DNA from: Phyllobates terribilis
Lineage: Eukaryota
NCBI RefSeq assembly: GCF_046119375.1
Contig: NW_027362769.1
Location: forward strand, 101,804,001 to 101,868,000
Length of the DNA: 64,000 nucleotides
Direction: 5' to 3'
Both the position numbers and the translations under genes were made by a program. This document shows positions 1-64,000 of this stretch, piece after piece. Position 1 is the stretch's first letter. Each line of letters begins with the position of its first letter. Below the pieces are notes generated by a model. It did not search any database. It saw only the letters and a list, made by a program, of their open reading frames with translations, and was not told the origin of the DNA.

Positions 1-430
1 CCGGAGACTTTGGAAATACATTTCATTTTAAAGTGCTATACGTCCTTAAAGGTAATGTCGGGATGATTTTACTGCTGAAACTAGCATTTCGGATTCTTAA
101 CCCTAGATACAAAATATTTCCAAGGCATCAATTTTTAGAATAATTTGTTCTTTGTTTGCTTTTTTTTTGCTTATAACTTTTATTTTTGATTTGCATAATC
201 ATCTGATAGGTGTTGTTTCCACATTGGTTAATATATACCATGTTTATGGTTGAAGGTGATTGGTTCCAATAAGTTTAAAACGGGACTTCAATTGATCTGT
301 GCGCTGTTTTTAAATGGATTAATAAAGATAAACATATTATTTTACCGTATGGAAGTGCCGAACGTCCTTGTCTATTTAAAATGATACTTGTCATGTCGAA
401 ATCAGATTTACCAGCGCAGAGAAATCAAGT

Positions 431-613
431 TTAAAAGAGGTTGTCTGCTACTTTTACATTGACGGCCTAGTGAGAACTACCAGCCGGTGGCAGCCACCGC
501 CAGTAACAGCTGATCGGCCGAGGTCTGACACACGGCACCCCCCGCCGATCAGACATTGATAACCTATCCCTAGGATAGGTCATCAATGTAAAAGTAATTG
601 ACAACCTCTTTAA
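431..613. mobile_element. TTAA-flanked MITE (T2/Kolobok-like)
   Basis: TTAA-AGAGGTTGTC...GACAACCTCT-TTAA. Confidence 0.75.
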
Positions 614-3600
614 AAGTCCCATGCAAATTAGAATGGCGCTGGAGGAGTCAATGTATAGACACTCCTCCAATGCAATTTCAGGCCAATTTGAATGATTTTA
701 GCAGCATTGGCATATTGGATTACTACAAAACAGGTATAATTTTTATTGTCGTACTGAGACCTTTATAGGCATACCATTAGTCTCAGCAGTAAAACCAGAT
801 TCCTATATATATATATATATATATATTTGCTCTGTTTTTTTTTTTTAGTTGACACTACTAAAAGGTTATATATATATATATATATATACCTTTAGTAGTG
901 TCAACTAAAAAAAAAAACAGAGCAAATATTCATGTATGTTTAAGAAGGGTTCTGATAAGTTTAAAGTGGTTTTCTGGGATTCATGAGACTGAGAATTTAA
1001 AAAAAGTAAAAAAAAAAAAGTTCCCATATTGTCCAGTGGTCCCCACCAGTCTCTGCTGCTTCCTTTGGCCAGTAATCACCTCTGAGGTCACTGGTTGGCT
1101 ACCGTAGTCACGTGAATGATGTACAGCTTGTGATCACCACTGGATATAAGCAGAGACCTGTGGGAACCACCATGCTCTTGGCAACTTTGTCATAAAACCC
1201 AGAAAACTCCTTTAATAATGCATGTTTTTGCAGCTACAGTTCCAATTACATATGACACAAGTATGCATAACCTTCAGTAATATTATACAGCTCAGATTTC
1301 GATTCTTAGGAGCCATTAAAGATGTACTCTCACGTGTGTCATACAGAATTTTAGTTCTGCGGCAGTACATCTTTGAATATCTATTCACATACAAGACAAA
1401 TCATCTACGTAGGTATAAAAATATATTAGCCCATGTGGCTAGCTGAACTGCAATTCCCGGCAGCTTATATCGCCTGCTTCTTTTTCTCTTCTACACACAG
1501 ATGTTTGCACATTATGGCAGTCACGTGTTGGAAATAAAAATCAGAGAAAACCTCACATTTTTATATAAATCTCCTGAATTTTTTTTATTTATTTTTTTTA
1601 ACAATTTCATCGCTTACAAAGAAAAAAAAAAAAAATTTACGTGAAGCAGTTCAATAACTTTTTTTTTAGCAGACGACCACAAACTTATTCAAGATAGTTC
1701 ACAAAAATTGGTTACAGTGCGTGTTGTAGTAATGAAGGATCATCGTCCTGAAATAAAAAGTGTAAAAAAGTGTAAACGGATTTCACGGCTTGGGAGATCG
1801 CAGTGCACGGGTTCTCGTCTTGACTCATCGGTCACTGGTGTATGGGATGGGCAGCTATCACGGAAGTGGAAAAACTTGGCAAAAAAAGGGACAGAATTAC
1901 GGGTACATGCCATATCTGCGCTACAATTTTCATGAAGGCCTAGCTAGAAATGTTTTGATAGACTATTTTCTGCCTGTGGGAAAGGAAGCGCCAAATTTAA
2001 TGGAAGTCATGAAGCTCTTATGGAGCGTTTCACTCCATCATACTATGGTTTAATACTGGACTATAAAAAGCCAGATCTTTCCCATAACCTTTCAGGTCAG
2101 AGAAAGTTACTGACAGATCTTACTCTCAGGCCAACTTCAAAAATCCAACATTCACAGTCTGAATACAGATTTAGGCCCTCAAATACCATGAGACTGTGGA
2201 GGTCTGGCAGGAAAGACCACTTGGTCTACTTGGTCATAGCTAACTTACCGCAGTTCAAATGAACTGGACTGAGATTTCTATAGGGTTCATTTCAGTAGAA
2301 AGGTGGAAGGTCCTGAAGTAACATCTATAGTAGGGCACGTTACAGCCGAATGAAGACGGTATACTGATGTAATAGTGCCTCTGTAGGGCTGGTAATAATA
2401 CCATATTATTAAAGGCAACAGAATCCCATACCTCTACTTCCCGGTCAGTAGGGCCTAGGAGATAGCAGAAAATGGTCACTGTACTTTCAGCAAACTTTTC
2501 ATAAATCAATATAAGAAACTTTAGAAAATATCGTCGCAGACAAATTTGATTCTTTCTCCACTTATGAGACACTTCGCAACCTGCCTTATGAGCTCAACAT
2601 CTACTCTGAAATTCAGCTCAAATTCGTCTTGCTAGCTCTCTGTGGCGCCAGGTTACACCTGCTTTTACTCCTATTATACTCTATGTAAAGGGGAGGGGGA
2701 GGATGAGTGAAAAGGAGAGTCAAAAAAAACTTGAAGACAGATCATGTTGAGCTTTCTAACAAGTCTTTTACCTCACATCCGTGATGGATTCACATATACA
2801 CAGCTCAGAACGGCTGTATAATTTCTTCCATACTGCTGCTCCTGTCTATGTGCTAAAAAAGTAAAGAAGTGCAGGAATCCATCCCTGTGTGGGAGACATC
2901 ACAGATGTTGGTTCCACACACCAGCTCAATTGTCAATTAAGATATAAAGCTTGCAGAGGGGGAAACTAGTAAAAATGAAGAATACCAGTCATATAATGGC
3001 CAGAAATAATGGTATTCCTCATAAACACACAAAGGACAAATAATTCTGAAAAGTTACTTGAAAGTACAGTTACCCCTTAGACCGTCAGATATGAGCGAAT
3101 TTAAATATTTGGATGTTAAAAATTCCAATATGGCTGTTGTAATCACCGATGCATCAAGCATTGAGATTTTTTTTCTATAATGTACAGAGGGATCAGCAGC
3201 CTGTGATAATCCAGCTGTTGCAGAAGTAATTCCTAGCATTGATGAGAGAAGGGCAGGAAGCCGGGTGAGGCTGAGAGCTGTAGGTTTACAATAGTTGGGG
3301 AGTCAGAGATAGAGGTAGCTTTCCCATTATTCTTTATGGCCTAGCACACAGGCTCTACAGATACCAGACTATAGCACATGTAATGGTTTTTTATACCTGC
3401 AGGGGTCAGGAGTGTACATGTGTTCATGGCTGTGCTAGAACAAACAGACAACCAGTTAAAGAATTGTTGTCATTTTTTCCCCTCCTAAAGACAAGAACGC
3501 ATGTAAAATAGAAAATAATGATATTTTATAATCTTTAATATCTTCCACATTCATTAGTGGAGATTATTGAAGACCTGTTAGGCCATGTTCACACACTGAT

Positions 3601-3752
3601 GACCACCTGCATCTACAAATGAGCCCACGAGTTTGCAGGCAACGTCTCAGTGTTGCCAGAAACTTATGCTCGCACTGGTGGCCATGGGATGGCATAGCAA
3701 CTGGACGCTTGCAATAGACACACCATGGGATGCCAGTCTTGTGAAAGGAGGA

Positions 3753-3813
3753 GTGTGTGTGTGTGTGTGTGTGTGAGTGTGAGTGTGAGTGTGAGTGTGT
3801 GTTTGGGGGGGGG
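3753..3813. repeat. (GT)n/(GTGA)n microsatellite followed by a G run
   Basis: Directly visible. Confidence 0.9.
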
Positions 3814-3983
3814 GGTGATCATTTCCCTGCTGTGCAAATGTGGCTGCATGTAGCAGTTATCCCCAGGTGCTTCAGTTACCCCAAAGTGATCGGCTGGTTG
3901 CCACTATGATGATAATAATGAGTATTTTCACCGCACACGTTTTTACCATAAACTAATATGACTTTAGGGCACATAGCTCAAAG

Positions 3984-4284
3984 CAGGGTTGTGGAGTCGG
4001 TAAGCCAAACCTCCGTCTCCACAATTTCCCTGACTCCACAGCACGGCCTCACTACTGAGCGTGTACATAAAGTGCCGCACAGATTCATCTCAACTAAACG
4101 CCGAGATCCTTAGATCAGGAACAGAACAGACATTTATAGGACATTTTATAACTTTTCCAAATTCTTATGAAAACATTTACAGCACATCCTGCATTGTACT
4201 ACTGAACCCAATTTATTATATATCTTAGGAGTTGGTCCATTTTATACCGACTGCACTAAACTGGACACCAACTCCACAGCCCTG
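3984..4284. mobile_element. hAT-type MITE
   Basis: TIR CAGGGTTGTGGAGT / ACTCCACAGCCCTG; perfect 8-bp TSD GCTCAAAG. Confidence 0.88.
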
Positions 4285-6149
4285 GCTCAAAGCATGGGTT
4301 TCACTGGCACTGCAAAGCCACAGAAATGTGCAGTAAAATGCTGTTTCGTTGCACAATTAAGGGTATGAGTCTTTTTGATGAGATTTTTTTCAGCAGAAAC
4401 TCCCAAATTTTTAAGACGTTTTGAGTTGGATTTAAAAAGTTTCCACCTACTTTTTGCTCCAAAAACTTCAAAGACTCAGGGGTGCATTTTAGACATCCAT
4501 ACATATTGGATTGCAATGCTCAGACTGGCCGTGAGTCTCCCATGCTGAGTGTGACCGCTTTATAGAAATACATGAAGCTGTCAAGATATCAGCGGCCAAG
4601 TCTGTACATTGCGGTCCGATCTCTGATCTATTTTTACAGACATCTCAATGTGCCCTAAAGGTGAGGTGACAAGGTTGGCTGAGTGTTCAAGACTCCACCA
4701 ACCCGCAGCAGCCAACGTCTGCACAATTATTAAAAAGCGGGCGACCACTGGCCTCCCCTGTAGGTGCACATAGCAGAGATTCACTGCATCCTTACCGGCC
4801 ATGTTAATTAGCACAGACCATTCTATTCAGCAAATGTGAAAGCGCCGGATTAGAAGAGGAGATAGCCTCGTAAGACAACACATTTAACGGGAGAAATATG
4901 GAAAACCACACAACGGTTCCAGTTTACCGATAAATCCCTCCAACTTTCATAAAAGCTTGAATCACTGGAAAGAGCCAACAATGAAGAACAGAGAATCTTA
5001 CCTATTATGCAACTGTAATCCTGGCTTATTACTCGACTATCTCTACATAGAGAATAGGATTTGTAGTAAACAACCTATATTGTGCTACCGTACTACCCAA
5101 AAATAATCAATGTAAATACTTTTATACCCAAAAAAAAGGCAAAACTATTCCAGAAGTGATACCTTTATTGGCTAACCAGAAAAATGCAAATATAATTTTT
5201 CTGGTTAGCCAACAAAGGTATCACTTCTAGAATACGTGTGTCTTTTTTAGGGCATAAAAGTATTTATATTGATCGTGAACCACCTGCAATCATCTTCTCT
5301 AGTCATTGAGAGACCACTTCTGTTGTATTCTAGGAGTTGTATAGTCTCACAACTTCACAACCACCGGCTGCCCAGATTGTCAGTGGGGCTTCAAAACCCC
5401 CCATCAGAGATACCGTGGAGGTCTCAATTCTCACTTTCTTCAACTCAAAAATTTCTGGCAGTAGAATAAGTTGACCTGGGACTTCATGGATCATCCAGCC
5501 ATCATTTATAATCTGTCCTTTGACATTGCAGAAAGGTCACGGAGCTCCTCGGAGGCTACACGCAGAACGCAGAGAAGACTAAAAAGTCAGAAAGTGTATT
5601 TTCCTGTTTTAAGGTGAATTTTGACCTTTTAAGAACTTTGAAAGAAAAATAAATACTCTGCTTCTAAATTCTACATCAAATTCTACGAGAAACAAGTGAG
5701 CAGGGCTCTGTTCACATCACATGTGGCAGCCTAGATCTCCACATAATTATCTATACCCCTCTACAAGGCAGATGTGGGTCTGTTCTCCTCTATGGAGTGT
5801 TATTAGATAATCTATCATAACAGAGTAACAACATTTTTCAGAATTAAGTAAAAGGGGAAAAAAAAAAATATATGGGATTCACTTTATAACTTGCATTTCT
5901 AAAACAAATACTGGCACAAATCTAGACCCTTGTTCAGACGAGCGTATTTTACATTCAGGTGCAGCATTCAGACCAATGTTATTGAATGGCTAGTTCAGAA
6001 AAAAAATATGCAGCTTTCACTAATCTCTTCCATGATATTAATCAGGTTCACCCGTAAACTCAATTTGTGCACATAACACAGATGCTGTACACAGCCGCAC
6101 GGCATCCATTTTTAACGGATCCATTGCAAAAATTACATGGGAAATTGTA

Positions 6150-6402
6150 TTAAAGGGGGTTGTCCATTACTAGTACAACCCCTTCTCTATCCGAATGTTT
6201 GTCTCTGTTAAAATCAAAAACGCTATACTCGCCTGCCGTGTCGGCGCTGAAAGGGTGCAGGGCTCACGTGACGTAATAACCGCACGGGAGCCCCGGTAAA
6301 GCGAGTGCCGACATGGCAGGCGAGTATAGGGGTTTTTTATTTTAATGGGGACAAACATTCAGATAGAGAAGGGGCTGTCCTAATAGTGGACAACCCTTCT
6401 AA
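6150..6402. mobile_element. TTAA-flanked MITE (T2/Kolobok-like) with long TIRs
   Basis: TTAAAGGGGGTTGTCC...GGACAACCCTTCTAA; arms complementary over about 100 bp. Confidence 0.75.
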
Positions 6403-9400
6403 GCATTATTTTTTTGGTTGTAGAATTAAAAACCGTATGTAATATAGATGTTAAAAAAAAAAAAAAAAGGACACGAATGATACACAGAAGTAAAGGACAC
6501 ACAGTGAATACCATACGGATGAAAAATACATTTTTTGGGACAAAAAAAAAAACAGATGATTTTTCATACAATTATCTGAATGCGGCCTCAGTCCGAAGTT
6601 ACAAGGAAGGGTTTAAAGACCTTAACAAGCCGCTGGACTGGGATCATTAGAAGAAAAGATGATCTCAATGGGAATTGGGAATTGAAACTTCTTCAGAATG
6701 GAAATCCAATACTGGGTGTAAGGGCTCGTGCATGAGACCAGTTTTCTCGTACGGGTGCTAGCCGTGGTTTTCAAGGGTAACACTTGCACCTATGACATTC
6801 TATGGGGTCGTGCATATGTCCGCTTTTTTCCTTGGACCTAGTGGTCCGCAGAAAAAAAATGGAGACATGTCTGATTCTGATCAGAGTGTCAGATCAAAAT
6901 CGGCAATAAAAGTCTCTGGGTGCGTGAAAAAAAATAAAAATTGGACTGCACTCTGATGACATCCAAATGAGGTCCGATTTTCACAGACTGACAGAATGGA
7001 GAAGGTGGAGAAACTTGTTTTGTTTCGCTCCATGTCCCAGAAAAACTGATGCCACTGACCAAAATAATCAGTCCTTTTCTTTCCCCCAACGTGGATACAC
7101 AGATCGTGTGAACATACCATAAGGATATGTTCACACATGTGTTTTTTTTCTACTGCAAATCTACTGCTAACTTTTCTCTGGCAGGAAAACAGCTGTGTAA
7201 AAAACGCAAGTATTTGCAGAGTATTTGCTACGTTTTTTTGACCACCCATTACTTCCTATGGGTGAAAAAATGCAGCAAAAACGCAGGTGTGTTTTCTGCT
7301 TCAGAAACGGTGAAAGAAGTGACATGCTTTTTTTTCCAAATACACAAGCAAGGCAGAAAATACACAGCGAACAAAAAGCAACATGTGTGAACAGAGAATT
7401 CTGGTTTCTCATAGACTTTGTTGGTACTGCAAAATGCAGCTGAAAATTTGCATAAAAATCTGCAGCAAAACACAACGTGTGTGAACATAGCGTAACAAGC
7501 AGAATTTTCAGCAGATTTGCGCCAGAATTCACAGTGGATTTAATTCCTCTATATTAAGATATATGAAATTACACAACTGAAATAAACATACTGCGGGTTA
7601 CAATCTCCACCGCTAGTCAATTTTTGTTAGGAAAAATGCTACAGAAAGTGTATGAGATTTGTTGAAATCCCATCTTCATTCCTGACACTACCATCTGCTA
7701 TGGCTTTTTGTTTTAGGCGCCTCCTCTCTTCATGTGGATGACACGTTCTATGTCCTCCACACCGCGTCCACCATTGCGCTCCTGCGCCAGCTTTACTTCC
7801 AGGTCATCGGCGCTCTTTGGCCTTTCCTCGCGCATGCGCACTACAGTACCTTCGCTTTGCCCTCAGCAGAGCAGAGAGAAGTGCACCTGCGCAGAAGCGC
7901 GATGGTGGACACTGTGGATGATGTAGGAGGCGTCATCCACACGAAGCAGAGAAGAGAGGAGCCAGATCAAGACCGAACCGCCCCATCTGTGAGTATAATA
8001 AAAGTAATTTTTTGGGATTTGCAGATTGGATTGGGGACTTTTTTTTTTAACAGTATGTTATAAAAAAAAAGGCCCTAATGGTGGAGGCCGTACTTTATAT
8101 GGGAAAAACCTGGTGACAGGTTCTCTTTAAGTATTTGTGTTTGGTTTTTACTGGAGAAAAATCTAAGTGTTGGCAGGAAAAAAAGCTGCATAAAACATGG
8201 GTGTTTTTAGTGCGCTTTTACTAGCTTTTTTTTTTCCACCATTCATTCATTTGAAAGGGTGAGAAATGCTACAAAAACACAGAAAATGGACTTTGTTGCA
8301 GATTTGAAAAAAGGCTATGATGGTTCAAATGTGCAAGGAAAAGAATAAAACATATTTCTCATTCAAGTTGCTACTACTGTAAAAAAAAAACTTCTTTTTC
8401 CTGCAGCAAAAAAGGGCTGAAAATTAGGGGAAAAATGCAAAACAAGCCTTAACAGAACAAAGAATGTAAGGGTATGTCCACATGGAGATTTGCTGCACAT
8501 TAGCTGCTGAAAAATGTGCAAGTTTTTGCAGCAGATTTTCCTCCTTGCAAAGAATGAAACCGGCCATGCCTCCTACTCGCTCGCAGACCTGACATACTTG
8601 GGACTCCCTGCAATTTATAGATATGATTTGTGGAAATGTCAGTTACTTAGCTGGTACTTTTATTCTGACGATTTTCTGGAAGGATAGCACCAAAGAAAAT
8701 CCACAGCTCCTTATACAACAAACCCATACAGATTTTGTTTAAGAAAGTCAATATCAACTTTGGATCTCAATCTGGTTAAAAAAATTTATGGTGGAAATTT
8801 AAAAAAAAAAAATAATAATTGGTAAATGATAAATTTCTATATCCTAAAAGTCAATCTTTCATCTACCCTTCGAGAAAGTTGGGACCAGTTTATTCTACAA
8901 TATCATCATCAGTAAAGTCCAGGCCTATAAGAATTAAAGCCACAGATCAGCAGCAAAGTACTAATTTTTTCTTTTACGAATTCCACAATTTCTATTTGAT
9001 CTAGAAAACCATATACCATTGATTAAAATAATTTAACTTTCATTGGTTTCTCATTTGCTTCACAAAGCCACTGTCACCAGATTTCACATAGTAAACTGCA
9101 TACGTTAATAAATAAGCCTTAGACCCAATGAGGCTGGTGTACTTACGTTGAAAAAAAAAAATATCCATGGTAGAATGTCGGTATAATATTAAAAATAAGA
9201 ATGTTATGTCCAGCTAAAGAGTGAGCAATGCCACCAGAGATCTATTTAGCAATGTATGCAGTTTCTGGGTGACTGTTTCATGATTTTTTTTGGTTAGGGG
9301 GCAGCATCCATCTAAAGGTAAAAAAATAAATAAATTGTCAAACTGATTTTACCTGTATGTTTTTTTTTCATCTGAGGGCAGTAAGGTGATGTGAATTGTG

Positions 9401-9809
9401 ATCTATGGTTTTTCCGAATATACTTCCCCCAACTAAAAACAGAGGGGGTACAGAGCACTTCTATAAATCTAATGGATCTGGTAAACTATTACATCCTTAT
9501 CAGTTTGTTGCACGTTAAAAGAAAACGAGAAAAATAATTGCATATTCTACGTGTGTTAGACAGCGGGTCGACCGAGAATCCACACTCGGACCGTGAAGGG
9601 TTAGTAGGAAAATACTTTTGCAAATAAAACTGTACAAAGATAAAACTCACTTCAAAGTTTGCTCTTACAGAATTATATAAAGTGCAGCGAAATCCATCGA
9701 CAAGGGTCCGAACAAACGTTTCTATGCCGTGAAAGTCTGACACCAGCTGCCTTTGCATAGCAGGACGGATACAAAGTACATCAAACACCTAGAGCTCTTC
9801 TCAGGAGCT

Positions 9810-9937
9810 TCAGGAAGAGACAGAGGCAGGACAGTCATCGGCTTCGGAAGGATCCTTTGACTTCGGTTTGTTGTCTTCCGCTCCGCTTGCTGGAGGAAAT
9901 CCACCATTCATTCCAACACGTGGGCAGTGTACAGGCC
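9810..9937 (-). CDS. PLEKHA3: PLEKHA3 coding exon 8 (last)
   Basis: (R)PVHCPRVGMNGGFPPASGAEDNKPKSKDPSEADDCPASVSS*; CAG acceptor; 128 bp; the eight exons sum to 903 nt = 300 aa + stop. Confidence 0.9.
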
Positions 9938-10683
9938 CTGCAGTCATTTAGACATTAGTTATGACAAGGAACCTTTCATAAAATCTAAAAAAAAAAGTAT
10001 ATAGTGTTTTCTAATACTTTCCGCAGAGCGTTCCAGATCTCCGGTTGCAATCAGATGTGTGCATGTGGGTTATCTTGGACTTTGTTTTCTTTTCTACTTT
10101 GCGATGAGGCTAAGAACTTACTCTGTTCTACTGTGTGATGATCTGTTCCAGCTCAGAGTGGTCACAGACCATTCCTGCTGGCGGTGAGGTCATGTTGACA
10201 GAGCAATGCCTTCTCTTCCGCTCTGCTATCAATGTCACGTTGATTGACAGCCGGCTCTCCGCTGCCTCGACAGAGCAGAAAAGAAAAGAGCTGCTCCATT
10301 GACGTGAGGTCACATCAAGCCAGAGATCTGCCACCTAAGCCAGGAGAGAGGTCACAGGGCAGAACAGGCCAGAAGTTAGCAACTACCTGCTGGTAACTTA
10401 TTGGCCCCATGGCACAAAAAGTCCCTGGTAACCCTTTTATGGATCAGAACATGTGAACGCTACCTGCCAAATGTGCGGCCGTCTCAGCAGGTGTGAGGGG
10501 TTGTAATGCCATTGCTCACCTTCGATGCAGAAGGGAGCGGCGCCGGATAATCCCTATAACTCCCAGGGAATGGAAGACTATTCATGACCATGAGATGACC
10601 ACATGGGGCAGGAGCTGTTACTATAAAGCAATATATTTCTTGCTTATGTCTGTATCTACTATGACCACTACAGGTTTGATGTA

Positions 10684-12259
10684 CAGTGCCTACAAGTAGT
10701 ATTCAACCCCCTGCAGATTTAGCTGGTTTGATAAGATGCAAATAAGTTAGAGCCTTCAAACTGCAAACGAGAGTAGGTTTTATGAACAGAAGCATAAATC
10801 TTACAAACCAAAAAGTTATGTTGCTCAGTTGAATTTTATTAAATTTTAAACATAAAAGTGTGGGTCAATTATTATACAACCCCTATGTTTAATATTTTGT
10901 GGAATAACCCTTGTTTGCAATTACAGCTAATAATCGTCTTTTATAAGACCTGATCAGGCCGGCACAGGTCTGTGGAGTTATCTTGGCCCACTCCTCCATG
11001 CAGATCTTCTCCAAGTTATCTAGGTTCTTTGGGTGTCTCATGTGGACTTTATTCTTGAGCTCCTTCCACAAGTTTTCAATTGGGTTAAGGTCAGGAGACT
11101 GACTAGGCCACTCCAACACCTTGACTTTTTCCCTCTTGAACCAGGCCTTGGTTTTCTTGGCTGTGTGCTTTGGGTCGTTGTCTTGTTGGAAGATGAAATT
11201 ACGACCCATCTTAAGATCCTTGATGGAGGAGCGGAGGTTCTTGGCCAAAATCTCCAGGTAGGCCGTGCTATCCATCTTCCCATGGATGCGGATCAGATGG
11301 CCAGGCCCCTTGGCAGAGAAACAGCCCCACAGCATGATGCTGCCACCACCATGCTTGACTGTAGGGATGGTATTCTAGGGGTCGTATGCAGTGCCATCCA
11401 GTCTCCAAACGTCACGTGTGTGGTTGGCACCAAAGATCTCGATCTTGGTCTCATCAGACCATAGAACCTTGAACCAGTCTGTCTCAGAGTCCTCCAAGTG
11501 ATCATGAGCAAACTGTAGACGAGCCTTGACATGACGCTTTGAAAGTAAAGGTACCATACAGGCTCGTCTGGAACGGAGACCATTGCGGTGGAGTACGTTA
11601 CTTATGGTATTGACTGAAACCAATGTCCCCACTGCCATGAGATCTTCCCGGAGCTCCTTCCTTGTTGTCCTTGGGTTAGCCTTGACTCTTCGGACAAGCC
11701 TGGCCTCGGCACGGGAGGACACTTTCAAAGGCTGCCCAGGCCGTGGAAGGCTAACAGTAGTTCCATAAGCCTTCCACTTACGGATGATGCTCCCAACAGT
11801 GGAGACACGTAGGCCCAACTCCTTGGAAAGGGTTTTGTACCCCTTGCCAGCCTTGTGACCCTCCACGATCTTGTCTCTGATGGCCTTGGAATGCTCCTTT
11901 GTCTTTCCCATGTTGACCATGTCTGAGTGCTGTTCGCAAGTTTGGGGAGGGTCTTAAATAGTCAGAAAAGGCTGGCAAAAGAGATCTTTAATCCACACAT
12001 GTGAAGCTCATTATTCTTGGTGCCTGAACTACTTCTTAATACTTTAGGGGGACCAAACAGAATTCTTGTGGTTTGAGGGGTTGAATAATAAATGACACTC
12101 TGAATTAACTTTTAACGTTTTTTTAAAAAAAAAAAATTTGCTGCAGTGCATTTCCCACTTCCAGGCTGATCTACAGTACAAATGTCACAATGCCAAGTTA
12201 ATTCCGCATGTGTCAACCAGCTAAATCTGCAGGGGGTTGAATACTACTTGTAGGCACTG
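10684..12259 (-). mobile_element. Full-length Tc1/mariner (DD34E) transposon in PLEKHA3 intron 7; transposase split by one in-frame TAG
   Basis: TIR CAGTGCCTACAAGTAGTATTCAACCCC at both ends, TA TSD; ORFs 11375..11920 and 10889..11335 are in one frame ([23 protein letters not shown] motifs). Confidence 0.96.
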
Positions 12260-13719
12260 TACAAGTAGTAAAGGACTCAACTGACAGCGAGCACAGGTCT
12301 AGAAAACCCTGAGTGCCCGATCCGTAACGTATATTAAAATAACAATCATATTTGCTGAAGCGGTAATAATCCTTCAAATTTACACTACGAAATCGGTCGC
12401 AGATGTATCATCCACACAATTATGAAAAAAAAAAAAACCTCTACATACATAATCTGTAGTCACCTTGTAGACCGGCGCCGCTACTCTTCAACCAGTGTTG
12501 TGTCTCCTGCCTGACTCTCAGCATCAACATCCAGTGGGGTGTGTCACGAGGCCACCGATCAGCCTGCCGCCTTGAAATCTCACCCAAGTAGGAAGAAACC
12601 TCTCCATTTGGACAAAAAGTGAAGATTGCAGATGTCTCATGACGCCCCCCTCCTGCCGTCATGAGAGTCCAGTCCAGAATGAGAATTTTACAGTACTGAG
12701 AGTGGAGGAGCCGGGCCAGACTGCGAGGTGAGTATAAGGCTGTTTAAATTTGTGATTATAAGGGGGTGCTTAAAGTGAAAAGAAACTTTTTCTTATCCAC
12801 CAAGCTTCAGAAACTTGTGAATTTAATATTGTACTTCATTACCTATTTGCTCCGCTGCCGATCACGGACCAGTTTATGCCCTTTTCCAAGCTGCTTTTAA
12901 CTGCTCCTCAGCAAAGATCAGTACACTGTACACAAGAAGTCCAAATACAGGAAACCTTTCCCTTTTGAACTATGAGGGTGGGTGGCAGACAGCCTCAAAC
13001 AGGAAAAGTACCATATACAGACTGTACAGTGTACAGATTATTGCTGAGCAGCAGTTAAAAGCCATTTCTAAAGGAATGTGAACTGTGCATTGAGACAGAA
13101 CTGCGATATGGCATTTAGGAAAGAAGGAAGGAAAATAAGGTAGTGGATTGTATTACAAAAATAACGATTTTTCAATGTCTGGAGGATAATTAAATAAACT
13201 TTAAATATTCTAATTTTTAAAGTAGTGGACAAGCCCTTTTTAATTGATATGACATTATTGTCCAAGATGAGAAAAGCCCTTTAAGAATAAGCCCTTGAAT
13301 GTCATGGTGACACTACTGACGTATTCACTTTAGATTTGTCTCTAGTATCTAATTGGGGTTTGAGGAAATCATAACACTTGCATTTATCCGTATAGGAATC
13401 TGCAGAAAATGATCTTCAGACATAGAAATGTTAACAAAAAATTGCTACATAGGCAGATTTTCTTATAAAGGGGGCATGTTTAGAGTGACATGAGCAAATA
13501 TGGAGAGCCTCTCACTCCAGGGCACCTGGCCGTCCATTCATTACATAGGTGGCTATGTAATCTAAATAAAAAGCCAAAGACGTAGATTAATCCATAATTT
13601 AGGTAGTAATCTGCACTGTAACAACCCTCCGTAAAAGTCAAAAATTCTGATTTTTTTTTTAAATATGGAAAAGTTTAAATTAAAAAAAAAAAGTAATCAG
13701 TTAAATAAAAACAACTTAC

Positions 13720-13835
13720 TGTCAGTGTCGTCCGCTGCTCCATCACTAATTGTTTCAGTATCAGAATAAACACTTCTCCTCCTGTTAGACGCCCGGTGAA
13801 TCGATGATGAAGACTCCTTTATGGAATAGCTGATC
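13720..13835 (-). CDS. PLEKHA3: PLEKHA3 coding exon 7
   Basis: (R)ISYSIKESSSSIHRASNRRRSVYSDTETISDGAADDTD; AG/GTAAG flanks; 116 bp. Confidence 0.92.
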
Positions 13836-14415
13836 CTATATGACGCCCGCAATGGGAGAAAGAAGAATGTGTCACTAAAAAACAAACTGGCTTTAATTTT
13901 ACTGATGAGAACACAACCCAATTTAATATGCGTTTAAGAGCAACAAAAGCAACCAATGCCAGGCAGCTGCTGCCAAGGCAAATAAAATGGTGGAATAAAA
14001 AAAAAAAAAAAAAAAAAAAAAGGAATCATTGTTGGCCCTGATAAATTTTTTTTGCTTCTATAAAAATCACCAGTCAAACCCACCATTGATCTTGTTATTA
14101 CGCATTAAGACAATGATCTAATTCATTGATACCTTTGAATCTAAGTTCAAAGGTGTCAATGAACAGAATAGAGATCAATCTAGAGACCTTTCCATATAAC
14201 CATGGCATTCCTGGCTATACAAAATCTGTGCAAAATCTTTGAAAAAGGTCAAATAAATCCTGTACGGTAAAACATGTTAAGAAGACCACATGGAAAATGG
14301 TCGTTTCAAAGAAAACTATTACGTATGGTAAATCAAGAAGCGGAAAATCTGGTGCAGGCGACTTGTTCTGGATAATGGGGTGGTCTTCTGGGATGTTTGT
14401 CTGCATCTGTCTCAC

Positions 14416-14459
14416 CTGTCAGTAGTGTAGTTGCCGGGGTGGCTCATGGATCTCTTCAT
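14416..14459 (-). CDS. PLEKHA3: PLEKHA3 coding exon 6
   Basis: MKRSMSHPGNYTTD(R); TTTAG acceptor, GTGAG donor; 44 bp. Confidence 0.93.
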
Positions 14460-15087
14460 CTAAAGTAAGAAAAATATATATATTTAATAGATATACATGA
14501 AATCACATGTAAAAAGAAAGGGGGGGTTAAATAAAAGAAAGGGAGCGCTGTATAATAAGGTCCCTCATAGCAATTACAGGTAATTAAAGGGAACCTGTTT
14601 AACTCCCCAAAGCATTTATGTCAATGTGTAGCCCTTTAAAAGATAAGCCAGTTGATCCCTTTAGGACCTCAAAGCGCTGCTGTCTTTGAGTTGTGTGTGA
14701 AAGTGCACTGTGCCGTGAGGATGCACTTACAGCTTCTCAGCCTCACTCTGAATTTCCTGCGTGGAAGCGCCCTCCACAGGCTGAATGACGGGTAAGTCGG
14801 CATGTACCACAGATAATATATTAATTAGCTACGGAGGGTGCCACTAGGCAGGAAATACAGAGTGACGCTGAGAAGCTGTAAGTGCATCTAGTGGCGACGT
14901 CTTATGTATGACCACTAGACGGAAGCCCTGACGTCAGCCTCCTACACGCCAGCAACTGATGCTCTTCTTTTGATTAGCCGGCCTGGCATAATGTCACATG
15001 TAGATCACACCGCATTGACCACGTCACGCCAGACTGGCTGATCAATACTGGAGCCTCGGATCGAGTCAAGTAGGAGGCGGTTCTCAG

Positions 15088-15606
15088 TGTCACGGGTATG
15101 TCAGATGTGACAGACAGTTGTCACCTTCTTAGATCTGTCTCAGTCTAGGACCCAGTGGCTACCTCCCTCCTGCTAACTGATCCAGGACTAGGTGTTTAAA
15201 TACTTTCTGTTTGCTACAGGGAAGTGCCGTTGATATTCACATGTTCCCTTGTGAAGGCTTGGAGCTACTGCAGTCTTACTTCCTCTCTGGTGCCTAGGAG
15301 GACATTTGGTGTAATCTCTCTGAAGTCAGCTCAAGCTACTTCTCCCCCGTGTTTGTCTCCCTTGTTGTCTTTAGTTGATAGTGGGGATTGACCAGTGCTC
15401 ATCCCCCCATTCTCTATCCAGGGCCAAGCTCTAGGGAAATATAGGGTTTAGGTTCCTGTGCGGCGATTGGTGAGGAACCAATATAGGGATGATCGGGGTG
15501 ACAGGATGATATCAGATCAGACTAGGTAGGAGGTCTCCACTTCCCCTAGTGTCTGGGCTTCCTTCCCCTCATGTTGCAGTTTGTCTTTCCTACACCTTGC
15601 GTGACA
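15088..15606. mobile_element. Solo LTR (519 bp) in PLEKHA3 intron 5
   Basis: TGTCACG...CGTGACA termini; perfect 5-bp TSD CTCAG (15083-15087 / 15607-15611). Confidence 0.85.
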
Positions 15607-15744
15607 CTCAGGGCTTCCGTCCAGTGGTTATAGACCACCAATGTGGGTATTGGGTCATATTCTAATAGTTTGGGCAGAAGCGTATGATTGCATAACCCCT
15701 ATAACAACAAGTAGTGTATCATTGAAGTAGTTCTTGCATATTAC

Positions 15745-15909
15745 CATTTGTACAGGTGAAGGAGACACAGCAGACACCAAAGACTCGTGAGGAGGCAACT
15801 GGTACATTTCGGGCTTGAATTTGGCATTTGCTATCTTGACACATTCTTCAAGTGTGGTAATAAATGTGTTGCAGGTTGCGCTGAGCAGAGAAGACGCTTC
15901 ATTCATGTT
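15745..15909 (-). CDS. PLEKHA3: PLEKHA3 coding exon 5
   Basis: [55 protein letters not shown] (inside ORF 15655..15906); AG/GT flanks; 165 bp. Confidence 0.96.
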
Positions 15910-15995
15910 CTATACACAAAACAGAAAATGCAAAGTTTGCGCCAGACGTCCACAGCTCGGCAGAATCCAAGTACGACGGCGGGCACAGCTCATAC

Positions 15996-16132
15996 CTCAG
16001 CGCTGGGTGACGGCCGACTCTGGTCTTGACTTACAAACTCCTGGATTGTGTGCACCTGCTGCATCAACAGGTCACAATACAGCCGCAGCTCCGACATTTT
16101 GGTTTTCAGTGATTCATTGGTTTCATTGATTT
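15996..16132 (-). CDS. PLEKHA3: PLEKHA3 coding exon 4
   Basis: (E)[45 protein letters not shown]; AG/GT flanks; 137 bp. Confidence 0.96.
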
Positions 16133-17464
16133 CTGCAAAAATTATTAAAACTAATTAGAGAGTGTAGCAAAGCATGGATTTATAAAAAAAATATTGCAAT
16201 CGGTAAATGTGAAATATACCACAAAATGGCAAAAATTAAAATGACAGCTTGTCACACGAAAAATAAATCTTTATACGGCTCCAAATGAGAAAATCGTGAA
16301 ACTTAAGGCTCCCAAAAATAAATGATTTTTCTTTGTTTCAAAGATTATTAATTGTACAAAAGTAACAAAATAATCGCCGTATTCGTCCTGACCCACAGAA
16401 TAAAGTTAACACTTCATTTGTGAAGGACGATGAATAGGGTAAAATTTAAAACACACAAAAGAAGAACGATGGAATAATTGTTTTGTTTATATTCCTTCCC
16501 AGAAAAAGTTAATAAAAGTTTGTTAAGTTATATTTACCCCCAAAATGCTGCCACTGACAAACAACTCATGCTGAAAAAAACAAGTCCTCATTCACTATAT
16601 TGTCAAAAACATAAAAAAAAAAAGTTTAGGTGTCCTAGAACGAGACAATAGAAAACTTGAAAAAAAAATAAATTAATAAAAACTTAAGTTCTGGCTATCG
16701 AGGCCAAAACTGGCCATGATATGACAAGCTTAAAATTCCGTTTACCAAGGCAGACTGTGCTAAACAATACGATGTAAGTAATTTATAATACATTGTTCAG
16801 TGAACATGTGCTGCCGAGAACAGTGACAGTCTAAGTCATGTTTACATAGGGTATATTATTGGAGTCGTTCAATCTAAATTTTAACATTTTATTCACACGA
16901 GAGTGTACCGCTAGGATTACAATATATCATGGGGAAGCGGAAAGAGGTGAGATGAGTAGTGTAAATAAAATATAACTTTTATTACTAATATATAAAACGT
17001 ATTGGCTAAATATTTATAAAAACACTCCTATACCAACAATCCGTATAATTAAGCCAAAATTATACTGTATAACTGACGCACATTTCGCCTGATTACTGTC
17101 TTTTTAAAATCCAACGAAACGCGCGTCAGGGATACAGTCCAGCTCACACTTCTCATCTCCCTCTTTCCGCATGATATAATGTTTACACAGGGTAACGCGC
17201 TGCCAAGAACAATTAGTTTTAAGAAAGCTTAGAAAATTATTTCACCAGACGAACAAGCATTTTACACACTCACAGGCAGCCCGTTTACACAAGATTATCA
17301 TGAAACAAGTGTTTCTAAGTACCCTCGTTTAAGATAATCTTTCAGGATAAAAGCATTAAAACAAAGTACCAAATTTTTTTTGCATACAATAGAGGAACAT
17401 GATCAGATGTGACATCACGTATTGTGATTGAAGGATCCAGTGCCATCAGCTGTGTATAAAAGTG

Positions 17465-18055
17465 CCACCCTTTCCTCAACCCCGAATCTACTAAAATGTT
17501 AGTCCAGGCCCTCATCATCTCCCACTTCGATTACTGCAATATCCTCCTCTATGGCCTCCCTGGTAAAATTCTCACCTCTCCAGTCCATCTTTAACTCCGC
17601 TGCCCAATTTAACCACATCTCCCCTCAATGGCTTCCAATTACACAGCAGATCCAGTTGAATCCACTAACAATGATTTACAAGGTCATCCATAATCTGTCT
17701 CCTCCATGTCTCCAAACTAATCTCCAGATAACTTCCCATACGTAATCTCAGTTCCTAACAACATCTGCTTCTCTCCTCCACCTTTGTATGTTCCTCACCC
17801 AATCGCCTCCAAGATTTTTACCTGAGGATCCCCCATTGTCTGGAAATCAGCACCTCAGCGTATTCAATTGTCTCCCAGAAAAGAAACCTTCTGATGCAAC
17901 CTGAAACCTCATCTCTTCAGTAAAGCCTACTGCCAACAATAACCCTGCAGCCACCTCACCACCACCGGAGCTGCCACCTCACCACCACCGCAGCTGCTGC
18001 AAACCCCCCCAACCTACTGTCTCCTTCCCAATCACCTTGTAGATTGTAAGCCTGG
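17465..18055 (+). mobile_element. L2/CR1-type LINE 3' fragment
   Basis: HPFLNPESTKMLVQALIISHFDYCNILLYGLP matches the conserved post-RT motif LVxALIISRLDYCNxLLxGLP; ends in TTGTAGATTGTAAG. Confidence 0.85.
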
Positions 18056-18408
18056 GGGGGGTCAGTTTGTTTACTTTATTTTATATATGTAATACATACA
18101 TATGTGGAACCCCTTTCACATGTATAAAATAAATAAATACCAGTCATTGTAATCCTGCCTTTGAGGATAATGAGCCTGCTGAAAACTCTTCCTGAATGAA
18201 CAGGAAGTATAAGTTTCAGGCTACGTTCACATGTTCAGTATTTTACATCAGTATTTGTTCCACTCCTGGTTTCAACTTACAATCAGAGGAAAAGTTTAAT
18301 AGAAATATATCACCACTTCTGTATTTATCACCCACTCCTGGTTTTGGCTTACAAATACTGATGTAAAATACTGACCAAATACTGAACGTGAGAACGTGGC
18401 CTATATTA

Positions 18409-18633
18409 TATCAAGAAAATGCAAAGCAGTCATCAAAGCAAAAGGTGGCTACTTTGAAGAACCTAGAATATAAGACATATTTTCAGTTGTTTCACACTTT
18501 TTTGTTAAGTATATAATTCCACATGTGTTAATTCATAGTTTTGATGCCTTCAGTGAGAATGTACAATTTTCAAAGTCATGAAAATACAGAAAAATCTTTA
18601 AATGAGAAGATGTGTCCAAACTTTTGGTCTGTA
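18409..18633 (+). mobile_element. Orphan TIR end of the same Tc1 family, abutting the full element and forming a palindrome
   Basis: Nearly identical to 20055-20271 and to the reverse complement of 18648-18862. Confidence 0.9.
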
Positions 18634-18644
18634 ATATATATATA

Positions 18645-20274
18645 CAGTACAGACCAAAAGTTTGGACACATCTTCTCATTTAAAGATTTTTCTGTATTTT
18701 CATGACTATGAAAATTGTACATTCTCACTGAAGGCATCAAAACTATGAATTAACACATGTGGAATTATATACTTAACAAAAAAGTGTGAAATAACTGAAA
18801 ATATGTCTTATATTCTAGGTTCTTCAAAGTAGCCACCTTTTGCATTCATGACTGCTTTGCACACTCTTGGCATTCTCTTGATGAGCTTCAAGAGGTAGTC
18901 ACCGGAAATGGTTTTCACTTCACAGGTGTGCCCTGTCAGGTTTAATAAGTGGGATTTCTTGCCTTATAAATGGGGTTGGGACCATCAGTTGTGTTGTGCA
19001 GAAGTCAGGTGGATACACAGCTGATAGTCCTACTGAATAGACTGTTAGAATATGTATTATGGCAAGAAAAAAGCAGCTAAATAAAGAAAAATGAGTGGCC
19101 ATCATTATTTTAAGAAATGAAGGTCAGTCAGTCCGAAAAATTGGGAAAACTTTGAAAGTGTCCCCAAGTGCAGTTGCAAAAACCATCAAGCGCTACAAAG
19201 AAACTGGCTCACATGAGGACCGCCCCAGGAAAGGAAGACCAAGAGTCACCTCTGCTTCTGAGGATAAGTTTATCCGAGTCACCAGCCTCAGAAATCGCAG
19301 GTTAACAGCAGCTCAGATTAGAGACCAGGTCAATGCCACACAGAGTTCTAGCAGCAGACACATCTCTACAACAACTGCTAAGAGGAGACTTTGTGCAGCA
19401 GGCCTTCATGGTAAAATAGCTGCTAGGAAACCACTGCTAAGGACAGGCAACAAGCAGAAGAGACTTGTTTGGGCTAAAGAACACAAGGAATGGACATTAG
19501 ACCAGTGGAAATCTGTGCTTTGGTCTGATGAGTCCAAATTTGAGATCTTTAGTTCCAACCACCGTGTCTTTGTGCAACGCAGAAAAGATGAACGGATGGA
19601 CTCTACATGCCTGGTTCCCACTGTGAAGCATGGAGGAGGAGGTGTGATGGTGTGGGGGTGCTGTGCTGGTGACACTGTTGGGGATCTATTCAAAATTGAA
19701 GGCATACTGAACCAGCATGGCTACCACAGCATCTTGCAGCGGCATGCTATTCCATCCGGTTTGCGTTTAGTTGGACCATCATTTATTTTTCAACAGGACA
19801 ATGACCCCAAACACACCTCCAGGCTGTGTAAGGGCTATTTGACCTAGAAGGAGAGTGATGGGGTGCTACGCCAGATGACCTGGCCTCCACAGTCACCAGA
19901 CCTGAACCCAATCGAGATGGTTTGGGGTGAGCTGGACCGCAGAGTGAAGGCAAAAGGGCCAACAAGTGCTAAGCATCTCTGGGAACTCCTTCAAGATTGT
20001 TGGAAGACCATTTCCAGTGACTACCTCTTGAAGCTCATCAAGAGAATGCCAAGAGTGTGCAAAGCAGTCATCAAAGCAAAAGGTGGCTACTTTGAAGAAC
20101 CTAGAATATAAGACATATTTTCAGTTGTTTCACACTTTTTTGTTAAGTATATAATTCCACATGTGTTAATTCATAGTTTTGATGTCTTCAGTGTGAATGT
20201 ACAATTTTCATAGTCATGAAAATACAGAAAAATCTTTAAATGAGAAGGTGTGTCCAAACTTTTGGTCTGTACTG
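18645..20274 (+). mobile_element. Full-length Tc1 transposon with ~215-bp TIRs in PLEKHA3 intron 3; one in-frame TAG at 19845
   Basis: TIR CAGTACAGACCAAAAGTTTGGACAC, TA TSD; ORFs 19095..19847 and 19863..20111 in one frame with DD34E motifs. Confidence 0.96.
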
Positions 20275-20829
20275 TATGTCACATTTAGAAAAGAAAGAAC
20301 ATGTAACACACAAGCCTGATTTAAGCAATACGTCATCTTGTAAGGGCACGCTGCCTTTAAATCCCCTCCTAAATGTGGGCAAAGATACTGATGTTACATG
20401 GAACTGCATTGATATGTTTTCATAAAGAGCCCCTATAGTAACCAGGAAGTTTACAGAGTTATTTTAGATATCACATCCCGCACCGCGTCTAATTCAGCGG
20501 TTTTTAACAACTGAAGTTTCACAGAAATGGCATGTATACAGGGCGGCCATCAGGGTGGCACAGCGGGTACTGCTATATGTGTCCCACAGCATCAGGCTAC
20601 AAGACATGGCCCGTCACTAACACTATACTTCTCAGAGGAGGAGACAATCCCATCTGTCCATCTCTCCAGACATGAAATGCCCTTGTAGACGCCCCATTTC
20701 CCTTCCAGGTTTCTTTCCGAAAGCCATTTTCACCTTTTGGATTCTGATATATTTCTGATCTTCAGAGTCCATGTAATAAGACGTATATTAATAAGACGCA
20801 TGGTGCTCACAAGACATGGAGGCGCTCAC

Positions 20830-20985
20830 CTTTCTCTTTCCGTGTCCTGGTATCGCTCAGACAGGCCTTGGAGCTTCCTAATGCCACCAGCCAGCGCTGC
20901 CGCTCCGCTGCATTCACAGCTCTCACGTAGAAGTGCTGCTCCCCCGGGATGATCAGCTCCATCCTGGTGTTATCTGTCGAATGAA
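20830..20985 (-). CDS. PLEKHA3: PLEKHA3 coding exon 3
   Basis: (V)[51 protein letters not shown], end of PH domain; AG/GT flanks; 156 bp. Confidence 0.97.
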
Positions 20986-21211
20986 CTGAGGAGAGGGATC
21001 AGTACAGGATGGAGAAAGGTTCCCCTTCTTCATTATACCCAGGAAGTCTTTGTGCACACTAGACTTCGCAGTCACGCTTTTTTTTATGTTAATTACACAC
21101 TAAAAGGAATCAGTCACCCCTCCTAAAACTCAAATTAAACTTGTACAATAATAAAGGGGCCTTAGCCCCTATAAAATTCAAACCTGTGAATAGATTTTAC
21201 TACTTTAGTTT

Positions 21212-21456
21212 ATTGCCTCTTCAGAGATGGAGAACTCTATAGCACCACCTATTGGAAGCAGCGATCCTACAAGTCACAATCGACCCTTGTGCCTTGTAAG
21301 ATCGCGGCTTCCAATAGGTGGCGCTATAGAGTTCTAGTCCTCTTCCTCTCTGAAGAGGCAATTTGCATATTAAATTTCCCAGAGGAGCATTGCACAGCGA
21401 ATAAGCCTCCTTACATTGGCATGCCAGAGCCGATATGTCACTCTCCTCAAGGAGAA
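21212..21456 (+). mobile_element. Fragments of the hammerhead-bearing 330-nt repeat: inverted piece 21212-21288 plus forward piece 21293-21456 with the promoter-like module
   Basis: Aligns by eye to 48437-48525 and overlaps 35823-35830 (CAAGGAGA). Confidence 0.8.
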
Positions 21457-22246
21457 AAATTAGACTAATTTAGTTTTACATTTTAAAAAATATATATATA
21501 TTTTATTACATATTCAAATGAGGTCTCATTGCTGCAATTAGCATCCTCCGTCCCCTTAGCTTGGTTGACAACTGATCCCCGGCACTGCACCTCTGCACGG
21601 ACACTGCAGAAGCACACTGAGTGTGCCCGCTACTGCAGGATCATGTGTGCAGCGAGCGGCCACCACAGACAGGAGAGAGGGATGAGAGTGCGCCTGCACC
21701 GACACCGGCCTCCTGCAGCGTCAGTGCAGTCATTCAGTGCTGTGGATTCAATTCAGGCAGCGCAAGTGAGCACTGTCAATGAAGCTAAGGGCAAGAATGT
21801 TAAATGAGGGGGCGGAACAGTGCACTGAACTCTTGGCCACACCAAGGGTGCACCGAGTAGCCCTCATTTGCATATGTACTAAGTCCCCTATATAACTATG
21901 TAAGTGGTTTAATTTGAGTTTGGAGAGGGGAAAGGGGGGCAGAGTCCCTTTAAAATAAGGAAACATGTATCATCTTCAGCCCGTCTGTATCAGATTTAAA
22001 GAGAGTGGGACTGTACTCCATCATTTCTAGTTACATAGACGCCAATGGAGCGGGAGTGTGTCTGGTTCCCCACTATTCCATTCAAACAGGGGACTAAGGA
22101 AATGATCTTGGTCCTCATGATGCGTGGGGATCCAAAAAAAAATAATCAGGCACTTACCACCTATCCATAGGATAGGAGGTAAGTTTTGATCTTGGTACTG
22201 ATTCTTTAAATGCTTTCACTATATTTTCAAAGCCATCAAAACTTAC

Positions 22247-22363
22247 CTTTGATTTCACACACTGCCATTTTAATACTTCCTTTGCTGCCCTTGCAGACGT
22301 CATCCTGCGAGTCATAGTAGGATAAGATGCCATTATCTAGTACAAACCACCGAGGCTGCCAAC
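22247..22363 (-). CDS. PLEKHA3: PLEKHA3 coding exon 2
   Basis: (G)[38 protein letters not shown]; AG/GT flanks; 117 bp; phase matches neighbours. Confidence 0.97.
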
Positions 22364-24048
22364 CTGCAATTACAGAAGAAAATAGTAGGTCAACTTCATT
22401 AGATAACGTTGGATGGACGGTGTATCACACGTTGCGACTCATGTATCTACCAATAAACTGTCGTTCGTATACCAAATGGCATTACCCTTCTGCCTGCCCA
22501 AACACACAGCGCCTCCACATGGATGGCTAGTGTAATTTCCCCCAGAGAGAATATGCATAGGTGCGTCTGGGGTATGGAGAGTTGGGGTGCACTCAGCGGA
22601 GGAGGAGAGCCACTGCTGTCAGACCAAGGCATGTGCCCCTGTAACTGAAGAAGATTCATGATTCTCTCCCGGAATTGGCACAAAGTGCAGATGACCTTTC
22701 ACGCTTACACAAATATGCGTGAATGAGACAAAGATACATGCGGAAATCAGCACTAATCCAATAAGTCGCTAAACGGAAAAAGTTGTACGTAACACTATGC
22801 AAACCTTTCACAATTGTGAGTACACATGTATAATATTTACAGAATAAGGCTCCATAGACTCACATTGTAAAAGTGACTTCCAGTGTACACAAACCCCTGT
22901 GTGATCCAGGTAGTCTGGAGTTCAAGTCACGTCACTCAGAAAAGGACCGAAGCAAACGTGGAAATCGAGGAAGACGGCAATTGGTAAGTATTTTAATACA
23001 ACTGTAATACATTACAGACATATTTGGCAAATTTTAGAAAATACCATGTATGGTGGGAGTGCTTCTTTAAAAGGGATGTTCAGGACTTTGTAAAAAAATT
23101 TAAGAAAAATGTGGGGTAGAAAGGAAGCCAGTGCTCTGTCGATGTGACATCAGCAGAGGCAGGCGAAGCCGGCAGGAGCGCTCTGAAACGGGCACAAAAG
23201 GCAAAAATTGCCCCCACAGAAAACAATGGCTAATGTTACAAACTGGAATGTGGAAATCAAAAAAGATGCAAAAAAATTGGTCATTAATACATTTTAAGGC
23301 CAAGTCACTAACCCCTTGTTTTTGTCACCTTGCAGGAGCCATAGCCATAAGAGCTTCTGTTTTTGCAGGACAAGTCTTAGTTTGCAATTGCACCACTAAT
23401 TTTATCAGATATTGTGATGGAAAAACAATTCTAATTTTCATGTGCACTATTGATTTGTGAAAAAAAAATAAAACAAAGGTTGCACATACCAAATTGATAA
23501 AGAAAGAGGTGTATATATATATATATCGCATATCTTAATTTTTCAGTTGATGCAGGAGTACGAGAGCTTCATTTTTGCAGGATATGCTGTCGTTTATACG
23601 GGAACCGTATTGGACCAGATTGCTGCATTAGACACTGTGGCACAGGTGGATAGTAGATGCAGATTTAGAATAAGATTCATGTTAATTTTTTTCTCATTGA
23701 TATCTTTTACTCTGGATGCAGTGTGTGAACACAGGCGTGCAGCACCCCAGACACATAACTAATGATAATAGTGATCTGCTCTGAAAACAGCCCCTAAATC
23801 CAATTATACTATTAGCCGGACAGCTTATCTCAGCTTCCAGGTCAGGGAACCTGTCACCATTATAGTGGTAAAATGTAGTAGTAAAATGTCCGATGTCCAG
23901 AACACTGGCTCAGTAACGTGGAGCCATCTGGCCGCAATCAGGTTCTGGCCACTACTTGCTGCGTGTTGCCAACAGAATTACGTGCGGGATTTCTACATGT
24001 AAAATCTGCAGCATTTTACAGGACTAGGCAAGTGGATGAGTTTTTAAC

Positions 24049-24419
24049 TTAATGGGGTAGTACACTATTTTTTATTTTAAAGACTGTCTAACTTTAGGAT
24101 AGGCCATCAATATCTAATAAGTGGAGCTGCGATACCCGGCACCCACGGCAGCTGGATGTTCTTGGTTGCTGCCGAACACTGAAGCTCTGTCAAAACTGTA
24201 GTTGCAGCAGCCGGGTACTGAAGATCTACCTCCTATTAATAGGGCGTGCATCTGCAGTACCCGGTCGCAGCCACTATAGTAATGACGGAGCTGTGTTCCA
24301 GAGATATTCAAGAAGCTGATCGGCAGGGTGTGCTGGTTTTCGCACACCCACTAATGAGATATTGATGGCCTCTCCTAAGAATAGGCTATCAATAAAAAAG
24401 TAGTGGCCAACCCCTTTAA
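24049..24419. mobile_element. TTAA-flanked MITE (T2/Kolobok-like)
   Basis: TTAA at both ends, CAACCCCT right terminus, internal GGATAGGCCATCAATATC inverted repeats. Confidence 0.7.
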
Positions 24420-25454
24420 GTTAAAAACTCATTCAAATGGATAGGGGAGAGGTATCTGCAATACCTGGCCGCAGCCACTATAGAAATGACAGCGCTGCTG
24501 TGTTCCAGCAGCATCCGAGAAATACTGGACGGAGACAGTAACAGCTGATCGGCTGTGGGTGGGGGGGGGGTATCGCACCCCCACCGATCAGATATTGATG
24601 GCCTATTGTAAGGATAGGCTATCAATAAAAAAAAAGTACTGGCCAATCTCATTAATATCATCAAACTCTGCAAAGAGGTTTTTTTTTTAAAAAAAAATTT
24701 TTTAAATTGTGCAGAATTCGCACTGATTTCACCCGCTGCAATGGAAAAAGTGAAATCTGAACAATTTGCTATTTATTAATCTGCAGCATTCCTGATTGCA
24801 CCAGTGATCGATGCCACATTACACAGTCGTTGGGATGTTTAATCCCTGATCGTGCAGACAATAATTGGCCCGTGTAATAACAGCCTTTAGATACGTCTGA
24901 TCAGCGTTGTGACAGCGCGTAAAGAGGAAGCTATTTATGATCCTGTATGTAAGAGATCTGCCCAGGACGTCCTCTGCGCGGTGCTCGCAGACAAGCACGA
25001 GGCTGGCGATCACAGAAAGGGGCAGACATTATATACGCTTCCTCGTCACATAGGTAGTATGTACAGTCCTAGGCATATATGAAGGCATTAAACTAGAAAC
25101 ACACAGGTATTCCTACATACACCTCATGCAGTGGGATCTCATCTAGAGCACTTCCTCTTCCCCCCATTAATGCAAAACTGAACACAGAGGAGAGAAGGCC
25201 GAGGCCCCGATATCGTCAGGACCAACTAATGTGCATGGTGGCCTATCGACTCCTGTAAGGGAAGAGAAGGGTCGGGCAGCTGGATGTTACCCTGCACAAC
25301 AATGTGATCGCTGTCAGGAGAGATGAGATTACTCCACTCTCCCAATTGAGAACACAAAGATCAGCACCGACCCCACCGAGCTTCATCTAATGTGCACGGC
25401 CGAGGGCTGGTGTGTGTCGGATTAGTGCAGATCGCGTCTGGAGTATGTATGCCC

Positions 25455-25960
25455 AATATATCACACACACTATACATAGACATCATATATACAATACACA
25501 CACAATACATACAGGACGTCACACTGTACATGCACTACATCATATACTAAACATACACACTCACTGGATATACAGGACATCACACTGTGCATACACATCA
25601 TATATACTATACATACACAACGTCATATATACTATACATACACATCATATATACTTTACATACACAACGTCATATATACTATACATACACATCATATATA
25701 CTTTACATATACAAACTATACATAGACGGTACATACAGTACGTCACACATACTATACATACATTGTACATACACATCCTACAGACTGTATATACAGTACA
25801 TCACACACTATATAGACACTATACATAGTACATCACACACACACTATACCTACATAGATAGTACATCACATACACTGTACATACAAACTACATCACACAC
25901 AATATTAATACACTATATGACACACACTATACATCATACACATGACTTATCCGTCATACA
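25455..25960. repeat. Low-complexity (CA/TA)-rich tract
   Basis: Degenerate CATATATACTATACATACAC-type repeats. Confidence 0.85.
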
Positions 25961-26345
25961 ATACCATCAAGAAGGCGTCTGATTGGCTCCAAATTTATTC
26001 TGCAGCAAGATGACAACCCCAAACACACAGCCAATGTTATTATTAATTATCTTAAGTGTGAAGAAGAACAAGGAGTCCTGGAAGTGATGACATGGCCCCA
26101 CCGAGCCCCGATCTCAGCATCATCCAGTCTCTCGTATTACAGAAAGAGACAGAAGGATTTGCACAAGTGACATCCACAGAAGATCTGTGTTAGTTCTCCA
26201 AGATGTTTGGACCAACCTCACTGCCGATTTGCTTCAAAACTATGTACAAGTACCTAAAAGAGCTGATGCTGTTTTGGTGGTAAAGGGCGGTCACTCCAAA
26301 TATTTATGTGATTTAGATTTCGCTTTTGTTCATTCACTTTGCATT
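25960..26345 (+). mobile_element. Degenerate Tc1 transposase 3' fragment
   Basis: Translates as RLIGSKFILQQDDNPKHTANVIINYLKCEEEQGVLEVMTWP; frameshifted afterwards; boundaries approximate. Confidence 0.8.
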
Positions 26346-26348
26346 TAG

Positions 26349-26783
26349 CTAAAGGGAATCTGTCAGCAGGTTTTTGCTATGAATTCTGACAGCAGCATGG
26401 CGTAAGGGCAGAGAGCCTGATTCCAGCGATGTGTCACTTACTGGGCTGCTTGGTGAAGTTCTGATAGTATTCCTGTTTTCTCTGCTGTAGATGTAGCAGT
26501 GCTCAGAATGATGAGCTGTGTATAACCCCGCCCACACCACTGATTGTCCGCTTCCTGTCAGCAAGCTGCCAATCACTGGTGGGGGCGGGGTTAGAGATTA
26601 GTTGGACTGGTCTGCCTGTAAGATCTAGTCCTGTAGTGATAATCTCCTTCTGATAAAACACTAATTGTATTGAAACTACAGCACAGAGCCTAATAAGTGA
26701 CACATCATTGGAATCAGGGTCTCTGCCTACATTGAGCTGCTCTCAGATTAAATAGCAAAAACCTGCTGTCAAATTCCCTTTAA
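26349..26783. mobile_element. T2/Kolobok-like MITE
   Basis: AGGGAATCTGTCAGCAGG...CCTGCTGTCAAATTCCCT-TTAA. Confidence 0.7.
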
Positions 26784-26819
26784 TTAATACAAATAAACTA
26801 TTAACACCCCATAGATATA

Positions 26820-26989
26820 TGGATGTGTACCCCATACATACACGGACATGCACTGTACCATACATACATGGACACGCACACCATAAACACAAGTGCGCAC
26901 CCACATGTGCCACTTACATACACTGAAACAAGCCATAATGAACACACACAACTGAATGCATGCACTCCATACATATATATACTACTAAC

Positions 26990-27044
<55 letters not shown>

Positions 27045-27108
27045 CTGAATGCATGCAATATATATATATAATACTGCTCACCTCATACATACACATTATA
27101 CTGCTCAC

Positions 27109-27150
<42 letters not shown>
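26820..27150. repeat. (TA)n/(CA)n microsatellites at the start of PLEKHA3 intron 1
   Basis: Runs of TA at 26995-27028 and 27108-27130 and of CA at 27131-27150. Confidence 0.9.
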
Positions 27151-27159
27151 CCCGTACAT

Positions 27160-27720
27160 CACGGCCCATGTCGGGGTCACACCTGTGATGTAATTGGTCC
27201 ACTTGTACAGCACTCCTTCCATAGCGGCGCCGCTCGGGGTCACTGCGGGCTCATCCTTCCCCCTGGTGCGGGCTAATGACGGCAGCAGAGCGGACTACAC
27301 TCCGGGGGACACGGGCTGCTGAGCGGCCGGGCTGCTCATGGTGGAGCCGGGGGATGCTCGGGCGGACGCCCCGGACACTGCGCCCGTCTCCTCCATCCGC
27401 ACAGCTGAGCAGCGCCGCCGCCTCCTCCGTCACTGCGCTTCCCTGTACAGTTGCGTCCAGATAGGAGTCGCTTCTGCTAGGTGTGATGACGTAGAGTCAC
27501 GTGGTGGGCAGCGGTCACATGACCTGTTGTGTTTCCATTACCCTTCGTGGTAAGTCAGTCCGTGCAGTCAGTGCGGGGCTGGAGGAGGTGGCGGTCACCT
27601 CTCTGGACTTCCTGCAGGATTTACAGGGGGTCTGCTGTATATTCTGTGTATGGGGCTTGGGGACTGAAGAACAGGGATGCGGGCTCCGTCCGCCATAGTG
27701 CCCGGTACACACAGTCACCC
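27160..27720 (-). promoter_or_regulatory. CpG-island promoter / 5' UTR of PLEKHA3
   Basis: GC- and CpG-dense stretch over exon 1 in an otherwise AT-rich window; contains TGACGT (27487), GTCACGTGG (27496) and GTCACATGAC (27514). Confidence 0.75.
27183..27222 (-). CDS. PLEKHA3: PLEKHA3 (FAPP1) coding exon 1
   Basis: ATG at 27222 gives MEGVLYKWTNYIT(G), the FAPP1 PH-domain N-terminus; GT donor at 27182; 40 bp; inside a CpG-rich region. Confidence 0.97.
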
Positions 27721-28564
27721 TCATAAGGGCGCAGGATTGTTACTTCTGGTTTTTCCACTTTGTCCAAAAATGTGCACAATTGATTACAGACGTAAATAAA
27801 ATCACTCCAGAGGGACGACATCTGGCCAAAATTGTACCACTGTTAAAAAGTCGCAATTGCTGATTCTGCTGAACACATCCTGAAACCCCAAATCCTCAGC
27901 CACAATGACAAAAAAGGGAGAACATATAAAATAGACTTTAAAAAAGGCGTAAATGAAAAACAGGCGAAAAAACGCCAAAAAGTAGACCAAAATAAAAAAG
28001 GCGCCAATGCAATAATGAATCATTTTTCTTCATTACTCCCATTTGCCTCCTAACTGCTGAACCAGTTCTGGACCGCCCGTAGATTTTAAACTTCTATGGG
28101 GTCTGCTCTTTGCTCTGCACTGACTTTAAAGGGAATCTGTCACCCCCTGAGACTTATCTGACCACTAATATGGGCAAACAGGTGATATAAAATGAAAAAT
28201 GTAAATCTATTCCTACCTGTATCCCCATATTAATGGTCTTGTTGCTGTGAAATTTCATTTTATTAATTCATGTTACTGATGCCTTCGAGGCCCCAGGCCG
28301 TAAGGAATCCCAGCCTCCTCTGTTAATTATAATGGCTCCCCCTCCTCTGCACGTCACATTGCAGCGAAATCCCGCGCCTGCACACTTCACTCTTTACACA
28401 AGGCGCACTTCCTCCTGTGTATGAACATTGTACTGCAGGGATCTTGTGCGCAGACGCCGGCGACTCACTGTGACGTCCGCTCCAGTGACCTACGGCGTGC
28501 GCAACACTAAGGTTCTCTCCCTACTTCCTCCCTGTATGTCTTCCCTAGGAACCATGTGTATATA

Positions 28565-30033
28565 CAGTGGGGGAAATCAGTTTTTGATCCCTTACTGTTT
28601 TTGGAAGTTTGCCCAATGACAAAGAGATGAACAATCTATAATTTTAAAGGTAGGTTAATTTTAACATTGAGAGATAGAATATCCAAAAAAAATCTGGAAA
28701 ATCACATTGTATAAATTAGCTGTCTTACATAGTCACCTGTATAAAAGACTACTGTCCACAGACCCTATTAATCAGTCAGACTACAACCTCTACAACATGG
28801 GCAAGACCAAATAGCTTTCTAAGGATGTCAGGGACAATATCATAGACCTGCACAAAGCTGGAATGGGCTACAAAATCATAAGTAAGACGCTGGGTGAGAA
28901 GGAGACAACTGTTGGTGCAATAGTAAGAAAATGGAAGAAATTCAAAATGACTGTCCATCGACATCGATCTGGGGCACCATGCAAAATCTCACCTCGTGGG
29001 GTATCCTTGATCATGAGGAAGGTGAGAGATCAGCCTAAAACTACACGGTGGGGACTTGTTAATGATCTCAAGGCAGCTGGGACCACAGTCACCAAGAAAA
29101 CCATTGGTAACACATTACACCTTAAAGGTTTAAAATCCTGCAGTGCCCGCAAGATACCCCTGCTCAAGAAGGCACATGTGCAGGCCCGTCTGAAGTTTGT
29201 CAATGAACACCTTGATGATTCTGTGAGTTATTGGGAGATGGTGTTGTGGTCAGATGAGACAAAAATTGAGCTCTCTGGCATTAACTCAACTCACTGTGTT
29301 TGGAGGAAGAAGAATGATGAGTACAACCCTAAGAACATCGTCCCAACCATGAAGCATGGTGGGGGGAAAATTATACTTTGGGGGTGATTTTCTGCAAAAG
29401 GGGACATGATGACTGCATCGTACTGAGGGAGGATGGATGGGGTCATGTATTGCGAGATTTTGGCCAACAACCTCCTTCCCTCAGTAAGAGCATTGAAGAT
29501 GGGTCGTGGCTGGGTCTTCCAGCAAGACAATGACCCAAAACATACAGCCAACGCAACAAAGGAGTGGCTCAAAAAGAAGCACAGTAAGGTCATGGAGTGG
29601 CCTAGCCAGTCTCCAGACCTTAACCCATAGAAAACTTATGGAGGGAGTTGAAGCTCCGAGTTGCCGAGCGACAGCCTCAAAATCTTAATAATTTAGAGAT
29701 GATCTGCAAAGAGGAGTGGACCAAAATTCCTCCTGACATGTGTGCAACCCTCATCATCAACTACAAAAATCGTCTGACTGCTGTGCTTGCCAACAAGGGT
29801 TGTGCCACCAAGTATTAAGTGTTGTTTGCCAAAGGGATAAAATACTTATTTCTCACTGCAAAATGCAAATAAATTTACCTAATTTATACAATGTGATTTT
29901 CTTGATTTTTTTGGGATATTCTATCTCTCAATGTTAAAATTAACCTACCCTTAAAATTATAGACTGTTCATGTCTTTGTCAGTGGGCAAAGATACAAAAA
30001 CAGCAAGGGATCAAATACTTATTTCCCCTACTG
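28565..30033 (+). mobile_element. Full-length decayed Tc1 transposon (~200-bp TIRs) between PLEKHA3 and FKBP7
   Basis: TIRs CAGTGGGGGAAATCAG.../...TTATTTCCCCTACTG, TA TSD; ORFs 28863..29387 and 29433..29630; several stops and frameshifts. Confidence 0.93.
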
Positions 30034-30518
30034 TATATATAGATACATATATGTGTGTATATATATGTACACATATACACTTGTATAAATATATACACAT
30101 GGTTCCTAGCGATGACATGCAGGGAGAGAACCTTAGTGTTGTACACGCCGGAGGTCACTGGAGCAGCTCCACACATCGGTCCGACACCCGGCACCCCCGC
30201 TGATCAGCTGTTATCAGTGTTAGCCATCACCGGTTGGAAGTACTCAGTGGCCGAGCTGCTCAGTCTACTTGTAGTGGCCGCAGAATACTACACATCCGCC
30301 TTCTATTCAAATCAGTAGGAGGCAGATGAGCAGTATCCTGTGGCCACTACAAGTAGACTGAGCAGCTCGGCAAGTGAGTACTTCAGGCCAGTGGTGGCCA
30401 ACACTGATGACAGCTGATCAGCGGGGGTGCCGGGTGTTGGACCACGACCGATCAGACATTGATGACCTATCGTGAGGATAGGCTGTCAGTGTAAAAGTAG
30501 TCAACAAACTCTGACTTA

Positions 30519-32644
30519 CAGTGAGTACGGAAAGTATTCAGACCCCTTTAAATTTTTCACTCTTTGTTTCATTGCTGCCATTTGGTAAATTCTAAAAAGT
30601 TCATTTTTTTTTCTCATTAAAGTACACTCTGCACCCCATCTTGACTGAAAAAAACAGAAATGTAGAAATTTTTGCTAATTTATTAAAAAAGAAAAACTGA
30701 AATATCACATAGTCATAAGTATTCAGACCCTTTGCTCAGACACTCATATTTAAGTCACAATATTGTCCTCCAATAACTACCATGCTGGATTTCTGCTTTT
30801 CACAGTCTTGTCTGCCCCTCACACAATCAGAATTTCTCCTTTCACCCCCAATATTTTACAACCTACTACCCCAGCAAATCAGGCTTTACACCTCCCTTGA
30901 AACCTACAAACTCAACGTAAAAACAATCTCTTCAGAAAGGCCTATAATAAAACCAATAACCCTGCAGCCGCCCTGCGCAGCTTCCACCCTCATCTACTGT
31001 CTCCTTCCCCTACACTTGTAGATTGTAAAACCCTCAAGCGCGGGGTCATCTTTCCCAGTGAGTCACTCAGTGTACCAGTTTGTCATTCTTTGTCATACTT
31101 ATTTTGGGACTTCTGCTATATACAGCACCTATGTATTAATATAATATGTAATCATGTACTGTAAACCTCGTTTGGACCTTTTTCACATGCACAACGCCCT
31201 GGAATTATAATGAGCTCACACATCATTTTTTAGGCTGTCTGAATTACTCACCCGAGTTTCCCTTTAATGTAGAGAAGTTTTACATAACTTGTCCATTTCC
31301 TTGTGATCCTCCTTGAGACAGTTCTACTCCTTCTTTGGAGTCCAGCTGTGTTTAATTAAACTGATAGGACTTGATTTGGAAAGGCACACACCTGTCTATA
31401 TAAGACCTCACAGCTCACAGTGCAGGTCAGACGAAATGAGCTCAAAGGAACTGCCCAAGGAGCTCAGAGAATTGTGGCAAGGCACAGATCTGGCCAAGGT
31501 TACAAAAACAAAAGAATTTCTGCATTACTCAAGGTTCCTAAGAGCACAGTGGCCTCCATAATCCTTAGATGGAAGAAGTTTGGGACCACCAGAAGTCTTC
31601 CTAGACCTGGCCGTCCAGCCAAACTGAGCGATCGTGGGAAAAGAGCCTTGGTGAGAGAGGTAAAGAAGAAACCAAAGATCACTGTGGCTGAGCTCCAGAG
31701 ATGCAGTGGGGAGATGGGAGATAGTTCCACAAAGTCAACTATCACTGCAGCCCTCCACCAGTCGTGCCTTTATCGCAGAGTGGCCTGTCGGAAGGCTCTC
31801 CTCAGTGCAAGACATATGAAAGCCCGCATAGAGTTTGCTCAAAAACACATGAAGGACTCCCAGACTATGAGAAATAAGATTCTCTGGTCTGATGAGACTA
31901 AGATAGAACTTTAAGGTGATAATTCTAAGCAGTATGTGGAGAAAACCAGGCACTGCTCATCACCTGCCCAATATAATCCTAACAGTGAAACATGGTGGTG
32001 GCAGCATCATGCTATGGGGGTGATTTTCAGCTGCAGGGACAGGACGACTTGTTGCAATTGAAGGAAACATGAATGCGGCCAAGTACAGAGATACCCTGGA
32101 TGAAAACCTCTTCCAGAGTGCTCTGGACCTCAGACTTGGCTGAAGGTTCACCTTTCAACAAGACACTGACCCTAAGCACACAGCTAAAATAACAAAGGAG
32201 TGGCTTCAGAACAACTCTGTGACCATTCTTGACTGGCCCAGCCAGAGCGCTGACCTAAACCCAATTGAGCATCTCTGGAGAGACCTGAAAATGGCTGTCC
32301 ACCAACGTTCACCATCCAACCTGACGGAACTGGAGAGGATCTGCCAGGAAGAATGTCAGAGGATCCCCAAATCCAGGTGTGAAAAACTTGTTGCGTCATT
32401 CCCAAGAAGACTCATGGCTGTACTAGCTCAAAAGGGTGCTTCTACTTAATACTGAGCAAAGGGTCTGAATACTTATGTGATATTTCAGTTTTTCTTTTTT
32501 AATAAATTTGCAATTTCAGTCAGGATGGGGTGCAGAGTGTACTTTAATGAGAAAAAAAAATGAACTTTTTAGAATTTACCAAATGGCTGCAATGAAACAA
32601 TGAGCGAAAAATTTAAAGGGTCTGAATACTTTCCATACCCACTG
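30519..32644 (+). mobile_element. Decayed IR/DR-type Tc1 transposon carrying a 527-bp internal insertion copied from its own flank
   Basis: TIRs CAGTGAGTACGGAAAGTATTCAGACCC / GGGTCTGAATACTTTCCATACCCACTG, TA TSD; ORFs 31420..31914 and 32219..32449. Confidence 0.93.
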
Positions 32645-32689
32645 TACATGGCTGTGCATTATCTGTCACCTCCGTACATCTATGATTAC

Positions 32690-32970
32690 TCCTCCAATAA
32701 CTACCATGCTGGATTTCTGCTTTTCACAGTCTTGTCTGCCCCTCACACAATCAGAATTTCTCCTTTCACCCCCAATATTTTACAACCTACTACCCCAGCA
32801 AATCAGGCTTTACACCTCCCTTGAAACCTACAAACTCAACGTAAAAACAATCTCTTCAGAAAGGCCTATAATAAAACCAATAACCCTGCAGCCGCCCTGC
32901 GCAGCTTCCACCCTCATCTACTGTCTCCTTCCCCTACACTTGTAGATTGTAAAACCCTCAAGCGCGGGGT
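32690..32970 (+). mobile_element. L2/CR1-type 3' tail fragment (duplicated at 30766-31046)
   Basis: Shares AATAACCCTGCAGCC...CTACTGTCTCCTTCCC...TTGTAGATTGTAA with the tail at 17940-18050. Confidence 0.65.
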
Positions 32971-34564
32971 CATCTTTCCCAGTGAGTCACTCAGTGTACC
33001 AGTTTGTCATTCTTTGTCATACTTATTTTGGGACTTCTGCTATATACAGCACCTATGTATTAATATAATATGTAATCATGTACTGTAAACCTCGTTTGGA
33101 CCTTTTTCACATGCACAACGCCCTGGAATTATAATGAGCTCACACATCATTTTTTAGGCTGTCTGAATTACTCACCCGAGTTTCCCTTTAATGTAGAGAA
33201 GTTTTACATAACTTGTTTACACCCATAAATGCAATTTCTGTTAAGTGAGGACTTCAAAGGTAACATAAAAAAATAGCGAGATTATTTTTGATTTTTTTTT
33301 GCAAGTTCAGTCCTGTCTGCTTTAACGTAGTTTCCACTTCTGCACACTTCTGTATTTGTATTAATATAAATTGGTTGAAATTCTGGGGTGATTGATTTCC
33401 TAATACACCTTCATAGAGCCTGGAGCTTTTCTTACACTGCTTTCTAAAGTCACTACATAGTCACAAAAGATGATACGTTGCCACAAAAGGACACTTTAGG
33501 GTCCTCCTGCAAATTGTTTGGCAATAAAGGGGATTCCAGGATCTTGATTTTTTTTTTTTTGTGGCTTGTGTGACTTTAAAGTCTATAGTGCAATATAAAA
33601 AAAAATATATTACATACTTTGGGGCTGATTCATCAAAGCTTTTACGCTAGAAAACTTAACGAAAAAGCTTTGAAAAGTCCCAAAAAACTTTGCAACTTTT
33701 GGCGTTTTCAGAAAATAGGCGGGACTGGGGAGAGGATGGGGGTGGCCATGTCTGCCCGTCAAATTCATCAAAAGGGCCAGCGTTTTGTGCACCAAAAATG
33801 CTACTCCAGTCCCGGTCTGGCACGGTGCATGGAGGCACACACCACTCAGAAGACTAGCCGAATTTTACTAAAGGGATTGTCCGGCCCAAATCGATAAGTC
33901 TGCAGTCACTCTGGTGGATCCCCGCACTGTGCGCTGCGGGGATCCATCAGTTTCAGAACCGGGACTGGAGAGTATGTATGTGTTATACATACTCCCGGCC
34001 AAGGCCCGTCTAGTGGACGTGGCCTCGCTCCATACGCTTGTTTATTCACAAGTAGAAGGGATGGAGCAAAAGCAGATTTATTTTTTTATTGTATTTTCCT
34101 TAACAGGCTATTTATGGCAAGCGATTTGCAGAATGAGAATCACATGATGAAACAAGGCAAAATGCAATTAGATGCTATACGCTTCTGTGTATCTGGAAGA
34201 TTGCAGAGAAGGACCAGACTGTGAATGTAGGGGTTAATAATGCTGCATTCCACCTAAAAGTAATGACATCTGCCTCAGGTCTTGTAACTTGAGCTCCTGG
34301 CTGGAGTCAGAAGCAGCAGTTCCAAAACTTTTGTCTTCACTTTTTCTTCCTGGAAGAGAAGAAAGGCATTAATTGGATGGGAGGCTGAGTCACATTATTG
34401 TGGGAGCCAATGGAAGAAGCCTTTACAGATGTCAGTGATTGCTGGGTCTACAGAAGTACAGAAGTATTTGGTGTGTATTTCTGCAGAGTGCCACGTGTAT
34501 AGTAACAGTGGTGAAAAGATCAGGGGTTTCTGCAAATCTTGTTTCCTGGCAAAGGACAGACACC

Positions 34565-34776
34565 ATGACAATGCCTTCCTGCCCCAAGTTCATCCTTCTC
34601 CTGCCGATTCTCAGCCTCCTCACTGGTCATATTCACTGTGAAGGTGAAGAAGAGAAGATTAAACTAGAAGTGACGCACGTCCCCAGTGTTTGCACGCAGA
34701 AGAGCAAAAGAGGCGACCTGGTGAACGCACATTATGACGGCTACTTGGCAAAGGATCTCTCCAAATTTTACTGCAG
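34565..34776 (+). CDS. FKBP7: FKBP7 coding exon 1 (signal peptide and start of PPIase domain)
   Basis: MTMPSCPKFILLLPILSLLTGHIHCEGEEEKIKLEVTHVPSVCTQKSKRGDLVNAHYDGYLAKDLSKFYC(S); CACCATG context; GTAAC donor; the second ATG at 34571 is an alternative start. Confidence 0.95.
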
Positions 34777-35208
34777 GTAACAAATTGTATCGGTTTTAGT
34801 TGTTGTCTTTTAATACAGTGTTATTATTGTGTATATCAAAAGTTGCAATATTTGTGTGACCCCCATATATTGAATCCTACATAGGTTGGGACTTGATTCA
34901 CTTCTGCGAACCGTTGTGTTGCCCACACCCAAAGTCTTTGTGCACGCAGGACTTTTTGGTGCAGTTTTTGTATGCATTTTCTTTTAGCCGGCCACATGAT
35001 GTTAAAGAACATGTAATTCCTTGGACCAGAACTTATTCTTTCTTTGTTCCATATTCCAGAACTGGTGTAGGAGTTTTGGCAGTGGACAAGGGTCAACATG
35101 GACGTCTTGACCTGACGGCTGCTAATCATCCAATAGTTTTGACACACTTTTTATTCCGACACCTTTCTATTGTAGCCATCATTACTTTTTTCATGATTTG
35201 AGACCAAT

Positions 35209-35405
35209 GGGCTAGTCTTTACTTTCAATGCTCCAAAGGACTAGTGTTTACTCCCCATATGCCAAAGGGCTAGTCTTTACTTCCAATGCGCCAAAGGACT
35301 AGTGTTTACTCCCCATGGGCCAAAGGGCTAGTCTTTACTTCCAATGCGCCAAAGGGCTAGTCTTTACTCCCCATGCTCCAAAAGACTTGCCTTTACTCCC
35401 CATTC
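35209..35405. repeat. 29-bp minisatellite with alternating A/B units, about 7 units, in FKBP7 intron 1
   Basis: GGGCTAGTCTTTACTTCCAATGCGCCAAA alternates with GGACTAGTGTTTACTCCCCAT...CCAAA. Confidence 0.9.
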
Positions 35406-35822
35406 GCACTAGTGAGTATGGGAACACACATTTCTGTCCTTTCTTTGAGGCCCCTGATTGTCCCTGCGGGTGGGTGTCCCTAGGTAGCACTGCTGTAAGA
35501 TTTTTCCGCAGCAATTCTTCCCCATGTGAACATACTGAACATAACACTAAGAAACTATCTAGCATATCTTAGGAGAGAAATCTGCTTCTTTATCCTCCTG
35601 GACTGATCTTTCACTCTCAATTTATGAATAAAATCTGTCAAATCTGTATTCAGTGAAGACAGAATTTCCCATTACTGAGATAGGAGATGACAGTTGGTTG
35701 CTGCAAGTTCTCCTGGAATGACAGTTACAGTTCTCCATAGAACTTTATGAGCACCAACTGTCATCTATCTCAGTAATGAGAAAGTCTGTATTCACTGAAG
35801 ACATATTTTACCCATACATCTA

Positions 35823-36008
35823 CAAGGAGAAACGTTACCGCTTAGACCCTAGACTTAAGCCGCTCACCTAGCCAAATCAGATCTCATACTTTGCACTGAT
35901 GAGGGGTAACACGCCCAAACACCATGTCTGCAAATTGAGATTTTGGCTTGGCTTTTATACTAAGTTATATGGCAAGGCGCTAGAGTTCTCTGAAGAAGCA
36001 ATTTGCAC
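35823..36008 (+). mobile_element. Internally deleted copy of the hammerhead-bearing repeat
   Basis: Shares the hammerhead, GGCTTTTAT..TAAGT.ATAT.GCAAGG and CTGAAGA.GCAATTTGCAC with 48342-48525. Confidence 0.8.
35890..35934 (+). ncRNA. Degenerate copy of the same hammerhead in FKBP7 intron 1 (G12 of GAAA lost)
   Basis: TTTGCA-CTGATGA-GGGGTAACACGCC-CAAAC-ACCAT-GTC-TGCAAA. Confidence 0.7.
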
Positions 36009-37875
36009 CCATACATTAAGAATTTTGAGAATGAAAGATCAGTTCAGGAGGAGAAAAGTGGATTTATCTCAGAACACATATTACGAAGTTTCTTATTTTC
36101 CTGTGTACTTTATTTATGGAAAAAAATACACAGATGATTAATCTTTAACAGTGTTTTTAAATTGAAAAATGCAGCTTTTATACAGTTTTTCTCAGCCAGA
36201 GCCACTGCTTTTGGGGCTATATAAGTGAATTGAGAGAGGCGTGCATCTCAATGAGGATAGGAGATAAATATTTGTAACAAGACAACCCCTTTAAGAACTC
36301 CATTAGAAGCTGTTGGCTGATATGTCCAAGGATGCAACGACTCACAAGTCTGATAAATGTCTGAACAGTTACTTATCTGTGTACAGGAGCTAAGCAAAAA
36401 ACTATGGAACAAGAGATCACATGGTTACATGATGTGACCGCAAGAATGATGACACGCCGGGAAAGAGACAGCTGGGTATTTCAGATACACAATTAAGGCA
36501 GAATTGACATGACATGTATATACTCGTACTATTAGGGTACACTCACACGAGCTGGAAAGATGGCGGTAAGTTAGAAAAACATGTGGTTTACAATGAATTA
36601 CCACCGGTAATTACCAATAGTTTTTGGTTTTCCCATTTGTCAATAACAATGTTCTTTTCTTGACTTTCTAAGTTGTGTAGACCTTATGTAGACGCTGCTG
36701 ACAGTTGTCTTTTCAGGTGACGTGACGTTCACTTGAATCAGTTGAATATGCAGTAGGCAGAATCTCACCGAGCTTCTTTTTCCCGTAATTGCTCACCTGG
36801 CTCCTTTGACAATTTACATGTAATCCTAATTGAGCACTTTGTCCTTTCTGAGAGATAATGCCTCCTACAAGATCGGCCCACTCATCCTCGCCGCTCTACT
36901 CATTTTGATGATCCAGATGGCTGCATTATTTTCAGTTCCAACCCACCTGAACTTAAGATACACGGGGATAAAGGAGCAGAATTATACCCCTGCAGTTCAC
37001 TGCTTACAAAGAAAGGAACAAGCAGGCTGCACACCTGCAAAGTAGCACATTGTATCAATGGCGGAAGAGGGCCCCAATCAAGAAATGTATCAGGAGCCCT
37101 TTACAGTCTCCTAGCTCATCTTAAAGCATCCTTTTATGTATCTCTGACCATAGCTGCTAGCTGCTTTCGAGGAAAAAATTGGTGTTGATGGTTGTCTCTT
37201 GTTTGTGTCTATGATGGTGGATTTTATCAAATGAAGGTTGCGTCCAGGTGGAAGTGTCCAGTCTGACCTCTTCCTTCATTCTGGGTGGGATCTGAATCTT
37301 CAGTTTTATCTAGGGCCTTAGTAGGACAAAATTACTTTAGTTACGAAATTTGATCTGCTCCATCGCATGCAGTATTGCAAAGGTATTCTACTCTTAAAGT
37401 TACTTCTCGCCTACACAGCACACTACAAACTATCATATGGTGGACACAAAGTCCCTATAGATCCATAGTACAGGCCAGCAGGTTCATGCAGGTGGGTTTT
37501 TTGCAAATGTAGGATATGCAACATAGGCATCGGAAATCTGAAGTTCTTTAATGTTTGATTTTTAGCATTGATCTAGTAGGTACCATAGTTAGTATGCCAT
37601 TAAATTAAGAAGCACCAGCGGTGTCTGGCTGCCACTCCCCTGGATGACCCATTTATGATAGAGGTGCATTTTGAGGATATACATTTATGGCATATACACC
37701 TGCCAGCCAAAACAACTGCTTTTATCTGTCATTTAATGTGTGTATCTTTACATCGGACACCGATGAGTTACCAAAATCTGCCAAAAGGTGGTTAGCTTTG
37801 TAGATTTTTGCAAACATTTGCCTGTAAAACCTGTCCTTTCCATAAAGTGATTGTTTTTTACCTGTTTGCACATAG

Positions 37876-38027
37876 CCGTTCAGAAAAAGATGGACACCCG
37901 AAGTGGTTCGTACTCGGAGTTGGACAAGTGATCAAGGGACTAGATATGGCATTGATGGACATGTGTCCTGGAGAAAAAAGAAAAGTCACCATTCCACCAT
38001 CTTTGGCCTACGGAGACAAGGGTTATG
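37876..38027 (+). CDS. FKBP7: FKBP7 coding exon 2
   Basis: [54 protein letters not shown]-type PPIase core; AG/GT flanks; 152 bp. Confidence 0.97.
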
Positions 38028-38824
38028 GTAATATCCATAGCATATGTAATTGCAGTAAACCTAAAAGCTGGCTACACAGATACGTTGTTTTTTTCTGCTT
38101 GATCGATCAGATCAATGATCTGGCCTCAATTTGGAAGACTTAAAAAGAACCTGTCATTAGTTTCCTGCTGCCGGATTGCAGCCAGATGTTTTACTCTGAA
38201 ATACTGCAGCATTTTAGTGTAGACATAGTTTGAAAACCGGAGATTATGGGAAGAGACCTGAGTAGTCCAATGCGGTCCCCGGCTGCTTCTTTCCACCCAC
38301 TCCAGTTGATTGATGGTCTCTCTCTTTGTACACACATGGTTGAGACCTTTCAATCAACTGGTGCGGGGCAAGTTGAAGCTGGCCAGGGTTGTCATCGGAC
38401 TAGTCAGGTCTCTCCCTATGGTCCCTGGTCGGCTTTTCAAACAATGTTTTCTTTGAAACGCCGCAACATTAGAGGCTCTGATTCATGCTGTCTGTTGCTT
38501 GGGAAGCATGAATCTAATCATGTACCCTTGAAGTACCAGCACAAACACTTATAAAAAAAAACATGCAATGTACTTGCGCAAAGCAACAAATCATCAGCAA
38601 TATTCAGCTGAAATTTTCCAGCTTGACAGGCTACATTTCCAGTTTTGACAATCATTGAACATGGAGAATGTTATCGCTCATATAATTTGCAAGCAATGGT
38701 CATCCATTTAGGCTGACTTTTATCTCATGTGTGTAAAGTGACTGAGGGCGGTAGCCATGGACGAGCTACTGCTCCATAATGCCCTGGCACTTTACAGGAA
38801 AATCTTGTTCCCGTCCCAATGTGC

Positions 38825-39704
38825 TGTCAGGTGCGGGGTGTATCACACTTACTCGTAGACCGCAGGCCTCCACTGTCTCAAGGCCTCCATCTTCCAGACT
38901 CACATGACTCAGGGGACACCCAGTTCGTTATAACACACAGAAGTTACTGGACAGTTCGAGTTCATCAGATTGTAACACGCAGTATCGGGCACAAGACTTC
39001 TCATTTCTTGTTTCCTCAACACAGCACATTTTCAGCATTACTATCCGTTCCTCCTGGACTATCCCTACATTTACTGGCTCTGTCAGCCCCAGGGATTTCC
39101 CTTCCAGTTCCGCAGTGCATACGGGATCCATTATCTTCCCTTCTTCCAGGTCCATCTGCCCTGTACGCCAGACGATAAGGAACTCTTCGTAGTACCTATA
39201 TCCAGCCTTGAGCTCTGGACATTGCAGGAATGTCCGCAAGGGATCCCAGTAAGGCCTCCCTCTGCCCCGAACAATAAATCCATACTTCCACTCTCAGCCC
39301 ACTGCAACTTGAACTTGACCTTGGTTAACGAACTTCCCTATCTGACTCCTATCAGGAAGCAATCCTTTTTTACTGCAACTTTCTCCTCCCACTATGGGCT
39401 AGTCCCGAACTTTAACTATAGCTGTAGCTGACAGATATACTTTTACAAACATTATGCATTGCATTTGCATACTTCAAACATATTACACTTATAATGCTTA
39501 CCAAAGTCTATCTTACCCTATAGTCACTATTTTATATTCTAAAACCTAACCTATGTCTTACTCTATACTTACCATATCACAATCTATATCACAATACTCA
39601 CAGGACATAGTTCACACTTCACATAACACAATATATGTGCATAAATGCATGTTATTGGTGTCTTCAGGGGTAGGAATGCGACAGCATAGTCCACCACTCT
39701 TACA
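38825..39704. mobile_element. Probable solo LTR (880 bp) in FKBP7 intron 2
   Basis: TG...CA termini (TGTCAG / TTACA); flanks TGTGC and TGTGT give a 5-bp TSD with one mismatch. Confidence 0.55.
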
Positions 39705-41776
39705 TGTGTATGGCTAGCCTAAAGGTTCGTTTACATGAACTGACTGGCAGCACTAAATGACCGCTGATCAGCAACAGGCGAACAGCTATTAGCGATCTGT
39801 AATTGTTGTTAGCAGACACAGGACGATGTGCTGCCGAGAACGATGATTTCTAGTGCAGCACAAATGATCATTTCACCGGACAAATGAGCATTTTGCATGT
39901 TCACTGGGTGATCGGCAGCCTCTTTAGACTGCAAGATTATTGTTAAACGGTCGTCCCTAGGAACAATTAGAGAGTAACTGGACTAAGCTATTGCAATGCC
40001 CTGCACATGGGGTAAGCGGCATAGTTAATCAGAAGAACTATAGTACATTTCTAATTGGAGGTATTTCCTAATATTATTATTATTACACCACCTACTACAT
40101 TCTGGGATGGGATCTTGGAAATGGGAATAGCCCCAGCTATAGTTCTATGTTTTCTCCATATTGGCCATTGCCTATGCTGCTAATATACAGGGCATTACTT
40201 GTGAATCTAACCTATCTACGTGTTGTACCCTGAGCATGGGGTAGGTAACCTGATTATGCTGTGCCTGAAATAAGTCTGTTCTTCCTCTACAGTAGATTCC
40301 TTTATCCTTCACCAAAGTATCCCTGCATGCCGGGAGCGCTGGCTAACCCTATAAAAGAAAGTGCATGCAAATGTAAGTGTCTGTCCATGTATAATTCAGT
40401 AATGCTATGTGTCCGCCCTTCACTCCCGCTTCTCTAACCATGCGTTAGTATCTGCACCTTAAAGGGGGCTTCCAACATTGTGCACAAACAGCATAATCAT
40501 CAAACAATAGCAATGTATGGGCTTTGCCTTATCTCCGTAACCCCTTTATATTAAAAAAGAAGCCAACACAGCAACAATAAGATTTTTTCTCTGAACATTT
40601 TTCATACATGATGTCCTTTTTTGTTTCGGTTCCTCTGCGTCGTGTCACTGGATAGAAACATTAGTTACATCCACTATCTGGAAATGTCCATGTCAGAAAA
40701 GGTTTTCATCTTTTGGGTATAAAAAATGTTTCCATTGCCTGACAACAAGCAGAGATCCTGAAAAAGAGTGAAGACATATCATATTTTAGCATTTGTAAAA
40801 ATGTTATTATAACAATAAAAATGCTTGGAAAAAGGAAGCTGGAGAACTTATTACCGAATGACGAAGCTTTATACACGGAAGCAGTGTCTCCATCTGGTAT
40901 GCTAATTCTTTATAGTACTTGATATAAAACCGAGACATGAAAATAAGGCATGGCGCTGGATCTACATCAACTATGACCATATAATATATTTTTAGCTTTG
41001 GATATTTGCTGTTCATAATGGCAGGTGTATGAAACGACACCCACTTGTCTTCTGCTGCTCCATATGGTAAGTGAACAATGTGCTTACTGGCTTTCTTCTA
41101 GAAACCATAAAGCTTCATTTCCTCCGAAAACTGAATTAAATCCTCAGTAAGGGCTGATGCAGCCATATTCTTTTGGACGCATCATAGTACTGATGAACGT
41201 CTTTTACATTGAAGTGAATTGTTTCAAATTTCCAGCCACCCCACATCTGCAAGATTCTCTCTTGTCAGAGAGTTTAAGGAGACATGTCCTTTGATAAAAA
41301 ATTGTGTTAAATACTTTACAAAAATCACTGGGATCTCCTGATTCTGCCACTTTTTTCCGCTTTGCTCTGCGTCACTCCCTTGCAGAGATATTCACATTTC
41401 TTGCTTTTGGAGGCAGTATGTGAAATCTCTTCCTGCAGTCCAACTGTGCATTTCTCCATGGTCTTCTCTGGGGTGTGCGCTTTCACCCCTCCCTCCCGGC
41501 CTCTGCCAGTCACAACTCAGCAGCTGATCTAGCAGTCTCAGATGCAGACTGTGATTGGCAGCGTCTGGGAAGCAGGGGTGAAAGCGCACGCCCCAGAGAA
41601 GAAACTCCCAGTTGCACTGCAAGCAGAGATTTCACATGCTGCGCTCCAGAAGAAAATTGTGAATATCTCTGCAATGGATTGATGCAGAACAAAACGGAAA
41701 AAAGCAGCAGAATCAGGGGGGGAGCCCAGGAAATTTTACAAGGTATTAAATTCTTAAAGCAAGTGACACTTCTTCT

Positions 41777-42176
41777 TTAAAGGGTTTGTCCAGTGAAAAC
41801 AAGGTATCACTTATTCCCAGGTTGGAATTATATATCCACAGTGCAAACAAATTATCATCTATCCACTGGTTTGGAGAGCTCTGACTACTTGGACCCACAC
41901 CAGTCAGCAGAATGGGAAATTTTTATCCCAGAAAAGGAACTTTTATCTGCCGCTCTACTCATTCTCTATGGGCTGCTGGAAAAAGCCAAGTGCAGCGTTC
42001 ATCATCCCCGTATGAAGTGAATAGAGCAGCAGTTGGGCATCCAATGTGCCACTCCATTTTTAGGGGAATAAAATCTCCCTGTTGTACCGATTGGTATTAT
42101 TCCCTCCTGTCGGCCACCCAACGATCAACAAGTCATCTAGTTGGTAATTACTTGTTTTCCCCAGACAACCCTCTAA
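41777..42176. mobile_element. T2/Kolobok-like MITE
   Basis: TTAAAGGGTTTGTCCAGTGAAAACAAG...CTTGTTTTCCCCAGACAACCCTCTAA. Confidence 0.7.
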
Positions 42177-43403
42177 GGGTATGTTCACACATAGCGGAAA
42201 TGTGGGAAAACATTTTGCAGCGCTTCACACCAGCATATTGTCAGTCCAAGTGCTATCAGTGGAAAAAACTGACCTCACATGGACAGCAATCGGACTAATG
42301 TTATTTAATTGGGCTTTTCAGATGACCATTTTTTTATTGCACGGGCCGAATGTCCGCAGGAAAAAAATCGCAGCATGCATTACTGTCTTAAATATTTCAG
42401 ATGAGACTCCCCTATACAAGTCTATGGGTGCGCAGAAAAAAAATCGTATCCTATACGAATAAAACCCATAGCATCTGATTTTTATAGATACATTGCAGTT
42501 CTTTAACATAGAAAACTGTATTTGGTCTTGTAAATTTTGTTCACTGCTGATGTATAAAAACAGGTGCCATATGGGTGACAAACAGATGAGAAATCTCAGT
42601 TTTTTTCCGGATGAAAATCGGATGATTTTTTTTATATACTTGTGTGAACTTATCCACAAACTGCAGAAAAAAACTACAATGGAGATGTACCCGCAGTACA
42701 GATTTTAGGTCACCCTATATTAATTGATCTTGCAAATATTTTCAGCCGATTTAACTATTTACAATACACTCAAAATCCACAACAAATTATATTTAACGCA
42801 GTGCAATTTGCCATGGATTTTGTAGAAAATTCCCTAAGGGCTTAGATTCTTTCATGCGGGAGAATGCGGCTGATTCTGTTAATGACACTCCGATCAATCT
42901 GTGATTCGAGTTTGATCAGTGTCAGCTTAGTGTGATCCAATTCTCACGGATGAGTAAATCTTAGCATATTGTCAGGAGAAGATGGAGAACATCATGGTCT
43001 CCGTTCTGTACGTCCACAGAAATTGGACTGCACTCTGATGCCATCCGAGTGCAGTCCGATGATTTCCATGCACCCATAGACTTGATTGGGTGTGTGCCAT
43101 CTGCACTACAAATCACAGCATACTGTCATTTTTTTCTCAAGCTGAATCCAAATGAGAAAAAACGAATCTGATCTGCACGGTCCCATAGAATAACACTGGT
43201 CTGAGTGCAATCTGATAAAACATCGTCTAATATAGACGCTCATGAGAGTTAAAAACAATTGGCTGATTTCTTCCAAAACCAGCAGCACATCTTTCCATGG
43301 ATTGTATCTGGTAATTGCGGAATTATGAAAAAAACGAAACTTTATTTCACTTTTTTTATTTCAATTTTCAAGCTAACTTTTTTTTCTTTGTTCCCCTAAA
43401 AAG

Positions 43404-43531
43404 ACAAAATCCCACCAGATGCAACTCTGATCTTTGAAATTGAGCTATTGGGAATAAGCAAAGGACCTCGGAGTGTGGAGGCATTTCACCAAATCGATTT
43501 GGACAATGATCAATTCCTTTCTAAAGATGAG
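43404..43531 (+). CDS. FKBP7: FKBP7 coding exon 3
   Basis: (D)KIPPDATLIFEIELLGISKGPRSVEAFHQIDLDNDQFLSKDE, PPIase end plus EF-hand 1; AG/GT flanks; 128 bp. Confidence 0.96.
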
Positions 43532-43985
43532 GTACTGTACATCACTATCATTGGATAAAGCTGAATATCACCGTTATGACATTGGGTCCGTTTATTTTTC
43601 TCTTATGTAAAAAAATTAAACAAAAAGGACGTCTAAATGAGACATAATGGAAACCTGTCAGTCTGGCTATGTTGCTCTAATAAAAGATGAAATGCAGACA
43701 GATTCCCCCCAATACAAAGGACTGCAGGGGAATGTATCAAGGCAATTTAAACAGCTTCTTGTCTCCAAAATCATTCCACGATATATTTGTGCAAAAAAAA
43801 ATGCCACTTTTTGCAATTTTATGCCACTTTCGCTACTTTTGAAAAGTGGGTGTGATGTTGTTAGATATGCAAATAAGATTTTAGGCAGAATTATGAATGA
43901 TAACTTTTGAAAAGTTGCAAAAAAGTCAGAGTTCTTACTCTAGTAGGGTGATGAAGAAAAAAGTGGTAACAGTTGTAGACAAAAA

Positions 43986-44402
43986 TGTTATATCGAAAAC
44001 GGAACCAAAGTTATCAAACTGTAAAGGCTCACCAGGTGAGGTGGATCCGCTAAGCCTCTGCTTCGGGCGGGCACACGGACCCCAGGTGTTGGTGCAGCTT
44101 CCAGAGGACACATTGAATTATGGAGACCAGAACTAACTGGAAACTTAGGAGCAGATGGAGTGCAACCCAGCAGGGATGGATGTGAGTTGAAGCACAGTAG
44201 TACAGATAATGGAGTATAACAAACAAGAAACAATAGAGTCCCAATCCCAAGACACAGATCAGTGGGCCTTAAACATGTTGAGGGAGATGATGTCATTGAT
44301 CCACGTCGGGTATCCTGTAAAACCCGACGTGGAGCACAACAGAGGGCAACGGACCCAGGAGAAGGGAGCAGAGCCTGGGATACCCGGGACAGGCGTGTAA
44401 CA
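43986..44402. mobile_element. Possible solo LTR in FKBP7 intron 3
   Basis: TGTTA...TAACA termini and GC-richer than flanks; no TSD found. Confidence 0.4.
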
Positions 44403-44652
44403 CAAGCATTGCACAACTACTTTGATAAATTTGCTGCAATATAGTCATATTACTGACTTGAAATGTTCTTCTCCTAATAACCTCCATGCTATGCTTTATA
44501 GTGAAAAACTCTGGAATTCCATGGTAAACATAAAAAGATTTACTAAACAAAATGTGCCATGCCATTTTTTATTTTTATGTATTTTTAAAAATATTGAAAT
44601 TCATAGTAGTCCTTCATAAGTGCTTTAGATTGGTGGGAGTTAGGGTCCTGAG

Positions 44653-44852
44653 TAGGGATGGGCGGACCGGTGGAAGTTTCGGGTTCTGGTACCTGACCCG
44701 AACTCTCCTTCTCTCTTTCTCTCTCTTTTCTCTCTCTCCACCCTGAACATCACACCGGACTTCAGAAAAAATTCTGTGCCCGTCGTTCAGGCCTGAACCT
44801 TGACTATCCGGTAAGAACGCCGAATATTTCTGCTCTGGTTCGCTCATCCCTA
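44653..44852. mobile_element. hAT-type MITE
   Basis: TIR TAGGGATG / CATCCCTA; perfect 8-bp TSD GTCCTGAG. Confidence 0.88.
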
Positions 44853-45509
44853 GTCCTGAGACCCCCGATCTCTGAAATTGCCTTGCTGAAGCTCTCATCT
44901 TTTGCATGCGCGCACATTGGAGTACACTCTCCGTAGACTTCCCAATGACATTGCACTCAGGTATGTGTGGCCCTGAGCACTTCTGCACAATATTGTGAGT
45001 GATCGGCAGGTGTCTCAGGACCATATAATCTACAGAAAAAAATTCCAAGTGGGATGGAATGATGAAAAATATAAAATTCTACCATTTTTGGGGGGTTCCG
45101 TTTTACAGCATTCATTATATATTAAAAGTGACCTGGCAGTATGATGCTCCAGGTCACTGCGAATACAGGGATACCAAACTTGTATAGTTTTTTTTATTAT
45201 TTTAGTGGCTAAAAAATTCTAAACTGTAAAAAAAAAAGTGTTTTTTGACGCCATTTTCTGAAACACATAACCTTTGTATTTTTGATCACTTGTTATATAT
45301 CCTGCAATACCACAGTATTGTAAAGTATAATATAAATGATTTTCTTCTATGGCTGGGCTTCATAGGAGTACCAAGATGGCAGCGTGACGGCCTATAGCAG
45401 GTCGATCGAGCGTCGAGGATTTGTTTCGACATTACAATATACATATTATATTTCGGTTGAAAACGGAAATGACAGGAAAATACATTCACTTTGTTTTCTT
45501 TGCATGCAG

Positions 45510-45671
45510 ATAAGTCATTACCTAACAGAAGAGTTTAAAAAGGATGGAAAAAAGCGGGATCCTTCTGTGCATGGACGGATATTAACAGATATATTCCAGA
45601 AAAATGACCATGACAGCGATGGCCTCATATCAGCCCGCGAGTACAATGTCTATAAGCACGATGAGCTATAG
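45510..45671 (+). CDS. FKBP7: FKBP7 coding exon 4 (last; EF-hand 2, HDEL ER-retention signal)
   Basis: ISHYLTEEFKKDGKKRDPSVHGRILTDIFQKNDHDSDGLISAREYNVYKHDEL*; the four exons sum to 654 nt = 217 aa + stop. Confidence 0.97.
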   Translation: MSHYLTEEFKKDGKKRDPSVHGRILTDIFQKNDHDSDGLISAREYNVYKHDEL

Positions 45672-45723
45672 TAAATTATTTCCTTGTGTGTATAATAATT
45701 TTTCTATTTTACGGAAGAAAAAA

Positions 45724-45729
45724 AATAAA
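45724..45729 (+). terminator. Candidate FKBP7 polyadenylation signal AATAAA (another at 46572-46577)
   Basis: Canonical hexamer about 50 nt after the stop codon; usage not verifiable from sequence. Confidence 0.45.
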
Positions 45730-45794
45730 CCCGCGTTGCATTTTCAGCCAGTCGTAAAATTGGTTTCACACCATGATTTTTTACCATGGTGGAA

Positions 45795-46206
45795 TTAAAG
45801 GGTTTGTCTGGTTTGTTCAGTGAGAACACGTTATTCATGGAGTAGGTGATAACTTATTCATCGATCGGGGTCCGACTGCAGGGACTCGGACTGATCAGCC
45901 AAATGGGGCACTTTTATCCCCATTGGAATGGAGCAGTGCGGAAATGCGCATGATTGACTGCCAGTCCATTCATTCCCTATGGAGCTGCCGAGCTCAGGTT
46001 TTTCCGGTAGCCCCATAGAGAATGAATGAAGTGACTGTCGGACATGGGCACTGCAGCTCTATTCTAATAGGCTAAAAGTGTTATGGATAAATATTCCCCA
46101 TTCTGCCGATCAGTGCGGGTCCCATCGGTCATACCCGACTAATCAGTAAGTTATCACTTATCCTGTGGATAGGTACTAGCTTGTTTTCACCAGACAACCC
46201 CTTTAA
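45795..46206. mobile_element. T2/Kolobok-like MITE just downstream of the FKBP7 stop
   Basis: TTAAAGGGTTTGTCTGG...CCAGACAACCCCTTTAA. Confidence 0.72.
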
Positions 46207-46700
46207 AGGGATTTCATGAGTTCCTGACAAATTTGAAATTGGATAAAATAAACTCAAACTGGCTGGTTAAAACCCTGATGTACCGGTACTTCCACTCTGA
46301 TCCTCCTCTCCGGTCACTATTTCCTTGGCTGCATCGATGATGTGCTGCCTACCACGCGTGACCGCTGAAATCCGCTGATGGATACCACTGTGATGTGAAC
46401 ATGTCTCTAGCGTTTGTTTTACAAAGAAACTATTATAATAAAACTAATTGTATGTAAATTTATTTGCCTTATTGTGACTGCATTAAGTTGTGAGGTTACA
46501 GACCTGCCAACATTTAATTTTCTACCATTTTTCTATTAAGAATTCCATTTTTTCTGTTTATAGTTTTATTCAATAAAAAATGATATTCTGCTTAAAAAAA
46601 ACCTCAATTTTCTCATAATACAAATTCAATACATTTTTTTAAGTTTCAAAGTCCAATTGACTTCATCAGGAGACCAAAAGTCTTGTGGTTGACTTGTGGT

Positions 46701-46743
46701 TCTCCTGATGAAGCAGTCAGCTAGGCTTCGAAACGCGTAGAGA
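46701..46743 (+). ncRNA. Minimal Penelope-type hammerhead ribozyme (palindromic stem III)
   Basis: TCTC-CTGATGA-A-GCAGTC(AGCTA)GGCTTC-GAAA-C(GC)G-TA-GAGA; ACGCGT palindrome; GUA triplet ending at 46739. Confidence 0.7.
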
Positions 46744-47715
46744 TTAAACCACGAAACGCGTAGAGATTAAACCACAATACTTATTCTAATTCCTTTTCTG
46801 GGCATTCCAATTCATTAAGACGCCAGTAACGCAGAATAACCTCCTGTTCACACCATTTGATTTCACACTTGTATTTCTGGTATTTTACACCTTCATATAT
46901 TTTTAGACGCAATCCTACCCCATTATGCCCTACATGCAATATTTGTAGAGCAACGAAAGTTAACTATAATAAAAGTTTATGTATGTGCACAGTGGTCCCC
47001 ATAGTAAAAGGCATGACTAGGATTATGTATCTAGCTCTGGATATAGAAAGTGCTGAGGTCACAACCAGCCCTTGGTGTATGAGGGACCAAAAGCCCCTGG
47101 GCCACAAAATAATAGTATAGAAATACTACAAATAGCACAGTGTACCTGAGTTCACTATTAAAGATTTTTTGCATTGGCCTCCTGAATCTTTAAAGGGTTT
47201 TATCAGGATTCATTTTTCATGTGCACTGGCTTGTACTCGTTCAAAATAATAAACTGAGAGGTAACACCACCTTCCACTGCTCCAGCACTACTACTCCGCC
47301 GCTGCTCCAGTGTTTGTAGGCTGCAGCGGTGAAGTCACGACCATAGGGCATGTGACTGCTTCAGCCAATCAATGGGCTTAGTGGTCCGCAAAGTCTACTG
47401 TGGCGTCACTGCTGAGTCCAGTAATTCGCTACAATATTCACGTGTGCTGTAGTCGTGATGTCACCCATGCAGCCTTTCAAAGACAGCAGTCTTTGAAGCA
47501 GTGACGGAAAAGTAGTACTGGAGCAGTGGAAGGTAATAAGAATTCTGCTGATAATTTGGGGATCCCCAACTATTATACACTGACTTGGATTCATTGTTCC
47601 TGATGACTCCTTTAGGATAATTGTCCAATTCAGATTGATCATACTTCAGCATGTTGTATGCCAAACTTTAAAGGGAGTAAGTTAAAGAGGACCTCTCACT
47701 GGAATTTTTGATTTA

Positions 47716-47917
47716 GGCCACGGCCCCACTATCAGTATTTGGTCAGTATTTTTTCTCAGGAGTGGGAGACAAAACCAGGAGTGGGTGATAAATGCAGAAT
47801 TGGTGACTTGTTTCTATTATACCTTTTCTCTGATTGTTCCTCATCTGGTTTTGGCTCCAACTCCTGAGAAAAAATACTGACCGAATACTGACCAAAACTG
47901 ATAGTGGGGCCATGGCC
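47716..47917. mobile_element. PIF/Harbinger-type MITE; related palindromic MITEs occur at about 6720-7490, 18220-18400, 42180-43220 and 61240-61660
   Basis: TIR GGCCACGGCCCCACTATCAG / CTGATAGTGGGGCCATGGCC; 3-bp TSD TTA. Confidence 0.75.
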
Positions 47918-47960
47918 TTAAGATGAGTATCTCCTCCAGTTGGTGCTTCTCCACCGATTT

Positions 47961-48525
47961 TGACTTAGGATAAAAGCCAAACCAGAATCTCAATTTGGGA
48001 TTTATTGCCCCTCCTCAGTGAAAATCGTTTTTGTTTTTGCAAACTGATTCTGGAAGAGTTTTCTCTTTTTCTTCTGTGCCCCTCTGTTCAAAAGTCATGT
48101 CCCCAAGTAGTCATGGCGAAAAATTTCCCTTCAACCAACTGGACGTATACAGCAGACCTTCTCTGTGGGTGTGTTGCTTCTTCTCTGACACTGCATAATC
48201 AAAACACCTGCCCACAGAGAAGAACTACGGTATACGCCAATTTGGTAGAATTTTTAAGAGCAGGGGGTATAACTTTGAAACAGAGGGGCACAGAAGAAAA
48301 TGAAAAACTTTTCCAGAATCAGTTTGCAAAACCAAAAATGATTTGCACTGAGGAGGGGCAACACCCTGAAACACCGTGTCTGCAAACTGAAATTCTGGTT
48401 TGGCTTTTATCCTAAGTCATATTGCAAGGCTCGTTAAAGGGTCAATATTGACTTGTAGGATTGTTGCTTTCAATAGGTGGCGCTAGAGTTCAAGTCCTCT
48501 TCCTCTCTGAAGAGGCAATTTGCAC
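47961..48525 (+). mobile_element. Hammerhead-bearing repeat copy (48341-48525) with a diverged inverted duplicate (47961-48112)
   Basis: Arms 47961-48112 and about 48261-48420 are reverse complements; the minus-strand copy lacks the GAAAC half of the ribozyme. Confidence 0.8.
48342..48386 (+). ncRNA. Type I hammerhead ribozyme with complete catalytic core
   Basis: TTTGCA-CTGAGGA-GGGG(CAACA)CCCT-GAAA-CA(CCG)TG-TC-TGCAAA: stem I 6 bp, stem II 4 bp (G.U closing), stem III 3 bp, GUC cleavage triplet ending at 48380. Confidence 0.85.
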
Positions 48526-49189
48526 AGGTACTTATAAACATGTCAACCATAAAGTCATTATTAAATCTATTTTAATGGGACATGGCTGATAAAGCACAGA
48601 CATACCACTTCAAAAGTACATCGATAACAGTAAAAAAGTAGAGTACAATGGAGTTCATGTGACATAGACACCAATGAGCAAAAAAAGTATTGCTAAAGAC
48701 TTAGTGGGGTTCACATAATTTGGAACATAACAGGGCTCATGTATCAACAGAAAAAAATGAAAAATAACTCAAATAAAACTGCACTGTGATTGTCCAAATT
48801 ATCTGATAAAGGAACACAAAAAGACAACTGGCTGCAGCTGGAGCCTCCCTGCTGTGCCCTGTCTGCAGAAGGACAAAAAGTGTCTAAGCCTCGCCCCCTT
48901 GACTTAAGGGTTGAGCTTCTTCAGGGCTCCAGCTGAAAATGGTACTGATTAGCATGAGAATAACTCATGTATTGTCTGCAGGATTTCTACAAGACTGTTT
49001 CAGGATTATACAGAGGACAACTATATTTTTTGTTAACATTAATTTCTAGGTTTATTGTTTAATCTTGATACATTATCCAAAATATATGAACCCCACTAAT
49101 CTAAGTCCTTAGACTCTATGTGTTTATTATGGTTTTGCACAATGACTGAAAGTCCCATACACTTTGGATTAAAGTCGTCCAAACCCACC

Positions 49190-49865
49190 AATTTTGGTCT
49201 GGACCGTTGACTATCTAACGTGTTCGGGCGGCCTCCGAAACCAACAATTTTGTTCTGACCGGTTGACTATCTAACATGTTCGGGTGGCCTCCGAAACCAA
49301 CGATTTTGTTCTGACCGGTTGACTATCTAACGTGTATGGGCGGCCTCCGAAACCAACGATTTTGTTCTGACCGGTTGACTATCTAACATGTTCGGGCGGC
49401 CTCCGAAACCAACGATTTTGTTCTGACCGGTTGACTATCTAACGTGTATGGGCGGCCTCCGAAATCAACGATTTTGTTCTGACCGGCTGACTATCTAACA
49501 TGTTCGGGCGGCCTCCGAAACCAACGATTTTGTTCTGACCGGTTGACTATCTAACATGTTCGCGCGGCCTCCGAAACCAACGATTTTGTTCTGACCGGTT
49601 GACTATCTAACGTGTATGGGCGGCCTCCGAAACCAACGATTTTGTTCTGACCGGTTGACTATCTAACATGTTCGGGCGGCCTCCGAAACCAACGATTTTG
49701 TTCTGACCGGTTGACTATCTAACATGTTCGCGCGGCCTCCGAAACCAACGATTTTGTTCTGACCGGTTGACTATCTAACGTGTATGGGCGGCCTCCGAAA
49801 CCAACGATTTTGTTCTGACCAGTTGACTATATAACGTGTATGGACGGCCTCCGAAACCGTCGATT
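49190..49865. repeat. 56-bp minisatellite, about 12 units, inside a MITE-like element (~49150-50050)
   Basis: CCGAAA recurs every 56 bp from 49235 to 49851; unit CTGACCGGTTGACTATCTAACATGTTCGGGCGGCCTCCGAAACCAACGATTTTGTT. Confidence 0.95.
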
Positions 49866-50539
49866 TTGGGTGGAATCACAGTGCCTGACACTCTTGCACC
49901 CCCAGAGGTGTCTGGCGATAGATTTCTTCCCCCTGTCCACCTTGTATACACATGCATGCTTGGCCGAGCTTGGCACACATGTGTATCAGGGAGTCGGTAG
50001 CTGTCGGCCAAACAAGTGCTCAGCCGACCCCTATCTAAGTTGTATGGGTGTAAGGTCACATTGACAAACTGGGAACACATTTGACACTGGAAAAATCAGG
50101 TATGTGGGTCAATCCGTACCCTATGCTTCATTCCTAATACATACACTGCAAGGTTTGTCTTCATCATCTAAGCTGAACTAAAAGCACCTGCACAAAAACA
50201 AGAGGAAATGTCCACATTCAAGAGGTTGTTAGGAGCATGTCTAGATCTCTTTTTATTATAAAGTAACATCTCAAAATGTGGTCCCTAAATGCTGTTATTA
50301 CAGACCGGGACTGAAGGAGTGGGGGTGGAATCATTTTCTTATAGTCGGGTGAACACCTACAATATGTCATGAATAGATGGACAAAATATAGGTGAAAAAA
50401 AAGTGCCCCCTACCCTAGAAATCTGTGCGTGATGTCCAAAACAAGACTATTTTAGAACATTAGATCTTGTCTAGTAATATTTTTTAGTGACTTATATATG
50501 TGGATGTATAGACTATATGGATAAAGGTATTAGGAGGAC

Positions 50540-51600
50540 GCACGTTTTAATCACTGAATTCAGGTTTTTCCTTCAGTGCCATTGCCATTGCCATTGGTGT
50601 ATAATATCCAGGCCCTCGCCGTGCCGTCTGCCTCTACTAACATTTGTAAGAGAACGGCTCTAAAGAGCTCACTGATACCAATGTGATCAAGTAATAGGAT
50701 GTCACCTATGTGCACGTCTTGTCTTCCCTCCTAAATATTCCACCATCACCCATGAGTGCTATTATTCAGAATTAGAACCATTTAGGAACAATTCAGCCAC
50801 CAAATGGAGACCGTGTAGAGTTACAGAGGGGGGTCAACGAATGCTGAGGGCATAAAAGTCACCATCACTCTGCTGACTCCATTTCTACTCTAGTATTAAA
50901 GTCATCCCAAAACTGTGTCAGGAGCTTCATGGGTTTCCATGGCTAAGTAGCTGCATGCAAGCCGTACATCACCAAGCACAATGCTGAGCGTCAGATGGAG
51001 TGGTGTAAAGCCACCACCACTGGACTCTGAAGTAGTGGAAACGAGTTCTGCGGAATGATGGATCGTACTTCTCGATCTGGCCGTCTCATGGACGAGTCTG
51101 AATTTGGGGAATGCCAGGAGAACGTTACCAACGTGTGCCAACTGTAAAGTTTGGCGGAGGAAGGACAATGCTATGGGGTGGTTTTTCAGGGGTCAGCCTC
51201 GGCTCCTAGTTCCAGTGAAGGCAAACTTAATACTTCGGCATACCAAGACATTTTGGACAATTGTTACTTCCAACTTTGTGGGAACACTTTGGGGAAAGTC
51301 CTTTTCTGTCCCTGCATAACTGTGCCCCAATGCACCGAAGCAAGGTCCATAAAGGCATGGTTGGGGGACTTTTGTGTGCAAGAAAATTGAACACTTTTAC
51401 AATGAAGATTGTGAGCTCAGTTTCTCATCCTGCATCAATGTCTGATCTCCCAAATCCTTATGCAAAAATTGTGCCCACCGACAAAGTCCAAAATCTGCAA
51501 AGCGGGATCGACGCCATATTACTGTCTATGGATTTACAATGTAAAGTCATAAAGTTCCTGTGGGTATAATGTGTAGATGATCCAATATTTTTATCTTCAT
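50540..51600 (+). mobile_element. Old, heavily mutated Tc1 element
   Basis: Remnant motifs (ELHGFPW-like; KPYITKHNAERQMEWCK; TVKFGGG; AYQDILDN); boundaries approximate. Confidence 0.7.
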
Positions 51601-51730
51601 AGTGTTATGTTTTTTTTTTTTTTTAAAAAGACCCCATAATAAACTTGATTCCATTTCTTCCTCCCACAATAACAGGTATTACCAGGCCAAATTGTGGTAT
51701 GCATATCATTCACGTACATGGCAAATCCTA

Positions 51731-53373
51731 CAGTTATATGAAAAAGTTTGGGCACCCCTATTAATCTTAAGCTTAATGTTTTATAAAAATTGGTGTTTTA
51801 GCAACAGCTATTTCAGTTTGATATATGTAATAACTGTTGGACACAGTAATGTTTCTGCCTTGAAATGAGGTTTATTGTACTAACAGAAAATGTGCAATCT
51901 GCATTCAAACAAAATTTGACAGGTGCATAAGTATGGGCACCCTTATCATTTTCTTGTTTTAAATACTCCTACCTACTTTTTACTGACTTACTTAAGCACT
52001 TTTTTTGGTTTTGTAACCTCATTGAGCTTTGAACTTCATAGCCAGGTGTATGCAATCATGAGAAAAGCTACTTAAAGTGGCCACTTGCAAGTTGTTCTCC
52101 TGTTTGAATCTTCTCTGAAGAGTGGCATCATGGGCTCCTCAAAACAACTGTCAAATGATCTGAAAACAAAGATTATTCAACATAGTTGTTCAGGGGAAGG
52201 ATACAAAAAGCTGTTTCAGAGATTTAACCTGTCAGTTTCCACTGTGAGGAACATAGTAAGGAAATGGAAGAACACAGGGACAGTTCTTGCTAAGGCCAAA
52301 AGTGGCAGGCCAAGAAAAACATCAGAAAGGCAGAGAAGAAGAATGGTGAGATCAGTCAAGGACAATCCTCAGACCACCTCCAGAGAGCTGCAGCATCAAC
52401 TTGCTGCAGATGGTGTCACTGTGCATCGGTCAACTATACAACGCACTTTGCACAAGGAGAAGCTGTATGGGAGAGTGATGCGAAAGAAGCCGTTTCTGCA
52501 AGCATGCCACAAACAGAGTCGGCTGAGGTATGCAAAAGCACATTTGGAGAAGCCAATTTCTTTTTGGAAGAAGGTCCTGTGGACTGATGAAACCTAGATT
52601 GAGTTGTTTGGTCATACAAAAAGGCGTTATGCATGGCGGCAAATAAACACAGCATTCCAAGAAAAACACTTGCTACCCACAGTAAAATTTGGTGGAGGTT
52701 CCATCATGCTTTGGGGCTGTGTGGCCAATGCCGGCAACGGGAATCTTGTTAAAGTTGAGGGACGCATGGATTCCACTCAGTATCAGCAGATTCTTGACAA
52801 TAATGTTCAAGAATTAGTGACATAGTTGAAGTTACGCAGGGGATGGATCTTTCAGCAAGACAATGATCCAAAACACCGCTGCAAATCTACTCAGGCATTC
52901 ATGCAGAGGAACAATTACAATGTTCTGGAAAGGCCATCCCAGTCCCCAGACCTGAATATCATTGAACATCTGTGGGATCATTTGAAGAGGGCTGTCCATG
53001 CTCGGCGACCATCAAACTTAACTGAATTGGAATTGTTTTGTAAAGAGGAATGGTCAAAAATACCTTCATCCAGGAAATCATTAAAAGCTACAGGAAGCGA
53101 CTAGAGGCTGTTATTTTTGCAAAAGGAGGATCTACTAAATATTAATGTCACTTTTCTGGTGAGGTGCCCATACTTATGCACCTGTCAAATTTTGTTTGAA
53201 TGCAGATTGCACATTTTCTGTTAGTACAATAAACCTCATTTCAAGGCAGAAACATTACTGTGTCCAACAGTTATTACATATATCAAACCGAAATAGCTGT
53301 TGCAAAAACACCAATTTTTATAAAACATTAAGCTTAAGATTAATAGGGGTGCCCAAACTTTTTCATATAACTG
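51731..53373 (+). mobile_element. Full-length Tc1 (copy G1), downstream of PJVK
   Basis: ~230-bp TIRs starting CAGTTATATGAAAAAGTTTGGGCACCCC, TA TSD; transposase with TAG at 52595 and 52823 plus a small deletion near the end. Confidence 0.96.
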
Positions 53374-53794
53374 TATGTATACACATTTTTAAAAAAAAAA
53401 TTAGTTTTCAGTTTATGTGAAGGTTGTCCCTTGAAGACTTCCCCTTCGTAAAAAGAAGACGGCTGTAGCAGTCATCGATGTAATGCATCCATTAGTAGGC
53501 TACATGGACAGGAGATACGGTGGTGTGACAATCCCTTCCTATTTTGACACTGGAGGAATAATTACATTTCTGAAAATAAAAAGTTATTTTGTACCAAAAA
53601 ATGGAGATCTGACTGTCTTCTACAGGGACAAATAAAATGCACATCACCTGAAGAAGGTGAAACCTCAGGAGACCATGACTGGTGCTGAGAAGCTCAACTC
53701 TTGGAGTCTTCTTCTGCTTTGTTGCATTCTGTATTTCAACATCTACTTCTCTGTTCTGTCATTTCTCGTTTATAGATGCGATTGACACTGTGTG

Positions 53795-53800
53795 TTTATT
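53795..53800 (-). terminator. Candidate PJVK polyadenylation signal AATAAA
   Basis: TTTATT on + about 125 nt downstream of the PJVK stop. Confidence 0.5.
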
Positions 53801-53924
53801 GGCCACCTGAATTTTAACCCTTAAACGATACAGCCACGGGACACCTTGCATATATGAGATGAGAGCTGTGGCACGGGTTCACCTGAGATGTAACATGAAG
53901 GCACCAAGGTCTCCTATACAAAGA

Positions 53925-54226
53925 TCACTTCATTCTCTTGTGCCACAGGTCAAAGCACGGTACAGCGTGCAGCCGGACGTATTTCTGTCCATTGAAAGAG
54001 CACTCAAAGCAGCCGTACACGGTTTCTCTTTTAGAGTTGCCCATCCCGCACAGAGCGCACGGACCCTTGGGTATATTATTATTCAGGAGGTTAGAACGAA
54101 TGTGAGCTCCTTCTCGCATGTAGGTAGTAGAAATGTCCGTCATGCTGGCAGCCTTGTCATAGTAATCAGAAAATATGTCGTCCATGTAGGAATCTTCATT
54201 TGCAATGATATCCATTGTTCTTTTTC
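53925..54226 (-). CDS. PJVK: PJVK last coding exon with Cys/His zinc-binding motif
   Basis: (G)[32 protein letters not shown]...[48 protein letters not shown], matching the pejvakin C-terminus; CAG acceptor. Confidence 0.97.
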
Positions 54227-55242
54227 CTGCCCAATAAAACAATAATTAGTTAAAAACTTCCATATCAAAAAATACAGGAATCTTAAAATGGGTAAAATTG
54301 CAAAACAGTTGTAAAAACAAGAAGTCTTGCAATTTACTTCTCAAGAACGGAGGGATTTTTAATTCTATAGTTTATCGCCCGGGGCCTAGACTACCAGCAA
54401 CCTCCACAGTCTATCAGAGGTGATCAGTTTCCTAAGCAAGGAGCTAAGCCCGTACAAACTATTCTCTATAGAGCTTGTAAGCACTGCTCTGACATTGACC
54501 AGATCGCTGGATCCAGCCAATGTCGGTGCTTCTGCTCTCCTACGATGATGCAGAGGCAAAACTGCCTTTGCTAGCTGCATCAGAGAGCGTATAGTTTGGA
54601 CCAATATCAGATCTGTGGGGGTCCATCACCCGGCACCACCACCAATCCATGGTTTGAACTGCAACTCTGGTCTTACTGAAGTGAGTAGGAGATAATCTAT
54701 TGTCCTCAGCAATGGCAACGTCGAAAAAGACAGGCATCACAGAAGAAAAAAGGCCAGAGTGACACCGTTTGTCGATTTATACTCAATGGCTTCATTGGGG
54801 GTTCTGTCTGAATCCCATTTTTACTCAATTTAGATGGAAACCCCCGATGCAAGTCCTCCACGTTGAGCAAAGTATAAATGAGTCTCTTGTCCATAAGTCC
54901 AGTTTCCGCGACGACATGCCAACAATCGAGATCGCCAAGCAAATTTGTATATGGGCATTTTCCACTGCTGGCCATTTAAATGAATGTCATATATGGATGG
55001 ACTAGGTCCAGCAATGCAAAAGCCATTCTACTAGAAGCTCTACGCACTGGCTAATACAGGAGGGTCCTAAGGTTTGCTCGTACGAAGGACACGGACAGTA
55101 CTGCTGCCCCTGTAGGGTGCAGAATAGAAGCATCATCATCATCACTCATACCACAGGCTGTCATGATATGCTGATATGGCTCAGTCCATTTGCGATACAA
55201 TGATGGTAACGTCTTCACAAACCTCTTGGTTCCCCTTCTTAC

Positions 55243-55353
55243 CGGTGAATAAGATGCCCGTGCGGTACAAGGTGTTCCTTATGGCGTTTAATGAAAAAGA
55301 TCTACTGGGCTCCTTCTCAAAACCTCCTTTAGAAGCGGAGGACACACATAGTT
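55243..55353 (-). CDS. PJVK: PJVK penultimate coding exon
   Basis: (E)LCVSSASKGGFEKEPSRSFSLNAIRNTLYRTGILFT(G); CAG/GTAAG flanks; 111 bp; 94-bp intron upstream. Confidence 0.92.
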
Positions 55354-55447
55354 CTGGAAAACAAGGACATACATCACTAAGATCTGGATATCTTACAATG
55401 ACCTAATGGTAAATTTAATTTGGGTTTTCTAAGAGTGTGAAACTTAC

Positions 55448-55565
55448 CAAAGTGACCATCTAGGTGAATGTACAGATCAAAAATACTAAACGCTATGGTT
55501 GTGTGCGCTGGGAATACTATAGCTTTGTCACGTCCTTTGTGGTTTTTCTCATCAATTATGTGAAA
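55448..55565 (-). CDS. PJVK: PJVK internal coding exon
   Basis: [39 protein letters not shown]; CAG/GTAAG flanks; 118 bp. Confidence 0.96.
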
Positions 55566-55610
55566 CTGAGATTAAAAAGTGAAAAAGAAAATTCATTAAT
55601 AAATAACATA

Positions 55611-57259
55611 CAGTTATATGAAAAAGTTTGGGCACCCCTATTAATCTTAAGCTTAATGTTTTATAACAATTGGTGTTTTTGCAACAGCTATTTCAGTTTG
55701 ATATATGTAATAACTGTTGGACACAGTAATGTTTCTGCCTTGAAATGAGGTTTATTGTACTAACAGAAAATGTGCAATCTGCATTCAAACAAAATTTGAC
55801 AGGTGCATAAGTATGGGCACCTCACCAGAAAAGTGACATTAATATTTAGTAGATCCTCCTTTTGCAAAAATAACAGCCTCTAGTCGCTTCCTGTAGCTTT
55901 TAATGAGTTCCTGGATCCTGGATGAAGGTATTTTTGACCATTCCTCTTTACAAAACAATTCCAGTCCAGTTAAGTTTGATGGTCGCCGAGCATGGACAGC
56001 CCTCTTCAAATGATCCCACAGATGTTCAATGATATTCAGGTCTGGGGACTGGAATGGCCTTTCCAGAACATTGTAATTGTTCCTCTTCATGAATGCCTGA
56101 GTAGATTTGGAGCGGTGTTTTGGATCATTGTCTTGCTGAAAGATCCATCCCCTGCGTAACTTCAACTTTGTCACTGATTCTTGAACATTATTGTCAAGAA
56201 TCTGCTGATACTGAGTGGAATCCATGCGTCCCTCAACTTTAACAAGATTCCCGTTGCCGGCATTGGCCACACAGCCCCAAAGCATGATGGAACCTCCACC
56301 AAATTTTACTGTGGGTAGCAAGTGTTTTTCTTGGAATGCTGTGTTTATTTGCCGCCATGCATAACGTCTTTTTGTATGACCAAACAACTCAATCTAGGTT
56401 TCATCAGTCCACAGGACCTTCTTCCAAAAAGAAATTGGCTTCTCCAAATGTGCTTTTGCATACCTCAGCCGACTCTGTTTGTGGCATGCTTGCAGAAACG
56501 GCTTCTTTCGCATCACTCTCCCATACAGCTTCTCCTTGTGCAAAATGCGTTGTATAGTTGACCGATGCACAGTGACACCATCTGCAGCAAGTTGATGCTG
56601 CAGCTCTCTGGAGGTGGTCTGAGGATTGTCCTTGACTGATCTCACCATTCTTCTTCTCTGCCTTTCTGATGTTTTTCTTGGCCTGCCACTTTTGGCCTTA
56701 GCAAGAACTGTCCCTGTGTTCTTCCATTTCCTTACTATGTTCCTCACAGTGGAAACTGACAGGTTAAATCTCTGAAACAGCTTTTTGTATCCTTCCCCTG
56801 AACAACTATGTTGAATAATCTTTGTTTTCAGATCATTTGACAGTTGTTTTGAGGAGCCCATGATGCCACTCTTCAGAGAAGATTCAAACAGGAGAACAAC
56901 TTGCAAGTGGCCACTTTAAGTAGCTTTTCTCATGATTGCATACACCTGGCTATGAAGTTCAAAGCTCAATGAGGTTAAAAAAACAAAAAAAGTGCTTAAG
57001 TAAGTCAGTAAAAAGTAGGTAGGAGTATTTAAAACAAGAAAATGATAAGGGTGCCCATACTTATGCACCTGTCAAATTTTGTTTGAATGCAGATTGCACA
57101 TTTTCTGTTAGTACAATAAACCTCATTTCAAGGCAGAAACATTACTGTGTCCAACAGTTATTACATATATCAAACTGAAATAGCTGTTGCTAAAACACCA
57201 ATTTTTATAAAACTTAAGCTTAAGATTAATAGGGGTGCCCAAACTTTTTCATATAACTG
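55611..57259 (-). mobile_element. Full-length Tc1 (copy G2) in a PJVK intron, near-identical to G1 and inverted relative to it
   Basis: Same TIRs, TA TSD; ORFs 56394..56906 and 55839..56387 in one frame separated by a single TAG. Confidence 0.96.
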
Positions 57260-57940
57260 TATGTACGATAAAAAAGCCAATATCCACAGAAACAGGCAAA
57301 AAAAACTTTTGGAAGATTGAATTCCAACCAGCCCATGCAGAAGACGAGTCAATCTGAAGCTATTAGTGAAGCAGATTTTCTCGTTATCAGTTTTCTCATG
57401 AAGCCGGTTGAATGGTTATTCACAAGATAGTCAATTATCTGCTATCCATAGGATATGGGATAACTTACTGATTGCTGGAGGTCAAATCAACAGGATCCCC
57501 AGTGATCCTGAGAATGGGGCTCAGGAATCGGGCTCTGCAGAGTCCTTTTTTAAATGAATCGGAGCTGCACTCGCTCGACCCTGGCTTCATTCATTGTCTA
57601 TGGGAGCGCAAGAGAAAGCACCGCACTTAGTTATTTCCAGCAGTCTCATAAACAAAGCATAGAGCCAGGGTCAAGCAACTACATCTTCGATCCATTCAGG
57701 ATGGGGCTCTGCAGATCCCAGCTCCCACCCAGATTCAAGAGGCCGATTCTAAGGATCATTGAGGGTCGTAGTGGTCAGAGCCTCAGCGATCAGTAAATTC
57801 TGTCCTGTCCATAGAATAAGACAATTTAAAGGGGATGTCTGCTTTCAGAAAACCATATTCTATAACAGGGATGTCAAACTCAGACACACAGAGGGCCAAA
57901 ATGAAAAACTTGGACAAAGTCGCAGTCCAACCAGTATACA

Positions 57941-58968
57941 GTATAATGGGCTCCACATAGTCCTCCATACAGAATAATGGGCCCCACATAGTCCTCCATA
58001 CAGAATAATGGGCCCCACATAGTCCTCCATATAGAATAATGGCCCCACATAGTCCTCCATATAGAATAATAGGCCCCACATAGTCCTCCATATAGAATGA
58101 TGGCCCCACATACTCCTCCATATAGAATAATAGGCCCCACATAGTCCTCCATATAGAATAATGGCCCTACATAGTCCTCCATACAGAATAATGGCTCCAC
58201 ATAGTCCTTCATACAGAATAATGGGCCCCACATAGTCCTCCATACAGAATAATGGGCCCCACATAGTCCTCCATACGGAATAATGGGTCCACATAGTCCT
58301 CAATACAGAATAATGGTCCCACATAGTCCTCCATACAGAATAATGGGCCCCACATAGTCCTCCACACAGTATAATGGGCCCACATAGTCCGCCATAGCTC
58401 CATACTGTACAATGGGCCCCACATAGTCCTCCATACAGAATAATGACCCCGCATAGTCCTCCATACAGTATAATGGGCCCCACATAGTCCTCCATACAGT
58501 ATAATGGCCCCACATAGTCCTCCATACAGTATAATGGCCCCACATAGTCCTCCATACAGTATAATGGCCCCACATAGTGCACGATACAGAATAATGGCCC
58601 CACATAGTCCTCCATACAGTATAATGGCCCCACATAGTCCTCCATACAGTATAATGGGCCCCACATAGTCCTCCATACAGTATAATGGCCCCACATAGTG
58701 CGCGATACAGAATAATGGCCCCACATAGTCCTCCATACAGTATAATGGCCCCACATAGTCCTCCATACAGAATAATGGGCCCCACATAGTCCTCCATACA
58801 GAATAATGGGCCCCACATAGTCTTCCATACAGTATAATGGCCCCACATAGTCCTCCATACAGAATAATGGGCCCCACATAGTCCACCATACAGAATAATG
58901 GCCTCACATAGTCCTCCATACAGAATAATGGCCCTACATAGTCCTCCATACCGTATAATGGTCCCTAC
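57941..58968. repeat. 30/31-bp minisatellite, about 33 units, in a PJVK intron
   Basis: Unit GCCCCACATAGTCCTCCATACAGAATAATG(G); explains the long repetitive ORFs here. Confidence 0.95.
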
Positions 58969-59251
58969 TTGGCAAGTGATATTCAGTTTGGTTTTATATA
59001 TCTATCATAGCTTACAGCCCAAAGTTTTCTGACCCCTTTAATGATCGCTGGGAGTTCAACTGCCGGGACCCAAGGATACGGATAACTTACTATCTTGGTA
59101 ATAACATTTCAAGTCTCAGTCTTGCCATTAACCCTCACTCAGCCCACATTTTTTAGCTGTCCTCTTTTATTAAGTTCATAGAAAAAAATTTCTGATTGTC
59201 ATCAAAGTCACAATGTTGGGACATAAGAAAGTGTCAGATCGTCAGACTTAC

Positions 59252-59393
59252 CCTCATGGCTTCTCCCCGCATACCAGCATGGACAGACAGAGAACACTGG
59301 CGAGTTGTCCGGATGCTCTCCATCACCACACATAAGATTTCCTTACCATTTTCTCTTGATTGCCGAACTAAACAATGATCCAAGTCAATTGTC
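59252..59393 (-). CDS. PJVK: PJVK internal coding exon
   Basis: [47 protein letters not shown]; AG/GTAAG flanks; 142 bp. Confidence 0.96.
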
Positions 59394-62300
59394 CTACGAA
59401 CAAGAAGAAGAATGACTGGAGATTGTAGACCATCATATATCATATTTTCCTACTACAGAAATAATGTAATATGACCACATGATGGTGGGATTTTGGGGGC
59501 ATTGACAGTGCAGGACTTGGTGACTTACACACCTTTTAAAAGATAAGTAAAGTGAGGGCATAAAGTAATATTACACATCGGATCTAAGGTGGAGGTCTAT
59601 GGATGGTGGAGGAGACATCAGGTGGTAAATATGCAGTGGAAACAGATTTTATACATAAAATTCATGAATGACAATGAATGTGATAATCCAGGCAAAGCTG
59701 ATACTCTGTCACACTCCCCTTGATATAGCACCAGTGTGAAACGCGCGTCAGGGCGGTTGTGGTGGTCTTGATTGTCCTGTGATTATATCATGGGTAAGTA
59801 ATATTCTATCAGCTCTGATTATGGATTAGCCTTTTTGAATGGGGTCAATTTGAGACCATATATACATACCAATGTCTGGCAGACATTTTTTTAAAGCACA
59901 GCTTATATAAATTAGGTCAGACCTGACTTACCACCACCTTTCTTTATTTGATTTTCCTCTTTTGATTCCTCGTGTAATGTAATATTATTGCATGTTCTTT
60001 GTTTATAAGGATGTTCAATAAAAATTTATTTATTTTATCTATCTCTGCGAGTGGTTTAATGAATACTTTGGGGTTGTCTGTCACACCTAGTGTATGGCCT
60101 GCAAGATGGTGAATATAACAGGGGTTCTGGCTCTGGTGTTCTGTCTACCTTTAATCACACACCATATCTGCAGGACCTGCACAAGACTAGTGTATATAGT
60201 TTGCCCATAGTACATCATTAAGTAATGTTGAAGCCACCAACCCGGAAAGTTGCCTTCAAAAGTTAGCAAGTCTTTGCAGTTTTTGGTTCATGAAACTGCA
60301 CCCTCCTCACCCCATTCACTGACTTGTCACACCCTGTTCTCCAAATATTTTGGGGACTTGCTAACGCTTCAAAAAGTCTGAAAAGTCTTCCCTTATTTCT
60401 GTAAACTCTCAGATATTTCGGCATAGTTGGCAAATATGTGTTAGGCTCTCGGGTCACGCCACCGTATTTTCTCTCATCTGAGAGAATCAGGTTGATTATG
60501 CTAATGATACTCTGATCAGAGTGTGATCTGATTTTCCCGGATGAGGAGAAGATGGGAAAAAAATGTCTCCATCTTCTCCGTTTTGTCAGTCCGTGAAAAT
60601 CGGACTGCAGTCAGATGTCATCCGAGTGCAGTCTGATTTTTTCCAGTCTTGGGTCCTGCATCAATTAATGGCATATCCCATCCATTTACCATCCACACAG
60701 CCCAATTATTAGCAATATGGTGGAAAAATAAAACTTAGCTTTAGTATTAATATACACATTGCACAGATAGATATACTGTACATTGTACTTTCTTTCTTTG
60801 CTATATATCAACTATTTAATTTTTTACACTATAACTCATTCTTTTCAGGCAGACATGCTTTAATAGAGAGCCAGCGGCCATGTTGCGCCGGACAGTAGCC
60901 CTGCAAAACACCTCCTACCTGACGGTGTCTCTTCTGATTAGCAGTCCTGGAGTTACGTCATGGTGCAAAGATGACGTTGCGGCAGGTCTACAAATCATAA
61001 GAGGCACCGGGAATTGCCACAAGTAGATGGTCACAAGTCTTCCTGCCAAGGACCGGAGTCATCTCTGCTATATATCTGTCATACATACTGTACTACGCTG
61101 ACTCCGGCTCATCCACTCACATTTATTTGTAGTTCAGTAATTTGTCCAGCAGATGTCACCAGTGCACCAATGACAATATTTTCCAGGGTAACTGCAATTC
61201 ATAACCTGGATTCATGTATTACATCCAGTAATGCCTATTCGGGCTCGTTCATACCAGCGTAGACATTAGACTAGTGCTATCAGATCTTCTATCAGATAGC
61301 GCTCGGACCAATATTCTATGGGGCAGTGCAGAGCTGTTTTTTTTTCTCATGCTGATTTAGAGCACAGATCAGATGGCACGTACCTATTTAAGTATATGGG
61401 CGCGTGAAAGTCAACGGACTGTATGCAGATGTCATCTGAGTGCAGTCAGATTTCTGTGGACAGAGACAATGGAGAAGATGGAAAAATTAAGTTCTCCATC
61501 TTCTCCACAGTTGTGCTGCGATTCTCTCATCCAAGAGAATCGGATCACACTAAGCTGACACTCGGCTCAGACTCTGATCAGAGATTGATCGGAGAGTCAT
61601 TAATATAATCGATCCGATTTGCTCATGTCACCCCAGCCTTATTAAGTCTCTGTTCACATCTGTATTTTTTTTTTATTATTATTATTTTCTTCTGCTCCAG
61701 CATTTAACAGTCATGCTGGATACCTAACATGTCGGACGCCAGCGGTTCCCGATGGACCCCCACTGACTGGAGTTTTGTCCGGCATTCTCGTTCTGATCTG
61801 CAATAGAAGCTGTGAATGGATTGTCCAACACAGATGTGAACAGAGCCCAATACAGACCTTGATGATGTTTTGTTCAAAAGCTGCAAATGAAGAGAGAAAT
61901 GGTCATATGGAAACGCTTCACATGCATAGGAAAAATTTGGGGTGTAAATAAATCTGCTGTGAAGATAAGTAACATGTCACTTCAGGTAAGAAAAACGTGA
62001 GGACTGACCCCATTGATTGATAATAATGGTGCAGACCATAAGGTTGCCGTAAATTCCTGGACATTCCCTAAAATGCGTCCTTGATTTGTTTGAAGCTGGA
62101 GGAGTGTTTGCAGGCTGTTAACATTGTAATGCTCATCATTTTACAGCTTCCGGCGATTGCTGCTGATGTGCTCCTATCAGTATACTGCGCTACAGACATG
62201 GATCACTTAAAATACTCATCATCCTTTACTGCGTTCAAATGTGTCCAAAATTGAATACGTTTTCCAAAAAATTAATGATTTTGGAAACCTTTGCAATAAA

Positions 62301-62807
62301 AACAGCCAATCTCTGGTACATTCATTGCAGAAATCCAACTTTTACTCTACATTCACTTCCCACGATGAGTATCTGGTGAGTATTTAATGTTGCAGATTTT
62401 CTGCACCTATTAGGCTACGTTCCCACGATGAGTTTTCGGTGAGTTTTTTTTACACTGCGTATTTTCGAAAAAATGCAAGTAACCTATTTTAGTGCAGAAA
62501 TCTTGCAACATAAAAAACTCACCATAAGCTCATCATGGGAACCTTTTCATGGCAAATGAAACTGTATGATTTACTTATCTTCCGCGGGTTGAGCTCTGTA
62601 TCTCTGCCGCTCCGCCAGTCTTTGTTGATCGGCTGCAGTGGTGGTTTGCGCCATCTGCATCAGCTAAACTGCTGAGCTCACTAACTGGCTGTAATGCTGG
62701 TTTCTTCTTATATGATTGCGGAGACTTGGGGTCCGGATGTGACGGCTACCTCTGCCCCCCTATAGCTACGCCCCAGAGTAACCTACATGCATGATGTGAT
62801 ACTGTAC

Positions 62808-63003
62808 CTGGATATCAGCTCCTTTAGGAGTGTGGGGACTTCTACTTCGTGTTTGGTCACAATGCCAAAGGAAGCCTTAACTGCAACAGAATCGGACCCG
62901 TAGATATTCATCCCCACATCATTCATGATCTGATTCCCGTGTCTCCTGTTTAAAGACACATCTGACTTATCTTCGTAATTCAGCAGCTGATAAGAACTGA
63001 CAC
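62808..63003 (-). CDS. PJVK: PJVK (pejvakin/DFNB59) internal coding exon (second coding exon; first lies beyond the window end)
   Basis: (G)[64 protein letters not shown](R); gasdermin-N-like; AG/GT flanks; 196 bp. Confidence 0.96.
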
Positions 63004-63179
63004 CTATCGAAAAAAAAGCAAATAGATTGTAAAACAAAAGGATAAAGACCCTAAAAACAATAGTGCCATTGAGATGTTAAAAATAACAATAGCAAACATT
63101 GACCCTCATGGCACCCCACACAGTAATAGTGACCCCTTAGGTCCCCTTTACTGCCCCCATACAATAATAGGGAAGTAGT

Positions 63180-63482
63180 GTCCCTGCACAGTAATAGAGC
63201 CCACCCTCATGGCACCCTGCACAGTAATAGAGCCCACCCTCATGGCACCCTGCACAGTAATAGAGCCCACCCTCATGGCACCCTGCACAGTAATAGAGCC
63301 CACCCTCATGGCACCCTGTACAGTAATAGAGCCCACTGTCATGGCACCCTGCACAGTAATAGAGCCCACCGTCATGGCACCCTGCGCAGTAATAGAGCCC
63401 ACCCTCATGGTACCCTGCGCAGTAATAGAGCCCTCCCTCATGGCACCCTGCACAGTAATAGAGCCCACCATCATGGCACCCT
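63180..63482. repeat. 33-bp minisatellite, about 9 units
   Basis: Unit ATGGCACCCTGCACAGTAATAGAGCCCACCCTC. Confidence 0.95.
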
Positions 63483-63483
63483 G

Positions 63484-64000
63484 TGTAACATACCTGGCGG
63501 CGTCCTTGCATGGTGGTCCATCTCCCACTGTGCAAGAGAGCGCACTTGATCTCCTGTCCAGAATGTCTCTCTGGCTTCCCTCCATGCTGTCTGTTTGTGT
63601 CTGTCTCTGCTGCTTAAGGGCGGCGCCCGATCACTTCCTGCTCTTTGTACCTGCTGTGGGTCACGCCCCTTGTGCGTCCTCAGCCTATTGCTGTCTGACA
63701 CTTGGTATATAGCTCAGCAGCTCCCTTCTATCCCTGCCTGAGCATAGTGTTTTCCTTCAGTGTGTGTTTGCACTCTGAAGGTGCCAGGTCCCGTCTTTGT
63801 TTCCTTGTCTGCCTTTCCTGGAGGCTGTATTTCCAGGCCTGTCTGAACTGTGTCCTGTATGTCTCCTGCTTTGCGGTATTAGTTCCCGTGTCTGAACTAA
63901 GTCCTGTATGTCTCCTGCTTTGCGGTATTAGTTCCCGTGTCTGAACTGAGTCCTTTCTGTGTATCTTGTCTGTCCTGTCTGAACACGCTCCTTGCCTGTT
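63484..64000. mobile_element. Possible LTR running off the window end
   Basis: Begins TGTAACA after the minisatellite; composition shifts to a TC-rich tract with an internal ~46-bp duplication; second end not visible. Confidence 0.35.

What the first reader, a model, noticed from the sequence alone, without database searches (positions are those of the whole stretch)
47961..48525. Complete-core hammerhead copy embedded in a ~460-bp inverted duplication
Seen: all invariant core nucleotides are present at 48342-48386. Stem III (ACA-CCG-TGT) could fold as a monomer or, being near-palindromic, as a dimer. The mirror arm (47961-48112) carries the antisense ribozyme with its GAAAC half deleted, plus duplicated non-retrozyme flank, so a long transcript could sequester the ribozyme in dsRNA. 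It is the best candidate here for an active ribozyme and lies between the convergent FKBP7 and PJVK 3' ends.
Basis: partly seen in the sequence, partly recalled or inferred. Interest (0 to 1): 0.75.

Follow-up and report, generated by a model that had tools for sequence, protein, structure and literature searches.

The report
Decayed hammerhead retroelement copy in palindrome
The hammerhead ribozyme motif and the 460-bp inverted duplication are both real, but they look like an ordinary decaying copy of the hammerhead-carrying short retroelements already known in non-mammalian vertebrates, and this copy is unlikely to cut itself efficiently where it sits.

Summary
At 48342-48386 (+) there is a type I hammerhead layout with every invariant core base. 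Helix I has 6 bp, helix II 4 bp and helix III 3 bp, and the cleavage site follows C48380. It is the only such match in the window, and none appeared in 400 shuffles at this stringency. It lies in the right arm of a 459-bp palindrome (47961-48419). The left arm lacks 14 nt that include GAAAC.

- **Repeat family:** a second copy at 35870-36008 has CUGAUGA but C in place of G12. A third locus at 21212-21367 is a head-to-head pair of the family's 3' part.
- **Known kind:** type I hammerheads in short retroelements linked to Penelope-like elements are known in thousands of copies. Head-to-head inverted copies are a published insertion signature of those elements.
- **Weak points:** G10.1 pairs with U, not C. 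Helix III is marginal and there is no tandem partner. An upstream decoy strand (48313-48328) and the left arm both out-compete helix I in folding. Rfam reports no hammerhead, even at E up to 10.

Verdict: a new member of a known kind, probably a non-functional relic. Interest is low.

The parts
48342..48386 (+). Type I hammerhead motif. Helix I 48342-47/48381-86, CUGAGGA 48348-54, helix II 48355-58/48364-67 (G10.1-U11.1 wobble at its base), GAAA 48368-71, helix III 48371-73/48377-79, predicted cleavage after C48380.
   Evidence: It is unique in the window and 0 of 400 shuffles matched at this stringency. There is no Rfam hit.
48313..48328 (+). Upstream strand CCAGAATCAGTTTGCA. Its outer part (48313-48322) is the distal closing stem of helix I. 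Its UUUGCA (48323-48328) is a decoy that competes with 48342-48347 for the 3' strand of helix I.
   Evidence: In the fold of 48310-48402, the MFE pairs this strand with 48381-48398. The constrained ensemble gives P(hammerhead) of about 8e-11. One compensatory change against copy c2, G-C to A-U, falls in the distal stem.
48387..48398 (+). 3' strand of the distal part of helix I (CUGAAAUUCUGG).
48313..48527 (+). Copy c1 of the repeat family, about 215 nt and 43% G+C. The hammerhead is near its 5' end. The 3' end (...GAAGAGGCAATTTGCA) is shared with copies c2 and c3. The 5' boundary is uncertain.
   Evidence: blastn within the window, alignment A1, G+C.
47961..48053 (-). Inverted partial copy of the family unit, forming the outer part of the left arm. 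It keeps CUGAGGAGGGG in antisense. It lacks 14 nt including GAAAC, has TTTTCA instead of TTTGCA in helix I, and stops 106 nt short of the family's 3' end.
48054..48312 (.). Inner part of the palindrome. The arms are 48054-48169 and 48211-48312 (80-84% complementary), around a 41-nt spacer at 48170-48210. No other copy occurs in the window. It may be flank or a longer part of the element; this is undecided.
   Evidence: There is no significant similarity to the sequence upstream of copy c2.
35870..36008 (+). Copy c2 of the family, 85% identical over 89 nt, with internal deletions in its 3' part. It has CUGAUGA and the same helices I to III, but C where G12 should be. The hammerhead sits at the tip of a long helix I: 6 bp, a small internal loop, then 7 bp and 6 bp.
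   Evidence: z = -3.1; 0 of 200 shuffles fold as well.
21212..21367 (.). Locus c3. Two copies of the family's 3' part lie head to head (21212-21288 minus, 21290-21367 plus), 91-92% complementary with a 7-nt spacer. Both lack the hammerhead.

Best explanation
This is a solitary, decaying copy of a short hammerhead-carrying retroelement. [quoted passage not shown] It lies head to head with a second, more damaged copy.

Shown: the motif is real and belongs to a repeat family with at least three loci in this window. These loci share one 3' end. Two of the three loci are head-to-head inverted pairs.

Inferred (origin of the palindrome): it most likely arose at insertion. PLE-type enzymes cut and extend both DNA strands and often leave an inverted copy next to the direct one. 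Both arms then decayed neutrally. The left arm lost GAAAC and a helix I base. The right arm changed two bases just 3' of helix I, and probably changed C11.1 to U at the CpG that every hammerhead carries there.

Inferred (activity): the complete core on the right arm is a survivor of chance, not of selection. In this setting the ribozyme is expected to be weak or silent. Helix III is marginal and there is no tandem partner for the dimeric form. Helix II has a wobble at its base. Two competing duplexes, the decoy at 48313-48328 and the left arm, capture helix I and the 5' half of the core.

Confidence by part: about 0.85 that it is a relic of a hammerhead-carrying repeat family and not chance. 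About 0.45 that the palindrome arose at insertion, and about 0.35 that it arose by later DNA duplication. About 0.85 that it has no function in the host.
For: - Motif and statistics.
- Family: blastn within the window finds c2 (E = 3e-21) and c3. Alignment A1 shows one common 3' end and different 5' extents.
- c2 keeps the same three helices, with CUGAUGA, at the tip of a long helix I. One compensatory pair change between c1 and c2 lies in the distal helix I.
- Head-to-head pairs: c1 and c3. By direct reading, so does the separate minimal hammerhead at 46.6-46.8 kb.
- Literature: metazoan type I hammerheads have a 6-bp helix I, a 4-bp helix II and a weak palindromic helix III, and work as dimers. 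About 9,000 minimal motifs occur in Xenopus tropicalis (PMC4209133). Amphibian monomers cleave poorly, 6-22% in 1 h (PMC7229834). PLE insertions are 5'-truncated, often with an adjacent inverted copy, and carry hammerheads in the pseudo-LTRs near the 3' end (PMC8557442). A PLE protein cleaves and extends both strands (PMC11167929). Vertebrate non-LTR retrozymes occur as dispersed monomers, are enriched in intergenic DNA and are related to PLE pseudo-LTRs, and only 1 of 9 tested constructs cleaved (bioRxiv 10.64898/2026.07.22.740005).
- Folding.
- Neutral decay on both arms, with c2 as outgroup.
Against: - The left arm ends 106 nt short of the family's 3' end. That is more than the 30-40-bp 'tail' difference described for PLEs.
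- The inner 120 nt of each arm (48191-48312 and its mirror) has no counterpart upstream of c2. It may therefore be duplicated flank, which would favour a later DNA-level duplication.
- No PLE reverse transcriptase or GIY-YIG ORF was seen among the long ORFs of the window; only Tc1/mariner was found.
- Only three family loci could be examined. No copies from elsewhere were obtained, so there is no consensus and almost no covariation.
- Nearest-neighbour folding ignores tertiary contacts and co-transcriptional kinetics, so some cleavage of a nascent transcript is not excluded.
- An axolotl hammerhead with a U-U mismatch at the base of helix II still cleaves 22% in 1 h, so the G-U wobble alone is not fatal.
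Confidence: 0.5

Rival explanations
1. The element is the same relic, but the palindrome is secondary. A single unit of about 215 nt inserted first. Later a DNA-level inverted duplication, for example by replication template switching, copied about 120 nt of upstream flank plus the first 107 nt of the unit.
For: - c1 and c2 appear to begin at the same point, CCAGAATCAG and CCAAATCAG, 20-30 nt upstream of the core.
- They show no similarity further upstream.
- The outer end of the left arm (47961) falls at an arbitrary point inside the unit.
- Complementarity falls towards the centre, from 95% to 80%, and there is a 41-nt spacer, as expected of an ageing palindrome.
Against: - The same family forms another head-to-head pair at 21212-21367, with both outer ends at the family's 3' terminus.
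- A different hammerhead element 1.6 kb away is also head to head.
- This recurrence points to the insertion mechanism rather than to independent accidents.
- The shared 5' boundary rests on a 9-of-10 match only.
Confidence: 0.35
2. It is an active ribozyme with a role in the host. For example, it might cleave read-through transcripts between the convergent genes, with the left arm or the decoy strand acting as a structural switch.
For: - The core is complete, helix I has 6 bp and helix II has 4 bp, as in canonical metazoan type I hammerheads (PMC4209133).
- It lies on the same strand as the FKBP gene, 2.7 kb downstream of its stop.
- The double-hammerhead fold is possible.
Against: - There is no tandem partner.
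- G10.1 pairs with U, helix III is marginal, and Rfam gives no hit.
- Competing duplexes are favoured by about 8 and about 28 kcal/mol beyond the minimal context.
- At least ten poly(A) hexamers lie between the FKBP stop and the motif.
- Both arms carry derived changes, and the sister copy c2 has lost G12, as expected under neutral decay.
- Only 1 of 9 frog retrozyme constructs cleaved in vitro.
Confidence: 0.08
3. It is a miniature inverted-repeat or foldback DNA transposon that happens to carry a hammerhead-like string.
For: - The window is full of short hairpin elements, for example 47712-47921 and 35637-35811, and of Tc1/mariner copies.
- c3 alone looks like a 155-bp hairpin element.
Against: - The right end of the palindrome (48419) lies inside a unit that continues without a break to 48527, as c2 shows.
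- No target-site duplication flanks 47961 and 48419.
- c2 has the unit without a mirror copy of the hammerhead.
- The copies share a 3' end but not a 5' end, which fits a retroelement rather than a cut-and-paste element.
Confidence: 0.05
4. It is a chance match to the hammerhead consensus.
For: A vertebrate genome is tens of thousands of such windows, so a loose descriptor (0.0225 hits per window) gives hundreds of chance hits genome-wide. Rfam reports nothing.
Against: - 0 of 400 shuffles matched at the observed stringency.
- A paralogous copy 12 kb away has the same architecture with the canonical CUGAUGA box and the same helices.
- Helix sizes match the published metazoan type I layout (PMC4209133).
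Confidence: 0.02

Closest known systems
Canonical metazoan type I hammerheads of non-LTR retrozymes (newt and axolotl satellite 2, HHR_Amex1 and HHR_Amex2; PMC7229834)
   Same: - Type I topology, with a 6-bp helix I continued by an internal loop and a closing stem.
- A 4-bp helix II and a short, near-palindromic helix III that can form a double hammerhead.
- Low G+C (43%).
- A unit of roughly 180-215 nt, within the 150-450 bp range.
- Intergenic position.
   Different: - It is not in a tandem array: one unit with an inverted partial copy.
- It has G10.1-U11.1 in place of G-C.
- Loop 1 to loop 2 contacts could not be recognised.
- The circular fold of the unit is not unusually stable (z = -1.4).
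- Expression as circular RNA is unknown.
Penelope-like element insertions and their pseudo-LTR hammerheads (PMC4209133, PMC8557442, PMC11167929)
   Same: - The copies share a 3' end and differ in 5' extent.
- Head-to-head inverted partners occur at two of three loci.
- The hammerhead lies within a few hundred nt of the 3' end.
- A true PLE-style minimal hammerhead lies 1.6 kb away (46705-46739).
   Different: - The motif here has a helix III, no extra base between A9 and G10.1, and a 4-bp helix II. It is therefore of the canonical type, not the PLE minimal type.
- There is no reverse transcriptase or GIY-YIG ORF at the locus.
- The left arm stops 106 nt before the 3' end.
Rfam Hammerhead_1 (RF00163) and related hammerhead models
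   Same: The core boxes and the order of the helices are the same.
   Different: No match was reported at the gathering score or at E up to 10, even when only 131 nt were searched.

Membership tests
Hammerhead ribozyme, type I | Invariant core: C3 U4 G5 A6 N7 G8 A9, G12 A13 A14, the A15.1-U16.1 pair, and H17 (not G) | tested here: met
   48348-48354 is CUGAGGA, 48368-48370 is GAA, A48371 pairs with U48379, and C48380 is position 17.
Hammerhead ribozyme, type I | Three helices around the core, with helices II and III closed by loops and helix I open | tested here: met
   Helix I has 6 bp, helix II 4 bp and helix III 3 bp. None of 400 shuffles gives this. Helix III is marginal, with a 3-nt loop.
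Hammerhead ribozyme, type I | G10.1-C11.1 pair at the base of helix II (highly conserved; PMC4209133) | tested here: not met
   G48355 faces U48367, a wobble. Copy c2 has C at the matching position. This fits a C-to-T change at the C11.1-G12 CpG, which is an inference.
Hammerhead ribozyme, type I | Score at or above Rfam's gathering threshold for a hammerhead covariance model | tested here: not met
   No hammerhead family was listed at the gathering score, at E up to 10 in the whole window, or in 48300-48430 alone.
Hammerhead ribozyme, type I | Tertiary contacts between loop 1 and loop 2 | not testable with these tools
   Loop 2 is CAACA. Loop 1 would be the 19-nt asymmetric stretch 48323-48341. 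I had no reference consensus in hand to score them.
Hammerhead ribozyme, type I | Conservation and covariation of the helices across related copies | tested here: inconclusive
   Only two copies carry the motif. The helices are the same in both, with one compensatory change in the distal helix I. c2 has C at G12.
Hammerhead ribozyme, type I | Site-specific Mg2+-dependent self-cleavage | not testable with these tools
   This needs a bench experiment.
Metazoan non-LTR retrozyme | Tandem repeats (dimer or more) of a 150-450 bp unit, each with a type I hammerhead | tested here: not met
   There is no tandem array at 47900-48600. The locus has one unit and an inverted partial copy. It would count as a 'monomer' in the sense of bioRxiv 10.64898/2026.07.22.740005.
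Metazoan non-LTR retrozyme | Low G+C (below 50%) and no LTR, PBS or PPT | tested here: met
   G+C is 43-44%. No direct terminal repeats longer than the 7-nt TTTGCAC were seen.
Metazoan non-LTR retrozyme | Highly self-paired unit, expressed as circular RNA | tested here: inconclusive
   The circular fold of the 179-nt unit gives -44.1 kcal/mol, z = -1.4. Expression cannot be tested here.
Penelope-like element insertion | Common 3' end with variable 5' truncation | tested here: inconclusive
   c1, c2 and c3 end at the same ...GGCAATTTGCA, and c3 is clearly 5'-truncated. c1 and c2 may share a 5' boundary.
Penelope-like element insertion | [quoted passage not shown] | tested here: met
   This holds for c1 and c3. 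For c1 the junction includes about 200 nt of unassigned sequence.
Penelope-like element insertion | ORF with reverse transcriptase and GIY-YIG endonuclease | tested here: not met
   Pfam scans of the long ORFs of the window gave only Tc1/mariner domains. The ORF across the palindrome has no hit. At best this is a non-autonomous fragment.
Penelope-like element insertion | Minimal hammerhead: no helix III loop, an extra base after A9, a long helix II | tested here: not met
   The motif at 48342-48386 is of the canonical type. The minimal descriptor matches only 46705-46739.
MITE or foldback DNA transposon | Terminal inverted repeats at both ends of the element, flanked by a target-site duplication | tested here: not met
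   The palindrome's right end lies inside a continuous family unit. No duplication flanks 47961 and 48419.

The most novel reading that the evidence does not exclude
The palindrome might be a working module rather than debris. In one version, read-through transcription from the FKBP gene makes a 230-bp hairpin RNA. That RNA would feed small-RNA silencing of the hammerhead retroelement family. In another version, the decoy strand and the left arm gate a ribozyme that cuts nascent read-through RNA between the two convergent genes. Nothing here excludes either version, and nothing supports them beyond geometry.
Probability: 0.04. Interest if true: 0.65.

Novelty: new member of a known kind. Interest (0 to 1): 0.22.

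Why it matters
It matters little as a discovery. Type I hammerheads in short retroelements and in Penelope-like elements are documented in thousands to more than 100,000 copies per genome in amphibians, fishes and reptiles. Solitary copies in intergenic DNA are the common case.

The locus is useful as a worked example in two ways:
- A complete catalytic core does not make an active ribozyme. Here the copy with the intact core (c1) sits in a context that misfolds, while the copy with the good context (c2) has lost G12.
- Head-to-head pairs of hammerhead elements are better read as an insertion signature than as a purpose-built antisense partner.

Tried and rejected
- **Rfam:** scans at the gathering score, at E up to 10 on the whole window, and on 131 nt around the motif gave no hammerhead. 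The only hits were microRNA-like hairpins from palindromic repeats.
- **Copies from elsewhere:** a metagenome scan with an 18-nt anchor downstream of the motif returned more than 117 loci. All were short chance matches of at most 38 nt. L031, a contig from a human gut metagenome, was left out of the comparison because I could not tell whether it is human DNA. A viral-contig scan with the core-plus-helix II pattern found nothing. The bacterial genome collection was not scanned because it cannot hold this element.
- **Literature:** full-text searches for strings of the family found only unrelated primers. The supplement of the 2026 preprint holds no matching sequence. PMC2941103 is not held.
- **Upstream homology:** a local alignment of the sequence upstream of c1 against that upstream of c2 scored no better than shuffles.
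- **Circular fold of the unit:** it is not unusually stable.
- **ORF 48005-48415 across the palindrome:** no Pfam hit; it is an artefact of the repeat.
- **Penelope-like ORFs in the window:** none among the long ORFs.
- **Not used:** the large protein searches and structure prediction, because nothing here rests on a protein.
- **Not done:** the FKBP and PJVK exons were searched apart by reference and were not joined into a spliced model. The organism was not identified.

Full report
**What is there**

- Helix I: UUUGCA (48342-48347) pairs with UGCAAA (48381-48386).
- Core box: CUGAGGA is 48348-48354.
- Helix II: GGGG (48355-48358) pairs with CCCU (48364-48367) around the loop CAACA.
- Second core box: GAAA is 48368-48371.
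- Helix III: ACA (48371-48373) pairs with UGU (48377-48379) around the loop CCG.
- Cleavage site: C48380 is position 17.

All invariant core bases are present and the topology is type I. The one departure is at the base of helix II, where G10.1 faces U, not C.

A structural descriptor that I wrote finds this and nothing else on either strand of the window. In 400 dinucleotide-preserving shuffles, a looser descriptor hit 0.0225 times per window. One as strict as the observed motif hit never.

Against this, Rfam's covariance models report no hammerhead. This held at the gathering score, at E up to 10 over the window, and when only 131 nt around the motif were searched.

**The inverted duplication**

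The palindrome is real.
- The arms 47961-48190 and 48191-48419 mirror each other.
- Complementarity is 95% in the outer 37 nt, then 89%, 84% and 80% towards the centre.
- A 41-nt spacer lies at 48170-48210.
- Identity is about 77% over all aligned positions.
- As RNA the region folds into one hairpin of -250 kcal/mol, z = -24.

The left arm carries the antisense of CUGAGGAGGGG. It has a 14-nt gap opposite about 48364-48377, which removes GAAAC, and a G-to-T change in helix I.

**It belongs to a repeat family**

blastn of the region against the window finds two further loci.
- **Copy c2** (35890-35978, 85% identity, E = 3e-21) continues with deletions to 36008.
- **Locus c3** (21212-21367) carries the family's 3' part on both strands.

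Alignment A1 shows that c1, c2 and the plus copy of c3 all end at the same ...GAAGAGGCAATTTGCA, after which the flanks differ.

c2 has UUUGCA, the canonical CUGAUGA box, GGGG...CCC, then AAAC where GAAAC is expected, so C stands in place of G12. It then has ACA-CCA-UGU, C and UGCAAA. The architecture is therefore inherited, not accidental, but c2's core is broken.

With c2 as outgroup, the 14-nt loss and the helix I change are derived in the left arm. Two changes just 3' of helix I (48387 and 48391) are derived in the right arm. Both arms have decayed.

c2 also shows what the intact context looks like. The hammerhead sits at the tip of a long helix I: 6 bp, a small internal loop, then 7 bp and 6 bp (z = -3.1, 0 of 200 shuffles fold as well). 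This is the layout described for canonical metazoan type I hammerheads.

In the distal stem, c1 has a G-C pair where c2 has A-U. That is a single compensatory change.

**Why I doubt activity in place**

- **Weak helix III, no partner.** Helix III is 3 bp with a 3-nt loop. Amphibian-type hammerheads with weak helix III cleave poorly as single motifs (6% and 22% in one hour for two axolotl monomers) and need a tandem partner (PMC7229834; PMC4209133). Co-folding two copies of 48336-48392 does give the double hammerhead, with a 4+4 bp helix III around a C-C mismatch (-28.0 against 2 x -11.0 kcal/mol). Here, however, there is no tandem neighbour. The only neighbour is inverted and lacks GAAAC.
- **Decoy strand.** The right arm contains a second UUUGCA at 48323-48328, continuous with the distal stem (48313-48322). 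In the 93-nt context, the minimum-energy fold pairs 48313-48328 with 48381-48398 and leaves the ribozyme's own helix I strand out.
- **Modelled share of the hammerhead fold.**

| Context | Modelled share |
|---|---|
| Minimal context | about 6e-5 |
| With the decoy strand | about 8e-11 |
| With the left arm | about 9e-25 |

  These absolute values ignore tertiary contacts and folding during transcription, so only the relative drops are meaningful.
- **Wobble at the base of helix II.** The G10.1-U11.1 wobble replaces a pair that is highly conserved. An axolotl family with a U-U mismatch at the base of helix II still shows some activity, so this alone is not fatal.

**What the arrangement most resembles**

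Penelope-like elements carry hammerheads in their pseudo-LTRs near the 3' end. They insert with strong 5' truncation, often as partial tandems. [quoted passage not shown]

A purified Penelope-like protein cleaves and extends both DNA strands (PMC11167929).

A 2026 preprint finds the following (bioRxiv 10.64898/2026.07.22.740005).
- Vertebrate non-LTR retrozymes are absent from the birds and mammals sampled.
- They occur as dispersed monomers as well as arrays, and are enriched in intergenic DNA.
- They are related to Penelope pseudo-LTRs.
- Only one of nine frog constructs cleaved in vitro.

In this window, two of the three loci of the family are head-to-head pairs.

A separate element 1.6 kb upstream has a textbook Penelope-style minimal hammerhead. 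It has CUGAUGA, an extra A, a 6-position helix II with one mismatch and G10.1-C11.1, GAAA, a palindromic CGCG, then UA and helix I. It lies at 46705-46739, is unique in the window, and matched 0 of 200 shuffles. It is followed by a perfect 23-nt tandem duplication. By direct reading, it is preceded by a degenerate inverted copy at 46616-46680.

This recurrence is why I lean towards an origin at insertion.

**What does not fit, and the main rival**

- The left arm stops 106 nt before the family's 3' end.
- The inner 120 nt of each arm has no counterpart upstream of c2.
- c1 and c2 may start at the same point.

With three loci I cannot decide. I put about 0.45 on the insertion-time origin and 0.35 on the later duplication.

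No Penelope ORF is in the window. The long ORFs are Tc1/mariner.

**Context**

An ER-type FKBP gene on the + strand shows the end of the FKBP_C domain and EF-hands, and terminates in KHDEL. Its stop is at 45669-45671. This is consistent with FKBP7.

The exons were searched apart by reference.

The motif is intergenic and on the FKBP strand. At least ten poly(A) hexamers lie between the stop and the motif, so only read-through transcripts would contain it.

The window has no N. I do not take the window for human. It is dense in fairly intact Tc1/mariner ORFs and carries hammerhead retroelements of a kind reported absent from mammals. This is an inference; the species was not identified. One fetched contig from a human gut metagenome (L031) was left out of all comparisons.

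**Verdict**

This is a new member of a known kind: a relic copy of a hammerhead-carrying short retroelement in an inverted pair. Its catalytic core is complete, but its helix III, helix II base pair and context make efficient self-cleavage unlikely. There is no sign of selection or host function.

Noticed in passing
window 46705-46739 (+), with 46729-46774 and 46616-46680 (-): A Penelope-style minimal hammerhead. It has helix I UCUC/GAGA, CUGAUGA, an extra A, a helix II of 6 positions with one mismatch and G10.1-C11.1, GAAA, a palindromic CGCG with no loop, and UA at the cleavage site. It is unique in the window and matched 0 of 200 shuffles. A perfect 23-nt tandem duplication starts inside it. 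A degenerate inverted copy lies just upstream, head to head (read).
   Followed up: partly
window 21212-21367: A head-to-head pair of the 3' part of the same repeat family, 91-92% complementary with a 7-nt spacer and no hammerhead. Taken alone it would pass for a 155-bp hairpin element.
   Followed up: partly
window 35548-36095: Copy c2 lies inside a larger inverted repeat (35589-35620 against 36025-36056, 91%). That repeat also encloses another hairpin element, 35637-35811. These are nested insertions.
   Followed up: no
window 47712-47921: A 210-bp hairpin element lies immediately left of the palindrome, with arms 47712-47778 and 47845-47921 that are 89-94% complementary. It looks like a miniature inverted-repeat element unrelated to the hammerhead family.
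   Followed up: no
window 10889-11920 (-), 19095-19847 (+), 28863-29387 (+), 31420-31914 (+), 52085-52597 (+), 55842-56915 (-): At least six Tc1/mariner transposase remnants carry Sleeping Beauty-type HTH and DDE_3 domains. Several have ORFs of 150-250 aa.
   Followed up: partly
window 49191-49868, 57936-58965, 63182-63483: Three sizeable minisatellite arrays: a 56-nt unit x12, a 30-nt unit x34 and a 33-nt unit x9. The first lies 700 nt to the right of the palindrome. The long ORFs over the other two are repeat artefacts.
   Followed up: no
window 5145-5235, 18593-18688, 30031-30099: Perfect or near-perfect short hairpins give sub-threshold matches to unrelated microRNA families on both strands. 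This is the usual behaviour of palindromic repeats and simple sequence, not evidence of microRNA genes.
   Followed up: no

What the first reader, a model, noticed from the sequence alone, without database searches (positions are those of the whole stretch)
53925..54071. Pejvakin C-terminal zinc motif looks like a domesticated piggyBac transposase cysteine-rich domain
Seen: [48 protein letters not shown], all encoded by the single last exon. Established (recalled): piggyBac/PGBD4-type transposases end in a CRD of pattern P-x-G-x-C-x2-C-...-[RK]-[ED]-T-x-Y-x-C-x2-C-...-L-C-x2-P-C-F-x2-[YW]-H within a few residues of the stop (Pfam zf-Tnp_2 / Tnp_zf-ribbon_2). The pejvakin motif matches almost position by position, with His in place of one Cys. 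PJVK is a GSDME-related gasdermin that replaced the autoinhibitory C-domain with this tail. Inference: the exon was exapted from the 3' end of a piggyBac-like transposon in an early vertebrate. I am not aware of this being stated but cannot check.
Basis: partly seen in the sequence, partly recalled or inferred. Interest (0 to 1): 0.75.

Follow-up and report, generated by a model that had tools for sequence, protein, structure and literature searches.

The report
Pejvakin tail is a piggyBac zinc-finger
The zinc-binding tail of the deafness protein pejvakin, here in a frog genome, is very probably a leftover DNA-binding domain of a piggyBac jumping gene captured before the first vertebrates, which gives this "zinc finger of unknown function" a fold, eight predicted metal ligands and testable mechanisms.

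Summary
The peptide PKGPCALC...WHKRMK* lies on the minus strand at 53925-54071, inside the last coding exon of pejvakin (PJVK), about 54226-53925.

- **Pfam alone is inconclusive.** zf-Tnp_2 is the top hit at 16 bits, below the 24-bit cut-off, and it ties with C1_2.
- **Verified piggyBac domains were obtained.** I fished at least 120 piggyBac cysteine-rich domains (CRDs) from metagenomes; nine of the ten long ORFs I scanned are full-length transposases.
- **Profile comparison is significant.** PJVK tails against these CRDs give hhalign probability 94.6% and E 7e-8. A profile of them scores PJVK tails at 17-32 bits.
- **Control.** The same profile run against all PDB sequences finds only the piggyBat transposase. 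The best unrelated zinc finger scores 18 bits.
- **Shuffle control.** Column shuffles that keep all ligands plus the L, P and F signature reach the observed score 2 times in 1000.
- **Eighth ligand.** An invariant upstream His (54102-54104) aligns with the transposase G-x-H. The ligand set is C5H3, as in piggyBat.
- **Age.** The tail is intact in hagfish and lamprey pejvakin.
- **Published redox cysteines.** C328 and C343 map to one ligand in each predicted zinc site.

Structure models were poor (pLDDT about 50).

The parts
53925..54226 (-). Terminal coding exon of pejvakin (PJVK), 99 full codons plus stop; acceptor CAG|G just upstream
   Evidence: ORF; acceptor context and translation; named pejvakin orthologues; tblastn
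53928..54119 (-). Region homologous to the piggyBat/PGBD4-type piggyBac cysteine-rich domain (exon residues 36-99)
   Evidence: hhalign A3 vs A7 aligns query 36-98; hhalign A5 vs A6; HMM of A6 gives 26.3 bits
54102..54104 (-). His41 (mammalian H294): invariant upstream His, predicted zinc ligand 1, aligned with the transposase G-x-H
   Evidence: Invariant in A3/A5; aligned to the invariant H of A7; role of the upstream His in Pgm-type CRDs in PMC8086355
54048..54059 (-). First CxxC (Cys56, Cys59; mammalian C309, C312)
   Evidence: in register with the CRD CxxC
54000..54032 (-). [11 protein letters not shown]: conserved [RK]-x-E-T-x-Y-x-C loop plus second CxxC (Cys72, Cys75; mammalian C325, C328)
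   Evidence: matches piggyBat LRSETRYMCKFC and metagenomic RKETRY.C / RKTTVYKC. This motif was not part of the DNA pattern used to collect the CRDs
53940..53972 (-). [11 protein letters not shown]: ligands His86, Cys90, His95 (mammalian H339, C343, H348), 4 residues before the stop
   Evidence: matches L-[CH]-x2-[PA]-C-F-x2-[FY]-H of piggyBat, PGBD4, PLE-wu and PgmL and of the metagenomic loci
53925..53927 (-). Stop codon
55449..55568 (-). Upstream PJVK exon (mammalian aa about 183-222), for context; HSP bounds, not exact splice sites
   Evidence: tblastn
59213..59395 (-). Upstream PJVK exon (mammalian aa about 136-185), for context; the HSP runs past the exon end
   Evidence: tblastn
62807..63010 (-). 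Upstream PJVK exon (gasdermin N-domain, mammalian aa 69-136), for context
   Evidence: tblastn

Best explanation
The last about 64 residues of pejvakin are a domesticated piggyBac transposase cysteine-rich domain of the piggyBat/PGBD2-4/Pgm type. They are not of the Trichoplusia ni PHD-like type. The domain was fused to the C-terminus of a GSDME-like pore-forming domain at or before the origin of living vertebrates and has been almost frozen since. It most likely folds as a C1-like, two-zinc cross-brace finger. Exon numbering is used here, with mammalian numbering in brackets. Predicted site 1 is H41, C72, C75, H95 (H294, C325, C328, H348), a Cys2His2 site. Predicted site 2 is C56, C59, H86, C90 (C309, C312, H339, C343), a Cys3His1 site. 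Inferred function: a zinc-dependent interaction module that takes the place of the gasdermin autoinhibitory C-domain. It probably acts as a redox-sensitive zinc switch, because the two cysteines reported as essential for ROS-induced LC3B recruitment are one ligand of each predicted site. Shown here: sequence homology, ligand register, age, and direction of descent by taxonomic breadth. Inferred: zinc stoichiometry, fold and redox mechanism.
For: (1) Pfam's best family for all 27 tails is zf-Tnp_2. (2) A protein language-model search puts zf-Tnp_2 and DDE_Tnp_1_7 clusters among the nearest named clusters, 15 of 30 hits, score 0.93. (3) BLASTP against the published piggyBat CRD gives E 6e-5 with six ligands in register. 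(4) A DNA pattern for the CRD core found at least 120 metagenome loci. Nine of the ten long ORFs scanned are piggyBac transposases, with DDE_Tnp_1_7 at 217-308 bits. (5) hhalign of PJVK against 28 of these CRDs gives prob 94.6, E 7e-8, score 42. Against transposase C-termini it gives prob 89, E 2e-6 over 53 columns, including the upstream G-x-H. (6) Shuffle nulls: with ligands fixed, mean 15.9, max 29.8, 0 of 120 reach the observed score. With ligands plus L, P, F fixed, 2 of 1000 do. (7) The CRD HMM scores PJVK tails at 17-32 bits, 26.3 for the window. Against 177,635 PDB sequences the same profile finds only piggyBat transposase 9c0f at 44 bits, and the next hit is uS14 at 18.4 bits. (8) Verified transposases score only 22-34 bits on zf-Tnp_2, and two of the nine are below the cut-off. 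Nine of 28 true CRDs also cross-hit C1_2, which explains the Pfam tie. (9) The piggyBat CRD binds two zinc ions cross-brace, one Cys3His1 and one Cys2His2 (PMC11707139), the same C5H3 set as PJVK. (10) Hagfish and lamprey pejvakins keep all eight ligands. (11) The CRD occurs in ciliate, insect and mammalian piggyBac proteins, while the PJVK tail was found only in pejvakins among 1.84 billion proteins. This fixes the direction as transposon to host. (12) C328/C343 are required for the ROS-induced LC3B interaction (PMC8147788) and map to Cys75 and Cys90.
Confidence: 0.8

Rival explanations
1. The tail is a cellular C1-like or other cross-brace zinc finger, and its resemblance to piggyBac CRDs is convergence forced by a shared metal-binding topology.
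For: Pfam C1_2 ties with zf-Tnp_2, best E 0.0024 against 0.0029, and both are below threshold. Fold searches with the low-confidence model list many C1 domains at the same weak Z as the PiggyMac CRD. The Pgm and piggyBat CRDs themselves have C1-like topology.
Against: The C1_2 match covers only the CxxC-x12-CxxC half (24-26 residues), whereas zf-Tnp_2 covers 43 residues. Pfam C1_1 is not hit at all. Nine of 28 verified piggyBac CRDs cross-hit C1_2 at the same level, so the tie is a property of the CRD family. Non-ligand motifs match: [RK]-x-E-T-x-Y-x-C, L-[CH]-x2-P-C-F-x2-aromatic-H, and G-x-H upstream. The similarity survives shuffle nulls that keep the ligands. No C1, PHD, RING or FYVE chain in the PDB exceeds 18.4 bits with the CRD profile, whereas 30 of 31 PJVK tails score 23-32.
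Confidence: 0.1
2. The domains are homologous, but pejvakin did not take its tail directly from a transposon. It came by exon shuffling from another host gene that already carried a domesticated CRD, or both descend from an older cellular domain.
For: No transposon ends, target-site duplication or transposase-core remnant remains. The first 35 residues of the exon are unrelated to transposases. CRD-bearing non-transposase proteins exist, for example a BTB/POZ protein with a piggyBac-type CRD and no DDE domain in metagenome loci L080 and L005.
Against: The profile search of 1.84 billion proteins found no other host protein with a tail closer to PJVK than transposase CRDs. The CRD is ubiquitous in piggyBac transposases from ciliates to mammals. 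Loss of all transposon landmarks is expected after more than 500 million years.
Confidence: 0.08

Closest known systems
piggyBat / PGBD2-3-4-type piggyBac cysteine-rich domain (Pfam zf-Tnp_2, PF13842; structure in 9C0F)
   Same: Same order of eight ligands: H...CxxC...CxxC...[C/H]-x3-C-x4-H. Same C5H3 composition as piggyBat, including His after the conserved Leu. Same E-T-x-Y-x-C loop and C-F-x2-aromatic-H end. Same position a few residues before the stop.
   Different: It is attached to a gasdermin N-domain, not a DDE_Tnp_1_7 core. It has 9 rather than 3 residues between the second CxxC and Leu, Trp in place of Tyr/Phe, H-x14-C rather than H-x17-C, and a Pfam score below the cut-off. The piggyBat CRD binds a palindrome in the transposon end; no DNA binding is known for pejvakin.
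PiggyMac (Pgm) CRD of Paramecium, PDB 6ZOP
   Same: A domesticated piggyBac CRD with an upstream His as a ligand, a two-zinc cross-brace and C1-like topology. The spacing between ligands 4 and 5 (x10) is the same as in PJVK. It has lost DNA binding and binds a protein, the histone H3 tail.
   Different: It is still attached to a catalytic transposase core. Direct sequence similarity to PJVK is weak (hhalign E 0.013, only the first four Cys aligned). Ligand 5 is Cys and the last spacing is C-x3-H.
Host-transposase fusion genes and CRD-bearing domesticates (Tetrahymena Lia5 and Tpb proteins; CSB-PGBD3 and PGBD1, the last two from my own knowledge)
   Same: A transposase-derived domain is kept under purifying selection as part of a host protein. 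Lia5 is annotated with the same Pfam domain and shares the 9-residue spacing.
   Different: Those proteins are nuclear and chromatin-related. Here only the about 64-residue CRD survives, at the C-terminus of a membrane-pore-family protein implicated in peroxisome turnover and hearing. The event is far older than mammalian PGBD1-4.
Protein kinase C-type C1 domain
   Same: Two-zinc cross-brace of the same topology. Pfam C1_2 gives a weak hit and C1 domains appear in the fold searches.
   Different: The C1 motif is H-x12-C-x2-C-x13/14-C-x2-C-x4-H-x2-C-x7-C with two Cys3His sites (motif from my own knowledge, site composition). PJVK spacing and composition differ, Pfam C1_1 is not hit, and the C1_2 hit covers only half the domain.
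Trichoplusia ni piggyBac CRD (PHD-like, CxxC-CxxC-CxxH-CxxC)
   Same: A C-terminal zinc domain of a piggyBac transposase.
   Different: Different fold and ligand pattern. There is no similarity to PJVK (hhalign score 10, E 0.18), and it was not found in PDB sequence searches.

Membership tests
piggyBac CRD, piggyBat/PGBD4/Pgm type (Pfam zf-Tnp_2) | Eight zinc ligands in the order upstream His, CxxC, CxxC, Cys/His, Cys-x3/4-His | tested here: met
   H41, C56, C59, C72, C75, H86, C90 and H95 are invariant in 31 pejvakins including hagfish and lamprey. The definition is from PMC8086355 and PMC11707139.
piggyBac CRD, piggyBat/PGBD4/Pgm type (Pfam zf-Tnp_2) | Score at or above Pfam's gathering cut-off (24 bits) | tested here: not met
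   The window peptide scores 15.5-16.6 bits, and the best E among the 27 orthologue tails is 0.0029. Caveat: 2 of 9 verified full-length transposases also fall below the cut-off, at 22.3 and 23.5 bits.
piggyBac CRD, piggyBat/PGBD4/Pgm type (Pfam zf-Tnp_2) | Significant profile-level similarity to CRDs of verified piggyBac transposases, above other zinc fingers | tested here: met
   hhalign E 7e-8 and 2e-6. CRD HMM gives 17-32 bits, against at most 18.4 bits for any non-piggyBac PDB chain. Shuffle nulls.
piggyBac CRD, piggyBat/PGBD4/Pgm type (Pfam zf-Tnp_2) | Family-specific non-ligand residues: E-T-x-Y-x-C before the second CxxC, Leu before ligand 6, Pro/Ala-Cys-Phe, aromatic before the last His | tested here: met
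   [14 protein letters not shown] and W-H in PJVK, against LRSETRYMC, L-H, ACF, Y-H in piggyBat and RKETRY.C, L-C, PCF, Y-H in PGBD4-like elements.
piggyBac CRD, piggyBat/PGBD4/Pgm type (Pfam zf-Tnp_2) | Domain lies at the extreme C-terminus of the protein | tested here: met
   The last ligand is 4 residues before the stop. In the metagenomic transposases the stop usually follows within 0-10 residues, though a minority carry longer tails.
piggyBac CRD, piggyBat/PGBD4/Pgm type (Pfam zf-Tnp_2) | Binds two zinc ions in a cross-brace, C1-like fold | tested here: inconclusive
piggyBac transposase (whole protein) | DDE_Tnp_1_7 catalytic core upstream of the CRD | tested here: not met
   The upstream exons encode a gasdermin N-domain (the Atlas pejvakin cluster is PF04598). 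The first 35 residues of the last exon show no similarity to transposases. PJVK is not a transposase; only the CRD is shared.
Pejvakin / gasdermin family | Orthology to named pejvakins and colinear gasdermin N-domain exons | tested here: met
   65-83% identity to proteins named pejvakin. Five HSPs in order on the minus strand. The first about 68 codons were not found in the window.
C1 domain (PF00130 / PF03107) | Pfam threshold and C1 ligand spacing with two Cys3His sites | tested here: not met
   C1_2 scores 14.7-16.4 bits against a cut-off of 26, over half the domain only. C1_1 is not hit. The ligand set is C5H3, not C6H2.
T. ni piggyBac PHD-like CRD | CxxC-CxxC-CxxH-CxxC pattern | tested here: not met
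   PJVK has only two CxxC doublets. hhalign E 0.18.

The most novel reading that the evidence does not exclude
Pejvakin's tail is a transposase-derived two-zinc finger that works as a redox switch. Oxidative stress attacks ligand cysteines in both sites (mammalian C328 and C343), zinc is released, the domain opens, and this licenses LC3B recruitment and pexophagy. On this reading the 'ROS-sensing cysteines' and C-terminal deafness variants would really be zinc-site lesions. In addition, the strictly conserved R-E-T-x-Y loop corresponds to the piggyBat loop that sits in the DNA major groove (R543/E545), so it may still bind a nucleic acid or another polyanionic ligand such as a membrane lipid head-group.
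Probability: 0.3. Interest if true: 0.85.

Novelty: new member of a known kind. Interest (0 to 1): 0.72.

Why it matters
Pejvakin (DFNB59) is a human deafness gene and the odd member of the gasdermin family. [quoted passage not shown]

- **Structural template.** Assigning the tail to the piggyBat/PGBD4-type CRD supplies templates (9C0F, 6ZOP), eight named ligands and a predicted stoichiometry of two zinc ions.
- **Re-reading of published work.** It offers a concrete new reading of the published C328/C343 redox result.
- **Candidate ligand-binding loop.** It points to a conserved loop that may bind a ligand.
- **Transposon biology.** It adds one of the oldest vertebrate piggyBac domestications, shared with cyclostomes. 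It is unusual in that only the about 64-residue CRD survives, fused to a pore-forming domain and not to a chromatin protein.
- **Method.** It shows that Pfam's zf-Tnp_2 model misses both real transposase CRDs and captured ones.

Tried and rejected
**Sequence searches that found nothing**
- PDB sequence searches with the exon and with the tail profile gave only chance eL37 and Numb hits, and no piggyBac.
- The profile search of 1.84 billion representatives returned only pejvakins plus one spurious Ig-repeat fish protein, P0046. It cannot see 25-30 bit domain matches.
- The word search with the tail alignment at E up to 10 returned pejvakins only.
- The word search seeded with the published piggyBat CRD found no candidate, because of the length window and the three-word rule.

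**Structure prediction and fold searches**
- Two AlphaFold2 runs, on the whole exon and on the tail only, both had pLDDT about 50.
I do not rest the case on them.

**Pattern scans**
- A regular-expression scan of the window for other CRD-like peptides found none besides PJVK.
- The CRD DNA pattern in viral contigs gave 0 hits.

**Rejected readings**
- T. ni-type PHD-like CRD.
- Genuine C1/DC1 domain.

**Literature**
- Searches for pejvakin or PJVK with piggyBac, transposase or transpos* found nothing relevant.
- The Cosby 2021 and Defourny 2019 papers are not held.

**Handling notes**
- Human PGBD2-4 peptides printed in File S1 were read but not sent to any tool.
- Short published non-human peptides (piggyBat, Pgm, T. 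ni PB) were typed into.
- No contigs of mammalian pejvakin hits were fetched.

Full report
**Observation**

Reverse-complement translation of 53925-54071 gives [48 protein letters not shown]. The plus strand gives nothing meaningful.

The peptide ends an open frame at 54242-53925. A pyrimidine-rich tract and a CAG|G acceptor put the exon start near 54226. The exon encodes 99 full codons, so the whole motif is in one terminal exon, as claimed.

The gene is pejvakin:
- A word search with the exon returned 35 proteins at E 3e-53 to 5e-26, several named Pejvakin.
- tblastn of a 352-aa mammalian pejvakin (P0039) finds five colinear minus-strand pieces at 63010-62807, 59395-59213, 55568-55449, 55354-55160 and 54242-53928.

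Earlier notes of this scan indicate that the genome is a frog. The tail is 63-93% identical across 30 orthologues, with 27 invariant positions in 63.

**First tests were suggestive but not decisive**

- Pfam's best family for the exon, the tail and all 27 orthologue tails is zf-Tnp_2 (PF13842), covering profile positions 16-59 of 60. It scores only about 16 bits (E 0.003-0.016) against a cut-off of 24, and it ties with C1_2, which covers only the first half of the domain.
- PDB sequence searches gave only chance ribosomal hits.
- A profile of the exon run against 1.84 billion representative proteins found only pejvakins and one spurious Ig-repeat protein at E 0.001 or better. A word search at E up to 10 found only pejvakins. 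In databases of that size a 25-30 bit match of a 50-residue domain cannot pass, so these blanks say little.
- A language-model feature search of the ESM Atlas placed zf-Tnp_2 and DDE_Tnp_1_7 clusters among the nearest named clusters: 15 of 30 hits, score 0.93, 184 shared features.
- AlphaFold2 models were poor, pLDDT about 50. Fold searches gave weak, mixed cross-brace zinc fingers:
  - A chordate PGBD protein, TM 0.39.

**Key lead from the literature**

Guerineau et al. 2021 (PMC8086355) showed that piggyBac-family CRDs come in two folds.
- The T. ni type is PHD-like, with the pattern CxxC-CxxC-CxxH-CxxC.
- The Pgm type is shared by piggyBat, PLE-wu and human PGBD2-4. [quoted passage not shown]
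- In Pgm, Zn1 is bound by H701, C723, C726 and H749. Zn2 is bound by C712, C715, C737 and C745.

The piggyBat cryo-EM paper (PMC11707139) reports the same topology, with one Cys3His1 site and one Cys2His2 site.

Pejvakin has an invariant His 14 residues before the first Cys. This gives H-x14-CxxC-x12-CxxC-x10-H-x3-C-x4-H: eight ligands, C5H3, the same composition as piggyBat. The window codons are 54102-04, 54057-59, 54048-50, 54009-11, 54000-02, 53967-69, 53955-57 and 53940-42.

The shared C1-like topology explains the Pfam tie with C1_2.

The paper's File S1 prints the CRD sequences. By eye:
- piggyBat has LRSETRYMCKFC...PLHKGACFEKYH.
- PGBD4 has RKETRYFCAEC...PLCVVPCFEIYH.
- The frog pejvakin has [12 protein letters not shown]...[12 protein letters not shown].

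The 9-residue spacer between the second CxxC and the Leu, which looks like an insertion relative to PGBD4, is the same length in Pgm, PgmL1/2/5 and Lia5.

**Formal tests**

BLASTP of the frog tail against the published piggyBat CRD gives 22.7 bits, E 6e-5 for that single comparison, with six ligands in register.

To get a family sample independent of pejvakin, I scanned JGI metagenome contigs for the DNA pattern encoding C-x2-C-x3-L-C-x2-P-C-F-x2-[FY]-H.
- My own estimate, from the pattern's information content, is that about one chance match would be expected.
- Their translations are obvious CRDs at ORF ends.
- Nine of the ten long ORFs I scanned are piggyBac transposases, with DDE_Tnp_1_7 at 217-308 bits.
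- Their own zf-Tnp_2 scores are only 22-34 bits, and two fall below the cut-off. Pfam's model is therefore weak even for true members.
- Nine of 28 true CRDs also cross-hit C1_2 at E down to 0.003.

Profile-profile comparison:
- The pejvakin alignment (A5) against 28 non-redundant CRDs (A6) gives probability 94.6%, E 7e-8, score 42, over 42 columns.
- The whole last exon (A3) against the last 170 residues of nine transposases (A7) gives probability 89%, E 2e-6, over 53 columns. It now includes the upstream G-x-H, and nothing upstream of exon residue 36 aligns.

Controls:
- Shuffling pejvakin alignment columns with the eight ligand columns fixed gives mean 15.9, sd 3.9, max 29.8. None of 120 shuffles reaches 42.
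- Fixing also the L, P and F that my DNA pattern had selected gives mean 24 and sd 5.6. Two of 1000 shuffles reach 42.
- An HMM of A6 scores the 31 pejvakin tails at 17-32 bits. The frog scores 26.3, per-sequence p 2e-10.
- The same profile against all 177,635 distinct PDB sequences finds only the piggyBat transposase 9c0f (44 bits, E 1e-10). The best unrelated protein is ribosomal uS14 at 18.4 bits, and no C1, PHD, RING or FYVE chain scores higher.
- Pejvakin is specific for this CRD type. Against the ciliate Pgm CRD alone the match is weak (E 0.013, first four Cys aligned). Against the T. ni CRD there is no match (E 0.18).

**Age and direction**

P0043 is hagfish (Eptatretus burgeri) pejvakin and P0044 is lamprey (Lethenteron camtschaticum) pejvakin. 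Both keep all eight ligands and the R-[ED]-T-V-Y-G-C and V-P-C-F-D-L-W-H motifs. The fusion therefore predates the cyclostome-gnathostome split.

The CRD occurs in piggyBac proteins of ciliates, insects and mammals. The Atlas and metagenome hits add arthropod- and oomycete-labelled clusters. The pejvakin tail was found only in pejvakins. The direction is therefore transposon to host.

Whether capture was direct or went through another host gene cannot be told. No transposon landmarks remain, and the first 35 residues of the exon are unrelated to transposases.

**How it probably works (inference)**

Transferring the Pgm and piggyBat ligand pairing gives two predicted sites, in mammalian numbering:
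- H294/C325/C328/H348, a Cys2His2 site.
- C309/C312/H339/C343, a Cys3His1 site.

A review of Defourny et al. [quoted passage not shown] These two cysteines are one ligand of each predicted site. Their mutation should therefore unfold the domain, and their oxidation should release zinc. A zinc-redox switch is thus the most economical mechanism.

The invariant R-E-T-x-Y loop corresponds to the piggyBat loop whose R543 and E545 read the DNA major groove. In Pgm the homologous domain binds a histone tail and not DNA. The loop is thus a good candidate for pejvakin's ligand-binding surface, whatever the ligand is.

**Novelty**

Searches for pejvakin/PJVK together with piggyBac, transposase or transpos* found no paper making the link. 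Reviews call the tail a zinc finger of unknown function. Pfam does not annotate it.

The library covers open-access papers only, and Cosby et al. 2021 could not be read, so prior mention elsewhere cannot be excluded.

I classify the finding as a new member of a known kind, a domesticated piggyBac-derived domain. It has three unusual features: only the CRD is kept, its partner is a gasdermin, and it is of pan-vertebrate age.

Noticed in passing
L080:296-2026 (-) and L005:429-1220 (+): Metagenome ORFs that end in a piggyBac-type CRD (47-50 bits on my CRD HMM). L080, the only one scanned with Pfam, has an N-terminal BTB/POZ domain (94 bits) and no DDE_Tnp_1_7 core, and Pfam zf-Tnp_2 misses its CRD at E 0.01. 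It may be another host protein that captured only the CRD, parallel to pejvakin.
   Followed up: partly
window 55842-56915 (-) and 52826-53104 (+): Tc1/mariner transposase ORFs: a 173-aa plus 184-aa pair in the PJVK intron upstream of the last three exons, and a 92-aa fragment downstream of the gene.
   Followed up: no
window about 57860-59000 and about 63140-63630: Intronic stretches open in all three minus-strand frames for 130-350 codons, with repeating peptide units (GGLCGAIILY... and GAMRVGSITVQ...). This is the signature of tandem minisatellites, not genes.
   Followed up: no
L022, L062 (full-length piggyBac transposases): Verified piggyBac transposases whose CRDs score below Pfam's zf-Tnp_2 gathering cut-off (22.3 and 23.5 bits against 24). 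L062 also hits C1_2. The Pfam model under-calls this domain.
   Followed up: yes
P0041 (Knipowitschia caucasica, 233 aa): A protein annotated as uncharacterised that joins a Cys-rich signal-peptide N-terminus to the last pejvakin exons. Its tail has His in place of the conserved Pro before Cys-Phe and the lowest CRD-HMM score (17.4 bits). It is probably a chimeric gene model or a diverged fish paralogue.
   Followed up: no
P0046 (493 aa): A fish Ig-domain repeat protein reached E 7e-5 in the 1.84-billion-protein profile search through three repeated weak stretches. It is a false positive caused by internal repeats.
   Followed up: partly
L030:5856-6252 (-): Three CRD-encoding ORF ends within 400 bp on one termite-associated contig: tandemly repeated 3' ends of a piggyBac-like gene.
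   Followed up: no
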